Positions 1 through 64,000 of a stretch of 64,000 nt of DNA are shown here, piece after piece. The first letter of the stretch is position 1, and every line of letters begins with the position of its first letter. Source of the stretch: a virus (Duplodnaviria > Heunggongvirae > Uroviricota > Caudoviricetes); the IMG/VR virus record IMGVR_UViG_3300028888_000043, positions 137,756 to 201,755 of that record. The stretch is one strand, 5' to 3'. The translations under genes and the position numbers were made by a program. The notes under the pieces were generated by a model that was given only the letters and a program-made list of their open reading frames with translations, was not told the origin of the DNA and did not search any database.

Positions 1-495
1 ATCAACTACATCCTTGATTTGAGGAATGTCAATTAAATCATAGACACCAGGTTCAAGACCATATCTTACAGCAGGTGTAACATCACCTACTCCTGTTGCT
101 GTAACCCCAACACCATGAAGTCTTCCATCATATTCATAAGACTGGTCATTTGCTGTAACAGTAAGGTCAGCGCCTGTGATTCTCCAAGTCTCCGACAATG
201 TTCCAGTGTAATTACCTATACCTGTTGCAATAACAGTTGCAGTACCCACATTGGTATTGTTCAAATATGACAATGTATAATCTTCTCCCTCTACAAGTTC
301 AACATCAACTCCATCAAAATTTGTAGTTACAACAGGTTTCGCCTCTATTGCCGAGCCGGTATATGTGGTGTTTTCAGGTTTAGAAATAGATCCAAGAGCA
401 ACAGCAGTGACTGTCAATTGCTTGGCATCACTCTCACTATCATAGGTAGATGTTATGTTCGTTGTACCTACTTTAATACCTTTTATTATACTCAT
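1..495 (-). CDS. Ig-like/MBG-type repeat fibre protein, partial (runs off the window start); N-terminus is the second half of a Big_2-like Ig domain
   Basis: Not in the ORF track. ATG at 495 gives MSIIKGIKVGTTNITSTYDSESDAKQLTVTA...TYTGSAIEAKPVV...EGEDYTLSYLNNTNVGTATVIATGIGNYTG, open to base 1. TATAAATA lies upstream at 516-523 (-). Confidence 0.8.
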   Translation of the reverse strand, partial: MSIIKGIKVGTTNITSTYDSESDAKQLTVTAVALGSISKPENTTYTGSAIEAKPVVTTNFDGVDVELVEGEDYTLSYLNNTNVGTATVIATGIGNYTGTLSETWRITGADLTVTANDQSYEYDGRLHGVGVTATGVGDVTPAVRYGLEPGVYDLIDIPQIKDVVD

Positions 496-523
496 TTTTG
501 TAACTTTATCTTAATTATTTATA

Positions 524-561
524 TTCATCTTCCACATCCTTGATTGGATGTGGAAGATGAA
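524..561. terminator. 16-bp perfect hairpin between fibre genes
   Basis: TTCATCTTCCACATCC-ttgatt-GGATGTGGAAGATGAA, just 3' of the 572 stop codon; no clear U-tract. Confidence 0.55.
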
Positions 562-571
562 ATATGTTTAA

Positions 572-3500
572 TTATTTTGTTATAGTAACAATTCCTGTTG
601 GATTAGTGCTATAAGATGTACCTGAATCAGATGTTACATCTATTGGTTGTCCATATTTAAATGTTGCTACAACTGTTGCAGTTGTTGTACCATTGTAACT
701 AATAGTTGAAGCACCAAGTGTTAATGAGATACCTGTAAGAACCTGTGCATCAACTACAACACTGATTGACTTGGTAGTAGTCGCCTGATTGTAATTAGTT
801 GTTGCCGGTGCAGTAGCAGTTACATTGATATTATATGTATTGGCAGCAGTACCACTTGGAACAGTAATCTTCTTACCATCTGATGAAATACTCCAACCAC
901 TCTTATCAATACTATAAGTTATGGTTACACCTGTATTTGTACTACTTGATGCAGATGCAGTTGCAATTGTAATTTCTCTATCACCCTGCATAGTTGAAGT
1001 TGCAGTAGGATTAGTTGTACAAGGTTCTGTCACACTGGTAACTGGTGAGTATGAAACTGTACCAGTACCCTTTGCAATTGTAAGTGTTGCAGATGCAGTA
1101 TATGCAGCATAGTTGTTAGTGGCTGCCACAGATGCAGTAACTGTAACTGTTCCAGCCTGTGTTGGAGTAACAACACCTGAACTGTTTACAGTTGCCTTAC
1201 CTGTTCCATTTGTAACACTCCATGTAATTGTTCCACTTTCTGTATTACCAGATACAGATGCTGTGACAGTATTAGGATATGCTATACTTGTAACAGTAGT
1301 TGAACCACTCTTGAAAGTAACAGCGCCAGAACGGGAAGCCTTGTTAATTGTAGCAGAGCCAACATATGTATATGTTCCTACTGTAGGCACATTATTATTC
1401 TCGTGGTTACTATCAGGTGAGAACTTATAATAGATATAATATGTACCCGCATTGGTTGCAGTCAATGGAGTAGTATTTGCACCACCCGCAGTAATCTGAC
1501 TATCTGCTGTTGCCTGGGAATCCTTTCTATAACCAAGATAATATGTACCAACACCCTCAAGTCCACTTGCAGTAGCAATGTTCTTGGCTGAACCATTGTA
1601 TGTCAAACTTGATCCAGGTGTAACAGTCATCCTTGCATCATCAGACTTGTAAACTGTAAGAGTTACTGTTGATGACCAACCAGTATTACTGTGGTTGGCA
1701 TCACCAACAACCATACACTGAACCGCAGTTGTACCTATGGCAGTTCTTGTAGGTGCAGTTGTTGTCTCTGTCCAACTTGTACCATTGTTGGCATCATATC
1801 TATATTTGAGTGTACCACCAGAATAACCTGTTGCAGTAAGGGTTGCAGTATTGTGATATTCCTTTGAGTCACCAGACCAGGTTGTAGGAAGTGTTGCAGA
1901 TGCCTGACCAATTGTTGCAGTAAGGGTATTCTTGGTGTTGATACCTGTACCTGAATTGTTATTAGTATCTTCAACAAGGCAATACCAGTAAATTGTGTAT
2001 GTACCAGCGGCTGACTTCTGTGTATAAGGTATTGTAGTACTCCAATTAGAATTTGACTTATCAAAGTTAATATTGGATGAACTGTAATACATCACACCAC
2101 CAGTAGTAGCAGAACCTGCTGTGAAGATGGTCTGATTGGAACCTGTGTATGTCCTGTCAGTCTTTGTAGGAGCTGTGATGGTCACTGTCCTCTTGGCAAT
2201 AGTCACTGTACCAATATACTTTGCATCAACAGCATTGTAGTTGGTAGCAGCATCTGCCTTCATCCACACATAGTATGTACCTGCATTGGTTGCAGAAAGT
2301 GCAGTGTTCTTTGAACCCCAAGATGTTGGAGCGGAAGTGGTAGAACTTCCAAGGCCAAAGTAGTAGTCACCTGAATTGGTTGACTTAGTAGCGATGGTCT
2401 GAGCTGCACCATTATATGTCCTGTTTGTTGTAGATGCTGTGGCATAACCAGTAGCCTTACTAATGGCAAATGTTACAGAATCTGCATAATCATTGTAATT
2501 GGTATCACCTGTAATCTTATAATAGATTGTTGTTGAAGCAGTGTAATCAGTTGCTGTCTTCAAAGCATATACTGTATTGACCGCACCATTACTTGTAACA
2601 GTTGTGCCATAAGAAGTACTTGTACCACTCACAATGGTCTTACCTGTCCATCCTGCACTTGTTACTTTTACAGAACTTGAATGTGAAGAACCATCATATG
2701 CTCCACTGTAATTTACTTCTGTTACAGCAAGATTTGCCTTATTGACAACCTTGGCTGTTGTGGATGCAACTGATGAATCAGAATAGTTGGTAGTATCAGA
2801 TGGTCTGAAGAATGCATAGATAGTCTTTGTTCCAACAGATGTCTGACCCATACTTGTCATATTGGCGGCAGTTGTAGCACCGGCAGCTACAGACATAGTA
2901 TAAGTTGTAGCACCGGAAGTAGCACCATAATAGATTGTACCAGCAGGGTTACCACTTACATTGGCAGCCTTGGCATAAACTGTACCTCCATCATAGGTTG
3001 TCTTTGAACCAGCGGTGAGTGCAGGTGCAGTTGTGGCCTTCTTACCGATAGTTGCTGTCAAAGCAGTTGCAGTATTGATACCAGTACCTGTATTATTAGC
3101 TGTGTCAGCAACATAGCAATACCAGTAGATTGTATAATCACCAGCATTGGTCTTCTTTGTATAAGGAAGTGATGTACTCCAGGATGATGTACTGAATGTT
3201 GTATTTGATGTGTTGTAATACATTGTACCACCTGTGGATGCAGAACCAGCAGCAAAGATAACTTGTTCAGAGCCACTGTATGTCCTGTCAGTCTTTGTTG
3301 GTGCTGTGATTGTAACTGTCCTCTTGGCAATGGTTACTGTACCAACATATTTGGCAGACACAGCAGCATAATTGGTTGAAGTATCTGCCTTCATCCAGAC
3401 ATAGTATGTACCTGCATTCATCTGACTCAAAGCAGTGTTCTTTGAACCCCAGGATGAAGGGGCTGATGTAGTTGAAGAACCAAGACCAAAGTAGTAGTCA

Positions 3501-6500
3501 CCTGAATTGGTGGCTGCTGTTGCAATAGTCTGGTTAGAACCATTATATGTTCTGTCTGTTGTAGATGCTGTTGCATAACCAGTAGCCTTATTAGTAATTT
3601 CTACCTTGGTTGTGGCATTACCAGAATCCTCATAGTTTGTGGTATCTGTTGGTCTGAAGAATACATAAATTGTTGTTGTACCAACATTTGCCCTACCCAT
3701 ACTTGACAAGTTAGCTGCTGTTGTAGCTCCGGCAGCAACACTCAAACTATAAGATGTAGAACCAGCAGATGTACCATAGTAGATTGTACCAGCAGGGTTA
3801 CCACTTGCATTGGCAGCCTTGGCATAATAGGTTGTACCTGTGTATGTTGAATTTCCGCCAGCTGTGAGTGTAGGAGAAGATGTACTCTTCTTTGCTATTG
3901 TAGCTTGGATAGACTTCTTTGTATTGATGTCAGTACCTGTATTATTGGCGGTATCAGCAACATAGCAATAGTAGTACAAGGTATATGTACCCGCATTAGT
4001 CTGTGAAGCATTAGGAATTGTAGTACTCCAAGTTGAAGTGCTGAATGAAGTATCTGATGCACTATAATACATTGTACCTCCAGTAGTTGCAGAACCAGCA
4101 GAGAAGATGGTCTGGGCAGAACCATTATATGTCTTGTTTGTCTTTGTAGGTGCTGTAATAGTAACAGTTCTCTTGGCAATGGTTACTGTATCAATGTACT
4201 TGGCAGATACAGCATTGTAATTGGTTGAAGCATCCGCTTTCATCCAAACATAGTATGTTCCTGCTGCTGTCTGACTCAAAGCAGTGTTCTTTGAACCCCA
4301 GGATGTCGGAGCAGAAGTAGCTGAACTTCCAAGACCAAAGTAATAGTCACCTGAATTGGTTGACTTGGTAGCAATGGTCTGGGCGGAACCATTATATGTC
4401 TTGTTGGATGTTGATGCTGTGGCATAACCTGTGGCCTTGTTGGTAACAGATGCTGTTGTGGAAGCAACTGATGAGTCAGAATAGTTAGCTGTATCTGTTG
4501 GTCTGAAGAATGCATAGATATTTGTTGTACCAACATCAGTCCTACCCATACTGGTCAAGTTAGTGGCAGTTGATGAAGCTGTTATACTATAAGTTGTAGC
4601 ACCAGAAGTAGCACCATAGTAGATTGTACCAGCAGGATTACCACTACCATTCTTTGCAGTTGCATATACAGGATTACCATCATAGGTTGTCTTTGTACCA
4701 GCTGTGAGTGTAGGAGCTGCTGTGGACTTCTTACTTATTGTTGCCTGGATTGACTTCTTTGTATTGATGTCAGTACCTGTATTATTGGCGGTATCGGCAA
4801 CATAACAATAGTAATACAATGTGTATGTTCCAGCATTTGTCTGCGAAGCATTAGGAATTGTGGTTGACCAAGTTGATGTACTGAATGTTGTATCTGATGC
4901 ACTGTAATACATTGTACCACCAGTAGTAGCAGAACCAGCAGAGAAGATTGTTTGTGCAGAACCACTATATGTCCTGTCAGTCTTTGTAGGTGCAGTGACA
5001 GTCACTGTTCTCTTGGCAATGGTTACAGTAGCAATATACTTGGCCGCCACAGCATTGTAGTTAGTTGAGGCATCTGCCTTCATCCACACATAGTATGTTC
5101 CTGCCGCTGTCTGACTCAAAGCAGTATTCTTTGTACCCCAAGATGTAGGTGCTGATGTGATTGAAGAACCAAGACCAAAGTAATAATCACCTGAATTGGT
5201 GGCCACTGTTGCAATGGTCTGTGCTGAACCATTATATGTCTTGTTGGCTGTTGATGCTGTTGCAAAACCAGTGGCCTTGTTGGTAACAGATGCAGTTGTT
5301 GAAGCAACAGATGAATCAGCATAGTTGGTTGTATCTGTTGGTCTGAAGAATGCATAGATATTTGTTGTACCAACATCAGTCCTACCCATACTTGACATAT
5401 TGGCCGCTGTTGATGAAGCAGTCATACTATAAGTTGTAGCACCGGAAGTAGCACCATAGTAGATTGTACCAGCAGGGTTACCACTACCAGTAGCAGCCTT
5501 TGCATAGACAGCAGTACCATCATATGTTGCCTTTGTACCAGCAGTAAGTGATGGTGCTGTTGTAGCCTTCTTACTTATTGTTGCCTGAACAGACTTAATC
5601 GTATTGATGTTTGAACCAGTATTGTTGGTTGTGTCTGATACATATGCATAGTAATACAATGTATATGTTCCAGCTGTTGTCTGCTGTGGAGTTGGAATGG
5701 TAGTTGACCAGGTTGATGTACTGAATGTCTTGTTTGTGTCACTGAAATACATTGTACCACCAGTAGTACAAGAACCACCTGAGAAGATAGTCTGTGCAGA
5801 ACCAGTATATGTCCTGTTGGTTGCAGTTGGAGCAGTGACTGTAACTGTTCTCTGGGCAATTGCCTTTGTTCCACTCAATGCCTTTACTGTATTGATATTG
5901 GATCCAGTATTGTTACTTGTGTCAGCAACATAGCAATAATACCATACATAGTATGTTCCCTTACCTGTTGCTGTTGGATTACTTGTTGTCCAACCAGATC
6001 CAGGTGCAGAACCTGCTGTGACAGTAGGTGCTGTACTTGATGTAGAAATATAATAATACATCGTACCACCAGTAGTACAAGAACCTCCAGATGCAACAGT
6101 TTGAGCAGAACCATTATAAGTTAATGCACTTGATACATATGATGGTGCAGTAACTGTAACAGTCCTTTGAGCAATCTGCTTACCGGTACTGTTACCAATC
6201 TTTGGATTTACAGCAGTATAGTTTGTTCCTGCTGTTGCTTTGAGATGGACATAATATGTACCAGCATTAGTATATGTAATTTCTTTATTACTTGGTACGG
6301 CTGTCCATCCAGTAGCATTTGCGGCTGGAACAGTACTACTTGTAGATACTATATAATATGCCGTTCCATCACCATTATAAGAAACAGTACCCAACTTCTT
6401 AGCACTACCATCATATGTCAATGATGCAGAATTGACAGTAAATGTCAATGACGGAGCAATAGCACTGACAGTTATATTGGCAGTTGCGGTTTTACCACCA

Positions 6501-6553
6501 TATGAAGCGGTAATGGTTGTTGAACCGGCTTTTATACCTGTTATTGTAGCCAT
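572..6553 (-). CDS. giant Thr/Ser/Ala/Gly-rich Ig-like repeat fibre protein (1993 aa)
   Basis: Tandem ~90-aa beta-sandwich units (TYNGSAQT...AGTYYV), one intact Big_2-like domain (TITWSVTNGTGKATVNSSGVVTPTQAGTVTVTAS), and half-Ig segments at both termini. CATAAATA upstream. Confidence 0.85.
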   Translation of the reverse strand: MATITGIKAGSTTITASYGGKTATANITVSAIAPSLTFTVNSASLTYDGSAKKLGTVSYNGDGTAYYIVSTSSTVPAANATGWTAVPSNKEITYTNAGTYYVHLKATAGTNYTAVNPKIGNSTGKQIAQRTVTVTAPSYVSSALTYNGSAQTVASGGSCTTGGTMYYYISTSSTAPTVTAGSAPGSGWTTSNPTATGKGTYYVWYYCYVADTSNNTGSNINTVKALSGTKAIAQRTVTVTAPTATNRTYTGSAQTIFSGGSCTTGGTMYFSDTNKTFSTSTWSTTIPTPQQTTAGTYTLYYYAYVSDTTNNTGSNINTIKSVQATISKKATTAPSLTAGTKATYDGTAVYAKAATGSGNPAGTIYYGATSGATTYSMTASSTAANMSSMGRTDVGTTNIYAFFRPTDTTNYADSSVASTTASVTNKATGFATASTANKTYNGSAQTIATVATNSGDYYFGLGSSITSAPTSWGTKNTALSQTAAGTYYVWMKADASTNYNAVAAKYIATVTIAKRTVTVTAPTKTDRTYSGSAQTIFSAGSATTGGTMYYSASDTTFSTSTWSTTIPNASQTNAGTYTLYYYCYVADTANNTGTDINTKKSIQATISKKSTAAPTLTAGTKTTYDGNPVYATAKNGSGNPAGTIYYGATSGATTYSITASSTATNLTSMGRTDVGTTNIYAFFRPTDTANYSDSSVASTTASVTNKATGYATASTSNKTYNGSAQTIATKSTNSGDYYFGLGSSATSAPTSWGSKNTALSQTAAGTYYVWMKADASTNYNAVSAKYIDTVTIAKRTVTITAPTKTNKTYNGSAQTIFSAGSATTGGTMYYSASDTSFSTSTWSTTIPNASQTNAGTYTLYYYCYVADTANNTGTDINTKKSIQATIAKKSTSSPTLTAGGNSTYTGTTYYAKAANASGNPAGTIYYGTSAGSTSYSLSVAAGATTAANLSSMGRANVGTTTIYVFFRPTDTTNYEDSGNATTKVEITNKATGYATASTTDRTYNGSNQTIATAATNSGDYYFGLGSSTTSAPSSWGSKNTALSQMNAGTYYVWMKADTSTNYAAVSAKYVGTVTIAKRTVTITAPTKTDRTYSGSEQVIFAAGSASTGGTMYYNTSNTTFSTSSWSTSLPYTKKTNAGDYTIYWYCYVADTANNTGTGINTATALTATIGKKATTAPALTAGSKTTYDGGTVYAKAANVSGNPAGTIYYGATSGATTYTMSVAAGATTAANMTSMGQTSVGTKTIYAFFRPSDTTNYSDSSVASTTAKVVNKANLAVTEVNYSGAYDGSSHSSSVKVTSAGWTGKTIVSGTSTSYGTTVTSNGAVNTVYALKTATDYTASTTIYYKITGDTNYNDYADSVTFAISKATGYATASTTNRTYNGAAQTIATKSTNSGDYYFGLGSSTTSAPTSWGSKNTALSATNAGTYYVWMKADAATNYNAVDAKYIGTVTIAKRTVTITAPTKTDRTYTGSNQTIFTAGSATTGGVMYYSSSNINFDKSNSNWSTTIPYTQKSAAGTYTIYWYCLVEDTNNNSGTGINTKNTLTATIGQASATLPTTWSGDSKEYHNTATLTATGYSGGTLKYRYDANNGTSWTETTTAPTRTAIGTTAVQCMVVGDANHSNTGWSSTVTLTVYKSDDARMTVTPGSSLTYNGSAKNIATASGLEGVGTYYLGYRKDSQATADSQITAGGANTTPLTATNAGTYYIYYKFSPDSNHENNNVPTVGTYTYVGSATINKASRSGAVTFKSGSTTVTSIAYPNTVTASVSGNTESGTITWSVTNGTGKATVNSSGVVTPTQAGTVTVTASVAATNNYAAYTASATLTIAKGTGTVSYSPVTSVTEPCTTNPTATSTMQGDREITIATASASSSTNTGVTITYSIDKSGWSISSDGKKITVPSGTAANTYNINVTATAPATTNYNQATTTKSISVVVDAQVLTGISLTLGASTISYNGTTTATVVATFKYGQPIDVTSDSGTSYSTNPTGIVTITK
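2000..5870 (-). repeat. intragenic tandem repeat, ~840-bp (280-aa, three-domain A-B-C) period
   Basis: Near-identical DNA blocks. Shadow ORFs 4276..4536 and 5116..5376 are offset by exactly 840 nt. NSGDYYFGLGSS and NPAGTIYYG each recur four times. Boundaries are approximate. Confidence 0.9.
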
Positions 6554-6589
6554 ATATTTTTGTTATTTTTATATTTTATGTCTTTATGT

Positions 6590-6597
6590 TATTTATG
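6590..6597 (-). promoter_or_regulatory. T4-like late promoter CATAAATA (representative of ~17 copies, see findings)
   Basis: TATTTATG on the + strand upstream of the 6553 start; resembles the T4 gp55 consensus TATAAATA. Confidence 0.75.
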
Positions 6598-6630
6598 GAT
6601 AATTTCTTTAATCCACATTATTAAAATTCT

Positions 6631-9600
6631 TTATTTTGTAACTGTAACAACTCCTGTTGGACTGGTTGAATAAGTAGTACCAGAATTACCTGATACATCA
6701 AGAGTTGACCCAGATGTATATGTGGCAGTTGCAGTACAAGTAGTTGTTCCATTATAATTGATTGTATTTGAACCAACCGCCAGGGCCAGAGCAGTGACTG
6801 CATTGGCAGCCTGCTTGCAAGAAGTACAAGTATAAGCAGTAGAAGACTTACCATTCAATGTAACAGTTACAGTCAGATTACTCTTGGCATCCCTGGCATC
6901 TCCTACCGTTGTAGTTCTACTTGCCCAGGTGGTACTTCCAGATGTGGAATAGTTGGATGCCACACTGAACCCGGATGGCAATGTACCTGTGGTGGCATAT
7001 GCAAGTGTTCCACCTGATGTGACAGTCCCGCCTGTTCCTGAAACACCATTCCAGGTATAAGTCTGACTATATGTCACAGTTGGAGACTTGGTAGCACCAC
7101 CAGCAGCAAAGTCAGCATAACTGAATCCTGTGATGGATGGATTAGCATAAACCATCGCGCCGGCAGACTGGGAACAGGCAGTACAAGTGTAAGCACTTGA
7201 TGTGAGTCCACCAACAGTAACTGTCACTTTGAGATTACTCTTTGCATCCCTTGTTGATGTAGATATGTTATTTGCCCAAGTAACACTACCTGTTGTAGAA
7301 AAATTACTACCTACACTGAATCCCGATGGTAATGTACCAGTTGTTGAGTAAGCAAGTGTACCACCTGTATTAGATGTCCTGGTTCCTGAACCAGCAACAC
7401 CATTCCAGGCATAATCCTGATAATATGTTACAGTAGGTGTCTTGGTTGCACCACTGGCTGCAAATGTGTCATATGTGAATCCAGATATGACAGGATTCAA
7501 ATATGCCTGAGATCCAGCAGACTGATTGAATGTTACTGTAAAATTCTTTACAATATTTGCATTACCTGTACATTTCAACAATACCTTGAATCCATTTCTG
7601 GCAGAGGTTGATTCATTGTTTGTAACGGTTACAACATGTGTAGATGTGTCAAGTGAATAACCAGTCTTTGCAGTTGAAACACTATATACAACACTGTTCG
7701 ACAAATCTACTGTTTGAGCAACATAACCAGATGTATATTCTTGTTTCTGTGTCACAGCTGCAACTATTGTATATGTCTGTCCAGCAGCTGCCAAAGATAT
7801 GGTTTTTGATGTTCCTGTTCCAGGTTGAGTATAAACTGGATTTTTCCAAGACAAACTGTTTGTAGTTACATCTTGTGCAGTTGCAGTCTTTGATGTAGAA
7901 TTAATATTATATGCAGTAACAACAACAGTATCTGTGGTGGCATTATTGGTCATACTATCATGATATACGTCAGTTCCACTATTATAAACAGTTCCTACAC
8001 CACTCAATGATACTCCACCACTACTCGGATGTGAAAATCTATTGTTTCCATTACTTGTTATCTTCCATCTGGCAGTTCCAGCAGCAGATGAATCTGATGA
8101 TGTTGAAGCACCGGAAGTATAAGTTGTTGTAGTTGTCACCGTATTTGTTACAGTACAAGTAACTGTTGCATGACCACCAGATGCCCATATACCTGAACCA
8201 ATTTCAACAGTAGGTGTACCATATGAAGTTGATGTACTTGTTGATGAAGTGTTTGAAATAGATTCAGTATCTGTTGCAGTTTTTGATGAATCACCATCAT
8301 TAACAGCAGTAACCTTCACATAATCTGTACCGGCATTTGTACCCATTGTAGAATGAGACAATGTATTACTTGACTTACTGAATCTTGTAATGGTTGATGC
8401 ACTACCACCAGATGGTGTAAATGTCTGTGTGGTGATAGACCAACTTACTGAACCGGCAGTAGAACTTGACTGCTGGGAACTATATGTACCATTTGTATAT
8501 TTCCAATACCAAGTTGTTGTAGTATTAGGTACAGAACATGAAACAGTTGCAGAACCTCCGCCGGCAGTCAAACCACTACCAATTGAAACCGTTGGAGTTC
8601 CATATGTTACATTTGTTCCCGTTGTTCCGGAAGTATTCTTGTACTTTGTTGGATTTGAATTGTTTGGATACTTAGTTACAGCAACAATGGTAACTGTTAT
8701 CTGATTGTCTGAAGATATTCCTGTATTATGTGTTGAGTTGGAAGCACTTATTGTGCCACTAACCTCAAGTTCATATGTACCTGCTGATAAACCATTTGGT
8801 ATTGTTAATTTTTTACCATCAGATGAAACAGTCCAATTCTTATTATTTTCTGAATATGTAATTGTCAATCCAGATGATGTTGATCCACCAGAACTTATTG
8901 TAATCTGCTGACTTCCTTCTGTGGTACTCGCTTCATGGTTTGATGTAGTACAATATACAGTATATGAAGAACTTGTTGTAGAATAATTAACTATTGGTTC
9001 CCATCTTGCATATATTGTCATTGAACTTGTAGGTGCAGACCTAACACTTGAACCAGAGGCATTCAAATATTTAGTACCTCCAGAATAATTTGAAGTGTCC
9101 CAGAATCCAAGTAATTGAAATCCAGTTCTTGATGGTACAGATGAAATAGACCAAGAAGATGCACCCGGGGCAACAGATTTTGAAGATGTACCACCACTAC
9201 CACCATTTCCATTAATAGTTACTGTTATATTTGAGGGTGCGGACATTTGTGCTGTTGCACTCAATGTACTTGAATTATTATATGAGTTTGTATTAGAAGG
9301 TACAAAATATGCATATATTGTTTTAGATCCAACAGATGTTTGAGATGTTACATTTACCCATGTGTTAGCAGAACTAACAGTAACACTGTTTGTCATCGAT
9401 GAAGATGATGTTCCCCATTTGATTGTACCAGTAGTAGCAGCACGACCCTTGATATAAGCGGTCGTTGGTGATGTGGTTGTCTCACCAGTCAATTCAAATC
9501 CAGGATCATCTTTAAGGAATTCTCCTCTACTTACAACGACTTCACCTTCAGAATATCCAGAAGGTCCAGTAGTTAAACCACTACTATCTGTTCTAAAATA

Positions 9601-10344
9601 TATATATAGTGTTGTACTGCTTGTTACATCAATTGTTTTACTATCAGAAAAATTTGTACCAGAACCAGAAATCACATGACCAGCCCAAGCAGACATATTG
9701 TCAATTCTTGAACCACTTGAATAAGATTGTGTAAAAATGGCAATACCATCATAGTTGGCTTCGGATGTACCACTAATTGAAATTGAATAACGATAACCTG
9801 TATTTAAACCATATGTCACACATGTCCAGAGATTTGCTTGATCAACAGTTATGGTATAATATTTTGTAAATCCTGCTGTGGTTGTTTTCCAAGAATTGGT
9901 AGCAGGAACATGACCATATGTAGTTGGACCGCTAAACAGATATCCACTTACTTCATAGACATCGGATGCATAATATGTACCACCATTACCAATTATCTTT
10001 AGAGGGGTTGATACCGCATCTTCCCATACATTTGTCACATCTGAATAATTTGATGGTGATGATACATGTGCAGAAGATGAAGAATCTTGTAACCAACAAG
10101 ATGTTATGTTTGATGTTGTAATTCCAGCACCGGTCGTAAGCCACACGGCATACAAAGGATAATAGGTTTGTGTGGATCCTGTTCCTTGATATGCATATCC
10201 AACAAAGCCTATTGCCTGTGCGCTTGAAAATGATGAATGGTCAATCCATCTTGGACGAGAATTTGGCAAGGTTGATTCACCAGACAAACTACTATAATCA
10301 CCAAATGTATATTCAGTAGGTATCGCAACATATAAATTTGCCAT
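6631..10344 (-). CDS. Ig-like/Listeria-Bacteroides-repeat fibre or receptor-binding protein (1237 aa)
   Basis: Unique N-terminus, SEANYDGI beta-domain, InlB-B/Flg_new-like repeat (VPSRTGFQLLGFWD...IYARW), C-terminal half-Ig. CATAAATA at 10380-10387. Confidence 0.8.
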   Translation of the reverse strand: MANLYVAIPTEYTFGDYSSLSGESTLPNSRPRWIDHSSFSSAQAIGFVGYAYQGTGSTQTYYPLYAVWLTTGAGITTSNITSCWLQDSSSSAHVSSPSNYSDVTNVWEDAVSTPLKIIGNGGTYYASDVYEVSGYLFSGPTTYGHVPATNSWKTTTAGFTKYYTITVDQANLWTCVTYGLNTGYRYSISISGTSEANYDGIAIFTQSYSSGSRIDNMSAWAGHVISGSGTNFSDSKTIDVTSSTTLYIYFRTDSSGLTTGPSGYSEGEVVVSRGEFLKDDPGFELTGETTTSPTTAYIKGRAATTGTIKWGTSSSSMTNSVTVSSANTWVNVTSQTSVGSKTIYAYFVPSNTNSYNNSSTLSATAQMSAPSNITVTINGNGGSGGTSSKSVAPGASSWSISSVPSRTGFQLLGFWDTSNYSGGTKYLNASGSSVRSAPTSSMTIYARWEPIVNYSTTSSSYTVYCTTSNHEASTTEGSQQITISSGGSTSSGLTITYSENNKNWTVSSDGKKLTIPNGLSAGTYELEVSGTISASNSTHNTGISSDNQITVTIVAVTKYPNNSNPTKYKNTSGTTGTNVTYGTPTVSIGSGLTAGGGSATVSCSVPNTTTTWYWKYTNGTYSSQQSSSTAGSVSWSITTQTFTPSGGSASTITRFSKSSNTLSHSTMGTNAGTDYVKVTAVNDGDSSKTATDTESISNTSSTSTSTSYGTPTVEIGSGIWASGGHATVTCTVTNTVTTTTTYTSGASTSSDSSAAGTARWKITSNGNNRFSHPSSGGVSLSGVGTVYNSGTDVYHDSMTNNATTDTVVVTAYNINSTSKTATAQDVTTNSLSWKNPVYTQPGTGTSKTISLAAAGQTYTIVAAVTQKQEYTSGYVAQTVDLSNSVVYSVSTAKTGYSLDTSTHVVTVTNNESTSARNGFKVLLKCTGNANIVKNFTVTFNQSAGSQAYLNPVISGFTYDTFAASGATKTPTVTYYQDYAWNGVAGSGTRTSNTGGTLAYSTTGTLPSGFSVGSNFSTTGSVTWANNISTSTRDAKSNLKVTVTVGGLTSSAYTCTACSQSAGAMVYANPSITGFSYADFAAGGATKSPTVTYSQTYTWNGVSGTGGTVTSGGTLAYATTGTLPSGFSVASNYSTSGSTTWASRTTTVGDARDAKSNLTVTVTLNGKSSTAYTCTSCKQAANAVTALALAVGSNTINYNGTTTCTATATYTSGSTLDVSGNSGTTYSTSPTGVVTVTK

Positions 10345-10545
10345 TATAAACTATTATTTATTTTCATTCATATATAAATTATTTATGCCCTACATCCATT
10401 TCAAGATGTATTTTTGATATAAATTTGTAATGATTTAATAGATACAGACATATGCAACAGAACTTGGCCTTATATAAGACCAAGTTCTCTCCTGCTAAAA
10501 TATTAATATCATTGGCTACAGACTCTTCTGAAACAATAAATTGAT

Positions 10546-10767
10546 TTAAATATTACTGAGTCTTGACTCTACATTACCGATAATGTCATATACACATTTT
10601 GCTGATGGATAATGCTGGTCATCAGATTGTGCATTGATTGTTGTGACAAGTCCATCCGCTGACTGCAACTCACTCACTGCCTTTCCTCCAACCGTAACCG
10701 CATCAATAGGATGATTCTGACCATCACCCAAGTTGATATAAGAAATGGTTTCAATCTCGTTTGCCAT
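10546..10767 (-). CDS. small late protein with YPSAKCVYD tail-fibre-type motif
   Basis: 73-aa ORF with its own CATAAATA (10800-10807). Confidence 0.65.
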   Translation of the reverse strand: MANEIETISYINLGDGQNHPIDAVTVGGKAVSELQSADGLVTTINAQSDDQHYPSAKCVYDIIGNVESRLSNI

Positions 10768-10809
10768 AATATTGTTATTGTTTTTATATTCTATATATGT
10801 ATTTATGAC

Positions 10810-10838
10810 AAAGGGCTACCCATATGAGTAGTCCTTTT
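10810..10838. terminator. hairpin downstream of the 1249-aa fibre gene
   Basis: AAAGGGCTAC-ccatatga-GTAGTCCTTTT. Confidence 0.5.
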
Positions 10839-10857
10839 ATCATTTTGAAACATTTTA

Positions 10858-13800
10858 CTAAGATGTTTTGTCAATGGTTACAACACCTGTCGGATTATCT
10901 GAATATGTTGCATCTGCTGTCACATCCAGTGTCGCCCCGGATGAATAGGTTGCAGTTGTAACAAATGTGGTTGAACCATTATAACTTATGGTTGTAGATG
11001 CAACATTAAGTGCAAGAGATTCAACTGCATTGGCATTCTGCTTACCTTCCGATGCATAAGCGGCTGTTGATGATTTTCCATTCACAGTAGCAGTCACCAA
11101 GACTGCATTATAGAAATTCCTGGCACTGTCTGCAACTGTACCTCTTGAAGCAACATTTATCTTTCCAGTTGTGGCGAAATTGGTACCATTGGCTATAAAG
11201 GTATAACCATTTGCATTTCTTGTAAATGCCCAGGTTGTACTTGATGTCACTGTTTCTGTTCCACCAGAACCTGAAACACCATTCCAAGTATATGGTTGTG
11301 TACAAGTCAATGTAGATGGTGCCAAATCAACAGCGCCGGAAGCAGGGACCGATGTGGAATACTTGAATGTGACAGATGGAGTACCATAAACTTTCGCACC
11401 GGCAGACTGCAAGCAGGCAGTACAAGTATAGGCACTTGATGTGAGACTTCCAATGGTAACTGTCACTTTAAGATTACTCTTAGCATTCCTTGATGATGTA
11501 GTTGTGTTATTTGCCCAGGTAATATTACCAGTTGTTGCAAAATTGGTTCCAGTACTGAATCCGGAAGGTAATGTTCCAGTAGTTGAGAATGCCAATGTTC
11601 CACCAGTATTTGAAACAACTGTACCAGAACCAGCAACTCCATTCCAAGCATTCTGTTCCTGCTGATATGATACAGTAGGGGCACTGTTTGTCACACCAGT
11701 AGCACCAGCATTACTGTATGAATATCCAGTTATGACAGGATTCAGATTACCCTGTGAACCGGCAGGCTGGTCAAAATATTGATATCTTACTGTTGATTTA
11801 CTGTTCTTTGATGCAGTAATCTTAACTCTAAATCCATTCCTTGCAGATGTGGATGTATTGTTTGTAACAGTCACCTGATTTGATGAAAGTGAATAACCTG
11901 TCTTTGATGTGGCAACTGCATATGAGAAATCTGAACTTGACAATGTTACAGTTTGAAGTGTATATCCAGAAGCAAGTTTATAAATCTGTGTGGCAGCAGG
12001 TGTTATTGTATAAGTCTGGCCGGCAGCTGCCAAGGATACCCTTGAATTATTTGTCGGAGCAGAAAATACAGGGGCAGCCCACTCCGGGTCATTTGGTTCC
12101 TGATAACAGTTATCACAATAATATGCAGCTGATGTCTTACCATTCATAGAGACTTTTACATACAGGTGGTCTTCAGCATGCTTCTCAACACTTGTCTGTG
12201 TTGAACCCATATCTGCCCATGTACATCTACCTGTTGTTGAAAAATTACTCTCAAGACTGAATCCAGATGGAAGTGTACCTGTTGAATAAAAAGTAGGTGT
12301 TCCTCCTGATGTCAAAGTTGTTGTGGTTGAACCCGTATGTTTTACTTGGTAATATTCAACATAATCCGCTGCTCTTGTTTCTCCATAGGCATAAAACCAT
12401 GTATATTCATATCTTGTAACAACAGGTGTATCATAATATATTCCTACTTCCTGGTCAAATGTAACATTCTTTGTTCCACTCTTACCATTTGCAGTACAAG
12501 TTATCTTTACAACAAAATCACCCCTGACAGTTTCACCATCATTTGAAGTCACTGTTACTTTATTGGATGACAGTGAGAATCCAGTACAAGATGTAACCAC
12601 ACTATAACTATATGAACCGCCTGTTGTGATTGTTGATGAAGCACCATTATTCCAATATGCAGTCTGTGAAAAACTTGGAGACATTGTATAAGTCTGACCA
12701 CCACCATCAAGTCTGATAGGAGTGGTATGACTTACTATTGGATTACCATAACTTGAAATAGCATTGGAAGTAACAGATACATTGATGGTCACTTCTTTTG
12801 TTGTTCCAACATATGCATTTCCGGAAGAACCTCCAGATGGTGATGTTAATGTTACAATTACAGTATGTGATATATTACCAGCTACACCAGAAGGAACTGT
12901 CAAAGTTTTACCACTATTACTTAAAGTCCATTCTGATGTTGTTGCCGTAACAGTACCTCCAGAAGCACAACTGTATCCATTTGTTGAAACAGTGATAGCC
13001 TGTGAACTTTGAGTTGTTGTATGTGCAGAAGCACTACTTGAACAATATATAATAAATGTACTACCAGATACATAATTTATTGTATATGTAATATCATTCT
13101 CCCAATGAGCATAAAATGTTGTATTTGATGTATAATCAAATGAATGTACCCAAGAACCACTTGAATCTATATATTGAGTGCCACCAGAATATGCACTATA
13201 ATAACCCAAGAAAGTATATCCACTTCTTGAAGGTATTGATACTGTACCAGATGGTGTTGAATTTGGAGTTACACTCAATGATGATGTTCCTCCTGTACCT
13301 GACTGTTTGTTCAAGGTCAAGGTGACAGTAGTAACTGTCTCCTCAATAACCTCAAGGTCACCACTTGCAGTATTTGTACCTACACCACCGCTACCATCAG
13401 TATGTAAATAAATATACACTGTTCCATTTGATGAGGGAATATATGTATATGAACTACTTACATCATTACCTGAACAAGAAGCAAGTCTTCCAGAAAAAGA
13501 AGCATTTATATTTGTTACTGTTGAAGCAGCAACGGTATTTGTTGAAAGTACAATTCCATCATAGTTTGCCTCACTATATGTGTGCATATTAAATGTATAT
13601 TGTTTTCCGGAATATACACTCATAGTCACATATGAATGATTGGTTGTTGTGGATTTTGCAGTAAAAGCGTAATACTTGTTTCCATTATACTCATAACTTG
13701 TCCAAGTTCCCCAACCTTCACTGGCATGGTCATAAGTAAGACTGTAACTACCACTACTTGTACCTATCGCTGCCGCCCTTAAATTATATTCTGATGTACT

Positions 13801-14607
13801 CTGTGAAACATTATGTATTGCATATAGTTTACTTTGTGAACCATAAACATATGCACTTGTTCCCTGTGTTCCAGTGTCAAAATCATAAATACCTGTCAAT
13901 GTAGGAAATCCATATGTCCTTACATTTGAAACTGATGCAGTAATTGATGTGTTGGAATTGATAAGTCCAACACCAAGATTGGATGATGAATTTGCCCCAA
14001 GTTCAACAATTGTAACTCCTACACTACTATTACCACCAAGTAAAACATCATCCTTACAGTGTAAAGTTGATTCAGAATATAACTGATTGCTTGGTGAAGA
14101 TATTGTACCACTATATCTTCCACCATTTGATACATGTACCCAAATATCCTGATTATATGCATATTTTTCATCAATCTCAAACAAATATATAGTAACTGGT
14201 ACAGTATATCCAGAACCACTGGCTTGTGTATACATCTGGGCAGAATATGTATTACCAGAGTATTTCCAAGTGCAAGTCTGTGTTCCTATATATTCAGTAG
14301 GCGCTGACTTATGACTTGTACTATTATGTAACCAAACATTGGAATGATTACTATTTGCAAGTGATGTAAATTGACTTTTAGAAATATAACCACTATTTGA
14401 TGATGTAATTTCATACACCTCATAATAATGAGATGCAGTAGAACTTTCATCAAACAAACTGGCACATTGCTGATTTTTTCTTATCTGGGTATCGATAGTT
14501 GAATTATTCCTTGATAAATAATCGGCAGCATCTCCATTATATTCAAATGCTATTAATAGATTTGATGAACTCTCTATACCATAACCTTGTGCAAAATCCC
14601 AAGCCAT
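10858..14607 (-). CDS. Ig-like/Listeria-Bacteroides-repeat fibre or receptor-binding protein (1249 aa), paralog of 6631..10344
   Basis: Shares SEANYDGI, IPSRSGYTFLGYY...FYAHW, LAAAGQTYTI and WNGVAGSG...TTGTLPSGFS modules and the C-terminal half-Ig. CATAAATA at 14631-14638. Confidence 0.8.
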   Translation of the reverse strand: MAWDFAQGYGIESSSNLLIAFEYNGDAADYLSRNNSTIDTQIRKNQQCASLFDESSTASHYYEVYEITSSNSGYISKSQFTSLANSNHSNVWLHNSTSHKSAPTEYIGTQTCTWKYSGNTYSAQMYTQASGSGYTVPVTIYLFEIDEKYAYNQDIWVHVSNGGRYSGTISSPSNQLYSESTLHCKDDVLLGGNSSVGVTIVELGANSSSNLGVGLINSNTSITASVSNVRTYGFPTLTGIYDFDTGTQGTSAYVYGSQSKLYAIHNVSQSTSEYNLRAAAIGTSSGSYSLTYDHASEGWGTWTSYEYNGNKYYAFTAKSTTTNHSYVTMSVYSGKQYTFNMHTYSEANYDGIVLSTNTVAASTVTNINASFSGRLASCSGNDVSSSYTYIPSSNGTVYIYLHTDGSGGVGTNTASGDLEVIEETVTTVTLTLNKQSGTGGTSSLSVTPNSTPSGTVSIPSRSGYTFLGYYSAYSGGTQYIDSSGSWVHSFDYTSNTTFYAHWENDITYTINYVSGSTFIIYCSSSASAHTTTQSSQAITVSTNGYSCASGGTVTATTSEWTLSNSGKTLTVPSGVAGNISHTVIVTLTSPSGGSSGNAYVGTTKEVTINVSVTSNAISSYGNPIVSHTTPIRLDGGGQTYTMSPSFSQTAYWNNGASSTITTGGSYSYSVVTSCTGFSLSSNKVTVTSNDGETVRGDFVVKITCTANGKSGTKNVTFDQEVGIYYDTPVVTRYEYTWFYAYGETRAADYVEYYQVKHTGSTTTTLTSGGTPTFYSTGTLPSGFSLESNFSTTGRCTWADMGSTQTSVEKHAEDHLYVKVSMNGKTSAAYYCDNCYQEPNDPEWAAPVFSAPTNNSRVSLAAAGQTYTITPAATQIYKLASGYTLQTVTLSSSDFSYAVATSKTGYSLSSNQVTVTNNTSTSARNGFRVKITASKNSKSTVRYQYFDQPAGSQGNLNPVITGYSYSNAGATGVTNSAPTVSYQQEQNAWNGVAGSGTVVSNTGGTLAFSTTGTLPSGFSTGTNFATTGNITWANNTTTSSRNAKSNLKVTVTIGSLTSSAYTCTACLQSAGAKVYGTPSVTFKYSTSVPASGAVDLAPSTLTCTQPYTWNGVSGSGGTETVTSSTTWAFTRNANGYTFIANGTNFATTGKINVASRGTVADSARNFYNAVLVTATVNGKSSTAAYASEGKQNANAVESLALNVASTTISYNGSTTFVTTATYSSGATLDVTADATYSDNPTGVVTIDKTS

Positions 14608-14651
14608 TAATACATTAATTTATTATAATTTATTTATGGTAAAGGAATTGT

Positions 14652-14663
14652 TTGTTATTTTTA
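14652..14663 (+). promoter_or_regulatory. extended -10-type promoter TTGTTAT(A/T)TTTA (representative of ~10 copies)
   Basis: TG-T-TATTTT followed 6 nt later by the GroES ATG; the same motif precedes many non-virion genes. Confidence 0.65.
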
Positions 14664-14667
14664 TAGT

Positions 14668-14940
14668 ATGAATAATATACCCATTGAAATGAAGAATGGT
14701 TACATTCTTATCCAAGATATTAAGAATGAAACCATTACAGATGCAGGTCTGTACATACCTGATGAACAATACAACAGGTTTGCCAAGGTTCTGAAAACCT
14801 ATGACGGATCTAACCTAAAAGTGGGTGACATAGTTGTCAAACCCATAGGAAGATCAACCCCAATCAAGATTGACGGGGTGAAGTATGACTGCATAAAAGA
14901 ATCATTCATATTTGCAAAGATTGTAAATGATGAAAGTTAA
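14668..14940 (+). CDS. groES: GroES/Cpn10-like co-chaperonin
   Basis: ILIQ...ETITDAGLYIPD mobile loop, LKVGDIV, IKIDGVKY; 90 aa. Confidence 0.75.
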   Translation: MNNIPIEMKNGYILIQDIKNETITDAGLYIPDEQYNRFAKVLKTYDGSNLKVGDIVVKPIGRSTPIKIDGVKYDCIKESFIFAKIVNDES

Positions 14941-15190
14941 TTTCACAAAAGAAGATGTACAGTCATTCAGGGACATCATCAAGGAATACCAGGATGTCTC
15001 CGATGAACTGTCTTCATACCAGAAGAAAGCGGAAGACATACAAACCAAAATCATCAGCCTGGAAAAGAACCTGAAATCAATCAAGAACAAAGAAAACAAA
15101 CTGATGGAAGGTCTTCACAAGAAATATGGAGAGTTCGGTCTTCAAGACATTTATGAAAGTCTTCTTATGGATAACATCAAACAGCGATGA
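14927..15190 (+). CDS. hypothetical coiled-coil protein
   Basis: 87-aa ORF overlapping both neighbours; heptad-like pattern. Confidence 0.65.
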   Translation: MMKVNFTKEDVQSFRDIIKEYQDVSDELSSYQKKAEDIQTKIISLEKNLKSIKNKENKLMEGLHKKYGEFGLQDIYESLLMDNIKQR

Positions 15191-16311
15191 AAGAATCTGA
15201 AAACAATGTACTTGATGTCATCAAAGGTAAACTCCAGGTAATCCTGAACAGGTCATTCAAGGAATCTTACAGAAGGAAACTTGACATATACTCCGACAGG
15301 ATTAACATCTGCTGCCCTATCTGCGGTGACAGTGCGACAGACATAAGGAAGAAGAGGGGGAATCTATATCTCGATTCCCTCTCATATCATTGTTATAACT
15401 GCGGCGCCCATATGGGTATCAACTCTTTCCTTCACAGATTTGATGAAGACCTTTCCAGCGAGGACAAGATTGTAGTCCATGAAATCCAGCAGAACTCAAA
15501 GAAGTTTGAAAAGAAAGTGTCATCATCACAGGGGTCAATGTCAATGATTCTCCTTGACAAACTGGCAATTCCGAAGGACATCCTCTTCAAACAACTTGGG
15601 ATAACATCCCCATACAGAGATCAAACTGCAACCAAGTATCTCAAATCAAGGATGATAGACATCAAGGACTGGAAGTATTTTGGATACAATCCACTCTCCG
15701 CTGAACTCTACATACTGAACATATCTCCATCCAACAGGGTGATAGGTTATCAGATAAGACAGCTGGACCCCAACTCGGTGAAGAACAGGTATATGTCAAG
15801 GAGACTTACCAAGATTTATTCTGAAGTGTTTAACAAGAACATATCCTCCATTGTAGAGAGACTTCTTCTCCAAATGCCAAATGGAGACAAGTACATCACC
15901 GAGGAGGATGGTATAGAGAACATAGTGGCAAACCTGGACCGCCTGTCAGGTATCTTCAACATTATGAACATCAATATGGGAAGACCTCTCACCATTATGG
16001 AGGGTCCTATTGATTCACTTGCAGTTGACAACTCAATTGCCTTGCAGGGGGCATCCAAGCAGTTAGATGGGTTCTTTGACAATGTGGAGAATGTAAGATA
16101 CCTGTTCGACAATGACAAGACTGGAAAGGAGATGTCCTTGAAGAAACTGAAATCACACAAGACTGTGTTCCTATGGACACAATATATAGATATGATTCAC
16201 ACAAAGGAGAAGATAAAGGATGTGAATGACTTACAGAAGATGAACCTTTTCAACCAGGAGATACTGGAGAAATGCTTCTCTGATGATGAATTTGATGCAA
16301 TGTACATTTAA
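15187..16311 (+). CDS. DNA primase, T4 gp61-like
   Basis: Zn finger CPICGDS...YHCYNCG; TOPRIM motifs EGPIDS and FDND; KDVND. Confidence 0.9.
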   Translation: MKESENNVLDVIKGKLQVILNRSFKESYRRKLDIYSDRINICCPICGDSATDIRKKRGNLYLDSLSYHCYNCGAHMGINSFLHRFDEDLSSEDKIVVHEIQQNSKKFEKKVSSSQGSMSMILLDKLAIPKDILFKQLGITSPYRDQTATKYLKSRMIDIKDWKYFGYNPLSAELYILNISPSNRVIGYQIRQLDPNSVKNRYMSRRLTKIYSEVFNKNISSIVERLLLQMPNGDKYITEEDGIENIVANLDRLSGIFNIMNINMGRPLTIMEGPIDSLAVDNSIALQGASKQLDGFFDNVENVRYLFDNDKTGKEMSLKKLKSHKTVFLWTQYIDMIHTKEKIKDVNDLQKMNLFNQEILEKCFSDDEFDAMYI

Positions 16312-16322
16312 CAGTTTATATT

Positions 16323-16736
16323 ATGACAAGGGAAGAATACCTCAAACAAAGCAGAGAAAAGCAGATGATGATTCTGCAACTCAAACGGGAACTGACTGAG
16401 ATGAGAAAATCATACATTAATGAACACAAGCAGATTGAAGAAGAACTGCCTGTCAAAATCCATTACATCCATACAGAGAAAGATTTATATGTGGAGGAAG
16501 GTGATGCATACATCACATCATTCAAGGTGATGGATTATACTTATTATGAATCATTTAGTAACTATGGTACTGACGGATTCCTTCCTGATCACGGGATAGT
16601 GTATCCTGTTCTCACAAAAGCAAAGAAGGATGGAGGACAGAGTAAGTTTGAATTTCATTACCCAAAATATGGGACATTGAAATTCTGGGTAATAGGAAAG
16701 GAAGATAAAATCTATGAATTAGATTTTGGTAGATAA
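16323..16736 (+). CDS. hypothetical protein
   Basis: 137-aa ORF in the operon, followed by a terminator. Confidence 0.7.
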   Translation: MTREEYLKQSREKQMMILQLKRELTEMRKSYINEHKQIEEELPVKIHYIHTEKDLYVEEGDAYITSFKVMDYTYYESFSNYGTDGFLPDHGIVYPVLTKAKKDGGQSKFEFHYPKYGTLKFWVIGKEDKIYELDFGR

Positions 16737-16766
16737 AAAAGAGAGAACTTGACGTTCTCTCTTTTT
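16736..16766. terminator. bidirectional intrinsic terminator
   Basis: AAAAAGAGAGAAC-ttgac-GTTCTCTCTTTTT between convergent genes. Confidence 0.85.
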
Positions 16767-16769
16767 GTT

Positions 16770-18962
16770 TTATTCTTTCTCTTCCTCATCACCTCCAAGG
16801 TCAAGGTCATCATAGTATTTAATCTTGTCTCCATCAAGTCTCCAAGGGAAGTACTCTCTCATAATACCCTTGATGATTTCAAGACTACCTTTAGGCCAAG
16901 GATATGAATCCTCTGGAAGATTCTCATAATAATTGATGTCATCCTCAATGTCCCTTGTAGGATAGGCTGCTTCAAGAGTCTGGAATGCCTTGATATACTT
17001 GGAGAGTCTATTCTCACCCTTATCCTTGAACACATTCTTGACCAATTCTTCCATAAAGTTCTGAATGGCAACCATATCACCCTTGTAGTTGATACCCAAC
17101 CAGGCAATGATGTTTGCAAGTTCATCATCTGAACAATTTTCTGGATGTTCCTTGAACCTTTCCTCAAATTCTTTGAGGAGATTCTGTACAAGGATACCAG
17201 CCTGTGCAGAGTCATTGATGAATTTCTTTGGAAGATACACTGATTTCGGATCCTTCATAATGGCATCCAGGTCAACCTTATTCATATGGTCTCTCAACCA
17301 GGTTGTGATTTCAGCGACGAAATCAACATCAAAGATACCTCCAATACATTCCTCAATCTGGTCTGTTGTCATCTCGGAAATGTCATCCAGGTCATTGTCC
17401 AACTCAAAGTTGTTGATTGCATTGAAAGCAGCCTCCCAGGTACGGGGGAAGATTGGTTTCACCTGCTTTGAATCACCGGAACCTCTTCTGACGGCACTGT
17501 GCCATCTCGGATACTCATCACCTGACATAGAATCCTTCTCAAAGATAAAGTCAAGGAGAAGTTCATCAACACCCTTTGTCCTAATCCAGTTTCTCCACAT
17601 TTCAGGGTTAGGTACCAACTGATACATCCTTTCCTGACGGTCTTTGGATGCTGGAGAGTCATTCCAGTCTTTCCAAACCCTACCTACTTCACCATCATCA
17701 CAAGGTCTGTTACTACAAGCAACAATGACCCACTTTGAACCGAGCTTCCAGTCTTGGAGTCTTCTTTCAAGGAAGAAGTTCATCAACTGACTGAACACGC
17801 TTGCATTTGCCCTGAGGAACTCATCAAAGAGAATGATACCACCATTACCTGTCTTGTGGGTATATCCTTCCTTGTCCTCATAGACACCGCCATTGGCATA
17901 GGTGTCAAGCATAATGTCAATCTTCTTATCACCGGTAGGTTTATATGAAGGAAGCCAGGACTTTGGTGCATCACTTGACTTGAACTGTCCACTGGCAGAA
18001 ATGGTCTGTGCAATGTCGGCAGCCTGCTCATCATCAATACCTTCAAGATATTCAGCAGACTGTGGGAATGCCTTCGAGAACTTCTTGATAGAACTCATAA
18101 TGTCATTCTCCTTTGGCATTGTAGGCATCATAAAGTCACCCTCTGAAATAAGTGAACAGTTGATGGAGATGAGTGTAATCTGCTTTGAAGGGTCATCACC
18201 AGCAGCCTCATTGTACCTGTCAATCACCTGATTAGGGATTGTTGACTTACCAATACCAGGGGCACCGAACACAAGGACATTTCTTGAAGGTCTTCCAACT
18301 TTACCATCTGCCCTTACAATAGTCTTACCACCATTGGTGATTCTCTCATCAATCATCTTTGTGAGAATCCTGTCAAACTCCTTTGTGTTGATTTCCCTCA
18401 AACCGGAAAGTTCACCCTTGTCAACATAACCAACCCTGGACTTAACAATACCATCCCAGCTCTCATCAAGTAACTGGTCAGGGTCAAACATATCCTCGAA
18501 TATCTCCTGTGCTTCTTCATCAGTGCAGTTGTAATGTTCCTTGATGATACCTGGCATAGATATAAGGTTCTTATACTCCTGACTGTCCTTGTATTTCTCT
18601 TCCTTCATCCACCTGGAAAACTCCTTACCATCAGGACCATAGTTGTAAATACCTTCATCATCGATATGAGCGGCAGTTGATTCACAACCATTACCACCGG
18701 CGGCAACAACAGAATCACTCATAGCGGAAGGTGCATACACCTTCACACCATTTGAATCAGAGAACTTGTCAATGACAGCCTGCGGAGAAACGACAGGGAA
18801 CACATTACCATCACTGTCAAAGATGGCGATGAAGTTCCTGATTTTCTTCATACCAATCTTGAACATTGATTTCAATTTGTCCCAACCTTTCCTTAAAGTA
18901 TCTTTAATGAAACCCTCTTCAACACTCTGAAGATATTCATTACGACTCATTAAATTTTTCAT
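16770..18962 (-). CDS. MoxR-like AAA+ ATPase
   Basis: Walker A GAPGIGKS, Walker B ILFDEF, ACSN sensor, PRTWE; adjacent VWA gene; CATAAATA at 18985-18992. Confidence 0.85.
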   Translation of the reverse strand: MKNLMSRNEYLQSVEEGFIKDTLRKGWDKLKSMFKIGMKKIRNFIAIFDSDGNVFPVVSPQAVIDKFSDSNGVKVYAPSAMSDSVVAAGGNGCESTAAHIDDEGIYNYGPDGKEFSRWMKEEKYKDSQEYKNLISMPGIIKEHYNCTDEEAQEIFEDMFDPDQLLDESWDGIVKSRVGYVDKGELSGLREINTKEFDRILTKMIDERITNGGKTIVRADGKVGRPSRNVLVFGAPGIGKSTIPNQVIDRYNEAAGDDPSKQITLISINCSLISEGDFMMPTMPKENDIMSSIKKFSKAFPQSAEYLEGIDDEQAADIAQTISASGQFKSSDAPKSWLPSYKPTGDKKIDIMLDTYANGGVYEDKEGYTHKTGNGGIILFDEFLRANASVFSQLMNFFLERRLQDWKLGSKWVIVACSNRPCDDGEVGRVWKDWNDSPASKDRQERMYQLVPNPEMWRNWIRTKGVDELLLDFIFEKDSMSGDEYPRWHSAVRRGSGDSKQVKPIFPRTWEAAFNAINNFELDNDLDDISEMTTDQIEECIGGIFDVDFVAEITTWLRDHMNKVDLDAIMKDPKSVYLPKKFINDSAQAGILVQNLLKEFEERFKEHPENCSDDELANIIAWLGINYKGDMVAIQNFMEELVKNVFKDKGENRLSKYIKAFQTLEAAYPTRDIEDDINYYENLPEDSYPWPKGSLEIIKGIMREYFPWRLDGDKIKYYDDLDLGGDEEEKE

Positions 18963-18994
18963 ATTCTCTTTACTTTAATATAGTTATTTATGGT

Positions 18995-21385
18995 TTATCC
19001 ATTATTTTTAACCACCTCTGAATTGATGAAAACAAGTTTTCCTTTCTTGATTTCATTAGTCCATGCATCCTTCAAATTATCAGGCGCATCATAAATCATC
19101 CATATGGTATTGACCGGTGCCCTGTCTGCAACATCCGCCCTGTGAACAGTCTGCATTATCGCACTCCTTATCCTTTCCTCAACATTCTGATAATCAAACC
19201 AACCATCAGTAATCACAATATGGATGTCATCCTTTTCATCCTTGGCATCATCATTGAGGGTCTGTTCTACCACATCAAGCATTGCTGCGATTGCGGCATC
19301 CGCATCAGTACCTCCACCACACTGTGCAATACCTGTGGAGACAATAGCAAGAATCTCTTCTGTTACTTCCCTCTCATTCTTATCATAGAAATCCTCAACC
19401 TTGAACACACCATTGTTCCTTGATGCCCAAGGACAGATGTTCATTCCTGAATACTCCCACTGCTGGGTGAATACCACAAGGGATTTACAGATGACTTCAA
19501 GAAGCGAGGTGTCAACAGAACCAGATACATCCACATAAATGTTCACATCCTGCGGATCCTGTGCCTCATTCTTGTGATGGACACCATACTCACCCATAGC
19601 AATCCTGCTCTTCCTCTTCCAGTCATTATAACCAGTAGGTGTATCCTTACCTGCCCTCCTGGTCTTCTGTGACATAAACTCTTCAAGAATGTCCTTCCAC
19701 AAGTTCTTATACTTGTTAGACTCTATCTCAATGGCCTTCAAATACTTGTTGATAGGATCACTCTTTGGAAGGTCTCTTCTCATCTTGTCAATGGCCTTCT
19801 GTATTTTCTCCTTGGAGTTGTTGGTCTCATTCTGCTTTCTGATCTTGTTGATGGCATCAATATCATCCTGACTATAACCTGCTTCTGCAAGGTCATCATC
19901 ACTCAATCCCTTCTCGGCAAATGAACCTGTACCTCCGATACTGGTATGTTCACCCATCTCGGAAGTTTCACCGCCTCTATTCTCTATGTCATTTGCAAGT
20001 TTATTGACATCATCATCAGTAAGTGAATCGGCAGACTTACCCTGTCCACCCTTTCCCGCTGACTTGCTTTTCTGCTTATTGTCATCACCTGAATCCTTAC
20101 TGTCACCCTGCTGGTCATCACCTTGCTGGTCATTATTATTACCATCTGATTCCTTCTGGTCTTCCTGACTCTTACCCTTTCCTTCACCGGAACCATCAGA
20201 CTTGATGTTTTCCGGAAGTCCATCATTCTCATCAGATGATTCACCACCCTTATTATTATTAGGAAGTTCTATCTCATCCAAATCTTCATTCTTCAAATCG
20301 GTGTCATAATTCTGACCACCTCTTTGACTTCCACCTCCGCCGGCACCGTCAGTACCTTCATCAGGATTCATAGCATTGTTGAGTTTGTCAATCAGTTTCC
20401 TGAATGCAGTATTGAATCCTTCCTCATAAGTCTTACCAGTATCCTGTTTTGGTGCTTCCTTGGCCTCATTGATATATTCTTCAATAGACCTCACCGTGAG
20501 ATATTCAAGTGCCTTGATATCATCAATACCCTTGTCTTTGGAAATCTCACCCATACCATTTATAATCCCAGCTTCCATAAGTTTGTCCCAGGCATTCTTG
20601 TATCCATACTTCTTGATGAGTCCAGCAATCTTGTTCCAGGCATCCTTGTATCCCTGGTTCCACTCATCAGTTGTCTTGACAGTATCTTTCCTTGCTTGTT
20701 CCGGATCTGCCGGAGGAGGACACATTGACCTCAACTTGGCCATATACTTCTCATCATTGAGGATGATTTCCATAGGAACAACATTGGTATTCTGACCAAG
20801 GTCACCACCTACATTCTTCAAATACAATCCCTTGATTTCCTTTGTAAGTCTTTCCTCGTCTATCAATCCTATCCTCACTAAAGTCTGGTTCACCTCTATG
20901 TCTGCCGCAAGGTTGTTGTCATGTAGAGTTTGGGGTGTCTTGGTTTTACCATTGGCAGCAAGCCAGTTGGTACCTCTTTCTATATGATTGAAGAGGGCAT
21001 GGAACACCTCGTGCATAAGAACAGCGGCAATGAGTTCAGTATCCATCTTCAATACATTAAATACAAACCCGGCATTCAAATAAAGGTTCATATGCTCATC
21101 AATAGCCATTGTCTTAATCTTCTTACTGTGTGCAAGATAGATGATGTTCAATGTATTCTTTGCAAATGTGAATGTCCTGGAGTATTCTGAATTAAGATAC
21201 ATCAAAGCCTTGTTGACAGCTGCAACAATCTCCTTTGGATGAACAGACCTGCCATCAGCAAAGGTAATCAGACCACCATTAATGAATGCCCTGTTACAAA
21301 CACTCTGTTCACCATGAACAAGGTCTTCATTTAATTTATCATATACATAACTGTCAAAATCTTTGATATTTAACAATTCTCTCAT
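18995..21385 (-). CDS. HExxH metallopeptidase-like + VWA domain protein (DUF2201-like MoxR partner)
   Basis: HEVFH...NLAADIEVN, acidic low-complexity linker, MIDAS motif DVSGS...GGT...ITDG; CATAAATA at 21411-21418. Confidence 0.85.
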   Translation of the reverse strand: MRELLNIKDFDSYVYDKLNEDLVHGEQSVCNRAFINGGLITFADGRSVHPKEIVAAVNKALMYLNSEYSRTFTFAKNTLNIIYLAHSKKIKTMAIDEHMNLYLNAGFVFNVLKMDTELIAAVLMHEVFHALFNHIERGTNWLAANGKTKTPQTLHDNNLAADIEVNQTLVRIGLIDEERLTKEIKGLYLKNVGGDLGQNTNVVPMEIILNDEKYMAKLRSMCPPPADPEQARKDTVKTTDEWNQGYKDAWNKIAGLIKKYGYKNAWDKLMEAGIINGMGEISKDKGIDDIKALEYLTVRSIEEYINEAKEAPKQDTGKTYEEGFNTAFRKLIDKLNNAMNPDEGTDGAGGGGSQRGGQNYDTDLKNEDLDEIELPNNNKGGESSDENDGLPENIKSDGSGEGKGKSQEDQKESDGNNNDQQGDDQQGDSKDSGDDNKQKSKSAGKGGQGKSADSLTDDDVNKLANDIENRGGETSEMGEHTSIGGTGSFAEKGLSDDDLAEAGYSQDDIDAINKIRKQNETNNSKEKIQKAIDKMRRDLPKSDPINKYLKAIEIESNKYKNLWKDILEEFMSQKTRRAGKDTPTGYNDWKRKSRIAMGEYGVHHKNEAQDPQDVNIYVDVSGSVDTSLLEVICKSLVVFTQQWEYSGMNICPWASRNNGVFKVEDFYDKNEREVTEEILAIVSTGIAQCGGGTDADAAIAAMLDVVEQTLNDDAKDEKDDIHIVITDGWFDYQNVEERIRSAIMQTVHRADVADRAPVNTIWMIYDAPDNLKDAWTNEIKKGKLVFINSEVVKNNG

Positions 21386-21440
21386 ATAATTACATTACAA
21401 TACTATATGTTATTTATGAAGTAAAATTGTTTCAATAAAA

Positions 21441-21472
21441 TTTGGAATTGTCAAAAAAAAGCATTATCTTTG
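21441..21472 (+). promoter_or_regulatory. Bacteroidetes sigma-A-type promoter (-33 TTTG / -7 TAnnTTTG)
   Basis: TTTG at 21441-21444, 20-nt spacer, TATCTTTG at 21465-21472. Confidence 0.75.
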
Positions 21473-21490
21473 TATAGAAAACAATATGAT

Positions 21491-21862
21491 ATGAATAGAG
21501 AGGATATATTGAATACTCTTAAAGAAGGTGCAAACTTCACCATCAATGAAAATGGTTTCGGATATGGATCCATCAACCACTTCCCTGAATGTAATATGAA
21601 GTCAGAGAAGTGTATGTCTCCTCTTACCTATTACAATATCCATTATCCCACCAAGGCCAGACTCCTGGAGTCCCTTCCCTGGAATGTGGTGAAGAATCCC
21701 AGGAATCCGGAAGAAGGTGAATATCCTTCTGAAGACGGCGATTACATCACTATGATGGACTGCGACGAGCATGCTGTTCATACAAATACATTCAAGGATG
21801 GTCATTTTATCTGGATGGACAGAACCCACATCAAGTGGTGGATGAAACTCCCTGAAAAATAA
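21491..21862 (+). CDS. hypothetical early protein with DUF551-like C-terminus
   Basis: ATG at 21491 preferred because the TTG at 21470 lies inside the promoter; W...YP..DGDYI...IKWWMKLP. Confidence 0.6.
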   Translation: MNREDILNTLKEGANFTINENGFGYGSINHFPECNMKSEKCMSPLTYYNIHYPTKARLLESLPWNVVKNPRNPEEGEYPSEDGDYITMMDCDEHAVHTNTFKDGHFIWMDRTHIKWWMKLPEK

Positions 21863-21892
21863 AAAATAATAATCAATAAAAACCAAACAGAT

Positions 21893-22306
21893 ATGAATTA
21901 CAAAAGTGAAAGTCTTGATGACCTTGCCAGGGAACTGAAAGAAGGTGTAGTCACCTTTGAGTATGCAAAACTGGATGGCTCGATTCGAAGAGCAAAGGGA
22001 ACACTTAATGAAGAATATATTCCAGAAAAACTTCCAGACTTCATTCAATTTGACTGTGATGCAATTGACACATTGATGAAAGAAAAAAATATCAAAATCA
22101 TCAATGATTATGCAAAAGAGAATGGATTGGAATATTTGTGCCTGTCATCCTCTGAAACTGGAGAGTCACAATATGTTTTCACTCCAATTAAGGAAAAGAT
22201 AAAATTAAGTGAAAAAACAATGAACTCTTTGTTCTCATACTATGATATAGAGAAAGATGCTTTCAGATCCTTCAAGAAAGAAAACTTCAAAGGAATTATA
22301 GAATAA
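21893..22306 (+). CDS. SH3-fold/WYL-like DUF2693-type protein
   Basis: GVVTFEYAKLDGSIRRAKGTL...YYDIEKDAFRSF. Confidence 0.75.
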   Translation: MNYKSESLDDLARELKEGVVTFEYAKLDGSIRRAKGTLNEEYIPEKLPDFIQFDCDAIDTLMKEKNIKIINDYAKENGLEYLCLSSSETGESQYVFTPIKEKIKLSEKTMNSLFSYYDIEKDAFRSFKKENFKGIIE

Positions 22307-22313
22307 ATATATT

Positions 22314-22490
22314 ATGATTATCACAATTCTGGTCATATTATTTATCATAGCAGGATTAAGATATTTCATTCCTCTTATCTGGAAGTTCATTGTTTTTATC
22401 ATCAGTCTTATCTCTGCAAGTTTCTATTCTATCATTAAGTTGTCATTCCTCTTTTTGGTAGTCTATATTGTCATTTCAATGTTGACCTAA
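22314..22490 (+). CDS. 58-aa hydrophobic membrane protein
   Basis: Below the ORF-track cutoff: MIITILVILFIIAGLRYFIPLIWKFIVFIISLISASFYSIIKLSFLFLVVYIVISMLT*. Confidence 0.6.
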   Translation: MIITILVILFIIAGLRYFIPLIWKFIVFIISLISASFYSIIKLSFLFLVVYIVISMLT

Positions 22491-22504
22491 TCTCTATTAC
22501 TCTG

Positions 22505-22525
22505 ATAATATACAAACGGGCCATT
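22505..22525 (+). repeat. 21-bp intergenic repeat, copy 1 (ATAATATACAAACGGGCCATT)
   Basis: Exact reverse-complement copy at 57497-57517. Confidence 0.85.
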
Positions 22526-22616
22526 CATCACAAAATGATTTTTTAAAAGGAAATAACTAATATATAATATGTTATAAGGACAAGTTTGGTGTTTTGATTG
22601 TTTGATGATTTTTTTG

Positions 22617-22647
22617 AAAAGGGGATGAGTAATCATCTCCTTTTTTT
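22617..22647 (+). terminator. intrinsic terminator
   Basis: AAAAGGGGATGA-gtaa-TCATCTCCTTTTTTT. Confidence 0.75.
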
Positions 22648-22664
22648 GTTATTTTTCTTATAGT

Positions 22665-22913
22665 ATGATAGGAAAAATTTATAGAGTAACTTACAATGTC
22701 CTGAAACAGGAAGCAGTACTTCATCTGGAGGATGGTGATGTTATGACCATACATATGACAGATGATGAATGGAAGCAGATGTGTGTTGGAGATGTGAACT
22801 CTAATTTCCAGGAATTGCTGGACACATATGAAAAGGAATGTGAAAAAGAAATAGAGAAGGGTCCATTTCTTCTGGATCCTGTAACAGGTGAGAGAACATA
22901 TTATGAGAAATAA
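22665..22913 (+). CDS. hypothetical protein
   Basis: 82-aa ORF after a TTGTTATTTTT motif. Confidence 0.65.
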   Translation: MIGKIYRVTYNVLKQEAVLHLEDGDVMTIHMTDDEWKQMCVGDVNSNFQELLDTYEKECEKEIEKGPFLLDPVTGERTYYEK

Positions 22914-23445
22914 GTATATCATTGTTGGTCCTGGCGCTTCCGGGAAGGACTGGATGTTGAAGAAGATGGTGAAGATGGGATACAAACCTATGAGACAGTA
23001 CACCACCAGGGAAAAGAGAGAAAATGAAACAGGAGATGAGTATCACTTCATCTCTGATGAAGAATTCAAGTATATGGATGACAGAGGGCAGTTCATTTCA
23101 TCCAACTTCTACAGGATAGGTTGGTATGCCATATCCTATGATGAACTGGTCAACTCTGATGTCGCCATCCTTTCCCCTGCCAATGTCAGGGATGTATTCA
23201 GATTGTATCCAGAATTGAGAGACAAGTTCACTGTCATCTATCTGGACATGCCGGAGTCTTTGAGAAGGGAAAGGTTGACCAGAAGATACATTGGAAAACC
23301 GGGAGACAACAATGAGGAAAGGCTGGCTGCTGACAGGAAAGATTTTGATGGATTTGCCCTCTGGGACCTCCGGTTGGGGGATGAGAAATCGGTCACTACA
23401 TTCATAAATATTTTATTCCCCGAATCCGGGGATGCCGGGTTTTAA
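22903..23445 (+). CDS. guanylate kinase-like P-loop kinase
   Basis: GPGASGKD, YTTREKRENE..G.EYHFIS; ATG at 22903 overlaps the end of the upstream gene. Confidence 0.8.
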   Translation: MRNKYIIVGPGASGKDWMLKKMVKMGYKPMRQYTTREKRENETGDEYHFISDEEFKYMDDRGQFISSNFYRIGWYAISYDELVNSDVAILSPANVRDVFRLYPELRDKFTVIYLDMPESLRRERLTRRYIGKPGDNNEERLAADRKDFDGFALWDLRLGDEKSVTTFINILFPESGDAGF

Positions 23446-23470
23446 TGTTTAACTTTTAAATTATTTTAGG

Positions 23471-24142
23471 ATGAATAAACTTAATCCTTCAATCAGTATT
23501 CTTGATGCTTGCTGTGTAACTGGAAACACAAAATTGTGGACAGTTGACGGCATTAAATCATTTAAGGAACTTGCTGATACAGAAGAAGATGTGAATGTTT
23601 ATTGTCTGGACATTGATGGTAAGATTAGAATGTCCAAGATGTTCCACCCCAGGATTACTGGGTACAACATTGAGTTTTTGAGAATCACTCTTGATGATGG
23701 GACTGAACTCAATATGACAGAGAATCATATGGTTCTCACCAAAGAAGGTTATGTGATGGCCGGAGACCTCAATGAAGGTGATGAGATTGTGAAGATGAAG
23801 GATGTATCCAATCTCCCCGCTGAAATCTCCGAGACCGACAAGAGGTTCACTGAATATGAGGGAACCAAGAAGGGAACAGTTATCAAGCGGTGCGAAGTCA
23901 CCGGTGATGAATTTGAGTGCGTTTGGGAAGAGAGGGAACTCTGCACCAAGACTGGTTATGAGTCGGACCTCTTTAATATGAAGAAGGATGTGATGACATC
24001 ATCAGAGAATTATGAATATGTCAAGGTGAAGAGCGTGGAGTTCTTCGGACGGGAGAATGTTTATAATGGTACTGTTGCTGTTTATCACAATTATTTTACT
24101 GTTGATGAGAACACGAACACCATCATCAACCAGATGAACTGA
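23471..24142 (+). CDS. free-standing intein/Hint-domain protein
   Basis: Block A CVTGNTKL, block B MTENH, block F VYNGTVAVYHNYF, terminal Asn directly before the stop; only a 14-aa N-extein. CATAAATA at 23403-23410. Confidence 0.85.
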   Translation: MNKLNPSISILDACCVTGNTKLWTVDGIKSFKELADTEEDVNVYCLDIDGKIRMSKMFHPRITGYNIEFLRITLDDGTELNMTENHMVLTKEGYVMAGDLNEGDEIVKMKDVSNLPAEISETDKRFTEYEGTKKGTVIKRCEVTGDEFECVWEERELCTKTGYESDLFNMKKDVMTSSENYEYVKVKSVEFFGRENVYNGTVAVYHNYFTVDENTNTIINQMN

Positions 24143-24177
24143 TGGTGAACAATATATAAACAAACATAAAATTTTAT

Positions 24178-26379
24178 ATGATTAAAACAGTAATTAAGAG
24201 GGATGGTACGCCTGCCCATTTCCGTATCGAAAAGATATACAGTGCACTTGACAAGGCGTTTGCTTCCAAGGAAATGGAGACTCCCGTCGAGGTTTATGAC
24301 TTCATCAAGGACTGGGTGGATCACATCGAAGAAGAGTCCATGCATGTGGAGGACATCCAGGATAAACTTGAGAAATATCTGATGAAGTATTATCCTTGCG
24401 TCGCCAAGAACTTCATAATCTGGAGGGCGGAACATAAGGCGGCGAGAGAAGAGAAGGACAGACAGACAAAGGAGATGGAGAAAAAACTGTTTGCCAAGAA
24501 TGTTGAGAATCAGAACGCCAATCTCGACGAGCATTCATTTGAAGGTAGGATGGGTGAGGTCACAAGGGTTGTGACAAAGGATTATGCCTTGAAGTATTGT
24601 ATGAGCAGGAAGTCAAGGAACAACCATCTGAACAATGAGATTTATATCCACGACCTTGATCATTATGCAGTAGGTAACCACAACTGTCTTTCTATTCCTT
24701 TTGATGATCTTCTTGCAAAGGGTTTCCATACAAGACAGACAGATGTAAGACCGGCTAATTCAGTCAATACGGCAATGCAGTTGGTGGCTGTCATCTTCCA
24801 GTTGCAGTCACTCCAGCAGTTTGGTGGTGTCTCTGCTACCCACCTTGACTGGACTATGGTTCCCTATGTGAAGAAGTCTTTCAGAAAGCATATCAAGTCC
24901 TGGTTCAAGGATGTTGAAGGATATTCAAAAGATGAAGCGGAAAAGGTTGTGTGTGAACTTGAAGATACTTGGGGAGAACTTTGTTTTGAGAATGAAGGAT
25001 TCAAAAAGAATTTTCCCAAGATTTACAGATATGCATATGGTCAGACTGAATCTGAAACATATCAGGCAGTAGAAGGTATGTATCATAACTTGAATACCTT
25101 ACAGAGTAGAAGTGGGAATCAGCTGCCTTTCACATCCATCAACTACGGTACTTGCACTTCACCGGAAGGAAGGATGGTAACGCAGAAACTCCTTGAGGTA
25201 TCTATTGCAGGTCTTGGTAAGTTCCATAAGACACCTATCTTCCCTTGTGGTATCTTCCAGTATATGAAGGGTGTCAACGACAAACTTGGAACACCTAACT
25301 ATGACCTCTATCAGTTGGCCCTTAAATCTACTGCAAAGAGACTCTATCCTAACTATGCCAATGTAGACTGGTCAGGTAATGCCGGATATGACAGGAATGA
25401 TCCTTGTACATATTTTAGTACAATGGGATGCCGTACAGCCAATGGTTGGGACATTAATGGCCTTGGTCAGAGAAAGGATGGTAGAGGTAACATCTGCCCT
25501 GTCACCATCATTATGCCTACTCTTGCAATGGAAGCAGACAGGGATGTTGAGAAATTTATGAAACTCCTTGACAAGAAAATTGGTGAAGCAAAGGATATGC
25601 TTCTTGAAAGGTTTGAGTGGATCTGCTCGCAGTCACCGAAGTCAGCAGACTTTATGTACACCAACCATACAATGGCTGGATATGTTCCTGAAGAAGGTAT
25701 CAGGTCGGCCCTGAAGCATGGAACCATTGTTATTGGTCAGCTTGGTCTTGCCGAGACACTTCAACTCCTTATTGGCAAGAACCAACTCACTGATGAAGGT
25801 ATGGCACTTGCAAAGAGAATCGAGCAGCTATTCAAGGACAGATGTGCAGAATACAAGCAGGAATATAAATTGAACTTTGGTGTTTATTACACTCCTGCTG
25901 AGAACCTCTGCTACACTGCATTGAAGAAGTTCCGTGACAAGTATGGTGTCATTGAGAATGTATCTGATAGGGAATACTTCACCAATTCAATTCATGTACC
26001 TGTCTGGGAGAAGGTCACTCCATTTGAGAAGATTGACATTGAGTCACAGCTCACCGGTTACAGTTCAGCAGGTTGCATTACTTATGTTGAACTTCCTTCA
26101 ACAGTACTTCATAACACAGAGGCATTGGAGACCATTGTCAATTATGCTATGGACCATGACATCCCTTACTTTGCAGTCAATACGCCGAACGACCTTTGTA
26201 CCAATTGTGGTTATCAGGGTGAACTTGGTGAGACATGCCCTCAATGTGGAAGTACAAAAATAGACAGACTCCGTAGAGTTACCGGGTATTTGACTGGAAA
26301 TTATTTGACCGCTTTCAATCTTGGAAAGCAGGATGAGGTTAAGGATAGAGTTAAACATAATAAGGAAGTGATTGTTTAA
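24178..26379 (+). CDS. nrdD: anaerobic (class III) ribonucleoside-triphosphate reductase with ATP cone
   Basis: VIKRDG ATP cone, IYIHDLD, TMGCRT, Zn site CTNCG...CPQCG, glycyl-radical motif RVTGYL. Confidence 0.97.
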   Translation: MIKTVIKRDGTPAHFRIEKIYSALDKAFASKEMETPVEVYDFIKDWVDHIEEESMHVEDIQDKLEKYLMKYYPCVAKNFIIWRAEHKAAREEKDRQTKEMEKKLFAKNVENQNANLDEHSFEGRMGEVTRVVTKDYALKYCMSRKSRNNHLNNEIYIHDLDHYAVGNHNCLSIPFDDLLAKGFHTRQTDVRPANSVNTAMQLVAVIFQLQSLQQFGGVSATHLDWTMVPYVKKSFRKHIKSWFKDVEGYSKDEAEKVVCELEDTWGELCFENEGFKKNFPKIYRYAYGQTESETYQAVEGMYHNLNTLQSRSGNQLPFTSINYGTCTSPEGRMVTQKLLEVSIAGLGKFHKTPIFPCGIFQYMKGVNDKLGTPNYDLYQLALKSTAKRLYPNYANVDWSGNAGYDRNDPCTYFSTMGCRTANGWDINGLGQRKDGRGNICPVTIIMPTLAMEADRDVEKFMKLLDKKIGEAKDMLLERFEWICSQSPKSADFMYTNHTMAGYVPEEGIRSALKHGTIVIGQLGLAETLQLLIGKNQLTDEGMALAKRIEQLFKDRCAEYKQEYKLNFGVYYTPAENLCYTALKKFRDKYGVIENVSDREYFTNSIHVPVWEKVTPFEKIDIESQLTGYSSAGCITYVELPSTVLHNTEALETIVNYAMDHDIPYFAVNTPNDLCTNCGYQGELGETCPQCGSTKIDRLRRVTGYLTGNYLTAFNLGKQDEVKDRVKHNKEVIV

Positions 26380-26381
26380 TT

Positions 26382-26864
26382 ATGAAGTATGCAAGTATTA
26401 CAACCTCAGATGTAAACAATGGACTTGGTTGTAGGACGACCTTCTGGGTGTCTGGATGTACCCACCATTGTAAGCAGTGTCATAATAGGAAGACCTGGAG
26501 TTTCAATTCAGGTAAACAGTATAATGAGAAAGTGGAGGAAGTCCTGTTCAATGAGATTGACAAACCTTACATCAAGGGATTGACCTTGAGCGGAGGTGAC
26601 CCGCTTGACAGTCCTGACGGTGTACTTGAACTTCTAAAACATTTCAGGGACAGGTTTGGTGACACCAAGGATGTGTGGATTTACACTGGATACACTTATG
26701 AATACTGTAAAGAACATTTCAAGGAGATTCTTGAACTCTCTGACATTCTGGTTGATGGAATGTATGACTGCACGAAGAGAGACACCTCCTTGGCATTCAG
26801 GGGAAGTTCAAACCAGAGAATCATAAATTTGAAGACTGGTGAGGACATTAGTTCTAAACTGTAA
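26382..26864 (+). CDS. nrdG: class III RNR activating radical-SAM protein
   Basis: GCTHHCKQCHN, GLTLSGGDP, FRGSSNQR. Confidence 0.95.
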   Translation: MKYASITTSDVNNGLGCRTTFWVSGCTHHCKQCHNRKTWSFNSGKQYNEKVEEVLFNEIDKPYIKGLTLSGGDPLDSPDGVLELLKHFRDRFGDTKDVWIYTGYTYEYCKEHFKEILELSDILVDGMYDCTKRDTSLAFRGSSNQRIINLKTGEDISSKL

Positions 26865-27619
26865 TGAAAGAAATCAATAGGGTTTATAATGAAGATTGTT
26901 TGGAGGGGATGAAAGACATCCCCTCCAAATCTATTGACTGTATAATTTGTGATCTCCCTTATGGGTCAAGTTCCATACCTTGGGATGTAATTATTCCTTT
27001 TGATAAACTCTGGGAACAGTATGGTAGAATCATCAAGGACAATGGTGCGATAGTTCTCTTCGGTACTGAACCATTCAGCAGTATGTTGAGGATGAGTAAC
27101 CTGAAATGGTACAAGTATGACTTGATATGGAAGAAGTCAAAGAGTGGTTCTGCCTTTTGTGCCAAATACAGACCAATTGCCAAACATGAGAACATCAGTA
27201 TCTTTTCAAGGAATGGAGAGAAGACAGTTTATAATCCGCAGATGAAACCTGGTGAACCATACAAGAGAACCCATAAGATTTCAGAAGTTGATATCAACAA
27301 TCATCAGATAGGATTCAACAGGAGGGAGGTTGTCAGTGTCAATGAAGGATTCAGGTATCCTGACAGTGTGTTGGAGTTCCAGCAGAAGTGGAGGAGACAG
27401 GATCAACTTCATCCAACACAGAAACCAGTTGAACTTATTGAATGGTTGATAAGGACTTATTCCAATGAAGGTGACACTATCTTGGATAATTGTATGGGAA
27501 GTGGTACGACTGCGATAGCGGCGATGAGGACAGGCAGGAACTTCATCGGGTTTGAGACAGATGAAGGATATTACAAAATATGTCTGGAAAGGATTGAAAA
27601 AGAGACAGGAGGACAGTAA
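26864..27619 (+). CDS. N4/N6 DNA methyltransferase (beta class)
   Basis: DLPYG, HPTQKPVEL, ILDNCMGSGTT. Confidence 0.92.
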   Translation: MKEINRVYNEDCLEGMKDIPSKSIDCIICDLPYGSSSIPWDVIIPFDKLWEQYGRIIKDNGAIVLFGTEPFSSMLRMSNLKWYKYDLIWKKSKSGSAFCAKYRPIAKHENISIFSRNGEKTVYNPQMKPGEPYKRTHKISEVDINNHQIGFNRREVVSVNEGFRYPDSVLEFQQKWRRQDQLHPTQKPVELIEWLIRTYSNEGDTILDNCMGSGTTAIAAMRTGRNFIGFETDEGYYKICLERIEKETGGQ

Positions 27620-27648
27620 ATTGTCTTCCTGTTTGTTATATTTAAGTT

Positions 27649-27909
27649 ATGAGATTGGATTATAGCCTTACGAATATCATCAACAATTATAAGGATGAAG
27701 ATGGACTTGCCAAATATGATTATGTTGGCAGTATCATCTGGTTCAGTAAGCAGGAGTTGTGTGATGAGGTTAGTAAGTTCCTGAATATGTACATTCCTCT
27801 TGAAGTGAAGGTAAGTGTGTCCAGAAAACAGTTGGAGAGTGTCAGAAAGTTATTATCTGGAAGGAAGTTGCTTGGAATGTATGGTGATGATTTTTTAAAT
27901 GAATGGTAA
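27649..27909 (+). CDS. hypothetical protein
   Basis: 86-aa ORF starting 6 nt after TG-T-TATATT. Confidence 0.65.
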   Translation: MRLDYSLTNIINNYKDEDGLAKYDYVGSIIWFSKQELCDEVSKFLNMYIPLEVKVSVSRKQLESVRKLLSGRKLLGMYGDDFLNEW

Positions 27910-28639
27910 TATGGAAAATAAAGTAGAAATAGGAAATTGTATTCTATGTCTTGGTGATTGTTATGATATCTTGAAAGAGATTGATGACAATTCTGTTACA
28001 TTGGTTCATTCAGATCCTCCATATGTTGTCCATAGTGGTTCACAGAAATCAGAATGGTATGAAAATATTGGGGTGAATAGGCAGTTGGATAAATTGAAGA
28101 CAGCAGATATTTCTGATGGTTTTGATATGCAATTAGTAATGACTGAATTAGAAAGGATATGTAAGTGTCCTAATTATCAGTTATGGTGCTCAAAGAAACA
28201 GTTTCCAGAGTTATTAAACTATGCAATTGGAAAAGGATATTCCTGGCAGGATATAATGTTGTACAGAAACAATGCTCTTCCAAATTTGAATGGAAAGTAT
28301 CAGGATAAAGATTATTGTATTCATATGTGGAAAGGTAGGAAGATAACTGGTGAATATCAAGACAAGGTAACAGGATATAACTGGACAATTGGAGGTAAGA
28401 AAGAATGGAATCATCCTGCATTGAAACCTGTAGAACCAATAGAGCATATGATAAAAGTTGGTTCTGATGAAGGTGATGTTGTTCTGGATATGTTTATGGG
28501 AAGTGGTACTACTGGGGAGGCATGTATGAGAGTAGGAAGGAAGTTCATAGGTATTGAAAAGAATCCTGAATATTTTAATATGGCAGTTGAAAGATTGAAT
28601 AAGATTATAAATAAATGTAAAGAAAATACTTTATTTTAA
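27899..28639 (+). CDS. N4/N6 DNA methyltransferase (beta class)
   Basis: SDPPY, HPALKP, VLDMFMGSGTTG. Confidence 0.9.
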   Translation: MNGNMENKVEIGNCILCLGDCYDILKEIDDNSVTLVHSDPPYVVHSGSQKSEWYENIGVNRQLDKLKTADISDGFDMQLVMTELERICKCPNYQLWCSKKQFPELLNYAIGKGYSWQDIMLYRNNALPNLNGKYQDKDYCIHMWKGRKITGEYQDKVTGYNWTIGGKKEWNHPALKPVEPIEHMIKVGSDEGDVVLDMFMGSGTTGEACMRVGRKFIGIEKNPEYFNMAVERLNKIINKCKENTLF

Positions 28640-28641
28640 TT

Positions 28642-29337
28642 ATGAAAAAAGTTATAAAAAAATTTGATGATTTTGTAAATGAATCATCTAATTTAAATAT
28701 TAATATGAATTTAATTGAAAGAGATCTCCAAAATTTTATAAAGAAACATCCTGATTATAAGACATCCTGGGGTCAAATTCAAAATGATAAAAGTGATAAA
28801 GATACTAAACCATATAATATATATTCATATGCTCAATTTGTAAAAAAATGGAAATATTGTACAGATATTAATAAAATTAAATATGCATTAACAAGATGGT
28901 TTCTTCATTGGTGTGCAAAGTGTGATGAAAATATTTTATGTGGTAAATATGCAATTCCAAACCCAGATATATATGATAAGACTTGGGATATACAATTTAA
29001 AGGTATAAACAATTGTCCAAATATAAAGTTTGACGTAAAAAGTACCAGAATACCTAAAGAACTGGATGAAGAATATTATGTAGAACATCCAATTGAGTTG
29101 ATTAAATGGATGTATAATAAACAGTCTCAAGAATCAAGAAAAGGATTTCAAAATAGATTATTTATTATTCATATACCATCTATTGAAAGGTCAGAAGCAA
29201 TGGTTAGAACAGATTTTGATAAAAAAAGAGAAATAATTGAAAAATATTATCAATCAATAGAAAATGGAGACCATCTTCCATATGAAATAGAAATTGGACC
29301 AAATCGAGTTATTTCAGATGTTATTTTTGTAGATTAA
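28642..29337 (+). CDS. putative PD-(D/E)xK restriction-endonuclease-like nuclease
   Basis: WDIQF...FDVKST motif; directly downstream of an MTase; AT-rich codon usage. Confidence 0.55.
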   Translation: MKKVIKKFDDFVNESSNLNINMNLIERDLQNFIKKHPDYKTSWGQIQNDKSDKDTKPYNIYSYAQFVKKWKYCTDINKIKYALTRWFLHWCAKCDENILCGKYAIPNPDIYDKTWDIQFKGINNCPNIKFDVKSTRIPKELDEEYYVEHPIELIKWMYNKQSQESRKGFQNRLFIIHIPSIERSEAMVRTDFDKKREIIEKYYQSIENGDHLPYEIEIGPNRVISDVIFVD

Positions 29338-29351
29338 ATCATAAATCATTA

Positions 29352-30113
29352 ATGGAAGAAAATAAATTGAAATGTGTAGGTATCAGTGATATCCATGGAC
29401 TGTTACCGAAAGATTTACCAGAAGGAGACCTTCTGTTCCTTCCTGGTGACATCAGTCCATTGGATTATCAGTCAGACCAGACCCAGATGTTGGCCTGGTT
29501 CTATCTTGTATTCCTTCCCTGGGTGGAGAGTGTTCCATTCAAGAAGGTTATCCTTTTGGCTGGCAACCATGATTTCTTCTTGGAGAACATCCATAAGAGG
29601 GTAAAGAAGAGTCCATATCCTCCATATGTGGAATATTCCTGGAGGTCGGCGGGAGATGTTACAAAGAAACTGTTTCCTGGAATGTTGAAGGGTAAGTATA
29701 GCAAACTTGTTTACCTGTGTGATTCTTCTTTCACATATGAGGGAAGAAGGATTTATGGTACACCTTACATTGAGGACTTGACCAGTTGGGCATTCTATCT
29801 TAACAAGGAAGACATTGAGAAGAAGTTCAAGAACATTCCAAACAAGTGTGATGTCATCCTTACACATATGCCCCCGAAGATTGAAGGGATAGGTCAGGTT
29901 CTTCAAAGCAGGACTTTCAATTATGGTACCGATTATGGTTCAGAGATTCTGACAGAGGTATTGAAGACAAAGGATTTCAAGTATCTCCTTTGCGGGCATG
30001 TCCATTCAGGACAGCACAAACCAGCTGAACTTGATGGAAAGAAGATTGTCAATGTGTCATTGAAGAATGAAGATTATGAAGATTGGTATTTTCCTTTTGA
30101 ATTTGAGATATGA
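29352..30113 (+). CDS. calcineurin-like metallophosphoesterase
   Basis: SDIHG, PGD, AGNHD, THMPP, CGHVH. Confidence 0.92.
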   Translation: MEENKLKCVGISDIHGLLPKDLPEGDLLFLPGDISPLDYQSDQTQMLAWFYLVFLPWVESVPFKKVILLAGNHDFFLENIHKRVKKSPYPPYVEYSWRSAGDVTKKLFPGMLKGKYSKLVYLCDSSFTYEGRRIYGTPYIEDLTSWAFYLNKEDIEKKFKNIPNKCDVILTHMPPKIEGIGQVLQSRTFNYGTDYGSEILTEVLKTKDFKYLLCGHVHSGQHKPAELDGKKIVNVSLKNEDYEDWYFPFEFEI

Positions 30114-30484
30114 GTAAATTGAAAGTCAAACTGGCCAAGATGTTTTTCAATCTGGCAGAAAAGATGGACAAGAATTTTGTTGAAGATAAGACTATATTAA
30201 TGCCTGGTCCATCTCTTATACCTTTAGAGCAACCTATCATAATGTATGACCAGTATCATGTAGAGAAGATACATGCCCAGCATATGTTGTCAAGGGATAC
30301 TCTTATGTTCAGTAAGAACTTTAATATGGATGAGTATGTCTCCAATTCCATTGTGAGAGGTGTTTCTGAAGAATTGATGAAACTGTATGGAGATAGGATA
30401 AAGACTGAGGATATTCCAGAAGGAAGGATATATTCTTTGGATGTATATGTTTGCAAACCACAGAAAAAAGAGAGTCAATTATAG
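30110..30484 (+). CDS. hypothetical protein
   Basis: 124-aa ORF with ATGA overlap on the upstream stop. Confidence 0.65.
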   Translation: MSKLKVKLAKMFFNLAEKMDKNFVEDKTILMPGPSLIPLEQPIIMYDQYHVEKIHAQHMLSRDTLMFSKNFNMDEYVSNSIVRGVSEELMKLYGDRIKTEDIPEGRIYSLDVYVCKPQKKESQL

Positions 30485-30877
30485 ACTCTCTTTTATATTA
30501 AATGATAACCTCAATGTCCATACATCATCAGGACAATCATTGGTTAAATCAACAACTATCGCACCATCAAGGTTTGCAAACAACTCACTTAACCATTTTG
30601 AATAGTCTTTCCAATTTCCAGGACCATTCTCACCACCATAGATATATGCAATATAATGATTGCCGGCATTGAATACACTGTCAACAATAGGTGGCCTGTT
30701 CCCTCTATAAATAGGAAGTCTATCTGATATATATTGAAATTCAGGAGAACCCTTTTCTGATTTTACCCAATGTTCCTCAAAATCAACACCTGGATCTTTA
30801 TCAAACATATGTTCTGATGATTCTTTAATATAACTTTTGAATGTTATAAAATCATTGTATTCAAGTAATGTGTTCAT
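30479..30877 (-). CDS. hypothetical late protein with capsid-targeting-like N-terminus
   Basis: Begins MNTLLEYNDFITFKSYIKES; co-oriented with 30879..32036. Confidence 0.65.
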   Translation of the reverse strand: MNTLLEYNDFITFKSYIKESSEHMFDKDPGVDFEEHWVKSEKGSPEFQYISDRLPIYRGNRPPIVDSVFNAGNHYIAYIYGGENGPGNWKDYSKWLSELFANLDGAIVVDLTNDCPDDVWTLRLSFNIKESL

Positions 30878-30878
30878 A

Positions 30879-32036
30879 CTATTTTAATGGTTTGAATTTA
30901 TTCACTTTCAGAAACTCTTTAATATTGTCAAGTTCAAATAATTGGTCTGGACCAATATTATAATGGAGGATATCATTCCTTGTTTTGTTGTCCATATCAT
31001 TTACCATCTTCCATCCTTTGAAATATGTGGTCATTGGTTCTCCAGATTTGATTGAACAGTCCTTATTCCTTCTCCTTGGTCTCATCACAGTCTTGAATGC
31101 AGTGTAGTCTGTCATCCCCGGTGCTTTCTTCTTCACCCATTCAAAGAGTTCGCAGAAGTCTATCTCGAACATCAGGTAGCTCACACAGGTCTTCATAGCG
31201 ATATTGAACATCACATTGTCTTTCTTGTGTTTCACCTTGTTCAATGAGTTCCACACTGCAAGACCCTCATCATATGTTGAACTGGATTGTGTACCATAGG
31301 CAAACAACCAGAGACCTGTTTGCATTCCATAATATCGTCTTCCGACATGCCCCCTAATTTCATGTTGGATCAGTCCTTCAATGTCCTCATCTGAAAACCT
31401 GGATGTCTTGTTGATATTGACTCTACCCATCTTGACATTCATCCTTGGAAGCATACCCGTGTCTATCTGTACATCAAAGTCATATCCAAGTTCATCAAGG
31501 GCATCCTCAATTGCTTCAAGTACCGTGTCACTGTCATTTGTCCTGTCATCCTTGAAGTCTGGTTTCTTGTATGGGTTGTCCTTTATTACCTGAAGGGCTT
31601 CCTTGTAGAGTTCCTTGTCAACAGGATTCTCGCCAGGTTCATAAGAACCGTCTTCCAGTTTCTGTCTCTGTTCAAGACTCAATCTCATTGAATGGAGTTT
31701 TTCAAGATAGAACTTGGCGACATAACATTTGTCCTTTATCTTTTCGAACTCATCCTTGAGTTTTCCCATACCGTCATAGATTTTCATATCCACTTCCGAG
31801 TTTTCAATTTCAAGTTGTGGATAATATTTTTGTCCATTTTCCCTTGCGGACATAAACTTGTCAAATTCTTCCTTTATGTTTTTGACAGTTTGTGCCACAT
31901 ACTTGGTCCTGAACTTCTCAATGAGTTTATGATACTTCTCATCCAGTACCAGAAGTTTGGACTTGGTTTCGGGATCCATCAGGAAGATACTGTTGGATTC
32001 AAGTATATAGTTGTCAAAATCAAGAATGTTTTTCAT
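30879..32036 (-). CDS. DUF1704/QEGLA-motif (MATCAP-like) metallopeptidase
   Basis: LIQHEIRGH (HExxxH) and YDEGLAVW; CATAAATA at 32042-32049. Confidence 0.75.
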   Translation of the reverse strand: MKNILDFDNYILESNSIFLMDPETKSKLLVLDEKYHKLIEKFRTKYVAQTVKNIKEEFDKFMSARENGQKYYPQLEIENSEVDMKIYDGMGKLKDEFEKIKDKCYVAKFYLEKLHSMRLSLEQRQKLEDGSYEPGENPVDKELYKEALQVIKDNPYKKPDFKDDRTNDSDTVLEAIEDALDELGYDFDVQIDTGMLPRMNVKMGRVNINKTSRFSDEDIEGLIQHEIRGHVGRRYYGMQTGLWLFAYGTQSSSTYDEGLAVWNSLNKVKHKKDNVMFNIAMKTCVSYLMFEIDFCELFEWVKKKAPGMTDYTAFKTVMRPRRRNKDCSIKSGEPMTTYFKGWKMVNDMDNKTRNDILHYNIGPDQLFELDNIKEFLKVNKFKPLK

Positions 32037-32041
32037 ACAAT

Positions 32042-32061
32042 TATTTATGAGACCATAAATA
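32042..32061. promoter_or_regulatory. back-to-back divergent late promoters
   Basis: TATTTATG-agac-CATAAATA between two divergent ORFs. Confidence 0.75.
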
Positions 32062-32082
32062 TTCTATATATGTATTTTCATT

Positions 32083-33393
32083 ATGAAATTTGAATTTGAC
32101 CATAGGACTGGTACAATGCAGCCAAAGAAAGATGACAATATTTATTTTGCCCAGTCACAAGGTGGTGGATTAATTGTCGATGACAAGAAGAACAATATCA
32201 GATATATCATAGAAAGGAATGAAAGGATTACCAAGCTGTTCGGTAGTTTTGACAGAGACAAACTCAATTTCTATGATATGAGGGATGCCAGGATGATTGC
32301 TGACAGGGTTGCCAGACTTCTTGGAAGAGACCACAAATATTCTGATTTCCATTATTTCCTGAAAGGTTATCATATGTCAGAGAATTTTGTCCAGAGTTGT
32401 TCAAGTTTTTTGGACGAATCAGTGTGGGCAGACATTCATAAAAGGAGTAATGGCCAGGGCGCTGTGAAGAAAGAAGACTATGGTAGGGTGATAGGAACTC
32501 TTGAAGATGGCACAAAACTGGTTATGCCTTATGACTATGTAGATAAAGGTGAACTTGTTGAGTTTGATGATGGAAACATTTATTCATTTGATGAATATAG
32601 TGATGGTGATATTTATATTGCAGTGGTGAATCATAATTATGATGATACTTATTATAAGTATGATGAGGATACTGATGAAGGTGTCAATATGGTTGAATGT
32701 TTCAAATGTGATGATTCATTGAGAACTGAAAATAATTTTGGAGCATTAAAGGCTTTGATGTTACAGGATGAATTTGATGATGAAGATTTTGAATATCTGG
32801 ATGTTAATGTTCAAACAAATTGTTTTGAATTTACATTCTTTGACAACAAATTTAAAATCTACACCGATAAGGATAGTGCTGTTGAAGATGCCATTGAAAT
32901 GGAAAAGGATTTACTTGAATCAGAAAGATTTACGAAAGATTTAGTTGAGCGTTTCAGGAATGCCCTTGGGGATGGTTTTCTTGATGAGAGTGAGATGAAA
33001 GATGCACTCAAAGAGAGTCAGGAATTTTATTACAATGATTTAAGTGAGGATGAGGCCATTGACAATTTGATTAGAAACAATATCATTGAAGACAGTGAGG
33101 AATATTTTGAACTGGATGAAGATGGGGAAATAGATCATTCACAACCAAAGTTTGATTATCAAGATTATTGTGATGCATATGTTGAAAAATGGATTGATAG
33201 TATTGATGATATTATAGATGAATATCTTATGAATTATGGATATGATGGTATTGAGAATTATATAGATATTGATAAACTTGCTGAACTTATTGTTAAAGCG
33301 GATGGTCCTGGAAATGAAATTGCAATGTTTGATGGTTTAGAAAGAGAAGAGACAGTGGATGATATAACATATTATATATATCGGGAAGAATAA
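32083..33393 (+). CDS. acidic hypothetical late protein
   Basis: 436 aa, very D/E-rich, internal SFLDES. Confidence 0.75.
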   Translation: MKFEFDHRTGTMQPKKDDNIYFAQSQGGGLIVDDKKNNIRYIIERNERITKLFGSFDRDKLNFYDMRDARMIADRVARLLGRDHKYSDFHYFLKGYHMSENFVQSCSSFLDESVWADIHKRSNGQGAVKKEDYGRVIGTLEDGTKLVMPYDYVDKGELVEFDDGNIYSFDEYSDGDIYIAVVNHNYDDTYYKYDEDTDEGVNMVECFKCDDSLRTENNFGALKALMLQDEFDDEDFEYLDVNVQTNCFEFTFFDNKFKIYTDKDSAVEDAIEMEKDLLESERFTKDLVERFRNALGDGFLDESEMKDALKESQEFYYNDLSEDEAIDNLIRNNIIEDSEEYFELDEDGEIDHSQPKFDYQDYCDAYVEKWIDSIDDIIDEYLMNYGYDGIENYIDIDKLAELIVKADGPGNEIAMFDGLEREETVDDITYYIYREE

Positions 33394-34037
33394 TGGTTTT
33401 AAATTTTAATGGTTATATAATAAATGAGGCCAGCTTGAAGAAACTCAAGAGGCAAGTACATGGTGCTCTCAATATGTCTGCCAGGAAAAGGATGAGAAGG
33501 GAGCTCCGTGACAATATCATTACCTTCAAGTTCAAGAAAAGGAATGGAGACATAAGGACTGCACATGGTACCCTTCATCCTGATTATCTCCCACCATTGA
33601 AAGGAGGCGGACCGAGACCGGAACACCAGATGGTCTATTATGATTTGGACAAGGAAGGTTGGAGAAGTTTCAGGTCATACACCTTTATAAAGATTCTGAA
33701 CATCAAACCTGTCGAGGCAAAACCTGTTACCAAACCACATCCTAAACCTATAACAAAGGAAGAAGATGAAGAGGAAGTAAAGAAGAAACCTATCCACACA
33801 GAGGATGAAGAAAAGGTGAAGGAGAAAGAAGAGAAGGTCAAGGAGAAGGAGGAAAAGAAGAAAATCCGTGAGATTGATGATGAGATAGAGGATGATGATG
33901 ACCACAAGAGTGTGTTGGATGATAAGGAAACTCCTGAAGAGAAAGAAGTTATCAGGAAGGACAAGGAGAAGGATGAGGAGGAAGATGAAGAAAAAGACAA
34001 GGAAAAAGACAAGGATATAAAGAGTGAAGATGAATAA
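33393..34037 (+). CDS. DUF2693/SH3-fold protein with long K/E/D-rich tail
   Basis: ITFKFKKRNGDIRTAHGTL...YYDLDKEGWRSF; N-terminus FNGYIINEA. Confidence 0.75.
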   Translation: MVLNFNGYIINEASLKKLKRQVHGALNMSARKRMRRELRDNIITFKFKKRNGDIRTAHGTLHPDYLPPLKGGGPRPEHQMVYYDLDKEGWRSFRSYTFIKILNIKPVEAKPVTKPHPKPITKEEDEEEVKKKPIHTEDEEKVKEKEEKVKEKEEKKKIREIDDEIEDDDDHKSVLDDKETPEEKEVIRKDKEKDEEEDEEKDKEKDKDIKSEDE

Positions 34038-34138
34038 TCTTCACTTTTTGTTATATTTAAGTTTGAAGAAGACTGTTGAGTTCCCTTTTGTGGAACTTCA
34101 AGTAGTATAAAATAAATTAAAAAAAGTTTTATTAAGTT

Positions 34139-36022
34139 ATGAGTAAAAAAATTATTGGTATTGACCTCGGAACCGGTTTCTCCTGTGTTGCAGTTGTAGA
34201 GGGTGGTAAGCCGAAGGTCATTATTAATTCAGAAGGTAAGACCACCACTCCTTCTGTCATTTCATTCAGTGGTGATGAAATCAAGGTTGGTACCGCTGCC
34301 AGAAACCAGGCAGTGATGTATCCTACTGAAACAGTTTCATCCATCAAGCGCTTTATGGGTGAGAAGTTCAGCAATGTCCAGGATGAGGTTGCCAGGGCAC
34401 AGTATAAGGTGGTAAAGGGTAAGAATGACTTACCAAGAGTTGATATCAAGGGTAAACTTTATTCACCGGAGGAACTGTCCGCTATGATTCTTCAGAAGAT
34501 GAAGAAGACTGCGGAGGATTATCTTGGTGAGGAAGTGACAGATGCTGTCATCACCTGCCCTGCCTATTATGATGATACAGCACGCCAGGCTGTCAAGAAT
34601 GCCGGTGAGATTGCTGGTCTCAATGTGAAGAGGGTTATCAATGAGCCTACTGCTGCTGCACTTGCCTATGGTATCAGTACTGACAAGGCACAGAAGATTA
34701 TGGTGACTGACATTGGTTGCGGTACTTCTGACTTCACTATGTTGGAGATTGCTGATGGTGTCTTTGAGGTGATGGCCACTGATGGTGACACCCATCTTGG
34801 AGGTGATGACTTTGACCAGGTGATTGTCAACTGGGTTGTAGAAGAGTTCAAGAAGGAATATGGTACTGACATCTCAAGTGATTCTATGGCAATGCAGAGA
34901 GTGAAGAATGCAGCGGAGGAAGCAAAGATTGAATTGTCTTCCCTTACTTCCACTGACATCAACCTTCCTTATCTCTCACCTGTGAATGGTGTTCCCGCTC
35001 ACTTTGTGAAGAGTCTGTCCAGGGCCAAGTTCGAGCAGATGTCGGAAAGCCTCATCAAGAGGATTGTGGACAAGTGCAATTCCTGTCTTGCGAAGGCAAA
35101 GGTTGACAAGTCCAGTGTTGATGAGATTATCCTTGTTGGTGGATCCACCAGAATCCCTGCTGTCCAGGATGCCATTGAGAAAATCTTTGGAAAGACTCCT
35201 AACAAGACTGTCAATCCTGATGAGGCAGTTGCATCCGGTGCTGCTATCCAGGGTGCTATCCTTGCTGGTGACAAGGGTATGGGTGACATCCTTCTTCTTG
35301 ATGTCATTCCTCTTTCTCTTGGTATTGAAACTCTTGGTGGTGTGTTCACCAAGCTTGTTGATGCCAATACTACCATTCCAGTCAAGAGGACAGAGACTTT
35401 CACTACCGCTGCTGACAACCAGCCTTCCGTTGAGGTAAAGGTTCTCCAGGGTGAGAGACCTATGGCAAAGGATAACAAGCAGTTGGGTATCTTCCATCTT
35501 GATGGAATCATGCCGGCAAGAAAGGGTATCCCTCAGATTGAGGTTACATTTGACATTGATGCCAATGGTATCCTTTCTGTTTCTGCTACTGACAAGGCAA
35601 CTGGTAAGGCTCAATCTATCAGGATTGAGGGTAGTTCCGGATTGAGTAAGGAAGAGATTGAGAGGATGAAAGCAGAGGCGGAGGCAAATGCAGAGGCAGA
35701 TAAGAAGGAACTTGAAAGAATCCAGGTTCTCAATGCTGCCGAGTCAACCATCTTCCAGACAGAAAAGAACATCAAGGAGTATGGTGACAAGATTACAGAG
35801 GAACAGAAGTCTGAACTTGAGAATGGCCTCAATGCTTTGAGGGATGCTCTTGAACAGAAGGATGTGGATGCTTGTAAGTCCTGTATGGAAATCCTTTCAC
35901 AGTCCTGGTACAAGATTTCAGAGGAACTGTACAAGAACACAGGTGAAGCGCCTGGTGCCGGAGATACAGGTCAGACTGACAATCCATTTGGTGAAGGATT
36001 CAATTTCAACAATCCACAGTAA
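34139..36022 (+). CDS. dnaK: Hsp70 chaperone DnaK
   Basis: [59 protein letters not shown]. Confidence 0.97.
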
Positions 36023-36025
36023 TGA

Positions 36026-36060
36026 AAAGGAGGGTGTAAATGACACTCTCCTTTCTTTTT
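36026..36060 (+). terminator. intrinsic terminator after dnaK
   Basis: AAAGGAGGGTGT-aaatg-ACACTCTCCTTT then CTTTTT. Confidence 0.75.
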
Positions 36061-36094
36061 ATCATAAATAACTTATATATAGTTACATTAAATT

Positions 36095-38077
36095 ATGACT
36101 CCTACTCCATATTTGAAAAAGTTTAATACTGAAGGTGGTACATTGTATGTGTTCCCATCTGTAAGTAGAGATCTTACAAAAACTCTTGTGAGTAATGATT
36201 ATGAATTCAAGTTCAGTCATTATGCATGTCTGAATCTTCCTGAAATATATGGTGGTAAATATACTTCTGACAAACCGAAGGGTTTGTATATTGAGACATT
36301 ATTACCTAATGGCAGTATTACCACTTGGGATAATACATCTATGCAGGATGCCATCACCACCAATCTTCAAAACTATGTGATGAACTTTGAGACTGCAATC
36401 ATCAATGGAGAAGGTGACAATGATAACTATGACAATGATGTCTTGACCACAGTATCTGAAAAGGTGTTTTGGAATTGGATGCAGAAGATAGGTGCAATCA
36501 AGTTTAATGAGTCTGGTACACTTGAAGATTATGACAACATACATGACAGGACAATCCAGTATCTTGGAAGTCTTGATATGATGAATGCGGTTGACATTGA
36601 CGGTGATACTTTCCAGGAATTGTACATCCATATTCCAAGTACCGCCGGTGCAAGTACAACTATCTATTTTAGACCTGGTGAGATGACTGACAACAAGAAT
36701 TATCTTCACAAGAACTATACTATCACAAATGGAAGATATAATCCTGAACAGATAATCGGAAGGGATTCTGAAGATGTAAGTCCATATGGATTGGGCATAA
36801 CAGCAATTTATGACAATGATGCGGGTAGTAACATCTATGTAGGTGATATGGGTCACACCATTGATTTCAGGGATTCCAGTTATGACAATGGTTATGGTAT
36901 AAGCAATATGAACAGCAAGAGTCTTGAAGACTTTGAGTTCAATGCTGTTCTTATCTTCTATGATATAACAGAGAAGACAAATGTCCCTGGTGTCAGGAGG
37001 ACTGCTACTAACCTGTATGGTATCTTGTTCTTGGATCAGGTTACAGATATGCCTGATACTGATAGCAGGAAGGGTTACTTCCAGAGATACCCGAAGAAGA
37101 AGGAGACTGTTTATGGAAACGGTAACAGTTATGGTCTCAAACTTGATTTGAAGATTGATACCATTGGTGATAATACATGGACATATAATACTATCACTGT
37201 TCCTGTATATGCAGACCCAGAATCAACTGCGGAAATCAATGCATCTGATTGGGGAAGGGAAAGGATAGCATCTATGATACATTATACCAAGGCGCTTACC
37301 GAACTCCAGAAATGTATTGATATTTTCTTTGAACAGAAGAATGAATTAATAAAACTTTCACAGAGAGTTGCCACACTTGAAAATCTGGTACTTGGCATTG
37401 ACAGTGTTAAATCCTTGAAGGATGACATAAGGAGATTGTATGACCTCTGTGACGGTAATGCTATTGTTGACACTGCAACTCTTTTAAGTCTCATAGATGC
37501 CAACACCAAGAAACTTGATAATATTATGAGGGGTGGAAAGGATTTGAAACTCCAGTTTGACACTGATGTCATCCAGCCTGGTAATGGTATTGGAATCAAG
37601 AAAGAACTCAACAGGGTAACAATCAGTTCTGAACAAAGGTATTCCATCAATACTGTATATGATGGTAATCAGTCAAATGAGGTGGAGTTCTCTGCAAATC
37701 ATCCTCTGGATACTCATTCCAGTACCGCACAGATATGTAGGATTCCTTTACTGACCGGTGAGAACTTTGCAGTTGTGTATCTTGAAGACACAGGTGACTG
37801 TGACAAGAACATCACCATAAACATTGATGACAGTAATTATAACTGGGAGGTTGGTCAGTCATTGAAGATATATTTTGTATGTGATAATGGATCTTTGAGG
37901 TTTACAGACTCCATCAACACTGGTGTTGTAATCAAACCAAAGTTTAGTTCCACACTTTCAATTCCTGGATTTGAAGTTGAAGGAAACAATCTCATCGAGG
38001 TTGTATGTGTCGCCCTGGCAGGTACCAATGATAATGGAAATGTCAATGAAGACAAATTTATATACTTAATCAAGTAA
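36095..38077 (+). CDS. putative virion structural protein
   Basis: 660-aa ORF after CATAAATA (36063-36070); central coiled coil; no recognised family. Confidence 0.6.
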   Translation: MTPTPYLKKFNTEGGTLYVFPSVSRDLTKTLVSNDYEFKFSHYACLNLPEIYGGKYTSDKPKGLYIETLLPNGSITTWDNTSMQDAITTNLQNYVMNFETAIINGEGDNDNYDNDVLTTVSEKVFWNWMQKIGAIKFNESGTLEDYDNIHDRTIQYLGSLDMMNAVDIDGDTFQELYIHIPSTAGASTTIYFRPGEMTDNKNYLHKNYTITNGRYNPEQIIGRDSEDVSPYGLGITAIYDNDAGSNIYVGDMGHTIDFRDSSYDNGYGISNMNSKSLEDFEFNAVLIFYDITEKTNVPGVRRTATNLYGILFLDQVTDMPDTDSRKGYFQRYPKKKETVYGNGNSYGLKLDLKIDTIGDNTWTYNTITVPVYADPESTAEINASDWGRERIASMIHYTKALTELQKCIDIFFEQKNELIKLSQRVATLENLVLGIDSVKSLKDDIRRLYDLCDGNAIVDTATLLSLIDANTKKLDNIMRGGKDLKLQFDTDVIQPGNGIGIKKELNRVTISSEQRYSINTVYDGNQSNEVEFSANHPLDTHSSTAQICRIPLLTGENFAVVYLEDTGDCDKNITINIDDSNYNWEVGQSLKIYFVCDNGSLRFTDSINTGVVIKPKFSSTLSIPGFEVEGNNLIEVVCVALAGTNDNGNVNEDKFIYLIK

Positions 38078-38084
38078 TTAAGAT

Positions 38085-38858
38085 ATGGCTGTATCTATAA
38101 AAGGAAATACAAGTAGTGTGGTATATGGAAAGGGAGACATATGTCTTAAACTCAATCCATTTGACAATTTCAGGTTGTTCACACTCTATGAAGATTGGCG
38201 AAGCGACGATCGCAAACCCATTGACCTCTCCAATGGACAGAAAATCTATCTTGTGTTCAAGTCAAAGAACAAGGAGATAAGGATTCCTGAATATGATATG
38301 ATTGACAGTGATTACACTGTTGACAAGGTTAATGGTCAGGTGTTGTTCAAGATTGCCAAGAAGCAGGCCATTGACATCCTGGCAATGGATACCAGGGTGT
38401 TCTATATCACCAGGATTTATAACATAACAGATTATACAGGTGAGAAGGTGTTATCTTCCGAGGAGGAAGTCCTTTATACAGGTCAGTGGAAAGATGAGAC
38501 TTCCAATACAGTTGACAACTACACAGCACAGTTGAAAAACCTGATGGATATTGTGAATGAAAGGAACAAGCAGATTCAAGACCTTCAGGAATCCAATGTG
38601 AAGTTGATGGAACAGAATACAGACTTCGCCACAACCCTGACCACACTCCAGGAAGAAAATGACAAGTTGTTGTCGGAGATTGCCACACTTGAAGCCAAGT
38701 TGGCAGAATATGAGGCAGGTAATGAATACAATGGCATGGTTGTTGGAGAAGGTACACATCACACTGTTATCACAGGTAGGACTCTCAATGGAAACGAGTA
38801 CACAGAGGAACAGTTGGCAGACGCCCTGAAAACTCTTGAAATAAAAGTTTCCGAATAA
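38085..38858 (+). CDS. hypothetical protein, beta-rich N-terminus plus coiled coil
   Basis: 257-aa ORF in a late operon. Confidence 0.65.
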   Translation: MAVSIKGNTSSVVYGKGDICLKLNPFDNFRLFTLYEDWRSDDRKPIDLSNGQKIYLVFKSKNKEIRIPEYDMIDSDYTVDKVNGQVLFKIAKKQAIDILAMDTRVFYITRIYNITDYTGEKVLSSEEEVLYTGQWKDETSNTVDNYTAQLKNLMDIVNERNKQIQDLQESNVKLMEQNTDFATTLTTLQEENDKLLSEIATLEAKLAEYEAGNEYNGMVVGEGTHHTVITGRTLNGNEYTEEQLADALKTLEIKVSE

Positions 38859-38955
38859 TCATATTTCACAAAAGTTTGTTATATTTAGTTTGTATCAGTT
38901 GAGAACATTGTCCTTTTGGACATAGTTTATATAAGTTTAATTAAGTTTTAAGTTT

Positions 38956-39993
38956 ATGGCAGAAGTAAATTTCAATGAACTGTTCGGATCATTTTCCGCA
39001 GCAGATGCCCTTGCGGCAACCGAGACCAGTAACAATTCTGGTTATTCTGGAAGAGCAGACCTCTTCAAACCATCCATCAAGGATGAAAAGTGTACGGACC
39101 AGAACTACCGTGCCCTCATCAGATTCATTCCTTTCTTCCATGAGGGAAAGTGGCGTACCACTGTCAGTCGTTGGGAATGCTTCCTGAAGGATGTGAATGG
39201 TGAAAACGGTATCTTCGTTGTTTCACCAAAGACTGATGGAAAGAAGTGTCCTATGAGGAATCTTTCCTACAAACTCTACACAAGTGATAGTGCAATCGAT
39301 AAGGAAAACTCCAAGAAGATTAATGTCTATCAGCAGTACTATGCCCTCATTGAGGTAGTCAAGGATGTACAGCATCCTGAATATGATGGAAAGGTTTTCA
39401 TCTATCAGTTCGGTCAGAAGATCAATGATAAGATTGAGGCTGCTATGAAGAGCACCGAGTTCACCGAGGGATTTAACCCGTTTGACCTTTATGATGGTCG
39501 CCTCTTTGAAATCAACATTACAAAGGATGCAACCAAGAAGATGGACAACAGACCTGTTGCCAACTATGATGCATGCCGTTTCATCGAGAAGACTTCTCCT
39601 ATCCACTTCACTGTTGGTGAAGAGAAGATGACTCTCTCCCGTGATGACAGGGATTCCCAGAGGGCTTTCTTCGAGTGGTTGGAGAAGGGTGCTCCGAAGA
39701 TTAAGGACTACTTCTGGAAGGAGTGGGATGCAGAGACCACTGAAAAGGTCAATGCCAATCTTGCCACCTATACTTCCAGTTATGTTGCTCCCCGCACAAC
39801 TGTTGCAGCAGCAAAGGAGACTGTGAGTGCGGCAACTGCACCTGTGGCACACCAGGAAGCACCTGCATCTGTGACTCTTGATCCTGTTGAGGATATGCCT
39901 GATTTCACTGCGGCATCCCCTCAGATTCCAGAAGATGAAACTCCGGTTTCAACTGCTGATGATGACTGGATCAACAGTGTCCTGAATGGATAA
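38956..39993 (+). CDS. single-stranded DNA-binding protein, T4 gp32-like
   Basis: ALIRFIP, KCP, HPEYDGKVFIYQFGQKI, NPFDLYDG, NYD, acidic tail ADDDWINSVL. Confidence 0.9.
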   Translation: MAEVNFNELFGSFSAADALAATETSNNSGYSGRADLFKPSIKDEKCTDQNYRALIRFIPFFHEGKWRTTVSRWECFLKDVNGENGIFVVSPKTDGKKCPMRNLSYKLYTSDSAIDKENSKKINVYQQYYALIEVVKDVQHPEYDGKVFIYQFGQKINDKIEAAMKSTEFTEGFNPFDLYDGRLFEINITKDATKKMDNRPVANYDACRFIEKTSPIHFTVGEEKMTLSRDDRDSQRAFFEWLEKGAPKIKDYFWKEWDAETTEKVNANLATYTSSYVAPRTTVAAAKETVSAATAPVAHQEAPASVTLDPVEDMPDFTAASPQIPEDETPVSTADDDWINSVLNG

Positions 39994-40004
39994 TTTCTAA
40001 ATAT

Positions 40005-40034
40005 GGTGGTGGGAAAGTTCTTCCCACCACCTTT
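40005..40034 (+). terminator. intrinsic terminator
   Basis: GGTGGTGGGAA-agttc-TTCCCACCACC-TTT. Confidence 0.75.
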
Positions 40035-40049
40035 AATCAAAAAACATAT

Positions 40050-40586
40050 ATGCCTAAAATTTTTGCTATTAGTGACACTTGGATTAACCGCCTGTTAGTG
40101 GAAGATCCAAATGCAAATGTTGTAGATAATAATGACCATATCATTCAGAGTTGGAATGATGTAGTGGACAAGGATGATACAGTTTATGTCCTGGGTGGAT
40201 TTGGTATTGCAGATATGTATCATATTCTTGTAAGACTGAATGGACAGATACACTTCCTCGCCAATTATTTCAACAATGATGAATCTGAATGCATGTCAAT
40301 GTTGAAGAAGGCTGTTGAGAAGACAAGTGATGTATCATTCAAGGAAAAGATACATTTTGACAATGAGCAGATTGTTGTACTGAATGATCTTGATGCAGTC
40401 CTTTCATACTTTCCACTTCAAGATTGGCCAGGTAAAAATACAGGAACATATTGTTTTCATGGTCTGAATGATAGTATGAATCTTGAAGAACACAATATCA
40501 CCTGTCTTGGTAGTAAATGGGATTTCAGTCCTGTTGATATTGAGGATGTTCAAAAAAATATCTCCACATTCAATAGCAAACTTTAA
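40050..40586 (+). CDS. degenerate calcineurin-like phosphoesterase (probably inactive)
   Basis: Fold signature (IFAISD, WNDVVDKDDTVYVLG) retained but metal ligands substituted. Confidence 0.7.
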   Translation: MPKIFAISDTWINRLLVEDPNANVVDNNDHIIQSWNDVVDKDDTVYVLGGFGIADMYHILVRLNGQIHFLANYFNNDESECMSMLKKAVEKTSDVSFKEKIHFDNEQIVVLNDLDAVLSYFPLQDWPGKNTGTYCFHGLNDSMNLEEHNITCLGSKWDFSPVDIEDVQKNISTFNSKL

Positions 40587-40647
40587 TGATTTAGGCATCC
40601 TGTAAACAACAGGATGTCTTGATCTGTTTAAAAGAATTTGTCAAAAA

Positions 40648-40679
40648 TTTGTTTTTTTGACAAAAAATCATTATACTTG
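40648..40679 (+). promoter_or_regulatory. near-consensus Bacteroidetes sigma-A promoter for the phage sigma gene, overlapped by an inverted repeat
   Basis: TTTG (40648-40651), 20 nt, TATACTTG (40672-40679); arms TTTGTCAAAAA / TTTTTGACAAA at 40637-40664. Confidence 0.55.
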
Positions 40680-40746
40680 TATTAGGTATTCATATCTGAT
40701 ACCAATATAATCACCCAAACATAAGTAAAAATAAGTTAATTTAGTA

Positions 40747-41424
40747 ATGGATAGTAAGTTGTATAATGACATTGGTAAGACTGTTGAAGCTGCCAAAAAG
40801 AACAATGGTTCTCTGACAGAACAAAATCTTCTTTATGTGGTAAAGGTTGCCACAGACATAGCTAACAAGACCGGAGCAGATTTTGATTCTCTTTTTGCAG
40901 AAGGTGTAATCGCTATGAAGAAGATGGAAGAAAAGTTTGACATAACCAAGAATGACAAGTTCACCAAGGCAGCAGCAATGGCAGTCAGGGGTTATATGTT
41001 GAACTCCATCAATCGTCAGAGTACATTGGTTCATATCCCTGCCAATCATATGAAGGGTTTCAAGAAAGGTCAGGACAGACTTGACTCTTCAAAGGTGGAG
41101 TATTGTCAGATTGATGCAACCAATTATGATACATTGGGTTATGTGGATAACTCTGCATTTGAGGTTGACCGGGAGGCCATTCTTGAAGAAGGATTGAAGA
41201 CATTGGATATCAATGGGCGTATTGCTATGGAGATGAAGTTGCATAGAGGTAAATATTCTGAACAGCTTCCCAGTGAGGGTAAGGACAAGATAGTCTGGAA
41301 ATACAAGAACTCTATGCAGGATATTGCTGATGAACTTGAAGTTCCTCTCAATACTGCAAACAAAATTTATAAGGAAGCATATAATAAGTTGAAAAAATAT
41401 TGTATGACTGCCGCAAATGAATAA
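40747..41424 (+). CDS. sigma-70-family RNA polymerase sigma factor
   Basis: Region 2 (LLYVVKVA...FDSLFAEGVIAM...KFD...KFT...VHIP) and region 4 HTH (SMQDIADELEVP). Confidence 0.85.
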   Translation: MDSKLYNDIGKTVEAAKKNNGSLTEQNLLYVVKVATDIANKTGADFDSLFAEGVIAMKKMEEKFDITKNDKFTKAAAMAVRGYMLNSINRQSTLVHIPANHMKGFKKGQDRLDSSKVEYCQIDATNYDTLGYVDNSAFEVDREAILEEGLKTLDINGRIAMEMKLHRGKYSEQLPSEGKDKIVWKYKNSMQDIADELEVPLNTANKIYKEAYNKLKKYCMTAANE

Positions 41425-41435
41425 ATGAAACTGAT

Positions 41436-42065
41436 ATGAAAAGGGTAAATCCAAATCATGATCCAAAACACAGAAGTAGAAGATGGGATTACAAGAGTAT
41501 CAAGAAACAACCCCAGAAGGACAATGATGTCAGGAAATATGACACTGAAGTAAAGTGGATGCGCAGGAATGAATCTCTTGAAGATGTCATCCGTAAGGCA
41601 ATCCGTAAGGCCAGGGATAGTTGGAGGACCCCATATTGGATTGTTGAGGCGGAGGATTATTCATATGATGTTCCTGATGACCAGAAGAAATATAAGAAGG
41701 AACACTTCACTCCTGATGACAGTCTGACCATAAGACAACTCCTTGAACAGGATGATGCCAAATTCAGAAGTACTTCTCTTGCAAAAAGGTGTAGATATGT
41801 GAGAGTTCCCTCATTGAAAAGAATAGACAGGGAATGGGTCAACTTCTACAGGACTTGGCCAGGTATTGCGGAGGATGTCGCCATTGGAGAGGAAAGGTTT
41901 GCTGACGGGGCAAAACTCAAATACATTCCGTTATTCAAGAAGATACTTGATGAAGAGTGGCCTGAAGACCTGAAGATGTGGACTGACGAGCAATATGAAG
42001 AACTGATGAGGAAAGGTGTCATAAAACCGTATGACCAAGTGATGATAAAGAATCTGATTGATTAA
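41436..42065 (+). CDS. hypothetical basic protein
   Basis: 209-aa ORF downstream of the sigma gene. Confidence 0.7.
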   Translation: MKRVNPNHDPKHRSRRWDYKSIKKQPQKDNDVRKYDTEVKWMRRNESLEDVIRKAIRKARDSWRTPYWIVEAEDYSYDVPDDQKKYKKEHFTPDDSLTIRQLLEQDDAKFRSTSLAKRCRYVRVPSLKRIDREWVNFYRTWPGIAEDVAIGEERFADGAKLKYIPLFKKILDEEWPEDLKMWTDEQYEELMRKGVIKPYDQVMIKNLID

Positions 42066-42084
42066 TTTTTGTTATATTTAATAT

Positions 42085-42165
42085 GGAGTGCAAACTCCAA
42101 AGAATTTAACATAAATCTATCATGATTTTTTTCCGGGGTTTGCTGTGAAGTACACCCCGGTTTTT
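42085..42165 (+). ncRNA. candidate ~80-nt small RNA
   Basis: Preceded by TTGTTATATTTA (42069-42080); 5' GGAGT-GCAA-ACTCC GNRA hairpin; 3' CCGGGG...CCCCGG-TTTTT terminator; only an 8-codon ORF. Confidence 0.45.
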
Positions 42166-42190
42166 ATATTATTGAACCATAAATACATAT

Positions 42191-42367
42191 ATGAGGTTTA
42201 ATTTTTTTAAACATAAGGATAAAGAAGAACCAAAGACTTTTGATGGTAGGTTCATCACTGATGAAGAGATAGAGGAGATGGCCAAACCAAAGACAGGTAC
42301 ATTCATTGGCAAGGAACTCAAGGAGATCCAGGATATGATGGATGAATTGAAGAAACAAGTCAATTAA
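42191..42367 (+). CDS. 58-aa hypothetical late protein
   Basis: Not in the ORF track; MRFNFFKHKDKEEPKTFDGRF...DELKKQVN*; starts 5 nt after CATAAATA (42178-42185). Confidence 0.6.
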   Translation: MRFNFFKHKDKEEPKTFDGRFITDEEIEEMAKPKTGTFIGKELKEIQDMMDELKKQVN

Positions 42368-42378
42368 ACTATATACAG

Positions 42379-42972
42379 ATGGCAGAGAAAGAGAATAAAG
42401 AAATATTAAGGGACAGTATCGCTGACCTATTGATGGACAATGACATCAATCTCAATGATGACATAAATGAGAACACATTGACTTTCAGAAAGACTCCTTC
42501 CACAGTATCTCAATATGATATGATGACATTGGAACAGTCCCGGTCAAAGGCAAAGAAAGTGATGGAGTCTCTTCTTAAAGTTTACCTTTCTGAAAACTTC
42601 ATTTCAAAGAGTGAGTATGTCCAGGCAAAGGTGAACCTGGATGCTATGACTCTCGGTAACATCATCAACCAGATGGAAATCAGTCAGAGGGCAATCCAGA
42701 TTCTGATGGACAATATTGAGATTGGTGATGTCAATCCCAAACTATTTGAAGTACTCGGTAAACTCCAGGGTACATTCATTGACTTGGTGAGAGCACAGAC
42801 CAATTACATTGTAAATGTGAGTGATGAGTATGAGAAACTGGCACTGGATAAGGATACTGCAATAGATGCCAGTCCATCCACAGCAAAGGAAATTTCATCC
42901 GGATTCAAGTCCAACAGTCAGAAGGATTTGATGAGACTCATCAGGAAGGTTTCTGAAAAAGACGAAAAATAA
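42379..42972 (+). CDS. possible terminase small subunit (T4 gp16-like)
   Basis: Helical; NPKLFEVLGKL resembles the PRAYEV..L motif of gp16-like proteins; late operon. Confidence 0.45.
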   Translation: MAEKENKEILRDSIADLLMDNDINLNDDINENTLTFRKTPSTVSQYDMMTLEQSRSKAKKVMESLLKVYLSENFISKSEYVQAKVNLDAMTLGNIINQMEISQRAIQILMDNIEIGDVNPKLFEVLGKLQGTFIDLVRAQTNYIVNVSDEYEKLALDKDTAIDASPSTAKEISSGFKSNSQKDLMRLIRKVSEKDEK

Positions 42973-43514
42973 TGGTAAGGACATATAACATAGGTACGGA
43001 ATGTTATGCTATCATAACATCTCCAAATGAACCTGAATTCCTTCTTCCTGTAAAGATTGTCCTTCTGGAAAAATACACACAGGCAGAGAGGACTACATAT
43101 AAGGTGAAGATAAGGGAGATATTCGAGACTGACATCAACTATCTGAAAGAACATTTTAGTAATGTGAAGGTTTCAACCAATCTGAAAACTTTCAATCTCA
43201 CCACACTGTTGAGAAAAGGTGAGTTGGATTCCATCAAGACTATGAGTGAACTCATCCAGAAATTGAATGACAAACCATTCTATCTTGAAGACAACTATAT
43301 TGTTCCTGACAAGATTGGACTTGTTGATATGTATAATAAATTTGTGAAATACATCATCAATTATCATTTCAGGAAACTGTTCCAACTCACCAGTAGGAGT
43401 TTCCTTGCCAACCAACCTGTGTTCAACAACCAGAAGGATTTGTTTTTGAGAAGAGTTGAAAACCTTGGGTTTGGTGATGTACTGAAAAAATATGATTTGA
43501 AATTAGACATTTAG
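42972..43514 (+). CDS. hypothetical protein
   Basis: 180-aa ORF with TAATG coupling to the upstream gene. Confidence 0.7.
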   Translation: MVRTYNIGTECYAIITSPNEPEFLLPVKIVLLEKYTQAERTTYKVKIREIFETDINYLKEHFSNVKVSTNLKTFNLTTLLRKGELDSIKTMSELIQKLNDKPFYLEDNYIVPDKIGLVDMYNKFVKYIINYHFRKLFQLTSRSFLANQPVFNNQKDLFLRRVENLGFGDVLKKYDLKLDI

Positions 43515-43537
43515 GAGGCTTGGACGCCTCCTTTTTT
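43513..43537 (+). terminator. intrinsic terminator
   Basis: AGGAGGC-ttggac-GCCTCCT-TTTTT. Confidence 0.75.
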
Positions 43538-43568
43538 CATAAATAACTATATAAGTTGAATTGTATCA

Positions 43569-45443
43569 ATGGCAAAGGGAGTTATTGAATCCAACATAAT
43601 GGAATACACTGGAATAAAGTCCTTGACAGGTTTCACAGCGGTTGTAATTGGTGAGACCAAGGATACTTATTATGACAAGCAATTCAGGTATTCACCAGAC
43701 AAGATTCTTTGGAGTGATTATAAGGATTTGACAAACAAGAATCTGTCTGCTGTCAAGATTTATGATGACACTGTTTACATCCAGTACAAGTTCACACAGG
43801 TGGGTGATGGAAACTTGTCAGTAGAAAGTATCTCATTGGATGTGGATTATGTGAAGGATGAGACAGTCATCCCAGAATGTTTCTGGACAAAGGGTGCATC
43901 AACCCCGCAGATTGTCTATAATCAGGGTTCAGGAAGTAATCTCTTCAACCCTTATGCTGTCGGACAGTCTCTTGACATTTATAACCAGATGTCAACTGTC
44001 ATCTCCAATATGTTCGGTTTCTGTGTACTTTATTTCAAGACTGAACCTAATGCAAGAAGTAGGGATGTGGTGTTGAAGGAATACTCCATTGAACATGTCA
44101 TTGATAAACAGAACATCAAAATACTTATTCCTGACAACCAGCTTCCTACAAGGGAGTTGCAGTTCAATTCAATGATGATAGACTATCCTGTACAATTTGA
44201 AATCAACATAGTGAAGTCTGAATTCTGGAAGGTGTTTGGTGCTGGTTCTCATCCTGATCCACATGATTATCTTTATTTCAGTACTTATATGAACAAGATG
44301 TATATGGTGGATTCCGTATCTGATCCTGATGACTTCGGTTATGTTGCCTCTTATTGGAGAGTGAGTCTGGTACCTTACCAGGAGGTGTCTTCCGTACAGT
44401 TCGGTAATGACAACCTTATGGAAGATACTGAAAGTCTCATCTTCTCTGCTGAAGGTAAGTTCAAGGAGGAAGTTCAGGAAGAGTTTGAAGACACAAGGAA
44501 AGACAATCAGCTCAATAATATCGGTGACCTTTATGAAGGTCAGGATATGGTCAGGAGAATCCTCCATGAGAATGTCAGGATTGTTGAGGAGAACATCTAC
44601 AATAACTGGACAGTAGTTGCCAAGCAATACTACAATCTCTCCACCATTGATAAAGGTGCTATTGCTGCTGAATACAAATACAAAGGTCTTTCATCAGATG
44701 ATGAAAGGATGATAACCTTTGCTTTCAGACCTACCAATATGAAGAATGTGTCTGACAACATTATGATAGATTCCGTATCCAATAATAATGGAAAGGTCAG
44801 ACTTAAATTGAAAGGTTGGGATAACAAACTCCTGGACACTGGAAATATGATCAAAATTTCAAGGGTGTCAGGTCTCAATGGATGGCATAGGATTACAGCG
44901 GTTGACAGAGGTAAGTTGACCATTGATATTGATGCTGATTACAGTGATGTGATGAAAGTTCTCTCCTGTGGTAAACTTGTCAGTTATGAGGCCAACACAG
45001 GTGTCTATTTCGGTGATGGATTTGAGATTATACAGATGCCTGACAAGATGGTTGTCAGACTCAATGGAAAGAATTATGATTATACATTTGAAGGATTCTC
45101 TTCATTTGAATCCAAGTGGTACTTCTGTGTACTTGGTATGAAGAGAGGAATGTCCAATATGTGGTTATATGAAGTCAAGGGTAGTGAAACTATCAACAAC
45201 ACACACAGTGAAATCCAGAAGATAGGTTGTGCATCTGTTGACCTGGGTAAGTTCAATATTGACGGTTACTGTGGTCTTCGTGGTGGCGGACTTCATCTCA
45301 CCAATTTCAGACTATGGAGTAAACTCTGTGAGGAAGATTTACACAACCTCATTTTGAGTCAGTATGTGGTTGATGACACACATAATACTCTTGTTGTCGA
45401 TAATGCACAGAATGAGTTGCTGGTGAACTATAAATGGAGTTAA
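43569..45443 (+). CDS. neck protein (T4 gp14-like) with extra beta-rich/LamG-like C-terminal domain
   Basis: FGFCVLYF...DVVLKEY...P.PHDYLYF...MYMVDSV pattern; CATAAATA at 43538-43545. Confidence 0.55.
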   Translation: MAKGVIESNIMEYTGIKSLTGFTAVVIGETKDTYYDKQFRYSPDKILWSDYKDLTNKNLSAVKIYDDTVYIQYKFTQVGDGNLSVESISLDVDYVKDETVIPECFWTKGASTPQIVYNQGSGSNLFNPYAVGQSLDIYNQMSTVISNMFGFCVLYFKTEPNARSRDVVLKEYSIEHVIDKQNIKILIPDNQLPTRELQFNSMMIDYPVQFEINIVKSEFWKVFGAGSHPDPHDYLYFSTYMNKMYMVDSVSDPDDFGYVASYWRVSLVPYQEVSSVQFGNDNLMEDTESLIFSAEGKFKEEVQEEFEDTRKDNQLNNIGDLYEGQDMVRRILHENVRIVEENIYNNWTVVAKQYYNLSTIDKGAIAAEYKYKGLSSDDERMITFAFRPTNMKNVSDNIMIDSVSNNNGKVRLKLKGWDNKLLDTGNMIKISRVSGLNGWHRITAVDRGKLTIDIDADYSDVMKVLSCGKLVSYEANTGVYFGDGFEIIQMPDKMVVRLNGKNYDYTFEGFSSFESKWYFCVLGMKRGMSNMWLYEVKGSETINNTHSEIQKIGCASVDLGKFNIDGYCGLRGGGLHLTNFRLWSKLCEEDLHNLILSQYVVDDTHNTLVVDNAQNELLVNYKWS

Positions 45444-45446
45444 TGT

Positions 45447-48110
45447 ATGGGAATTATTAATGCTGGAATGAGAAAAGGTATCAAGATGATGGCTGTGGTG
45501 GCTCAAACTGCACAGTTTGTTTCATTGATGCCAAAACCAAAAGATTTTGTCACGAGAATCGTAGGTGATGTGGTTTATTTGTCATCAAGGGTTATCAAAC
45601 TTTCTGATGATATGAATAGACTTCTGGACAGTTATGCAGACATCCCTACCAATTACTTGATGACACAGATGAACAGTATAACAGGTTCTTTGTCAAGGAT
45701 TACTGACAGGGTTAGTATATATGGTCAGAATGCAGTCAACCAAGTAGTGGGACTTGGAGAGAATGGTGTCAATATGGTTACTGAACTTACAGGTTCAGCA
45801 ATAGATACCGCCGGAGCATTGTCCGGGGCCATTGTGAGTCTTGGTGGTGCTGTTGCAGAATCATCTGCAAACATCCTTGGACAGACAGATATTGGTGAAG
45901 ACATACATGATTCCGTAGAGGTTGTGATGGAATGGACTGATGAAGGATTCAAGAATGTCAATACCAGGGCAACAGACCCTCTCAGGAAGGTGTCACAGAA
46001 ACTTACTGATTACAGGACAGGTGTTACCAATGCCATTGATGACAAGGCAAATGCAGTGACAGACAAGATTGAAGAATCAAGACTGTGGGTAGAAAGACTC
46101 ATTACCGAACTCCGTGAGAAGGTTGAGAAACTTTGTAATGTGGTTGATACCGGATTCAAGGATGTGACTGGATTGAGTTCCGTTGCGAGTGGTGCTACCA
46201 AGATTTCACAGGAACTAAAAGATTATGATGATGGTCTTGCCGCCCAGGCAACCACTGCGGTTGCGGGTGCAGTCGCAGCAGTCATAAAGAATTTCAGTAT
46301 AGGAAAGATGGCGAAAGCATTCGCCGGATTACTTACACAGTCGGGTATTGTGAGTCTTGGTCTTGACAAACTTCCTCCCATTGATTTTGAATCAATGATG
46401 TGTAAGATACGAAATGATCTTACTGTATCTTCAAAGGAATTATATCAGAGGTATAATGACTTGACAGAAAGTACATATAACAATCTCATTGAGTTTGGTG
46501 AGGAAGCTGCCAAGATTCCTACGGAGGACAGACATTACAGTTCAAAGAACTATGATGCCTTTGTACAGGAGTTTGAAGAACAGTTGAAAGCAAAGAGGGA
46601 TGAGATTAGATTAATGATGAAGAATACTTCTGATGTGGTTGACAGGACAGATGTGAATAGTGTCGCCTTGGAAACACAGAAGAAAACGGAGTTGAGGTCT
46701 GCCATAAAGGAGATTGAAAAATACAGAAAGAAAATCAACAATGCCAGATGGGCAAATAATATGAAGTCCATCCTTGGAGAGGAATTGATGAACTTCAAGA
46801 AAGAAGCGGAATACAGATGTAATTCCTTGAAGGCAGACTGGAAGTCTATGATGGACCAGTATAAGAAGTGTATTACTGAAATCAAGGAGTTCTTCTCCAA
46901 TGGAGGTGCATGTGATATGTTCATCAATGATTGCTGTGAGGCGATCAACCATGACTTTGATGAGATAAAGTCTCTTTGTAAAAATTTGATTTCACAGTTG
47001 GTCGGTACATCCATCAAGGTTGTAATGCCGGCGGACATCGGTACAGTTGTTCCAAACCCAGTTTATAAGATTGCTGATTTCATTATGGACATCAAGACCA
47101 TATTGAAGTTCATCAAAGACCTTATCACACTGATAATAGACATTATCAACCATATCAACAAACTGGCAAGAATCATTCTCAATGGTATCAATGACCTGGC
47201 TGAAATCATCAAGCAACTTATGGAGATTGTTGGTCTCAGATGGTTGATGAACCTTGTACAGAGTATCATTGATTTGTTCGGTGACAATATTATGAATGCC
47301 AGGGAAAGACTGGAGAACACATTGTCACCTGTTCATTTCAGTGACACTGAAGAATACAACAATGCCCTGGAAGCATTGGATGAACTGATGGAAGGTGACG
47401 GAACCAAGATGACTGAAGAAGGAAAGGCATATCTCTCTGATGTTGCAAACTTACTAAATTCCCTTGGTGATGACAAGGACATCAAGAGTCTCATCAAGGA
47501 CATCAATTCAGTGAAGAACAAGAAATCTTTCAATGAGAATGATGCAGAGAAGATTGATGAACTCATTGAGGATATGGAAAAACAGGGTGAAATGGTCATT
47601 GCCTACAAGTCTCCTATCATCAAACAACTTGGTCCGGAAGACAGTACACCTGTATCATCTATGGTTAATGGTGTAGATTTGGAGAATGACATCAAGTTTA
47701 TAGGTTGGCATTTCTTCCATCCAAACCTCAATCATACCAAAAATACTTACTATTCTTCAAAGTTCATGAAGAAAATCAAGAGTAAGATTATCAAGAAAGC
47801 ATCCAAGACAGGACATAAGAGAAGTGGTGGTGTCAACAGGTTGAAAAAGAAGAATGTAGGAAACATCTTCAAGAAGAGGGATAAGGCATATGTAGCATTC
47901 TACTGGTACACATATTATACAGAAGACCTGGAGAAGGATTGCTTCGAGATGTCAACTGTTGACAATTCCATCATCATTGACAATGTAGTGCATACTGAAA
48001 ATGGTTCAGTTGTTGAACTCAATGATGGAAGGAAGGTGTTTGTTGCTAACAATATGGTCAGAAGCGGTGACTATGTGAATGTAGATGGTGTTAAATATAG
48101 AGTGAAGTAA
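45447..48110 (+). CDS. large helical late protein, unknown function
   Basis: 887-aa ORF in a late operon; amphipathic helices. Confidence 0.7.
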   Translation: MGIINAGMRKGIKMMAVVAQTAQFVSLMPKPKDFVTRIVGDVVYLSSRVIKLSDDMNRLLDSYADIPTNYLMTQMNSITGSLSRITDRVSIYGQNAVNQVVGLGENGVNMVTELTGSAIDTAGALSGAIVSLGGAVAESSANILGQTDIGEDIHDSVEVVMEWTDEGFKNVNTRATDPLRKVSQKLTDYRTGVTNAIDDKANAVTDKIEESRLWVERLITELREKVEKLCNVVDTGFKDVTGLSSVASGATKISQELKDYDDGLAAQATTAVAGAVAAVIKNFSIGKMAKAFAGLLTQSGIVSLGLDKLPPIDFESMMCKIRNDLTVSSKELYQRYNDLTESTYNNLIEFGEEAAKIPTEDRHYSSKNYDAFVQEFEEQLKAKRDEIRLMMKNTSDVVDRTDVNSVALETQKKTELRSAIKEIEKYRKKINNARWANNMKSILGEELMNFKKEAEYRCNSLKADWKSMMDQYKKCITEIKEFFSNGGACDMFINDCCEAINHDFDEIKSLCKNLISQLVGTSIKVVMPADIGTVVPNPVYKIADFIMDIKTILKFIKDLITLIIDIINHINKLARIILNGINDLAEIIKQLMEIVGLRWLMNLVQSIIDLFGDNIMNARERLENTLSPVHFSDTEEYNNALEALDELMEGDGTKMTEEGKAYLSDVANLLNSLGDDKDIKSLIKDINSVKNKKSFNENDAEKIDELIEDMEKQGEMVIAYKSPIIKQLGPEDSTPVSSMVNGVDLENDIKFIGWHFFHPNLNHTKNTYYSSKFMKKIKSKIIKKASKTGHKRSGGVNRLKKKNVGNIFKKRDKAYVAFYWYTYYTEDLEKDCFEMSTVDNSIIIDNVVHTENGSVVELNDGRKVFVANNMVRSGDYVNVDGVKYRVK

Positions 48111-48111
48111 T

Positions 48112-49953
48112 ATGGATTTACAGACAATTTATAATAAGATATTCCCCATTGGAGGAGTTGATGACAATAACAGGTATACTGAACTGACAGGAGATAAAAT
48201 CAGTTCAGTACAACTTGTTGAACCCACATTGGGTGTAAGTGAGTTCATATTGACAAAGAAGGATACTTATGATAAGAATAACATTCCCTATAAGTATGCT
48301 TACAGGATTCCTATGGTGTCCATTGAGGATAACATCATCAATCCTGTTGACCTGACAGCATTCAAACTTGATTACACAGGATTCCTTCCAACATTGATGT
48401 TTGAATTTATGGATCCTTCCAACAGTGTCCTTTCAACAGAAGTTCCAAAGGATGGTACACTTATAAAGGTATATATCGGCGGTCAGGGTGATGAACTCTA
48501 TTATAAACCAATCAGACAGGACTTTGTACTGACCAATATCAGGAAAATCAGTTCCAGTGGTATGAAGTACAGGGTATATGGTAAACTCAATGTACCTTAT
48601 GGATACAGGAAAGAATCCTGGTGTAGTGGAAAAAGTACAGCGATGCAGGCATTGTTCAACATAGCAGTGTGGACAGGTCTTGGTTTTGCTACCAATTTCC
48701 CAAATAAAAACACCCTTGACATAATGAACTGGAGGAACAATGAGACAGGTACATATTTCGATTTTATGGAGGATATAACAGCACACGCCTGTTATTCCCC
48801 GAACACCTTCTTCACGTCCTTTATAGACCAGTATAATGTCCTTAATTTTGTGGAATGTCACTCACTTCTGTCACATGGTGGTAAGAAGGATGATGTTCCT
48901 GCTATGATATACAAATGCTATCCTCCACAGGAACTTCCTCCATATGAACCAGGAACAGAGAAGACCCCGCAGAACCAGTTACCATTGAAGGATGGTGAGG
49001 ATGAAAATAACAATGCATACCAGAGATTGAGTTATTATTTCATCTCCAATCATTTCTTCTTTGATGGATGGTCAAACTATATAGAGTCATTCCAGGAGAT
49101 TTCAAATGGTAGCTCGGCATTGTCTGATGGATTCAGGACACATGTAACTTATTCTGATTCAAATGTTGACAACAATTTTGATGGTCATGTGTTTGATTTC
49201 CTTATCAGACCAATAGACAATTTGAAGAGGGATGGTTCAACACAGAAGATTCAGTCTCTCCCGGAAAATGTTGCACAGGAATCCTATATTCCTTTGAACC
49301 TGATGCAGATGACAAAGAAGGAGTTCCTTGAAGAATTGTCCAGTGTTGACAATATGACCAATGTGGAATCATTCAACAACTTTGGTGAGATTGATTCATC
49401 CAACACATTCCCTCAATATTTCTTTGCGGAGATACAGAATAAATACCAGATGAAGTGTCTGAAGAAATGTGGTCTGAAGGTGAAGATGCAAAACTATGAC
49501 CCAGCAATCACAAAGTTCAGTAGGATATGGGTTGACATTTATGATGAACATCCTATTTCAAGTTATCAGGTATCAAAGGATGAAAGGGCAGAAGAATTTA
49601 TAAAGAAGAATTCACAAAGTGATTATGCAACAGAGTACAGGGAGTATATAGACCGGAAGAATGACAATATCATTAATTTTGAAGGTGAAGGTGTATTGGA
49701 TATCATAAATGATGGTATAGGTCCATCAAATTACTGGCCAAAGGAGAAATACAACAGGTCATTGTCTGGATGGTATGTGGTTACTGAAATAGAATTGGAG
49801 TATGATCACAATGACAATAATATTAGAATGAACCTTACCCTTAACAGGATTGAATACCAACCTATTTTTAAGAGTGATTATGAACTTGCCAAAAAGGCAG
49901 TTGAGATATATAAGGAACACAACCTTGTCGAGGATATATTTAAAACAATGTAA
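48112..49953 (+). CDS. putative baseplate hub protein (gp27-like)
   Basis: C-terminal LSGWYVVTEIELEY motif typical of hub proteins; tail-gene context. Confidence 0.45.
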   Translation: MDLQTIYNKIFPIGGVDDNNRYTELTGDKISSVQLVEPTLGVSEFILTKKDTYDKNNIPYKYAYRIPMVSIEDNIINPVDLTAFKLDYTGFLPTLMFEFMDPSNSVLSTEVPKDGTLIKVYIGGQGDELYYKPIRQDFVLTNIRKISSSGMKYRVYGKLNVPYGYRKESWCSGKSTAMQALFNIAVWTGLGFATNFPNKNTLDIMNWRNNETGTYFDFMEDITAHACYSPNTFFTSFIDQYNVLNFVECHSLLSHGGKKDDVPAMIYKCYPPQELPPYEPGTEKTPQNQLPLKDGEDENNNAYQRLSYYFISNHFFFDGWSNYIESFQEISNGSSALSDGFRTHVTYSDSNVDNNFDGHVFDFLIRPIDNLKRDGSTQKIQSLPENVAQESYIPLNLMQMTKKEFLEELSSVDNMTNVESFNNFGEIDSSNTFPQYFFAEIQNKYQMKCLKKCGLKVKMQNYDPAITKFSRIWVDIYDEHPISSYQVSKDERAEEFIKKNSQSDYATEYREYIDRKNDNIINFEGEGVLDIINDGIGPSNYWPKEKYNRSLSGWYVVTEIELEYDHNDNNIRMNLTLNRIEYQPIFKSDYELAKKAVEIYKEHNLVEDIFKTM

Positions 49954-49958
49954 GAAGT

Positions 49959-52900
49959 ATGAGTACAGAGGTAAATGACATAAGATTCTTGAACAGGACC
50001 TCATTGAGACAATTCTATGAGAATTCAAGAAACAACATTGAGGATCCGATCTTCACAGGTTTTACTATGGAGATTGATAAACTGCATTCCCCTTTGTTCT
50101 TCGCCCTGGCAGGTGATGAGTATATTGCTTCTGAAACATTGAGGTCTGCCGATGGTACTGATACCACTTTGGCAGGAAAGATTGAAGAGAAACTGGCTGA
50201 TGTAAACAGATTGGCAATAACAGGTAATCCTGACAGTTATGAGATAAACACAATACAGGCAAAGGATAAATTCGGTTCTACCAATGACAGGAGACCTGGA
50301 TATGGACTCTGGGATAAGTATCCTATTGACAATGTACTCTATGGTGCAGCAGATTATATCTATATGGTTGACAAGGTATCTGATGGTGCATATACTGATG
50401 ACTATGGTGTGGTTGATTTGGGTAATGGTACACCTACATCTGGTATATATAACCAGTACAACCAGATACTGGCATCTGACCCTGAACTGAATGTACATGC
50501 AGATACTGTGGAAGGAAAAATCAATGACCTGGCATCCAATCAGGATACTGAGGTTTTCTTTGCAAATGATGAATGGGAGATTCTTCCTGATCAAAAAGTA
50601 AAGTTGGATAATTTCATAAAGTTCCTGAAAGAAAATCCAAATTGTAAAATCCAGGTTGACGGTTATGCCAGTAAAGATAATGCAACAGCAGCACACAATA
50701 TGGATTTGTCTGTTCACCGTGCTGATGAAGTTAAAAATTATTTGATTCAGAATGGTATTGATCCTTCACAGATATTGACAGCATCCTATGGAGATACTGT
50801 ACAACCATTCACCGGTGTACAGAACAGGGCTGCAACCTGCAAGGTGATTGGTGAGTATTCACAGGAATCTGCTCTTCAAAGAAAGATAGATGACACAAGT
50901 AATTTTTCAGAAGAGGATACCAATCAACATAATGAAAATGTTAATGCCCTTGAAAGTGCAAAGGCATTGTATGAATCTTTGATTAATAAGGATTCTGAAT
51001 ATCAGAAGGTTCAAAATGAACTAAATGATTTGAAAGAAAGAATAGATTCAGAAAAAAACAATGTCAACTTTGAATTGAGATATTATCAGAATGAGATGAG
51101 TAATCTGGAAGGATTATTGAAAGGTAGTTTTGATGAGGACAGAAAACAAGAATACAGGGTTAAAATAGATAATCTCTATAAAAAGTTTGAAAAGCTGATT
51201 CAGTATTTTGGAACACCAAGTATAGATTCTACCAATATAGATTCAAAAGGTATAGAGTTCACATATTCTGATACTTATAAACATATAAAAGCAGACATAA
51301 TTACAGTAACTGAAAATAGTGAATCTGTATTTGAAAGAGAATTGAGGGGGTTAAGTGATACAGAAATACTTGATGTTGATTTTTATAAAAAAATCTGGGC
51401 TGTCACCAAAACAAAGTTGAACAGTACTGTAACAGCCAATGATGTTTCAGATAAAATAAAATCTGCACAAAATAAGATAGAAGAAGAGACAAAGAAGATA
51501 TTTGGCGTCCATCCTGATGGAAGACTTGGTTCAGAGAATGACCCAGCACCAGGAAGTAAATGTTTTGAATACTTACAGGCAAAAAGTAAAGTGGATAATG
51601 ATCCATTCACACAGCAAATGAACAAGCTCAATGAGTTACAGGACATTCAGGCAAACTATAATGACCTTCAGGATTATAATGCTTATCAGGCAAACAAGAC
51701 AACCATTGAGAAGACAATGCCTTCCATTGATTACACTATGAGTCCACAGGAAGAGAAAAACCCTACCTTATACAGTGAGAGAATCAATCGGGCAAAGAAT
51801 ACCAGGGCCACATATGAAGTACCACAGACTGTCTATGATATGATGGGATTCATCAGAGGTATGGATGACCTTATTCATAAGTATCCATATGCCTTACAAT
51901 CTATCACTGGTCTTGATGAGGCATACAAGAAATACTTTGACTTGAAGGATCCTTATATGGGTTCAGGTGATGGTAAGATTACTATCAATTGTCTTGACTA
52001 TCTTGATATGAGGGTGTCTTCAATGTTCAACAAGTATTTCAATGCTGTGTATGACCGTCAGTATAGAAGGGAGAGAGTTCCTATCAATTTGAGGAGATTC
52101 CAGTGTTCAATATTTGTACATGACATCAGGAACTTCAAGGACACCATATATAATGCTTATGTCAAGAATAGTGGAGACCTTTCACTCATAACCGAGATTG
52201 CTCTCAATTATCTGTCAGCAGTTGAATTCAAGTTCTATGACTGTGAGATTGTTCCAGAAGAAACCGGAAGTATCTTTGACAATGTGACCAATATCACTGG
52301 TGGAGAAATGAGGGGAACAAATTTTACATTCACTTATGGTAACTGTGTCATCAACTTCCTGCCATTCGAGGATTTGAGGAGATATGTACTTGGTAAAAAA
52401 GAGAATAGAGAAATCAAACCTCCTGTTAATTCCAGTGAATATCTATCAGACAACTTCACAGAGGATTATATCAAACTCAATGAGACTTCTATCATCAATA
52501 ACAGGTTGGCGCTCAACAACACAAAGAATGATTATGATGGTAGATACTCTGCCGAGAATCCATCTGGTGCAGACCTGGCCGGTAATTTCAGGAGATGGTT
52601 TGACAAGAGTGAACTTGGTAATGTGAACAACAATGATTACAGGGAATATATCAGACATGATTCCGCAGTTGCAGTTGATGATTATTACAAGACCACAATA
52701 GTGAATGACTTTGCTCTTGGTTCAGTCGGTCAGAAGAACAAACAACTGACAGCAATGGATGATGCATTGAGAAGGATAGTGGTAGGTATATCTGCATCGA
52801 CAGGTATCCCTGTCAAGGGAGTCACAGATGCATTGAACATCCAGTTCATTGATCCTATCCTTAATGAGAAAGACCTGGCAACACCGATTGTAAAGAATCT

Positions 52901-53024
52901 TGGAAATGTAACCAACAGTAGGGTTGTAGATGAGAAGACAATGGAATATGTCGGAACGGTCCAGGGTGATGAAACAAAGGAAACTGAAACTGTCAAGGAT
53001 TTAGGAAATGTGGAAAACAAATAA
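49959..53024 (+). CDS. tail/baseplate-associated protein containing an OmpA-like peptidoglycan-binding domain
   Basis: VFFANDEWEI...IQVDGYAS...HNMDLSVHRADEVKNYL..NGIDPSQI...YGD...NR at ~50548-50850, then a coiled coil and a beta-rich C-terminus. Confidence 0.75.
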   Translation: MSTEVNDIRFLNRTSLRQFYENSRNNIEDPIFTGFTMEIDKLHSPLFFALAGDEYIASETLRSADGTDTTLAGKIEEKLADVNRLAITGNPDSYEINTIQAKDKFGSTNDRRPGYGLWDKYPIDNVLYGAADYIYMVDKVSDGAYTDDYGVVDLGNGTPTSGIYNQYNQILASDPELNVHADTVEGKINDLASNQDTEVFFANDEWEILPDQKVKLDNFIKFLKENPNCKIQVDGYASKDNATAAHNMDLSVHRADEVKNYLIQNGIDPSQILTASYGDTVQPFTGVQNRAATCKVIGEYSQESALQRKIDDTSNFSEEDTNQHNENVNALESAKALYESLINKDSEYQKVQNELNDLKERIDSEKNNVNFELRYYQNEMSNLEGLLKGSFDEDRKQEYRVKIDNLYKKFEKLIQYFGTPSIDSTNIDSKGIEFTYSDTYKHIKADIITVTENSESVFERELRGLSDTEILDVDFYKKIWAVTKTKLNSTVTANDVSDKIKSAQNKIEEETKKIFGVHPDGRLGSENDPAPGSKCFEYLQAKSKVDNDPFTQQMNKLNELQDIQANYNDLQDYNAYQANKTTIEKTMPSIDYTMSPQEEKNPTLYSERINRAKNTRATYEVPQTVYDMMGFIRGMDDLIHKYPYALQSITGLDEAYKKYFDLKDPYMGSGDGKITINCLDYLDMRVSSMFNKYFNAVYDRQYRRERVPINLRRFQCSIFVHDIRNFKDTIYNAYVKNSGDLSLITEIALNYLSAVEFKFYDCEIVPEETGSIFDNVTNITGGEMRGTNFTFTYGNCVINFLPFEDLRRYVLGKKENREIKPPVNSSEYLSDNFTEDYIKLNETSIINNRLALNNTKNDYDGRYSAENPSGADLAGNFRRWFDKSELGNVNNNDYREYIRHDSAVAVDDYYKTTIVNDFALGSVGQKNKQLTAMDDALRRIVVGISASTGIPVKGVTDALNIQFIDPILNEKDLATPIVKNLGNVTNSRVVDEKTMEYVGTVQGDETKETETVKDLGNVENK

Positions 53025-53095
53025 AAAGGTGGTAAGTTACCACCTTTTTTCATATAAAAAACAGGGCACGAAATGATTCTCTGTCATTCGTGCCC
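53023..53095. terminator. paired terminators between convergent genes
   Basis: AAAAAGGTGGTAA-g-TTACCACCTTTTT, and GGGCACGAA...TTCGTGCCC preceded by an A-tract. Confidence 0.75.
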
Positions 53096-53124
53096 CGAAA
53101 CTCCTTCTGTCATCAGATGAGCAA

Positions 53125-53409
53125 TTATAACTTCGGCATTTTGATTTCAGGCATCTTTGGCATATTCCTTTGTGCCTGACGCATCATACTTTCAGGTGTG
53201 TACTTCTTATCATCAAAACCCTGTTCTTTCATCTCTTCCTTTTCTGATTTCTTCCTTTCTTCAAGGATGTCAGCATAATGTTGAAGGATGTTTTCAAAAA
53301 TGTAGAACTGGAGACCCATGATTGTGTCATAAGACATATGGAGCTGTTCCATAGCTACGACAATATTATCATAGAAGTTCGTCTCCGAGATCAGAAATTG
53401 TTGGAACAA
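53125..53409 (-). CDS. small baseplate/tail assembly protein (gp51/DUF6760-like); start uncertain
   Basis: FYDNIVVAMEQLHMSYDTIMGL pattern; overlaps the upstream gene in the +1 frame. Confidence 0.55.
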   Translation of the reverse strand: MFQQFLISETNFYDNIVVAMEQLHMSYDTIMGLQFYIFENILQHYADILEERKKSEKEEMKEQGFDDKKYTPESMMRQAQRNMPKMPEIKMPKL

Positions 53410-54352
53410 ATAAGGATCTGAATCCTTCGGGAAAGGTGACAGGGATTCTCAACTCACCTCCACATTGAGCACAGGTATCAGTAATCTCATATTCAATACC
53501 TACATTGATTTCATCTTTCAATCTGAGGACCAGGGAGAACTTCTCTGTTGACCAACCTGCCAGTTCAGTGATTTTTGAAAAGACCTGGTTGATGGTGAAT
53601 CCTCTCCAATCCTTGATGGTATAAGGAAGGATGTCAACCAAGGCAATGTCAAACTTCTTGTTATCCAACTGCTGTTCCCTAATCCAATCAGAAATCACTG
53701 TGGTGACACCTATTGTTGGAGGATACAACTTGATTATACCAAATCTCTTTGTCTGTACACAGTAGCACCTCTCTGCCGGATCATAGTACTTTTCAATCTG
53801 TGCGCTTGGTTTCTGGAATTCAAGTTTACTTGAATCAAAATAGACTTCACTCTGTGGATGACAACCAGGTGTCTGACATGCACCATCAGGTACAGGAATC
53901 TTGATACTTGACTGACCATCTACAAAAGTAAGTTCCCTGATTTTGAATACAAGAACAATCCTGTCATCTTCAAGAAGGTCTTTATAATGACCAAGTGAAT
54001 TACCATAATAAACCTTTGTACACTGTGAGACAATATATGTCATCTTGTCCCTGATGTCCTTAGGGTCTTCCTCATTGATGATAGAGAACTCTCTGATTTC
54101 ACCAACCCTTGCTGCACGGATTAAGACTCTTGTTCCTTCCGGATAGAATCTACCGCCACTTGGTAAAGTGTCCAATGGAATATTCACATAATCCATTGAG
54201 TCCTTGATTCTCTTAAGCTCCGGATCCTCCAAAGTCTGGTTGAGATTTACCCTTCCCAAATCCTTTACAGAATCCTTTGTTTCAACTTCTTCTTGAGTAG
54301 ATTCAAATTCTTTACGAACCTGCTCTTCATAGTTATCTGTCTGCTTTGGCAT
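53369..54352 (-). CDS. baseplate hub assembly protein, T4 gp26-like
   Basis: LPSGGRFYP, DLLEDDRIVLVFKIRELTF, two Cys clusters (CQTPGC, CAQCG). Confidence 0.7.
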   Translation of the reverse strand: MPKQTDNYEEQVRKEFESTQEEVETKDSVKDLGRVNLNQTLEDPELKRIKDSMDYVNIPLDTLPSGGRFYPEGTRVLIRAARVGEIREFSIINEEDPKDIRDKMTYIVSQCTKVYYGNSLGHYKDLLEDDRIVLVFKIRELTFVDGQSSIKIPVPDGACQTPGCHPQSEVYFDSSKLEFQKPSAQIEKYYDPAERCYCVQTKRFGIIKLYPPTIGVTTVISDWIREQQLDNKKFDIALVDILPYTIKDWRGFTINQVFSKITELAGWSTEKFSLVLRLKDEINVGIEYEITDTCAQCGGELRIPVTFPEGFRSLFVPTISDLGDELL

Positions 54353-54393
54353 AATTATGAAATATAATATAAACTAAATATAACAAAAAATAT

Positions 54394-57300
54394 TTAATCC
54401 TCCAATGTCAGAATAACACGCCTACCTGAATCACCATTGACAACAAGTCTGATGTCTGGTATTGTATTTTCAATGTTGATAGGCAATGCCTTGATTGCTT
54501 CTGCAATTGCAGATGCCAAGGCCTGTGGATTGTTGATATTAACACCTTCTGTCATACTGATTGTACTTTCTGTTGATTCACCAGAACTACTGCTTTCCAC
54601 ATTATAGTTACTGTTGAAATTGTTCAAGGCATCAATAAGGTCACCGGATGATTCAGCAAACTTGTTTACTGCATTGGTGAACTTGTCAAATGGTTTCTTA
54701 TTGATGTTTGAGAATGACTTAAACAGGTCAATCATTATGGATGCCTTTGTGATGTCAAGGGCATTGATTACATCTACTGTCTTCTTGAATGGAACTTCTG
54801 ATGTCTTCAGTATCTCTGCTCTTCTCCAACTGTCAGCAAGATTGTTGATACCTCTCTTTATACTTTCAGTTGAGACCTCGAAGTATTTGGCATTTGACTG
54901 TTTGAGACCACGAGGTTCATTGTTTCTGATTGTAGAAATCTGTGTGAAGAGTGTGTTGATACCACCAACGGCTGCACTTATGTTTGATATGGCGGGAGAT
55001 GAATTATAGGAATCCCAAGGTTCAAGAGCACCCTTCATTGAGAACATAGCGGATGTAGCCTGTAATATACTTGACATCTTTGCCATAGTCTTACCACCTT
55101 CCGCTATGTTGGATGCAGTCTCCACAAGACTACTTGCAGTATTGAAAGCATCAGAGATGACATTACCAACCTTTTTGAGACCACTACCAACCTTACCCCA
55201 GAAACTGTTGTTTTCAGCCACTTCTGCTTCTTCCCTTCTTATCTTGGTGAGACCAAACACATCAAGGAGACTGTCTATTGCAACCTTGACATTGGCAATA
55301 GGTGCGCTTGAATTGAAACTGTTCCAGGATGTAAGGTTTTCCTTGATTCTGTCAAGCATACCGGTAGCAAGGGTTATGGTACCCATCTTGGTAAGGACAC
55401 CGCCGGCATTCATAAGGGTTGTACCCATATCAATCATACTTCCTGCCAGGTTTCCAATCTTACCAAGTACACTATGACCTCTTTCTTCAAGACCGAAGAG
55501 ATTGATTAGAGAACCAATTGTAAGACTCATATTCTCTATGGCCGGTTCGGCATTGTAGGACTCCCAAGGTTTGAGTTCCAATCTGATGATATCCGCCATA
55601 CCTGTGGCCATTGTGATTGCACCCATCTTGGCAAGAGTACTACTGGAGTTCATAAGTGCAGTACCCATATCAAGAGTACTACCAACCAGTTTACCTATCT
55701 TACCGAAGAATCCCTCATTATTCTCTCCAAGACCGAATGCATCCTTAAGTCCTTCAATGGCAATCTTCAAGTTCTTTGCAGCTGGTCTTGCATCATACCT
55801 GTTCCAAGGAATCAGGAAGAGTCTTATCATATCTGACAATCCAGTGGCAACAGTGATGACACCCATTTCAGCAAGTGCCTTACCACCCTGCATGATAGCG
55901 ATACCCATTTCAAGAGGACCACCTACAAGTTTCCTGAGATTACCCTTCAATCCATCACCAGTCTCGCCAATACCGAATGCTTCCTTCAATGCTCCGACAG
56001 CAACCTTGATATTATTGGCCGCCTTTGTTCCATTGAAATTATCCCACTTCTTCAATCCATGGTAAAGCATTCCGAGTGAAACTGCTGAAAGAAGGAGTGA
56101 ACCCATAATGAAGAATGTCTTACCGAAATTAAGAAGACCCATAGCAATATCAAGTACACCACCTGTGAGTCTCTTGAATGTACCCTTCTTTTCATCACCC
56201 TTTCCAAGTTCAAGACCGAATGCATCCCTTAATCCATCAATGGCAAGTTTCACATTACCTATGGACTTCTTGGCATCAATATTTCTCCAGGCAAGAAGGG
56301 CAAGACCGAATACACCAAGGGATGCACCCATCAACAACAGGGATGCACTACCTATGGCAATAGGAACTGCAAGAAGACCTATACCTGCCATGGTGAGACC
56401 CATTCCAGCCAGGCTGGCAATCATCAATCCCACATCCTTGAGTTTCATATTCTTGACTGCCTTTGCCATCACACCAAGACCAAGACCAAATGTGATGATA
56501 CTTGTACTCATTATGAGAAGAACAGCAGAGCCTTTTATTACAGACTTCCTGGATCTCCTCAACATCTTGAATGTACCAATCAGCAACCAGATGACACCCT
56601 TCATCAACAATGCACCTGCCATAGCAGGAATACCAACCACAGCAATACCTGCCAGGACCATAGATGTAAGAAGCATTGAACCACAAGTCTTGGCAATCTT
56701 ATCCATAGACCTGTGACTGACATCAATATCTCTCTTATGTTTCCTGATTTTCCTGAACAGTCTTAACAGACCACCCTCACCTCGCTTACCAAGGTATATC
56801 TTTTCAATTGCCTTCTCACCCCACTGGGCAGGTTTTGACAATGCTGAAAGTTTACCCAGTTTCTTTACTATATCAATAGCGGAATCAATAAATCCCAATG
56901 TTCCATCCACTTCCTTCTGGTCTTTGAACATCCTGAACATATTCAAAGACCTTGATATAATCTTTCCTATGTTCTTCATCTTCCTCTTGGCAAAGATGAA
57001 ATCCCTTGTCTTCAAACCCCTCAGTCTCTCTACAATCTCTACTGACCTTGATATTCCTTCAAGATGCTTTGCCTTTTCTCCTCTTCCATACATGAAGTTT
57101 TCAGCACCGAGTCTGGTCATCTTTGCACTTGTCACTCCATTCTTGGTTGACATTGTTTTCATCTGACCGAGTATCTGGGTAAGAGTCCTGTTTATGGAAC
57201 TGGTATTGTTGAGTAAATTCCTTTTGGCAATATCGGCAGCCCTCTGTTTTCCTGTCAGTTTCTTCAACTGCTCTTTCTTCTGAATCTTGTCAAGTCTCTC

Positions 57301-57447
57301 ATTGATGGCATTAACTGCTTCAAGGATCCCTGTAGGTCCGCATATAGCATCCCTGAGATCCTTCACATCCTTTTGTACTTTAGGATAGATTTCTGCAATC
57401 CTAACAACTGACCCTGATAACTCTTTTAAACTCTTATCTGCTGCCAT
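54394..57447 (-). CDS. tape-measure-like protein with ~80-aa helical repeats
   Basis: G/A/L/M-rich; repeats AFGLGE...GKL.G..LDMG...MG.IT.ATG...PW..Y; next to the gp26-like gene; CATAAATA at 57471-57478. Confidence 0.65.
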   Translation of the reverse strand: MAADKSLKELSGSVVRIAEIYPKVQKDVKDLRDAICGPTGILEAVNAINERLDKIQKKEQLKKLTGKQRAADIAKRNLLNNTSSINRTLTQILGQMKTMSTKNGVTSAKMTRLGAENFMYGRGEKAKHLEGISRSVEIVERLRGLKTRDFIFAKRKMKNIGKIISRSLNMFRMFKDQKEVDGTLGFIDSAIDIVKKLGKLSALSKPAQWGEKAIEKIYLGKRGEGGLLRLFRKIRKHKRDIDVSHRSMDKIAKTCGSMLLTSMVLAGIAVVGIPAMAGALLMKGVIWLLIGTFKMLRRSRKSVIKGSAVLLIMSTSIITFGLGLGVMAKAVKNMKLKDVGLMIASLAGMGLTMAGIGLLAVPIAIGSASLLLMGASLGVFGLALLAWRNIDAKKSIGNVKLAIDGLRDAFGLELGKGDEKKGTFKRLTGGVLDIAMGLLNFGKTFFIMGSLLLSAVSLGMLYHGLKKWDNFNGTKAANNIKVAVGALKEAFGIGETGDGLKGNLRKLVGGPLEMGIAIMQGGKALAEMGVITVATGLSDMIRLFLIPWNRYDARPAAKNLKIAIEGLKDAFGLGENNEGFFGKIGKLVGSTLDMGTALMNSSSTLAKMGAITMATGMADIIRLELKPWESYNAEPAIENMSLTIGSLINLFGLEERGHSVLGKIGNLAGSMIDMGTTLMNAGGVLTKMGTITLATGMLDRIKENLTSWNSFNSSAPIANVKVAIDSLLDVFGLTKIRREEAEVAENNSFWGKVGSGLKKVGNVISDAFNTASSLVETASNIAEGGKTMAKMSSILQATSAMFSMKGALEPWDSYNSSPAISNISAAVGGINTLFTQISTIRNNEPRGLKQSNAKYFEVSTESIKRGINNLADSWRRAEILKTSEVPFKKTVDVINALDITKASIMIDLFKSFSNINKKPFDKFTNAVNKFAESSGDLIDALNNFNSNYNVESSSSGESTESTISMTEGVNINNPQALASAIAEAIKALPINIENTIPDIRLVVNGDSGRRVILTLED

Positions 57448-57496
57448 TCAAGACATTTATCCTTATTAGTTATTTATGAGATTTTCTTCCGTGAGA

Positions 57497-57517
57497 AATG
57501 GCCCGTTTGTATATTAT
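57497..57517 (-). repeat. 21-bp intergenic repeat, copy 2
   Basis: AATGGCCCGTTTGTATATTAT is the reverse complement of 22505-22525. Confidence 0.85.
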
Positions 57518-57528
57518 AATAAATAAGA

Positions 57529-58020
57529 TTATAAAAAAATCAAGTTGGACTTCTCCGTGACATAAACAAAAATATAACCATTATCAGAACACCACTTCTT
57601 GGCATATTGTCTCTTACAACTATTCTTTATGAAAGCTTCCATGAGATAATTGTAGTTCTTGATTGCAGTCTGTGTTTTCCTCTTTGGTTCTTCTGGTTTC
57701 TGTAATTGGGATGTTGGTTTTACCTCAACAATGTATTTCAGAATCCTTCCATCAGGTTTCTTGTAAGCAAAATAAAAATCCGGATAATAAGTGTGCATCT
57801 TATTGTCCAGGGTATAGAAATATTTTATGGATACCGGTTCAGAAGCCCATTCAATAACCTCCGGGGTGAGATCCAGCCATTTACACAATTTGAATTCCCA
57901 GGATGACCTGTAAATAATCTGCTTTGTGTTGGTCTTGTACTTTTCAGGATATGATGGGTGATAGTATCCTTGCTTGAACTGACTGTCTCTTTTTGGTTTC
58001 AGGTCTTTGATTCCTGACAT
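57529..58020 (-). CDS. head completion nuclease, T4 gp4-like (TnsA-like PD-(D/E)xK)
   Basis: PEKY...IIYRSSWE...WASE...YYPDF...VEVKP. Confidence 0.88.
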   Translation of the reverse strand: MSGIKDLKPKRDSQFKQGYYHPSYPEKYKTNTKQIIYRSSWEFKLCKWLDLTPEVIEWASEPVSIKYFYTLDNKMHTYYPDFYFAYKKPDGRILKYIVEVKPTSQLQKPEEPKRKTQTAIKNYNYLMEAFIKNSCKRQYAKKWCSDNGYIFVYVTEKSNLIFL

Positions 58021-58058
58021 AAGTTTGTTATTTTTATAGAAGATAATTTTAAATATTT

Positions 58059-58757
58059 ATGGACAATTCTTATTTTTATACAAAAGGAAGCAAGGAAGAC
58101 ATTGTGATGAGGATAAATCAAGTACACTCTATCACAATATTTTGCCCATTGGGTGATTTTTGTGTGAGGTCTTTGAGAGATACCTTTGAAGTGATGCTTA
58201 CTGGATATAAGACTGATAATAATATATGGCTTGAAGTTCCTGCCATCGATGCTTTGAATGCTTTCATTGTCACAGCATCATTTCAACAACAAGTTGGTAT
58301 TGAAGCAGATAAAGACATAATGGGTCTCATTGTAAGTTCATTGAAGATGTTTAACAGACTCAAAACCATAAGTTTTGAATTTACAGATGATGAGGAAATA
58401 ATGAATACTTATAAAATCCTATTGAAGAATGAGAAAAGCGGTATCAAGAAATATATTTACAGACTTGATATGCTTGAGATGAATCTTGGTGATATGTTTT
58501 CACAGGGAGTTATTGATATGTTGAACAAAGTATTCATCTGTAATGAACTGATTCCAAATTCTTATCTTAACAGGAGGTTTATCCTGGATTTCAAGTATGA
58601 TGATTATACCAGTTTTATGGATATGTTCATTGAGAACAATCGGGAGAACCTGAATCTGCTGGATAAGAACATCTGTGATTATTTCAGGAAATTTCCAAAA
58701 ATGGTGGAGGAACAGAAACCTATGATTAGACTTGTTACCAATTATAGTGAAAGGTAA
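58059..58757 (+). CDS. hypothetical protein
   Basis: 232-aa ORF after TTGTTATTTTTA (58025-58036). Confidence 0.7.
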   Translation: MDNSYFYTKGSKEDIVMRINQVHSITIFCPLGDFCVRSLRDTFEVMLTGYKTDNNIWLEVPAIDALNAFIVTASFQQQVGIEADKDIMGLIVSSLKMFNRLKTISFEFTDDEEIMNTYKILLKNEKSGIKKYIYRLDMLEMNLGDMFSQGVIDMLNKVFICNELIPNSYLNRRFILDFKYDDYTSFMDMFIENNRENLNLLDKNICDYFRKFPKMVEEQKPMIRLVTNYSER

Positions 58758-58779
58758 TAGTTTTTGTTATATTTAGTAT

Positions 58780-59967
58780 ATGAAAAGGTTTACACTTATT
58801 ATAGATGGACATAATTTCTTCTATAGAAGTCTTTGGTCTAATTTCCGACAGGGAGGTAAGACCAAGGTTCTTTCTACCCAGAAAGACAGGGATGTATATG
58901 AGAAGAAATTGATGCTTGATTTCTGTTCGCTTATCAAGCAGGTTAACCCTATCATCAATGATGTGGTATTTGTCAAGGATAGTCATTCTTGGAGAAAGGA
59001 TTTACTTCTTCAACAGGAATATAAAGGAAACCGCAAGAAGATACAGGAAGATATTGATAGAAAAGGTTTTGATGCCACTATTGCCAATTTTACGAATACA
59101 TTGAATTCAATTGGTGTGAAAGTGAGTCAGACAGAGAGAAGTGAGGGTGATGATTTGATTTATGCATGGAGTGATCATCTTTTTAATGAAGGAAAGTCAA
59201 GTCTCATCATCTCTACTGACCGTGACTTGAACCAGTTGGTGAAGTGTGTAAATGATGTTCATATCATCCAGTATGGTCCGGTTAACAATAAACTTTGGGT
59301 ATCAGAAGGTTCAAACAATATCATTCAGAAACTGAATGAGAAACATGAGATAACACAGGAGAACCTGTTTGATGAACTTTTTGTTGTATCCATTGAAAAT
59401 GATCCCTTCTCCAGGTTTGTTGAGACAACCAACATAGAAGTGGTGGATCCAGAAAAGGTAAGGTTTATGAAGATTGTTGGAGGTGATACTTCTGACAATA
59501 TCTTCCCTGTTTATTATAAGGCCGGTACAGAAACTACCAGGGCAAAGGGTCTTGGACCGAAGACTGTTGAAAAGATTTACAGTCAATTCAAGGAGAAACT
59601 TGGTTGTGAATTTGATTATCATATTTATAATCAAGAAGATACAATCAAACTTCTTTGTAATATCATCTATGATGTTGCAAAGATAAATGATGAGGAGTTC
59701 ACCAGGAGGATGCTTTTTGAGAACATAAAAACTAATACTTCCCTGGTGTCATTGACTAATGAGAGTATCCCGGAGGATGTGATACAGAATATGAGTGTGG
59801 ATATTGATTTTGAGAATACCAAGAATCCAACCATATCATCCAAGATAACAAAGGAACTGATGTTCTCAAAGTCGCGGTTCAAGGATTACAAGACCAGCAT
59901 CCAGATGAAGAGTAATATCTTGAAAGGTGTAAAGGATGATGGTGATATGAGTTTCATAAAAGGTTAA
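58780..59967 (+). CDS. rnh: 5'-3' exonuclease / T4 RNase H-like flap endonuclease
   Basis: LIIDGHN, YKGNRK, EGDDLI, STDRDLNQL, GDTSDNI. Confidence 0.88.
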   Translation: MKRFTLIIDGHNFFYRSLWSNFRQGGKTKVLSTQKDRDVYEKKLMLDFCSLIKQVNPIINDVVFVKDSHSWRKDLLLQQEYKGNRKKIQEDIDRKGFDATIANFTNTLNSIGVKVSQTERSEGDDLIYAWSDHLFNEGKSSLIISTDRDLNQLVKCVNDVHIIQYGPVNNKLWVSEGSNNIIQKLNEKHEITQENLFDELFVVSIENDPFSRFVETTNIEVVDPEKVRFMKIVGGDTSDNIFPVYYKAGTETTRAKGLGPKTVEKIYSQFKEKLGCEFDYHIYNQEDTIKLLCNIIYDVAKINDEEFTRRMLFENIKTNTSLVSLTNESIPEDVIQNMSVDIDFENTKNPTISSKITKELMFSKSRFKDYKTSIQMKSNILKGVKDDGDMSFIKG

Positions 59968-59976
59968 GATTATATT

Positions 59977-60156
59977 ATGGAGAAAAGATTGGTAAAAGGT
60001 AAGGACAGGAAACTATTTGGTGTATGTAGTGGTATTGCTGATTACTTTGGTTGGGATCCCACTCTTGTGAGGATTGGGTTTGCTGTTCTGGTCCTGGGTT
60101 ATGGTGTGGGACTTCTTGCTTATCTGGTTGCCGCCATTGTAATGCCTAATGAATAA
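59977..60156 (+). CDS. pspC: PspC (phage shock protein C) domain membrane protein
   Basis: Not in the ORF track: MEKRLVKGKDRKLFGVCSGIADYFGWDPTLVRIGFAVLVLGYGVGLLAYLVAAIVMPNE*, a classic PspC signature. Confidence 0.9.
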   Translation: MEKRLVKGKDRKLFGVCSGIADYFGWDPTLVRIGFAVLVLGYGVGLLAYLVAAIVMPNE

Positions 60157-60161
60157 AAGAC

Positions 60162-60626
60162 ATGGAATTGTATGAGGTACTGAACTGCTACTGTAATAGG
60201 AATTCTGGTGCTGTGTCAAAGGAGGATAAAAGGAAATATTCTTATATGCTCCGGAGACTTTTTTCAGCCCAGTTTCCTATCCAGTGTGAGTTGGTGAATA
60301 GACTTGATAGTGATCCTCTTGTGGATGCCGAACTCATTGCCCTTCTGGCGATGAGGTTTAATGGTTTGCCTTCTTTCCTAAAAACAAGAATTGATCAAAC
60401 AAAGAAGAAGGAGAGTATCAGGAAGTTCTATGAGGATGATGTGTTGAACAAGTATATGGAAATCAATGGATGTGGTATCAGGGAGGTGGAGGAAGCATAT
60501 TCTATTAATAAACCTGAACTGGATAAGGCATTGAAACTAATAAAATCGAATTTCTTTAATAATAAAGAGAAGGTTATTGTTAGTAAGAATATTGAGAAAA
60601 AAGAAGAAGAAAAATCATTATTTTAA
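60162..60626 (+). CDS. hypothetical protein (weak resemblance to clamp-loader small subunit gp62)
   Basis: 154-aa helical ORF in replication context; the functional assignment is tentative. Confidence 0.55.
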   Translation: MELYEVLNCYCNRNSGAVSKEDKRKYSYMLRRLFSAQFPIQCELVNRLDSDPLVDAELIALLAMRFNGLPSFLKTRIDQTKKKESIRKFYEDDVLNKYMEINGCGIREVEEAYSINKPELDKALKLIKSNFFNNKEKVIVSKNIEKKEEEKSLF

Positions 60627-60628
60627 TT

Positions 60629-60838
60629 ATGTATCTGAAAGTATCTACTAAATTTGATATTGGTGACAAGGTTTGGTACATCTCTGATAATAAAGTTAAT
60701 GAGAATGATATAACCGGTGTCAGTATAAGTGTTGATAACAATGAATTGGTTAATGTTGATTATACACTTCACTTTAACGATAAGGTTTCTGAAAATTTAT
60801 TGTTTTTAACAAAGGAAGAATTAATCAAATCTCTGTAA
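60629..60838 (+). CDS. small SH3-like hypothetical protein
   Basis: KFDIGDKVWY...LFLTKEELIKSL. Confidence 0.7.
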   Translation: MYLKVSTKFDIGDKVWYISDNKVNENDITGVSISVDNNELVNVDYTLHFNDKVSENLLFLTKEELIKSL

Positions 60839-60839
60839 T

Positions 60840-61073
60840 ATGGTAAAGGAATTTAAAAAGAGTATCGGTGATGAGGTATGGGTAATGCATAATAATTTCC
60901 CGATACAAGGGACTATCAGGAAAATTTGGTATACAAAATTCACAAGTTATACTGATTTTGAGGATGTTACAGAATCAGAATTTTATTCTGTGTATTATCA
61001 GGATAAGAAATTGGGTGATTATACTCTCAAAGAAATGTTTGATACAAAAGATGAGTTGTTAAAAACATTATAA
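60840..61073 (+). CDS. small SH3-like hypothetical protein, tandem paralog of 60629..60838
   Basis: KSIGDEVWV...MFDTKDELLKTL. Confidence 0.7.
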   Translation: MVKEFKKSIGDEVWVMHNNFPIQGTIRKIWYTKFTSYTDFEDVTESEFYSVYYQDKKLGDYTLKEMFDTKDELLKTL

Positions 61074-61118
61074 TTTGTTATATTTAGAATAGAGTTTTTT
61101 AAACATTAACATAAAAAT

Positions 61119-61943
61119 ATGACAGAAGAATTAAAGAATGTTACTGAAGAGCAGATTTCTGCTGCGGTAAAAAGAGTGGAAGAATTGCAGAAGGTCCGTA
61201 GTGACATTGTATCTTTCAAGGAAGAGTTAGTTGCACATCAGAAAGACCTGGCCAGTGCAGAGACTGTGTTTGGTGTTGGTACAAAGGAGTATGAACTCCA
61301 GAAAGATCATGTGGACCGCACTTTGTCTCTTATTGAAGAGGCACAGAAGAAGGAGGCTGAACTTGCTTTCAAGCAGTCAGAGTTGAAGCCTGTCCTGGAT
61401 GCTCTGGCAAAGAAGTTTGAGGATGCTTACAGAAATGATACTTCCAAGGAATATCATATCGAGATGGCCCCGAAACCGGAGAAAGATGATGAACCTATTG
61501 ACCCTTCAAAGGGTAAGAAGGTGTTCAAGCAGCTTCTTGATTATCTTAACAACAATGTTTCCTTCACTGCAAAGAGTGCTGTGAACCTTATGATTCTTGT
61601 CCGTAATATGGAGGAGAACAAACCCTGGGTGAACTCAAAGGAGTTTGATAATGTCATCATTCTCCGTTCAGCCAGTGTACTCAGTCTGTGGAGATCTATT
61701 ATGGAGGACTTCAATGGAAAGGGTTTCTTTGAAGCCCGTAAGTTCCTGGAGTGCTGGGCTAACTGCGGTCAGTCAATTTCTGATGCAGTCCGCCAGATTC
61801 AGAAGGACAATGCCGCTACCCGTCAGATTGGTACGGACCTCAATAATGTTGAGGAGGAATTCAACCGTAGCGAGAATGACCTTCCAAAGGATGAGGCAAA
61901 GCCGACAACCCAAGAGGAAGTTGATCCCAATGTGTCTGAATAA
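61119..61943 (+). CDS. hypothetical coiled-coil protein
   Basis: 274-aa ORF after TTGTTATATTTA (61075-61086). Confidence 0.75.
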   Translation: MTEELKNVTEEQISAAVKRVEELQKVRSDIVSFKEELVAHQKDLASAETVFGVGTKEYELQKDHVDRTLSLIEEAQKKEAELAFKQSELKPVLDALAKKFEDAYRNDTSKEYHIEMAPKPEKDDEPIDPSKGKKVFKQLLDYLNNNVSFTAKSAVNLMILVRNMEENKPWVNSKEFDNVIILRSASVLSLWRSIMEDFNGKGFFEARKFLECWANCGQSISDAVRQIQKDNAATRQIGTDLNNVEEEFNRSENDLPKDEAKPTTQEEVDPNVSE

Positions 61944-62081
61944 AATAAATGACTCCCCGGAAAATTCCGGGGATCAAGTAACAAATGTCCATATACTTCA
62001 CAACTCCGGGGAGTCATTTTATTCTTACATAAATACTTTGTATGTTTAACCGTTCCATTCTGGAATTTAAAGAAATTATAA

Positions 62082-63251
62082 ATGGGTATTATAACTCAAA
62101 GAGTAGAAATCTATTCTGAATCAGATCCATTAAACTCAACATTTGTTGACATCCCTGTACATAAAGGTGAGAAGATTATGTGTCATGAACCCTATGTGGT
62201 TGAGGCAATGAAGATGTATGCACAGTCTTGTACCGATGAAGTATTGGATGCCATCAATGAATATGAGAGACTGGGTAAGTTCAGAGATGTAAGGGAAGGA
62301 CATATCACAGGTTATGATGAGAAGAAGTCAACCGCTGATATTGCCCTTTCACAGAAACATTCAGTGGCTGTTGATATCAACTCCAATGAGAAAATCAGTG
62401 TCGGTGACAAGATTGATGTTGTTGTCACCAAGGCAAGAGGTCACCTCTCTGCCGATGCTTCTTCAAAGACTGCACAACTTGAAAGGTTGAAGCAGGAACT
62501 GGTGAAGGAAATTCAGACTCCTACATCTGCCTATGCCGGTACAGTCAAGGAGATTGTTTACAATGGTGCCAATGTATTCAATGGTTTCATTGTGGACATC
62601 AAGGGTGTCAGGTGCTTTATGCCTGGTACCGAGTCTGATGTCGTTCCTCTCAATGACTTCAAGGAGTTAGTTGGTAAGGAACTCTTCGTGATGCCTGTCA
62701 ACCTGATTAAGGACAGTATCATTGTCTCCCATAAGGAGTATCTGAATACTCTCAAACCAAGTGTTCTTGATGAACTGGAGAACCTTGAAAAGGGTACTGT
62801 GGTCACTGGTGTTGTTTCATCTATCAAGCATTTCGGTGCTTTCATCCTTATCAAGGAATGTGTTGCTACACTCCTGTCAGTGTCTGAAATGAATGAGGTC
62901 ACGGAGGCCAAGTTCAAGGCGGGTCAGTTGAAGGTCGGAGATCCTATTGACTTCTACATTGAAAGTATCAATGATGAGAAGGTCATCATCACTCAGACTG
63001 TCAGTAAGACAGAGGGTTGGGACAAACTCAAGGAGACTATCGAGAAGTCAAGTGATTACAAGTTGAAGGGTGTTGTGAAGAACCTCTTTGACAATGGTGT
63101 GGTCATCATCTCTGAAGAGTTTAATGGTATCACATTCTTCCTCTCATCAAAGGTTGTTCTCCTGGATAACCTCAAAGTAGGTCAGGAGGTTGAACTTCCA
63201 GTTGAGAGTGTGGATACTGTGAAGAAGACTGTGAGGTTGAAAATCTCATAA
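62082..63251 (+). CDS. ribosomal protein S1-like multi-S1-domain protein
   Basis: About four OB/S1 repeats, e.g. GFIVDIKGVRCFMPGTE and KGTVVTGVVSSIKHFGAFI; CATAAATA at 62028-62035. Confidence 0.8.
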   Translation: MGIITQRVEIYSESDPLNSTFVDIPVHKGEKIMCHEPYVVEAMKMYAQSCTDEVLDAINEYERLGKFRDVREGHITGYDEKKSTADIALSQKHSVAVDINSNEKISVGDKIDVVVTKARGHLSADASSKTAQLERLKQELVKEIQTPTSAYAGTVKEIVYNGANVFNGFIVDIKGVRCFMPGTESDVVPLNDFKELVGKELFVMPVNLIKDSIIVSHKEYLNTLKPSVLDELENLEKGTVVTGVVSSIKHFGAFILIKECVATLLSVSEMNEVTEAKFKAGQLKVGDPIDFYIESINDEKVIITQTVSKTEGWDKLKETIEKSSDYKLKGVVKNLFDNGVVIISEEFNGITFFLSSKVVLLDNLKVGQEVELPVESVDTVKKTVRLKIS

Positions 63252-63278
63252 GTTCATTTTTATTTTTATTTTAGGGTG

Positions 63279-63308
63279 TGGTCATTCCTTTGGGAATGAC
63301 CATTTTTT
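63279..63308 (+). terminator. intrinsic terminator
   Basis: TGGTCATTCC-tttg-GGAATGACCA-TTTTTT. Confidence 0.8.
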
Positions 63309-63341
63309 CATAAATACAAGTATAGTAACAATGATATCATA

Positions 63342-63914
63342 ATGGCATTTCTGAGTGGATTAAATAATAACTTCAAGTTCACTTTCCCAAAGGTTTTTGT
63401 TCCGGAAGAAATAGAAAAGAAGTATCTTCCTATCCTGAACAGAATACCAGGGAATATGTGTACTACTGTTATTGATTTTCTGAATATGAGTATCAAGTCA
63501 GTTGAACTTGAAGTGAACCCTGTGACATATGAACCTATCGAGCAGGTTGACAGGGGAACACCTTACGGTAGATTACATCGTTCAGACTTCTTTCCTGATT
63601 TCTTATGGAAGAAAGATATGACTATAACCTTTCAGTTGGATTCTGCATATATCATTTGGTCTATCCTGACAGATTTGTTTATGTATTATTATTGTGCTGA
63701 ACCGGATCCAAAATATATCCCTGCGTGCCCAGGTATGGAGATTCTGGATTGCTATAATCATTCATTATACAGGATTACATTTGATGACCTTCTCTATACA
63801 GGTGTAAGCGGATTGGAATTTGATTTCAGTTCAAATGAGGTTGACCAGAAGGTTGTGACAACAACCTGGGTTGCCAACAAGGTCAATGTAGTACTTGAAC
63901 CGTCAAGAGTATAA
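63342..63914 (+). CDS. tail tube / tube-terminator-like protein (gp19/gp3 fold)
   Basis: MTITFQLD...ITFDDLLYTGVSGLEFDF; CATAAATA at 63309-63316. Confidence 0.5.
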   Translation: MAFLSGLNNNFKFTFPKVFVPEEIEKKYLPILNRIPGNMCTTVIDFLNMSIKSVELEVNPVTYEPIEQVDRGTPYGRLHRSDFFPDFLWKKDMTITFQLDSAYIIWSILTDLFMYYYCAEPDPKYIPACPGMEILDCYNHSLYRITFDDLLYTGVSGLEFDFSSNEVDQKVVTTTWVANKVNVVLEPSRV

Positions 63915-63943
63915 AAAAGAGAGAACTTTATGTTCTCTCTTTT
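63915..63943. terminator. bidirectional terminator with the same stem as 16736-16766
   Basis: AAAAGAGAGAAC-tttat-GTTCTCTCTTTT. Confidence 0.8.
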
Positions 63944-64000
63944 AGTTTATATTCATCTTGTCTTTTCAACTTATATTCTTCATATGCTGCCGCCTTTTGT

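Follow-up and report, generated by a model that had tools for sequence, protein, structure and literature searches.

A divided Ig-like domain as a probable head-to-tail joint between separately encoded fibre proteins of a large uncultured phage

Fibre genes and half-domains at the locus

The 411,604-bp genome of the uncultured phage investigated here carries a fibre locus on its minus strand, in which consecutive genes encode proteins of 1249, 1237 and 1993 aa. In our window (the whole 64,000-nucleotide stretch that was analysed) these three proteins end in the first part of an Ig-like domain, about 57 aa long and here named socket, and the remaining part, named plug and 29 aa long, stands at the start of two proteins; all features given below lie on the minus strand. 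The 1249-aa protein P0003 (10858..14607), a proposed alternative tip, combines a unique N-terminal region with a socket (strands A to C'; 10861..11031) detected by HMM at the protein end (2e-27, and 1.6e-24 with the family HMM), and its translation lacks a plug. The 1237-aa tip protein P0002 (6631..10344) likewise carries a socket only, assigned to class I by HMM and class comparison (6634..6804), and its C-terminal 288 aa are matched by 177 library representatives. The 1993-aa extender P0001 (572..6553) starts with a class I plug found by HMM (strands E-F-G; 6467..6553), continues through about 20 Ig/MBG-like repeats, contains an undivided Ig-like domain at 1112..1321, and ends in a socket that HMM and class comparison place in class II (575..745); the relatives L006 and L007 hold a 1993-aa orthologue whose ends are identical in layout. 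Finally, the base protein P0005 (1..495, running beyond the window; 312 aa in full) consists of a class II plug (409..495), recognised from aligned homologues and from folding of the protein alone, followed by MBG/Ig-like domains and a small conserved C-terminal domain. None of the fibre proteins gave a PHROG hit, and their fold matches are generic tandem-Ig proteins; the fibre may belong to either the tail or the head.

An earlier, sequence-only reading had described three proteins ending in a partial Ig domain and two beginning with the missing strands. The termini quoted there were all confirmed as written in the translations, and a search of the complete genome with HMMs built from the halves found exactly these three C-terminal and two N-terminal copies, all located at protein ends, and no third plug (donor). 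It had also been claimed that the 1249-aa gene is not followed by a donor gene, and this is indeed the case: between the two tip genes lies a 73-aa ORF (10546..10767) with its own CATAAATA motif at 10800-10807, which has no PHROG match, is unlike the 686-aa downstream protein and is not a donor.

At both junctions the flanking genes are out of frame. Junction I (6554..6630, 77 nt) contains CATAAATA at 6590-6597 and a short hairpin, and junction II (496..571, 76 nt) contains TATAAATA at 516-523 and a 16-bp hairpin at 524-561. In-frame stops are located 3-5 codons upstream of both plug ATGs and therefore the plug N-termini cannot extend. A YATAAATA motif precedes each fibre gene, with a total of 22 copies in the window compared to 8.0 +/- 3.1 expected. 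The idea that each gene has its own late promoter fails across the family because one relative has a gap of 9 nt, in frame.

Conservation of the division among relatives

More than 100 homologues of P0005 show the same motif from Met1 onwards, and in 30 aligned homologues (45-79% identity) the plug motif starts at Met1, with G6, G10, Y18 and V29 invariant. All of the 33 aligned sockets terminate 0-4 residues past the same strand. In eight relatives (L003, L004 and L006-L011), which represent independent ENA, JGI and Logan assemblies, socket and plug are paired at every junction, with each upstream gene stopping within 0-4 residues of the same strand, and the termini are therefore conserved in related phages. 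Among the best 150 representatives a socket was identified in 38, at the very end of the protein in 25 and near the end in about 10, and in none of these 38 carriers is it followed by a plug in the same chain; among 120 longer homologues, plugs were found at residue 1 (8 of 8) and sockets at the C-terminus (7 of 7). No fused form was present among the 270 homologues (150 + 120) or in the loci of the eight relatives. The pattern lies far beyond chance, since independent assemblies and about 40 diverged homologues all show it.

The gap between socket and plug genes ranges from 9 to 88 nt across junctions and is mostly out of frame, the shortest being that of L003, which consists of a TAA plus 9 nt, in frame. 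Some relatives carry an unrelated domain of about 130 aa C-terminal to the socket in the same chain, and a free-standing 78-aa socket is also present in some. The DNA of the paralogous halves is 63% identical, with a longest identical run of 10 nt, and synonymous differences occur at 15 of 30 conserved codons. Judged from these sequence comparisons, the paralogous half-Ig copies are old and selected as protein, and the split is ancient and conserved.

Predicted fold and alternative explanations

The L003 junction offers a natural in-frame read-through (P0274), which was used as a single-chain model of the joined domain. AlphaFold2 predicted it with a pLDDT of 81-98 over residues 101-200, and the plug forms three strands in it (DSSP 167-170, 174-184 and 187-198). 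In structural comparison, single Ig domains of solved structures aligned with read-through residues 103-200 and thus ran across the gene boundary: 8zdk (Z 11.7, rmsd 1.9 A over 83 residues), LigB 2mog (Z 10.2, 2.6 A, 95 residues), the Big_2 domain of 7r3t (Z 10.1, 1.8 A, 79 residues) and the C-terminal domain of lambda gpV, 7t4f (Z 9.8). When P0005 was folded alone, its plug reached a pLDDT of 52/73/75 compared to 89-98 for the rest of the protein, and residues 171-200 of the read-through model, covering most of the plug, reached 96/89/98. Both halves together are thus predicted to form one complete Big_2-type Ig fold. Because its two parts are covalently linked, the single-chain model speaks for the compatibility of the halves and not for their assembly in trans.

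With the Pfam Big_2 HMM (PF02368), which the sequence-only reading had suggested running on joined and separate halves, neither half was matched at E <= 10, and nor was the read-through. The internal domain of P0001, put forward in that reading as the joined form, aligns to Big_2 model positions 2-73 of 79, but its E-value of 0.011-0.014 (14-16 bits) falls below the gathering cut-off of 22.8 bits, and hhalign of this domain against the halves was not significant. The P0001 plug shows weak Pfam matches on the last strands of Big_1 (64-92 of 93), Big_3 (47-68 of 68) and Invasin_D3 (65-96 of 98). The Big_2 assignment of the split domain rests on the modelled fold, not on the Pfam HMM.

The Big_2 and hhalign results would fit two independent elements, a small autonomous C-terminal cap and an unrelated N-terminal leader that never join and whose resemblance to a divided Ig domain is coincidental. 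The tendency of beta-rich segments to align loosely (in MAFFT alignments sockets fell on plugs as well as on MBG domains) points in the same direction, as does the different domain that continues after the socket in some relatives. However, in 8 of 8 relatives consecutive gene boundaries carry a socket together with a plug, the read-through is modelled as one complete Ig domain onto which solved single domains can be superposed across the junction at 1.8-2.6 A, and the two chains reach a pLDDT of 71-76 together compared to 40-57 with unrelated partners. We consider coincidence unlikely, although it is the strongest of the competing explanations.

The complex prediction behind the last of these values, to which the sequence-only reading had looked for support, modelled socket and plug as separate chains and scored 0.51 in three runs, compared to 0.00 for the best of three controls; at least 98% of contacts agreed between runs, with a partner pLDDT of at least 71. 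In the benchmark, 58 of 80 solved complexes but also 2 of 110 mismatched pairs came up to this mark, counts that hold roughly because our analysis used its own alignments; those doing so with a score of 0.60 or under were 7 of the 80 solved complexes and both passing mismatches. The prediction lends weak support to socket-plug binding in trans.

Ribosomes could also read through, hop or shift over the gap and produce one covalent giant fibre protein, as known from T4 gene 60 bypassing and from stop-codon read-through. The short in-frame gap of L003 would suit such recoding, as would the strong hairpin past the stop at junction II, which is present in the window and, with a CACAT core, in six relatives (L004, L006, L008, L009, L010 and L011), and the ACA AAA that stands ahead of the stop and again ahead of the following ATG at the same junction of the window. 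Against it, the gaps of 9 to 88 nt are mostly out of frame, including those of 77 and 76 nt in the window, contain late-promoter motifs and match no Rfam family; an ATG stands exactly at the plug start in every junction examined, Met1 is retained almost without exception (at least 90%) in the alignment of 30 P0005 homologues, and in-frame stops precede the ATGs by 3-5 codons. The last sense codon varies among relatives (Lys, Ser, Thr) and therefore no conserved matched pair of take-off and landing sites exists, while an AAA ahead of an ATG is typical for A-rich leaders. Gene 60-type bypassing does not fit the ATG at every plug start, the varied last codons and the range of gap lengths, and recoding in general appears very improbable.

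A further explanation accepts the joint as proposed but makes it covalent, through a spontaneous isopeptide or ester bond of the CnaB/SpyCatcher or DUF11 type. Many sockets end in Lys and plugs have Lys at positions 5 and 8, which could serve such a bond; many other sockets, however, end in Ser or Thr, and neither Lys nor Asn/Asp nor Glu occupies an invariant position when both halves are considered. To our knowledge, Big_2 domains do not form isopeptide or ester bonds, and we give this explanation as little weight as recoding. Finally, recent gene breakage or an assembly error in a fibre normally encoded by one or two giant ORFs, for which nothing but the position of the break inside a domain can be invoked, has a negligible probability, as three paralogues, eight independent assemblies and dozens of homologues (30-60% identity) share one break point and the fused form is absent from both homologue sets and all eight loci, in agreement with the earlier view that this is not one broken gene.

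Proposed assembly, known systems and significance

Since one protein ends two-thirds through an Ig domain and the next starts with the missing third, the proteins probably join head to tail, and we regard it as likely that the split-Ig halves link tip, extender and base non-covalently into one fibre. The order within it is suggested by the junction classes. In identity the P0003 socket is closer to the socket of P0002 (63%) than to the one of P0001 (45%) and so falls in class I, and for most entries the nearest socket or plug in other genomes belongs to the same class; the two classes are just about 10-15 points of identity apart, which makes their specificity tentative. P0003 looks like an alternative tip, in line with the earlier proposal of interchangeable tips, as both tip proteins carry the same socket class; the stoichiometry in this genome is uneven, with three sockets and two plugs. 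The extender had been thought able to self-polymerise. Its socket belongs to class II and its plug to class I in every genome examined, a mismatch that speaks for a chain of fixed order (tip, extender, base) and against polymerisation of the extender with itself.

In the proposed mechanism, an ancestral fibre gene would have been cut in the loop that separates strands C' and E of a Big_2-type Ig domain, and the resulting genes would be segments of one long bead-on-a-string virion fibre. Each fibre protein would be translated separately, and the C-terminal 57 aa of one (socket, A to C') would co-fold with the N-terminal 29 aa of the next (plug, E, F and G) into a single Ig domain acting as a non-covalent head-to-tail joint. 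Through class I, P0002 or alternatively P0003 would dock on P0001, which would dock through class II on P0005, whose small C-terminal domain may anchor the chain to the virion. We infer the order of assembly, the alternative tips, the virion anchoring and the binding in trans.

Incomplete Ig-like subunits completed by a neighbour are known from chaperone-usher pili (Fim, Pap, Caf1) and from the type V pili of Bacteroidia, non-covalent but very stable head-to-tail polymers in which tip, shaft and base are formed by different subunits. Pili donate one strand and have self-polymerising shaft subunits, and they require either a dedicated chaperone and an outer-membrane usher or proteolytic priming, whereas here one third of a domain would be donated, assembly is proposed to be cytoplasmic and the product would be a defined chain rather than a polymer. 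The plug comprises three strands in the read-through model instead of a single G strand, and no chaperone or usher homologue was found by Pfam or PHROG among the proteins scanned. In type V pili (FimA/Mfa1) an N-terminal strand is removed and a C-terminal strand inserted, the opposite polarity to an N-terminal plug entering a C-terminal socket. With three strands (E, F and G) donated instead of one, the joint is better described as a co-folded split domain than as the classical donor-strand exchange to which the sequence-only reading had likened it. SpyTag/SpyCatcher is an engineered covalent split of CnaB2. In RTX adhesins an Ig-like domain is reported to be split in cis by an inserted domain, with both segments in one polypeptide (PMC10865825). 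Both cases resemble the joint proposed here in that an Ig-like domain interrupted at a loop still folds from two segments, but the present division arose naturally, separates two polypeptides and would presumably be bridged non-covalently.

Among solved structures, the nearest precedent is the composite Ig-like domain of BppU and BppA in Lactococcus phage Tuc2009. In the baseplate tripod of this phage a short beta-hairpin of BppU (residues 296-321) completes a sheet of the incomplete sandwich of BppA domain 2, which yields a composite similar to an Ig domain of titin (Z 5.9, 1 A over 56 residues), and the joint attaches an accessory carbohydrate-binding protein (PMC4742702). Strands from one phage structural protein thus complete the sandwich of another there, as they would in the joint proposed here. 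In Tuc2009, however, both elements are C-terminal, the joint is single, and two strands are donated to a domain that was not cut at a gene boundary, whereas here three strands would pass from an N-terminus to the C-terminus of the preceding gene's product, with the same loop cut in consecutive genes, a chain and two classes; the likeness considered here is one of architecture. Branched receptor-binding complexes of phages such as CBA120, G7C and PhiK64-1 are built via conserved N-terminal docking modules. They share with the proposed fibre exchangeable receptor-binding proteins on conserved adaptors and the possibility of alternative tips, but there the adaptors belong to trimeric tailspikes and are whole domains (T4 gp10-like and others) instead of half-domains.

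For annotation, a fibre gene whose product ends in '...IVTI(S/T)K' and a neighbour starting with 'M(A/S)xI(T/K)GIK(A/V)G' would be taken as two parts of one structure, not as truncated genes. Should the joints work as predicted, they would account for the assembly of very long modular fibres by very large phages out of the products of several genes. Completion of a fold between subunits, as described for bacterial pili and the single Tuc2009 joint, would then extend to a chain of repeated, class-specific joints, each with a whole third of a domain donated. More tentatively, the split Ig could be a general natural plug-and-socket system of large phages, in which orthogonal classes programme the ordered cytoplasmic self-assembly of a fibre of more than 100 nm from separately expressed modules, and a phage that acquires a gene with a matching socket could exchange its tip or use several tips side by side. 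The short natural half-domains could then serve as ready-made orthogonal protein connectors. For the phages themselves, receptor-binding tips would be exchanged or multiplied without altering the remaining fibre, which would bear on the host range of gut phages that are not yet culturable.

Fibre genes and their terminal half-domains

The source record is a single IMG/VR virus sequence of 411,604 bp with a CheckV completeness of 94%, and the window covers its positions 137756-201755. Four successive minus-strand genes encode the fibre proteins: P0003 (10858-14607, 1249 aa) and P0002 (6631-10344, 1237 aa), both ending with a C-terminal half-Ig segment (the socket); P0001 (572-6553, 1993 aa), which carries an N-terminal half-Ig segment (the plug) at its start and a socket at its end; and P0005 (312 aa in full), which starts with a plug at 495 and leaves the window. 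Every terminus quoted in the sequence-only reading proved correct against the translations. The three sockets are ~57 aa long, with a pairwise identity of about 45-63%, and the two plugs comprise 29 aa. HMMs of the half-segments, and then of family alignments, were run against all six reading frames of the entire genome, identifying three C-terminal copies, two N-terminal ones and no others, every one at a protein end, an uneven socket:plug count of 3 vs 2. The paralogous halves share a DNA identity of only 63-64% with a longest common run of 10 nt, and half of their conserved codons differ synonymously, pointing to old copies that are maintained by selection at the protein level. A recombination cassette, in which the halves would provide DNA homology for shuffling, was rejected for this genome, where at most 10 bases in a row are identical.

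The gaps between P0002 and P0001 (junction I, 6554-6630, minus strand, 77 nt) and between P0001 and P0005 (junction II, 496-571, minus strand, 76 nt) are both out of frame and contain a hairpin and the motif YATAAATA, which is enriched in the window (22 copies vs 8.0 ± 3.1 expected). In-frame stops are located 3-5 codons 5' of the plug ATG of both P0001 and P0005. Only chance-level miRNA matches, on hairpins, were returned by Rfam for bases 1-15000, and a known intron or recoding element is therefore absent from this region. The junction II hairpin (524-561) is strong, with 16 bp in this genome, and lies 3' of the P0001 stop codon; the coding strand carries no T-run there, and a promoter-like motif follows immediately 3'. 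The hairpin might serve attenuation or RNA stability, among other roles. A junction II hairpin with a shared CACAT-containing stem was also observed in six fibre loci of relatives (L004, L006, L008, L009, L010 and L011); in a further one, L003, the hairpin is absent and the gap measures 9 nt only.

Between P0003 and P0002 lies a minus-strand ORF of 73 aa (10546-10767) with its own CATAAATA motif and no family match; its assignment to the family of a 686-aa protein encoded downstream of P0005 was rejected, as no similarity was found. Beside the fibre genes are a GT52-like glycosyltransferase (15187-16311, plus strand, weak match) and a minus-strand gene pair (16770-21385) similar to a MoxR-type ATPase pair, its domains being AAA_5 (sub-threshold) and the metallopeptidase-like DUF2201_N. 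A full-length, DnaK-like Hsp70 is encoded elsewhere in the window (34139-36022).

Conservation of the split in relatives

Neither megablast with 15 kb of sequence against phage records nor tblastn with the P0002 C-terminus against curated collections gave a match, tblastn with P0005 against curated collections gave only four weak MBG-domain matches in human faecal phage contigs, and two pattern scans of viral contigs yielded no confirmed relatives. Large protein collections were the sole source of relatives, with well over 100 P0005 homologues of about 312-320 aa. In an alignment of 30 of these (45-79% identity), the plug motif M-(S/A)-x-I-(K/T)-G-I-K-(V/A)-G is found at Met1 in nearly all, and G6, G10, Y18 and V29 are invariant. 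Eight fibre loci of relatives (L003, L004 and L006-L011) come from assemblies that are independent of one another (ENA, JGI and Logan). The gene 5' of the P0005 homologue ends in a socket in all eight, and the genes farther upstream follow the same pattern, a socket end being succeeded by the plug start of the next gene. Together with the 30 aligned homologues, these loci confirm that the termini are conserved among relatives.

When 1.84 billion representatives were searched in full by HMMER with the C-terminal 288 aa of P0002, 177 matched, and a recognisable socket was present in 38 of the best 150. Of these 38 sockets, 25 are no more than 6 residues away from the C-terminus and about 10 are near the protein end with a diverged tail, while none is followed by a plug in the same chain. 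The aligned sockets (n = 33) all terminate 0-4 residues past the same strand. No fused form was found in longer homologues (547-2000 aa), in which all eight plugs start at residue 1 and all seven sockets are C-terminal.

In some relatives (proteins P0159, P0252, P0255 and P0128; L003:2205-3995; L009:2-3976) the chain continues past the socket into an unrelated domain of ~130 aa with the motifs ...SVDDF... and ...YYLWK...LLTSTI.Y.TL..., and a 144-147-aa gene usually adjoins. If the non-terminal socket stays open, sockets and plugs would balance at 3:3 in L009. A free-standing socket gene of 78 aa (L011:2108-2344), consisting of a socket from Met1 and a Trp/Gly/Asp-rich tail, is flanked by a 2286-aa gene ending in a socket and a 1090-aa gene starting with a plug; it could act as a cap or competitor. 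The gene order 3' of the base protein, P0005 or its homologue, is kept in all relatives' loci: a small protein of 114-239 aa ending in ...SDYD.IAE.V...LTW..I (genome positions 136832-137311, just beyond the window) and a 642-686-aa protein, after which come a family-2 glycosyltransferase and giant proteins (1700-2850 aa). No PHROG match was obtained for any of these proteins.

A predicted Ig domain across the junction

No significant Pfam families were found in the whole fibre proteins. The Big_2 HMM reached an E-value no better than about 0.01 on the internal undivided domain of P0001 and gave no score to the halves, for which this check had been proposed. The P0001 plug gave sub-threshold matches to five different bacterial Ig families, in each case over the final strands. 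Because hhalign, with very shallow alignments, showed no significant match of the internal P0001 domain to the profile of either socket or plug, this internal copy, which had been taken to display the joined form, serves as an analogy only. In two alignments (A3 and A4) MAFFT placed the sockets onto plugs or MBG domains, and neither was used; the alignment used for folding (A5) was anchored by natural in-frame read-through rows and is correct. In A3 and A4 the sockets were matched with the base protein's first MBG-type domain (Y-N-G vs Y-T-G; TATY.SG vs VTA.V.G), a hint at a possible remote relationship between two kinds of beta-sandwich, the split domain and the MBG repeats.

In L003 the junction consists of TAA and 9 nt only, in frame, so that the natural sequence can be read through unaltered (construct P0275, TAA read as Q). 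AlphaFold2 with alignment A5 modelled this read-through with a mean pLDDT of 80.7, and of 81-98 for residues 101-200, from socket to plug. The socket contributes strands 105-112, 116-118, 122-132, 137-139, 146-150 and 156-159, and the plug strands 167-170, 174-184 and 187-198. In VIA-align, solved single Ig domains span the junction (model residues 103-200): the Ig domain of the mycobacteriophage Douge capsid protein (8zdk; Z 11.7, rmsd 1.9 Å, 83 aligned residues), the terminal Big_2 domain of LigB (2mog; Z 10.2, 2.6 Å, 95 of 95 aligned), a Big_2 domain (7r3t; Z 10.1, 1.8 Å, 79 residues) and the C-terminal Ig domain of lambda gpV (7t4f; Z 9.8, 3.0 Å, 88 residues). From the model and these superpositions, socket and plug are predicted to form a single Big_2-type fold, cut in the C'-E loop. 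The likeness to donor-strand exchange proposed in the sequence-only reading does not extend to a single donated strand, as three are donated in the model.

When P0005 was folded alone with its 30 homologues, pLDDT was 89-98 except in the first 30 residues (52, 73 and 75), which formed a hairpin only. Prediction of the complex in trans, from self-built alignments of a 70-aa socket and a 45-aa plug, scored 0.51 in all three runs, compared with 0.00 for the best of three controls, and was graded "weak support". Of the 80 solved complexes in the benchmark, 58 reached this mark, as did 2 of the 110 mismatched pairs; only 7 of the 80 solved complexes, together with both passing mismatches, did so at 0.60 or below. 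With self-built alignments these counts apply only roughly. Contacts agreed between runs to at least 98% and partner pLDDT was at least 71; both chains reached a pLDDT of 71-76 together vs 40-57 with unrelated partners.

A coincidental resemblance of the two terminal segments to one divided Ig domain is improbable in view of this fold across the junction and of the invariable pairing of socket and plug at gene boundaries. Recoding across the gap, leading to one covalent chain, is attractive for the short in-frame junction of L003 alone; elsewhere the gaps measure 41-88 nt and are mostly out of frame. Since, in addition, every junction examined has an ATG at the plug start, the last sense codons vary among relatives and promoter motifs lie within the gaps, we regard recoding as very improbable. 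The same low probability is given to a covalent bond formed after assembly, in support of which no conserved residue pair was found. Gene breakage or an assembly error, raised earlier as a possible origin of the split, is excluded by its conservation in relatives.

Junction classes and a proposed assembly order

Two conserved junction classes emerged from comparing the sockets (n = 16) and plugs (n = 14) of the window and of seven loci of relatives, and most of these segments have their closest counterpart from a different genome within their own class. Class I connects a socket-only protein to the extender, as P0001 is termed here (plug MA-TITGIKAG...YGG, socket with ATYTSG), and class II the extender to the P0005-type base (plug MS-IIKGIKVG, socket with ATY(S/D/N)NG or FKYGQP). 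As the plug of P0001 belongs to class I and its socket to class II, the self-polymerisation formerly proposed for this protein is unlikely. The P0003 socket is closer to that of P0002 (63% identity) than to that of P0001 (45%), so that P0002 and P0003 are probably alternative tips in competition for the P0001 plug. The proposal of interchangeable tips thus fits the sockets. The N-terminal regions of the two proteins differ, though a "SEANYDG" domain and a Listeria-Bacteroides-type repeat are common to both.

The C-terminus of P0005 forms a small conserved four-strand domain, with a motif of roughly K-x-N/S-x-x-W-x-P-V-x-K-V-Y-K-K-x-x-G-x-W. This motif recurs outside the window (genome positions 47390-48193, 48220-50604 and 50654-52540, plus strand; E 1e-6 to 8e-5), C-terminally in two proteins of 795 and 629 aa and N-terminally in one of 268 aa, from which we infer a virion-docking module. 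Nine fibre-region proteins had no PHROG match, and a BFVD fold search with the P0005 model retrieved only generic tandem-Ig proteins (Hoc-like, BIG2-domain and tail fibre proteins).

Full-text literature searches yielded no account of a phage fibre whose proteins are chained through split Ig domains. Among solved structures, the Tuc2009 tripod comes closest: a 25-residue hairpin at the C-terminus of BppU fills in a sheet of BppA domain 2, giving a composite similar to an Ig domain of titin (PMC4742702). Donor-strand complementation in pili is similar in principle, but differs in the number of strands donated, in the machinery and in forming a polymer.

In the mechanism proposed here, each fibre protein would be translated separately, and the socket strands A to C' would co-fold with strands E to G of the next protein's plug into one Ig domain, this composite domain linking the fibre proteins head to tail. 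The P0005-P0001-P0002 chain would comprise about 3,500 residues of Ig-like beads, pointing to a fibre length well above 100 nm.
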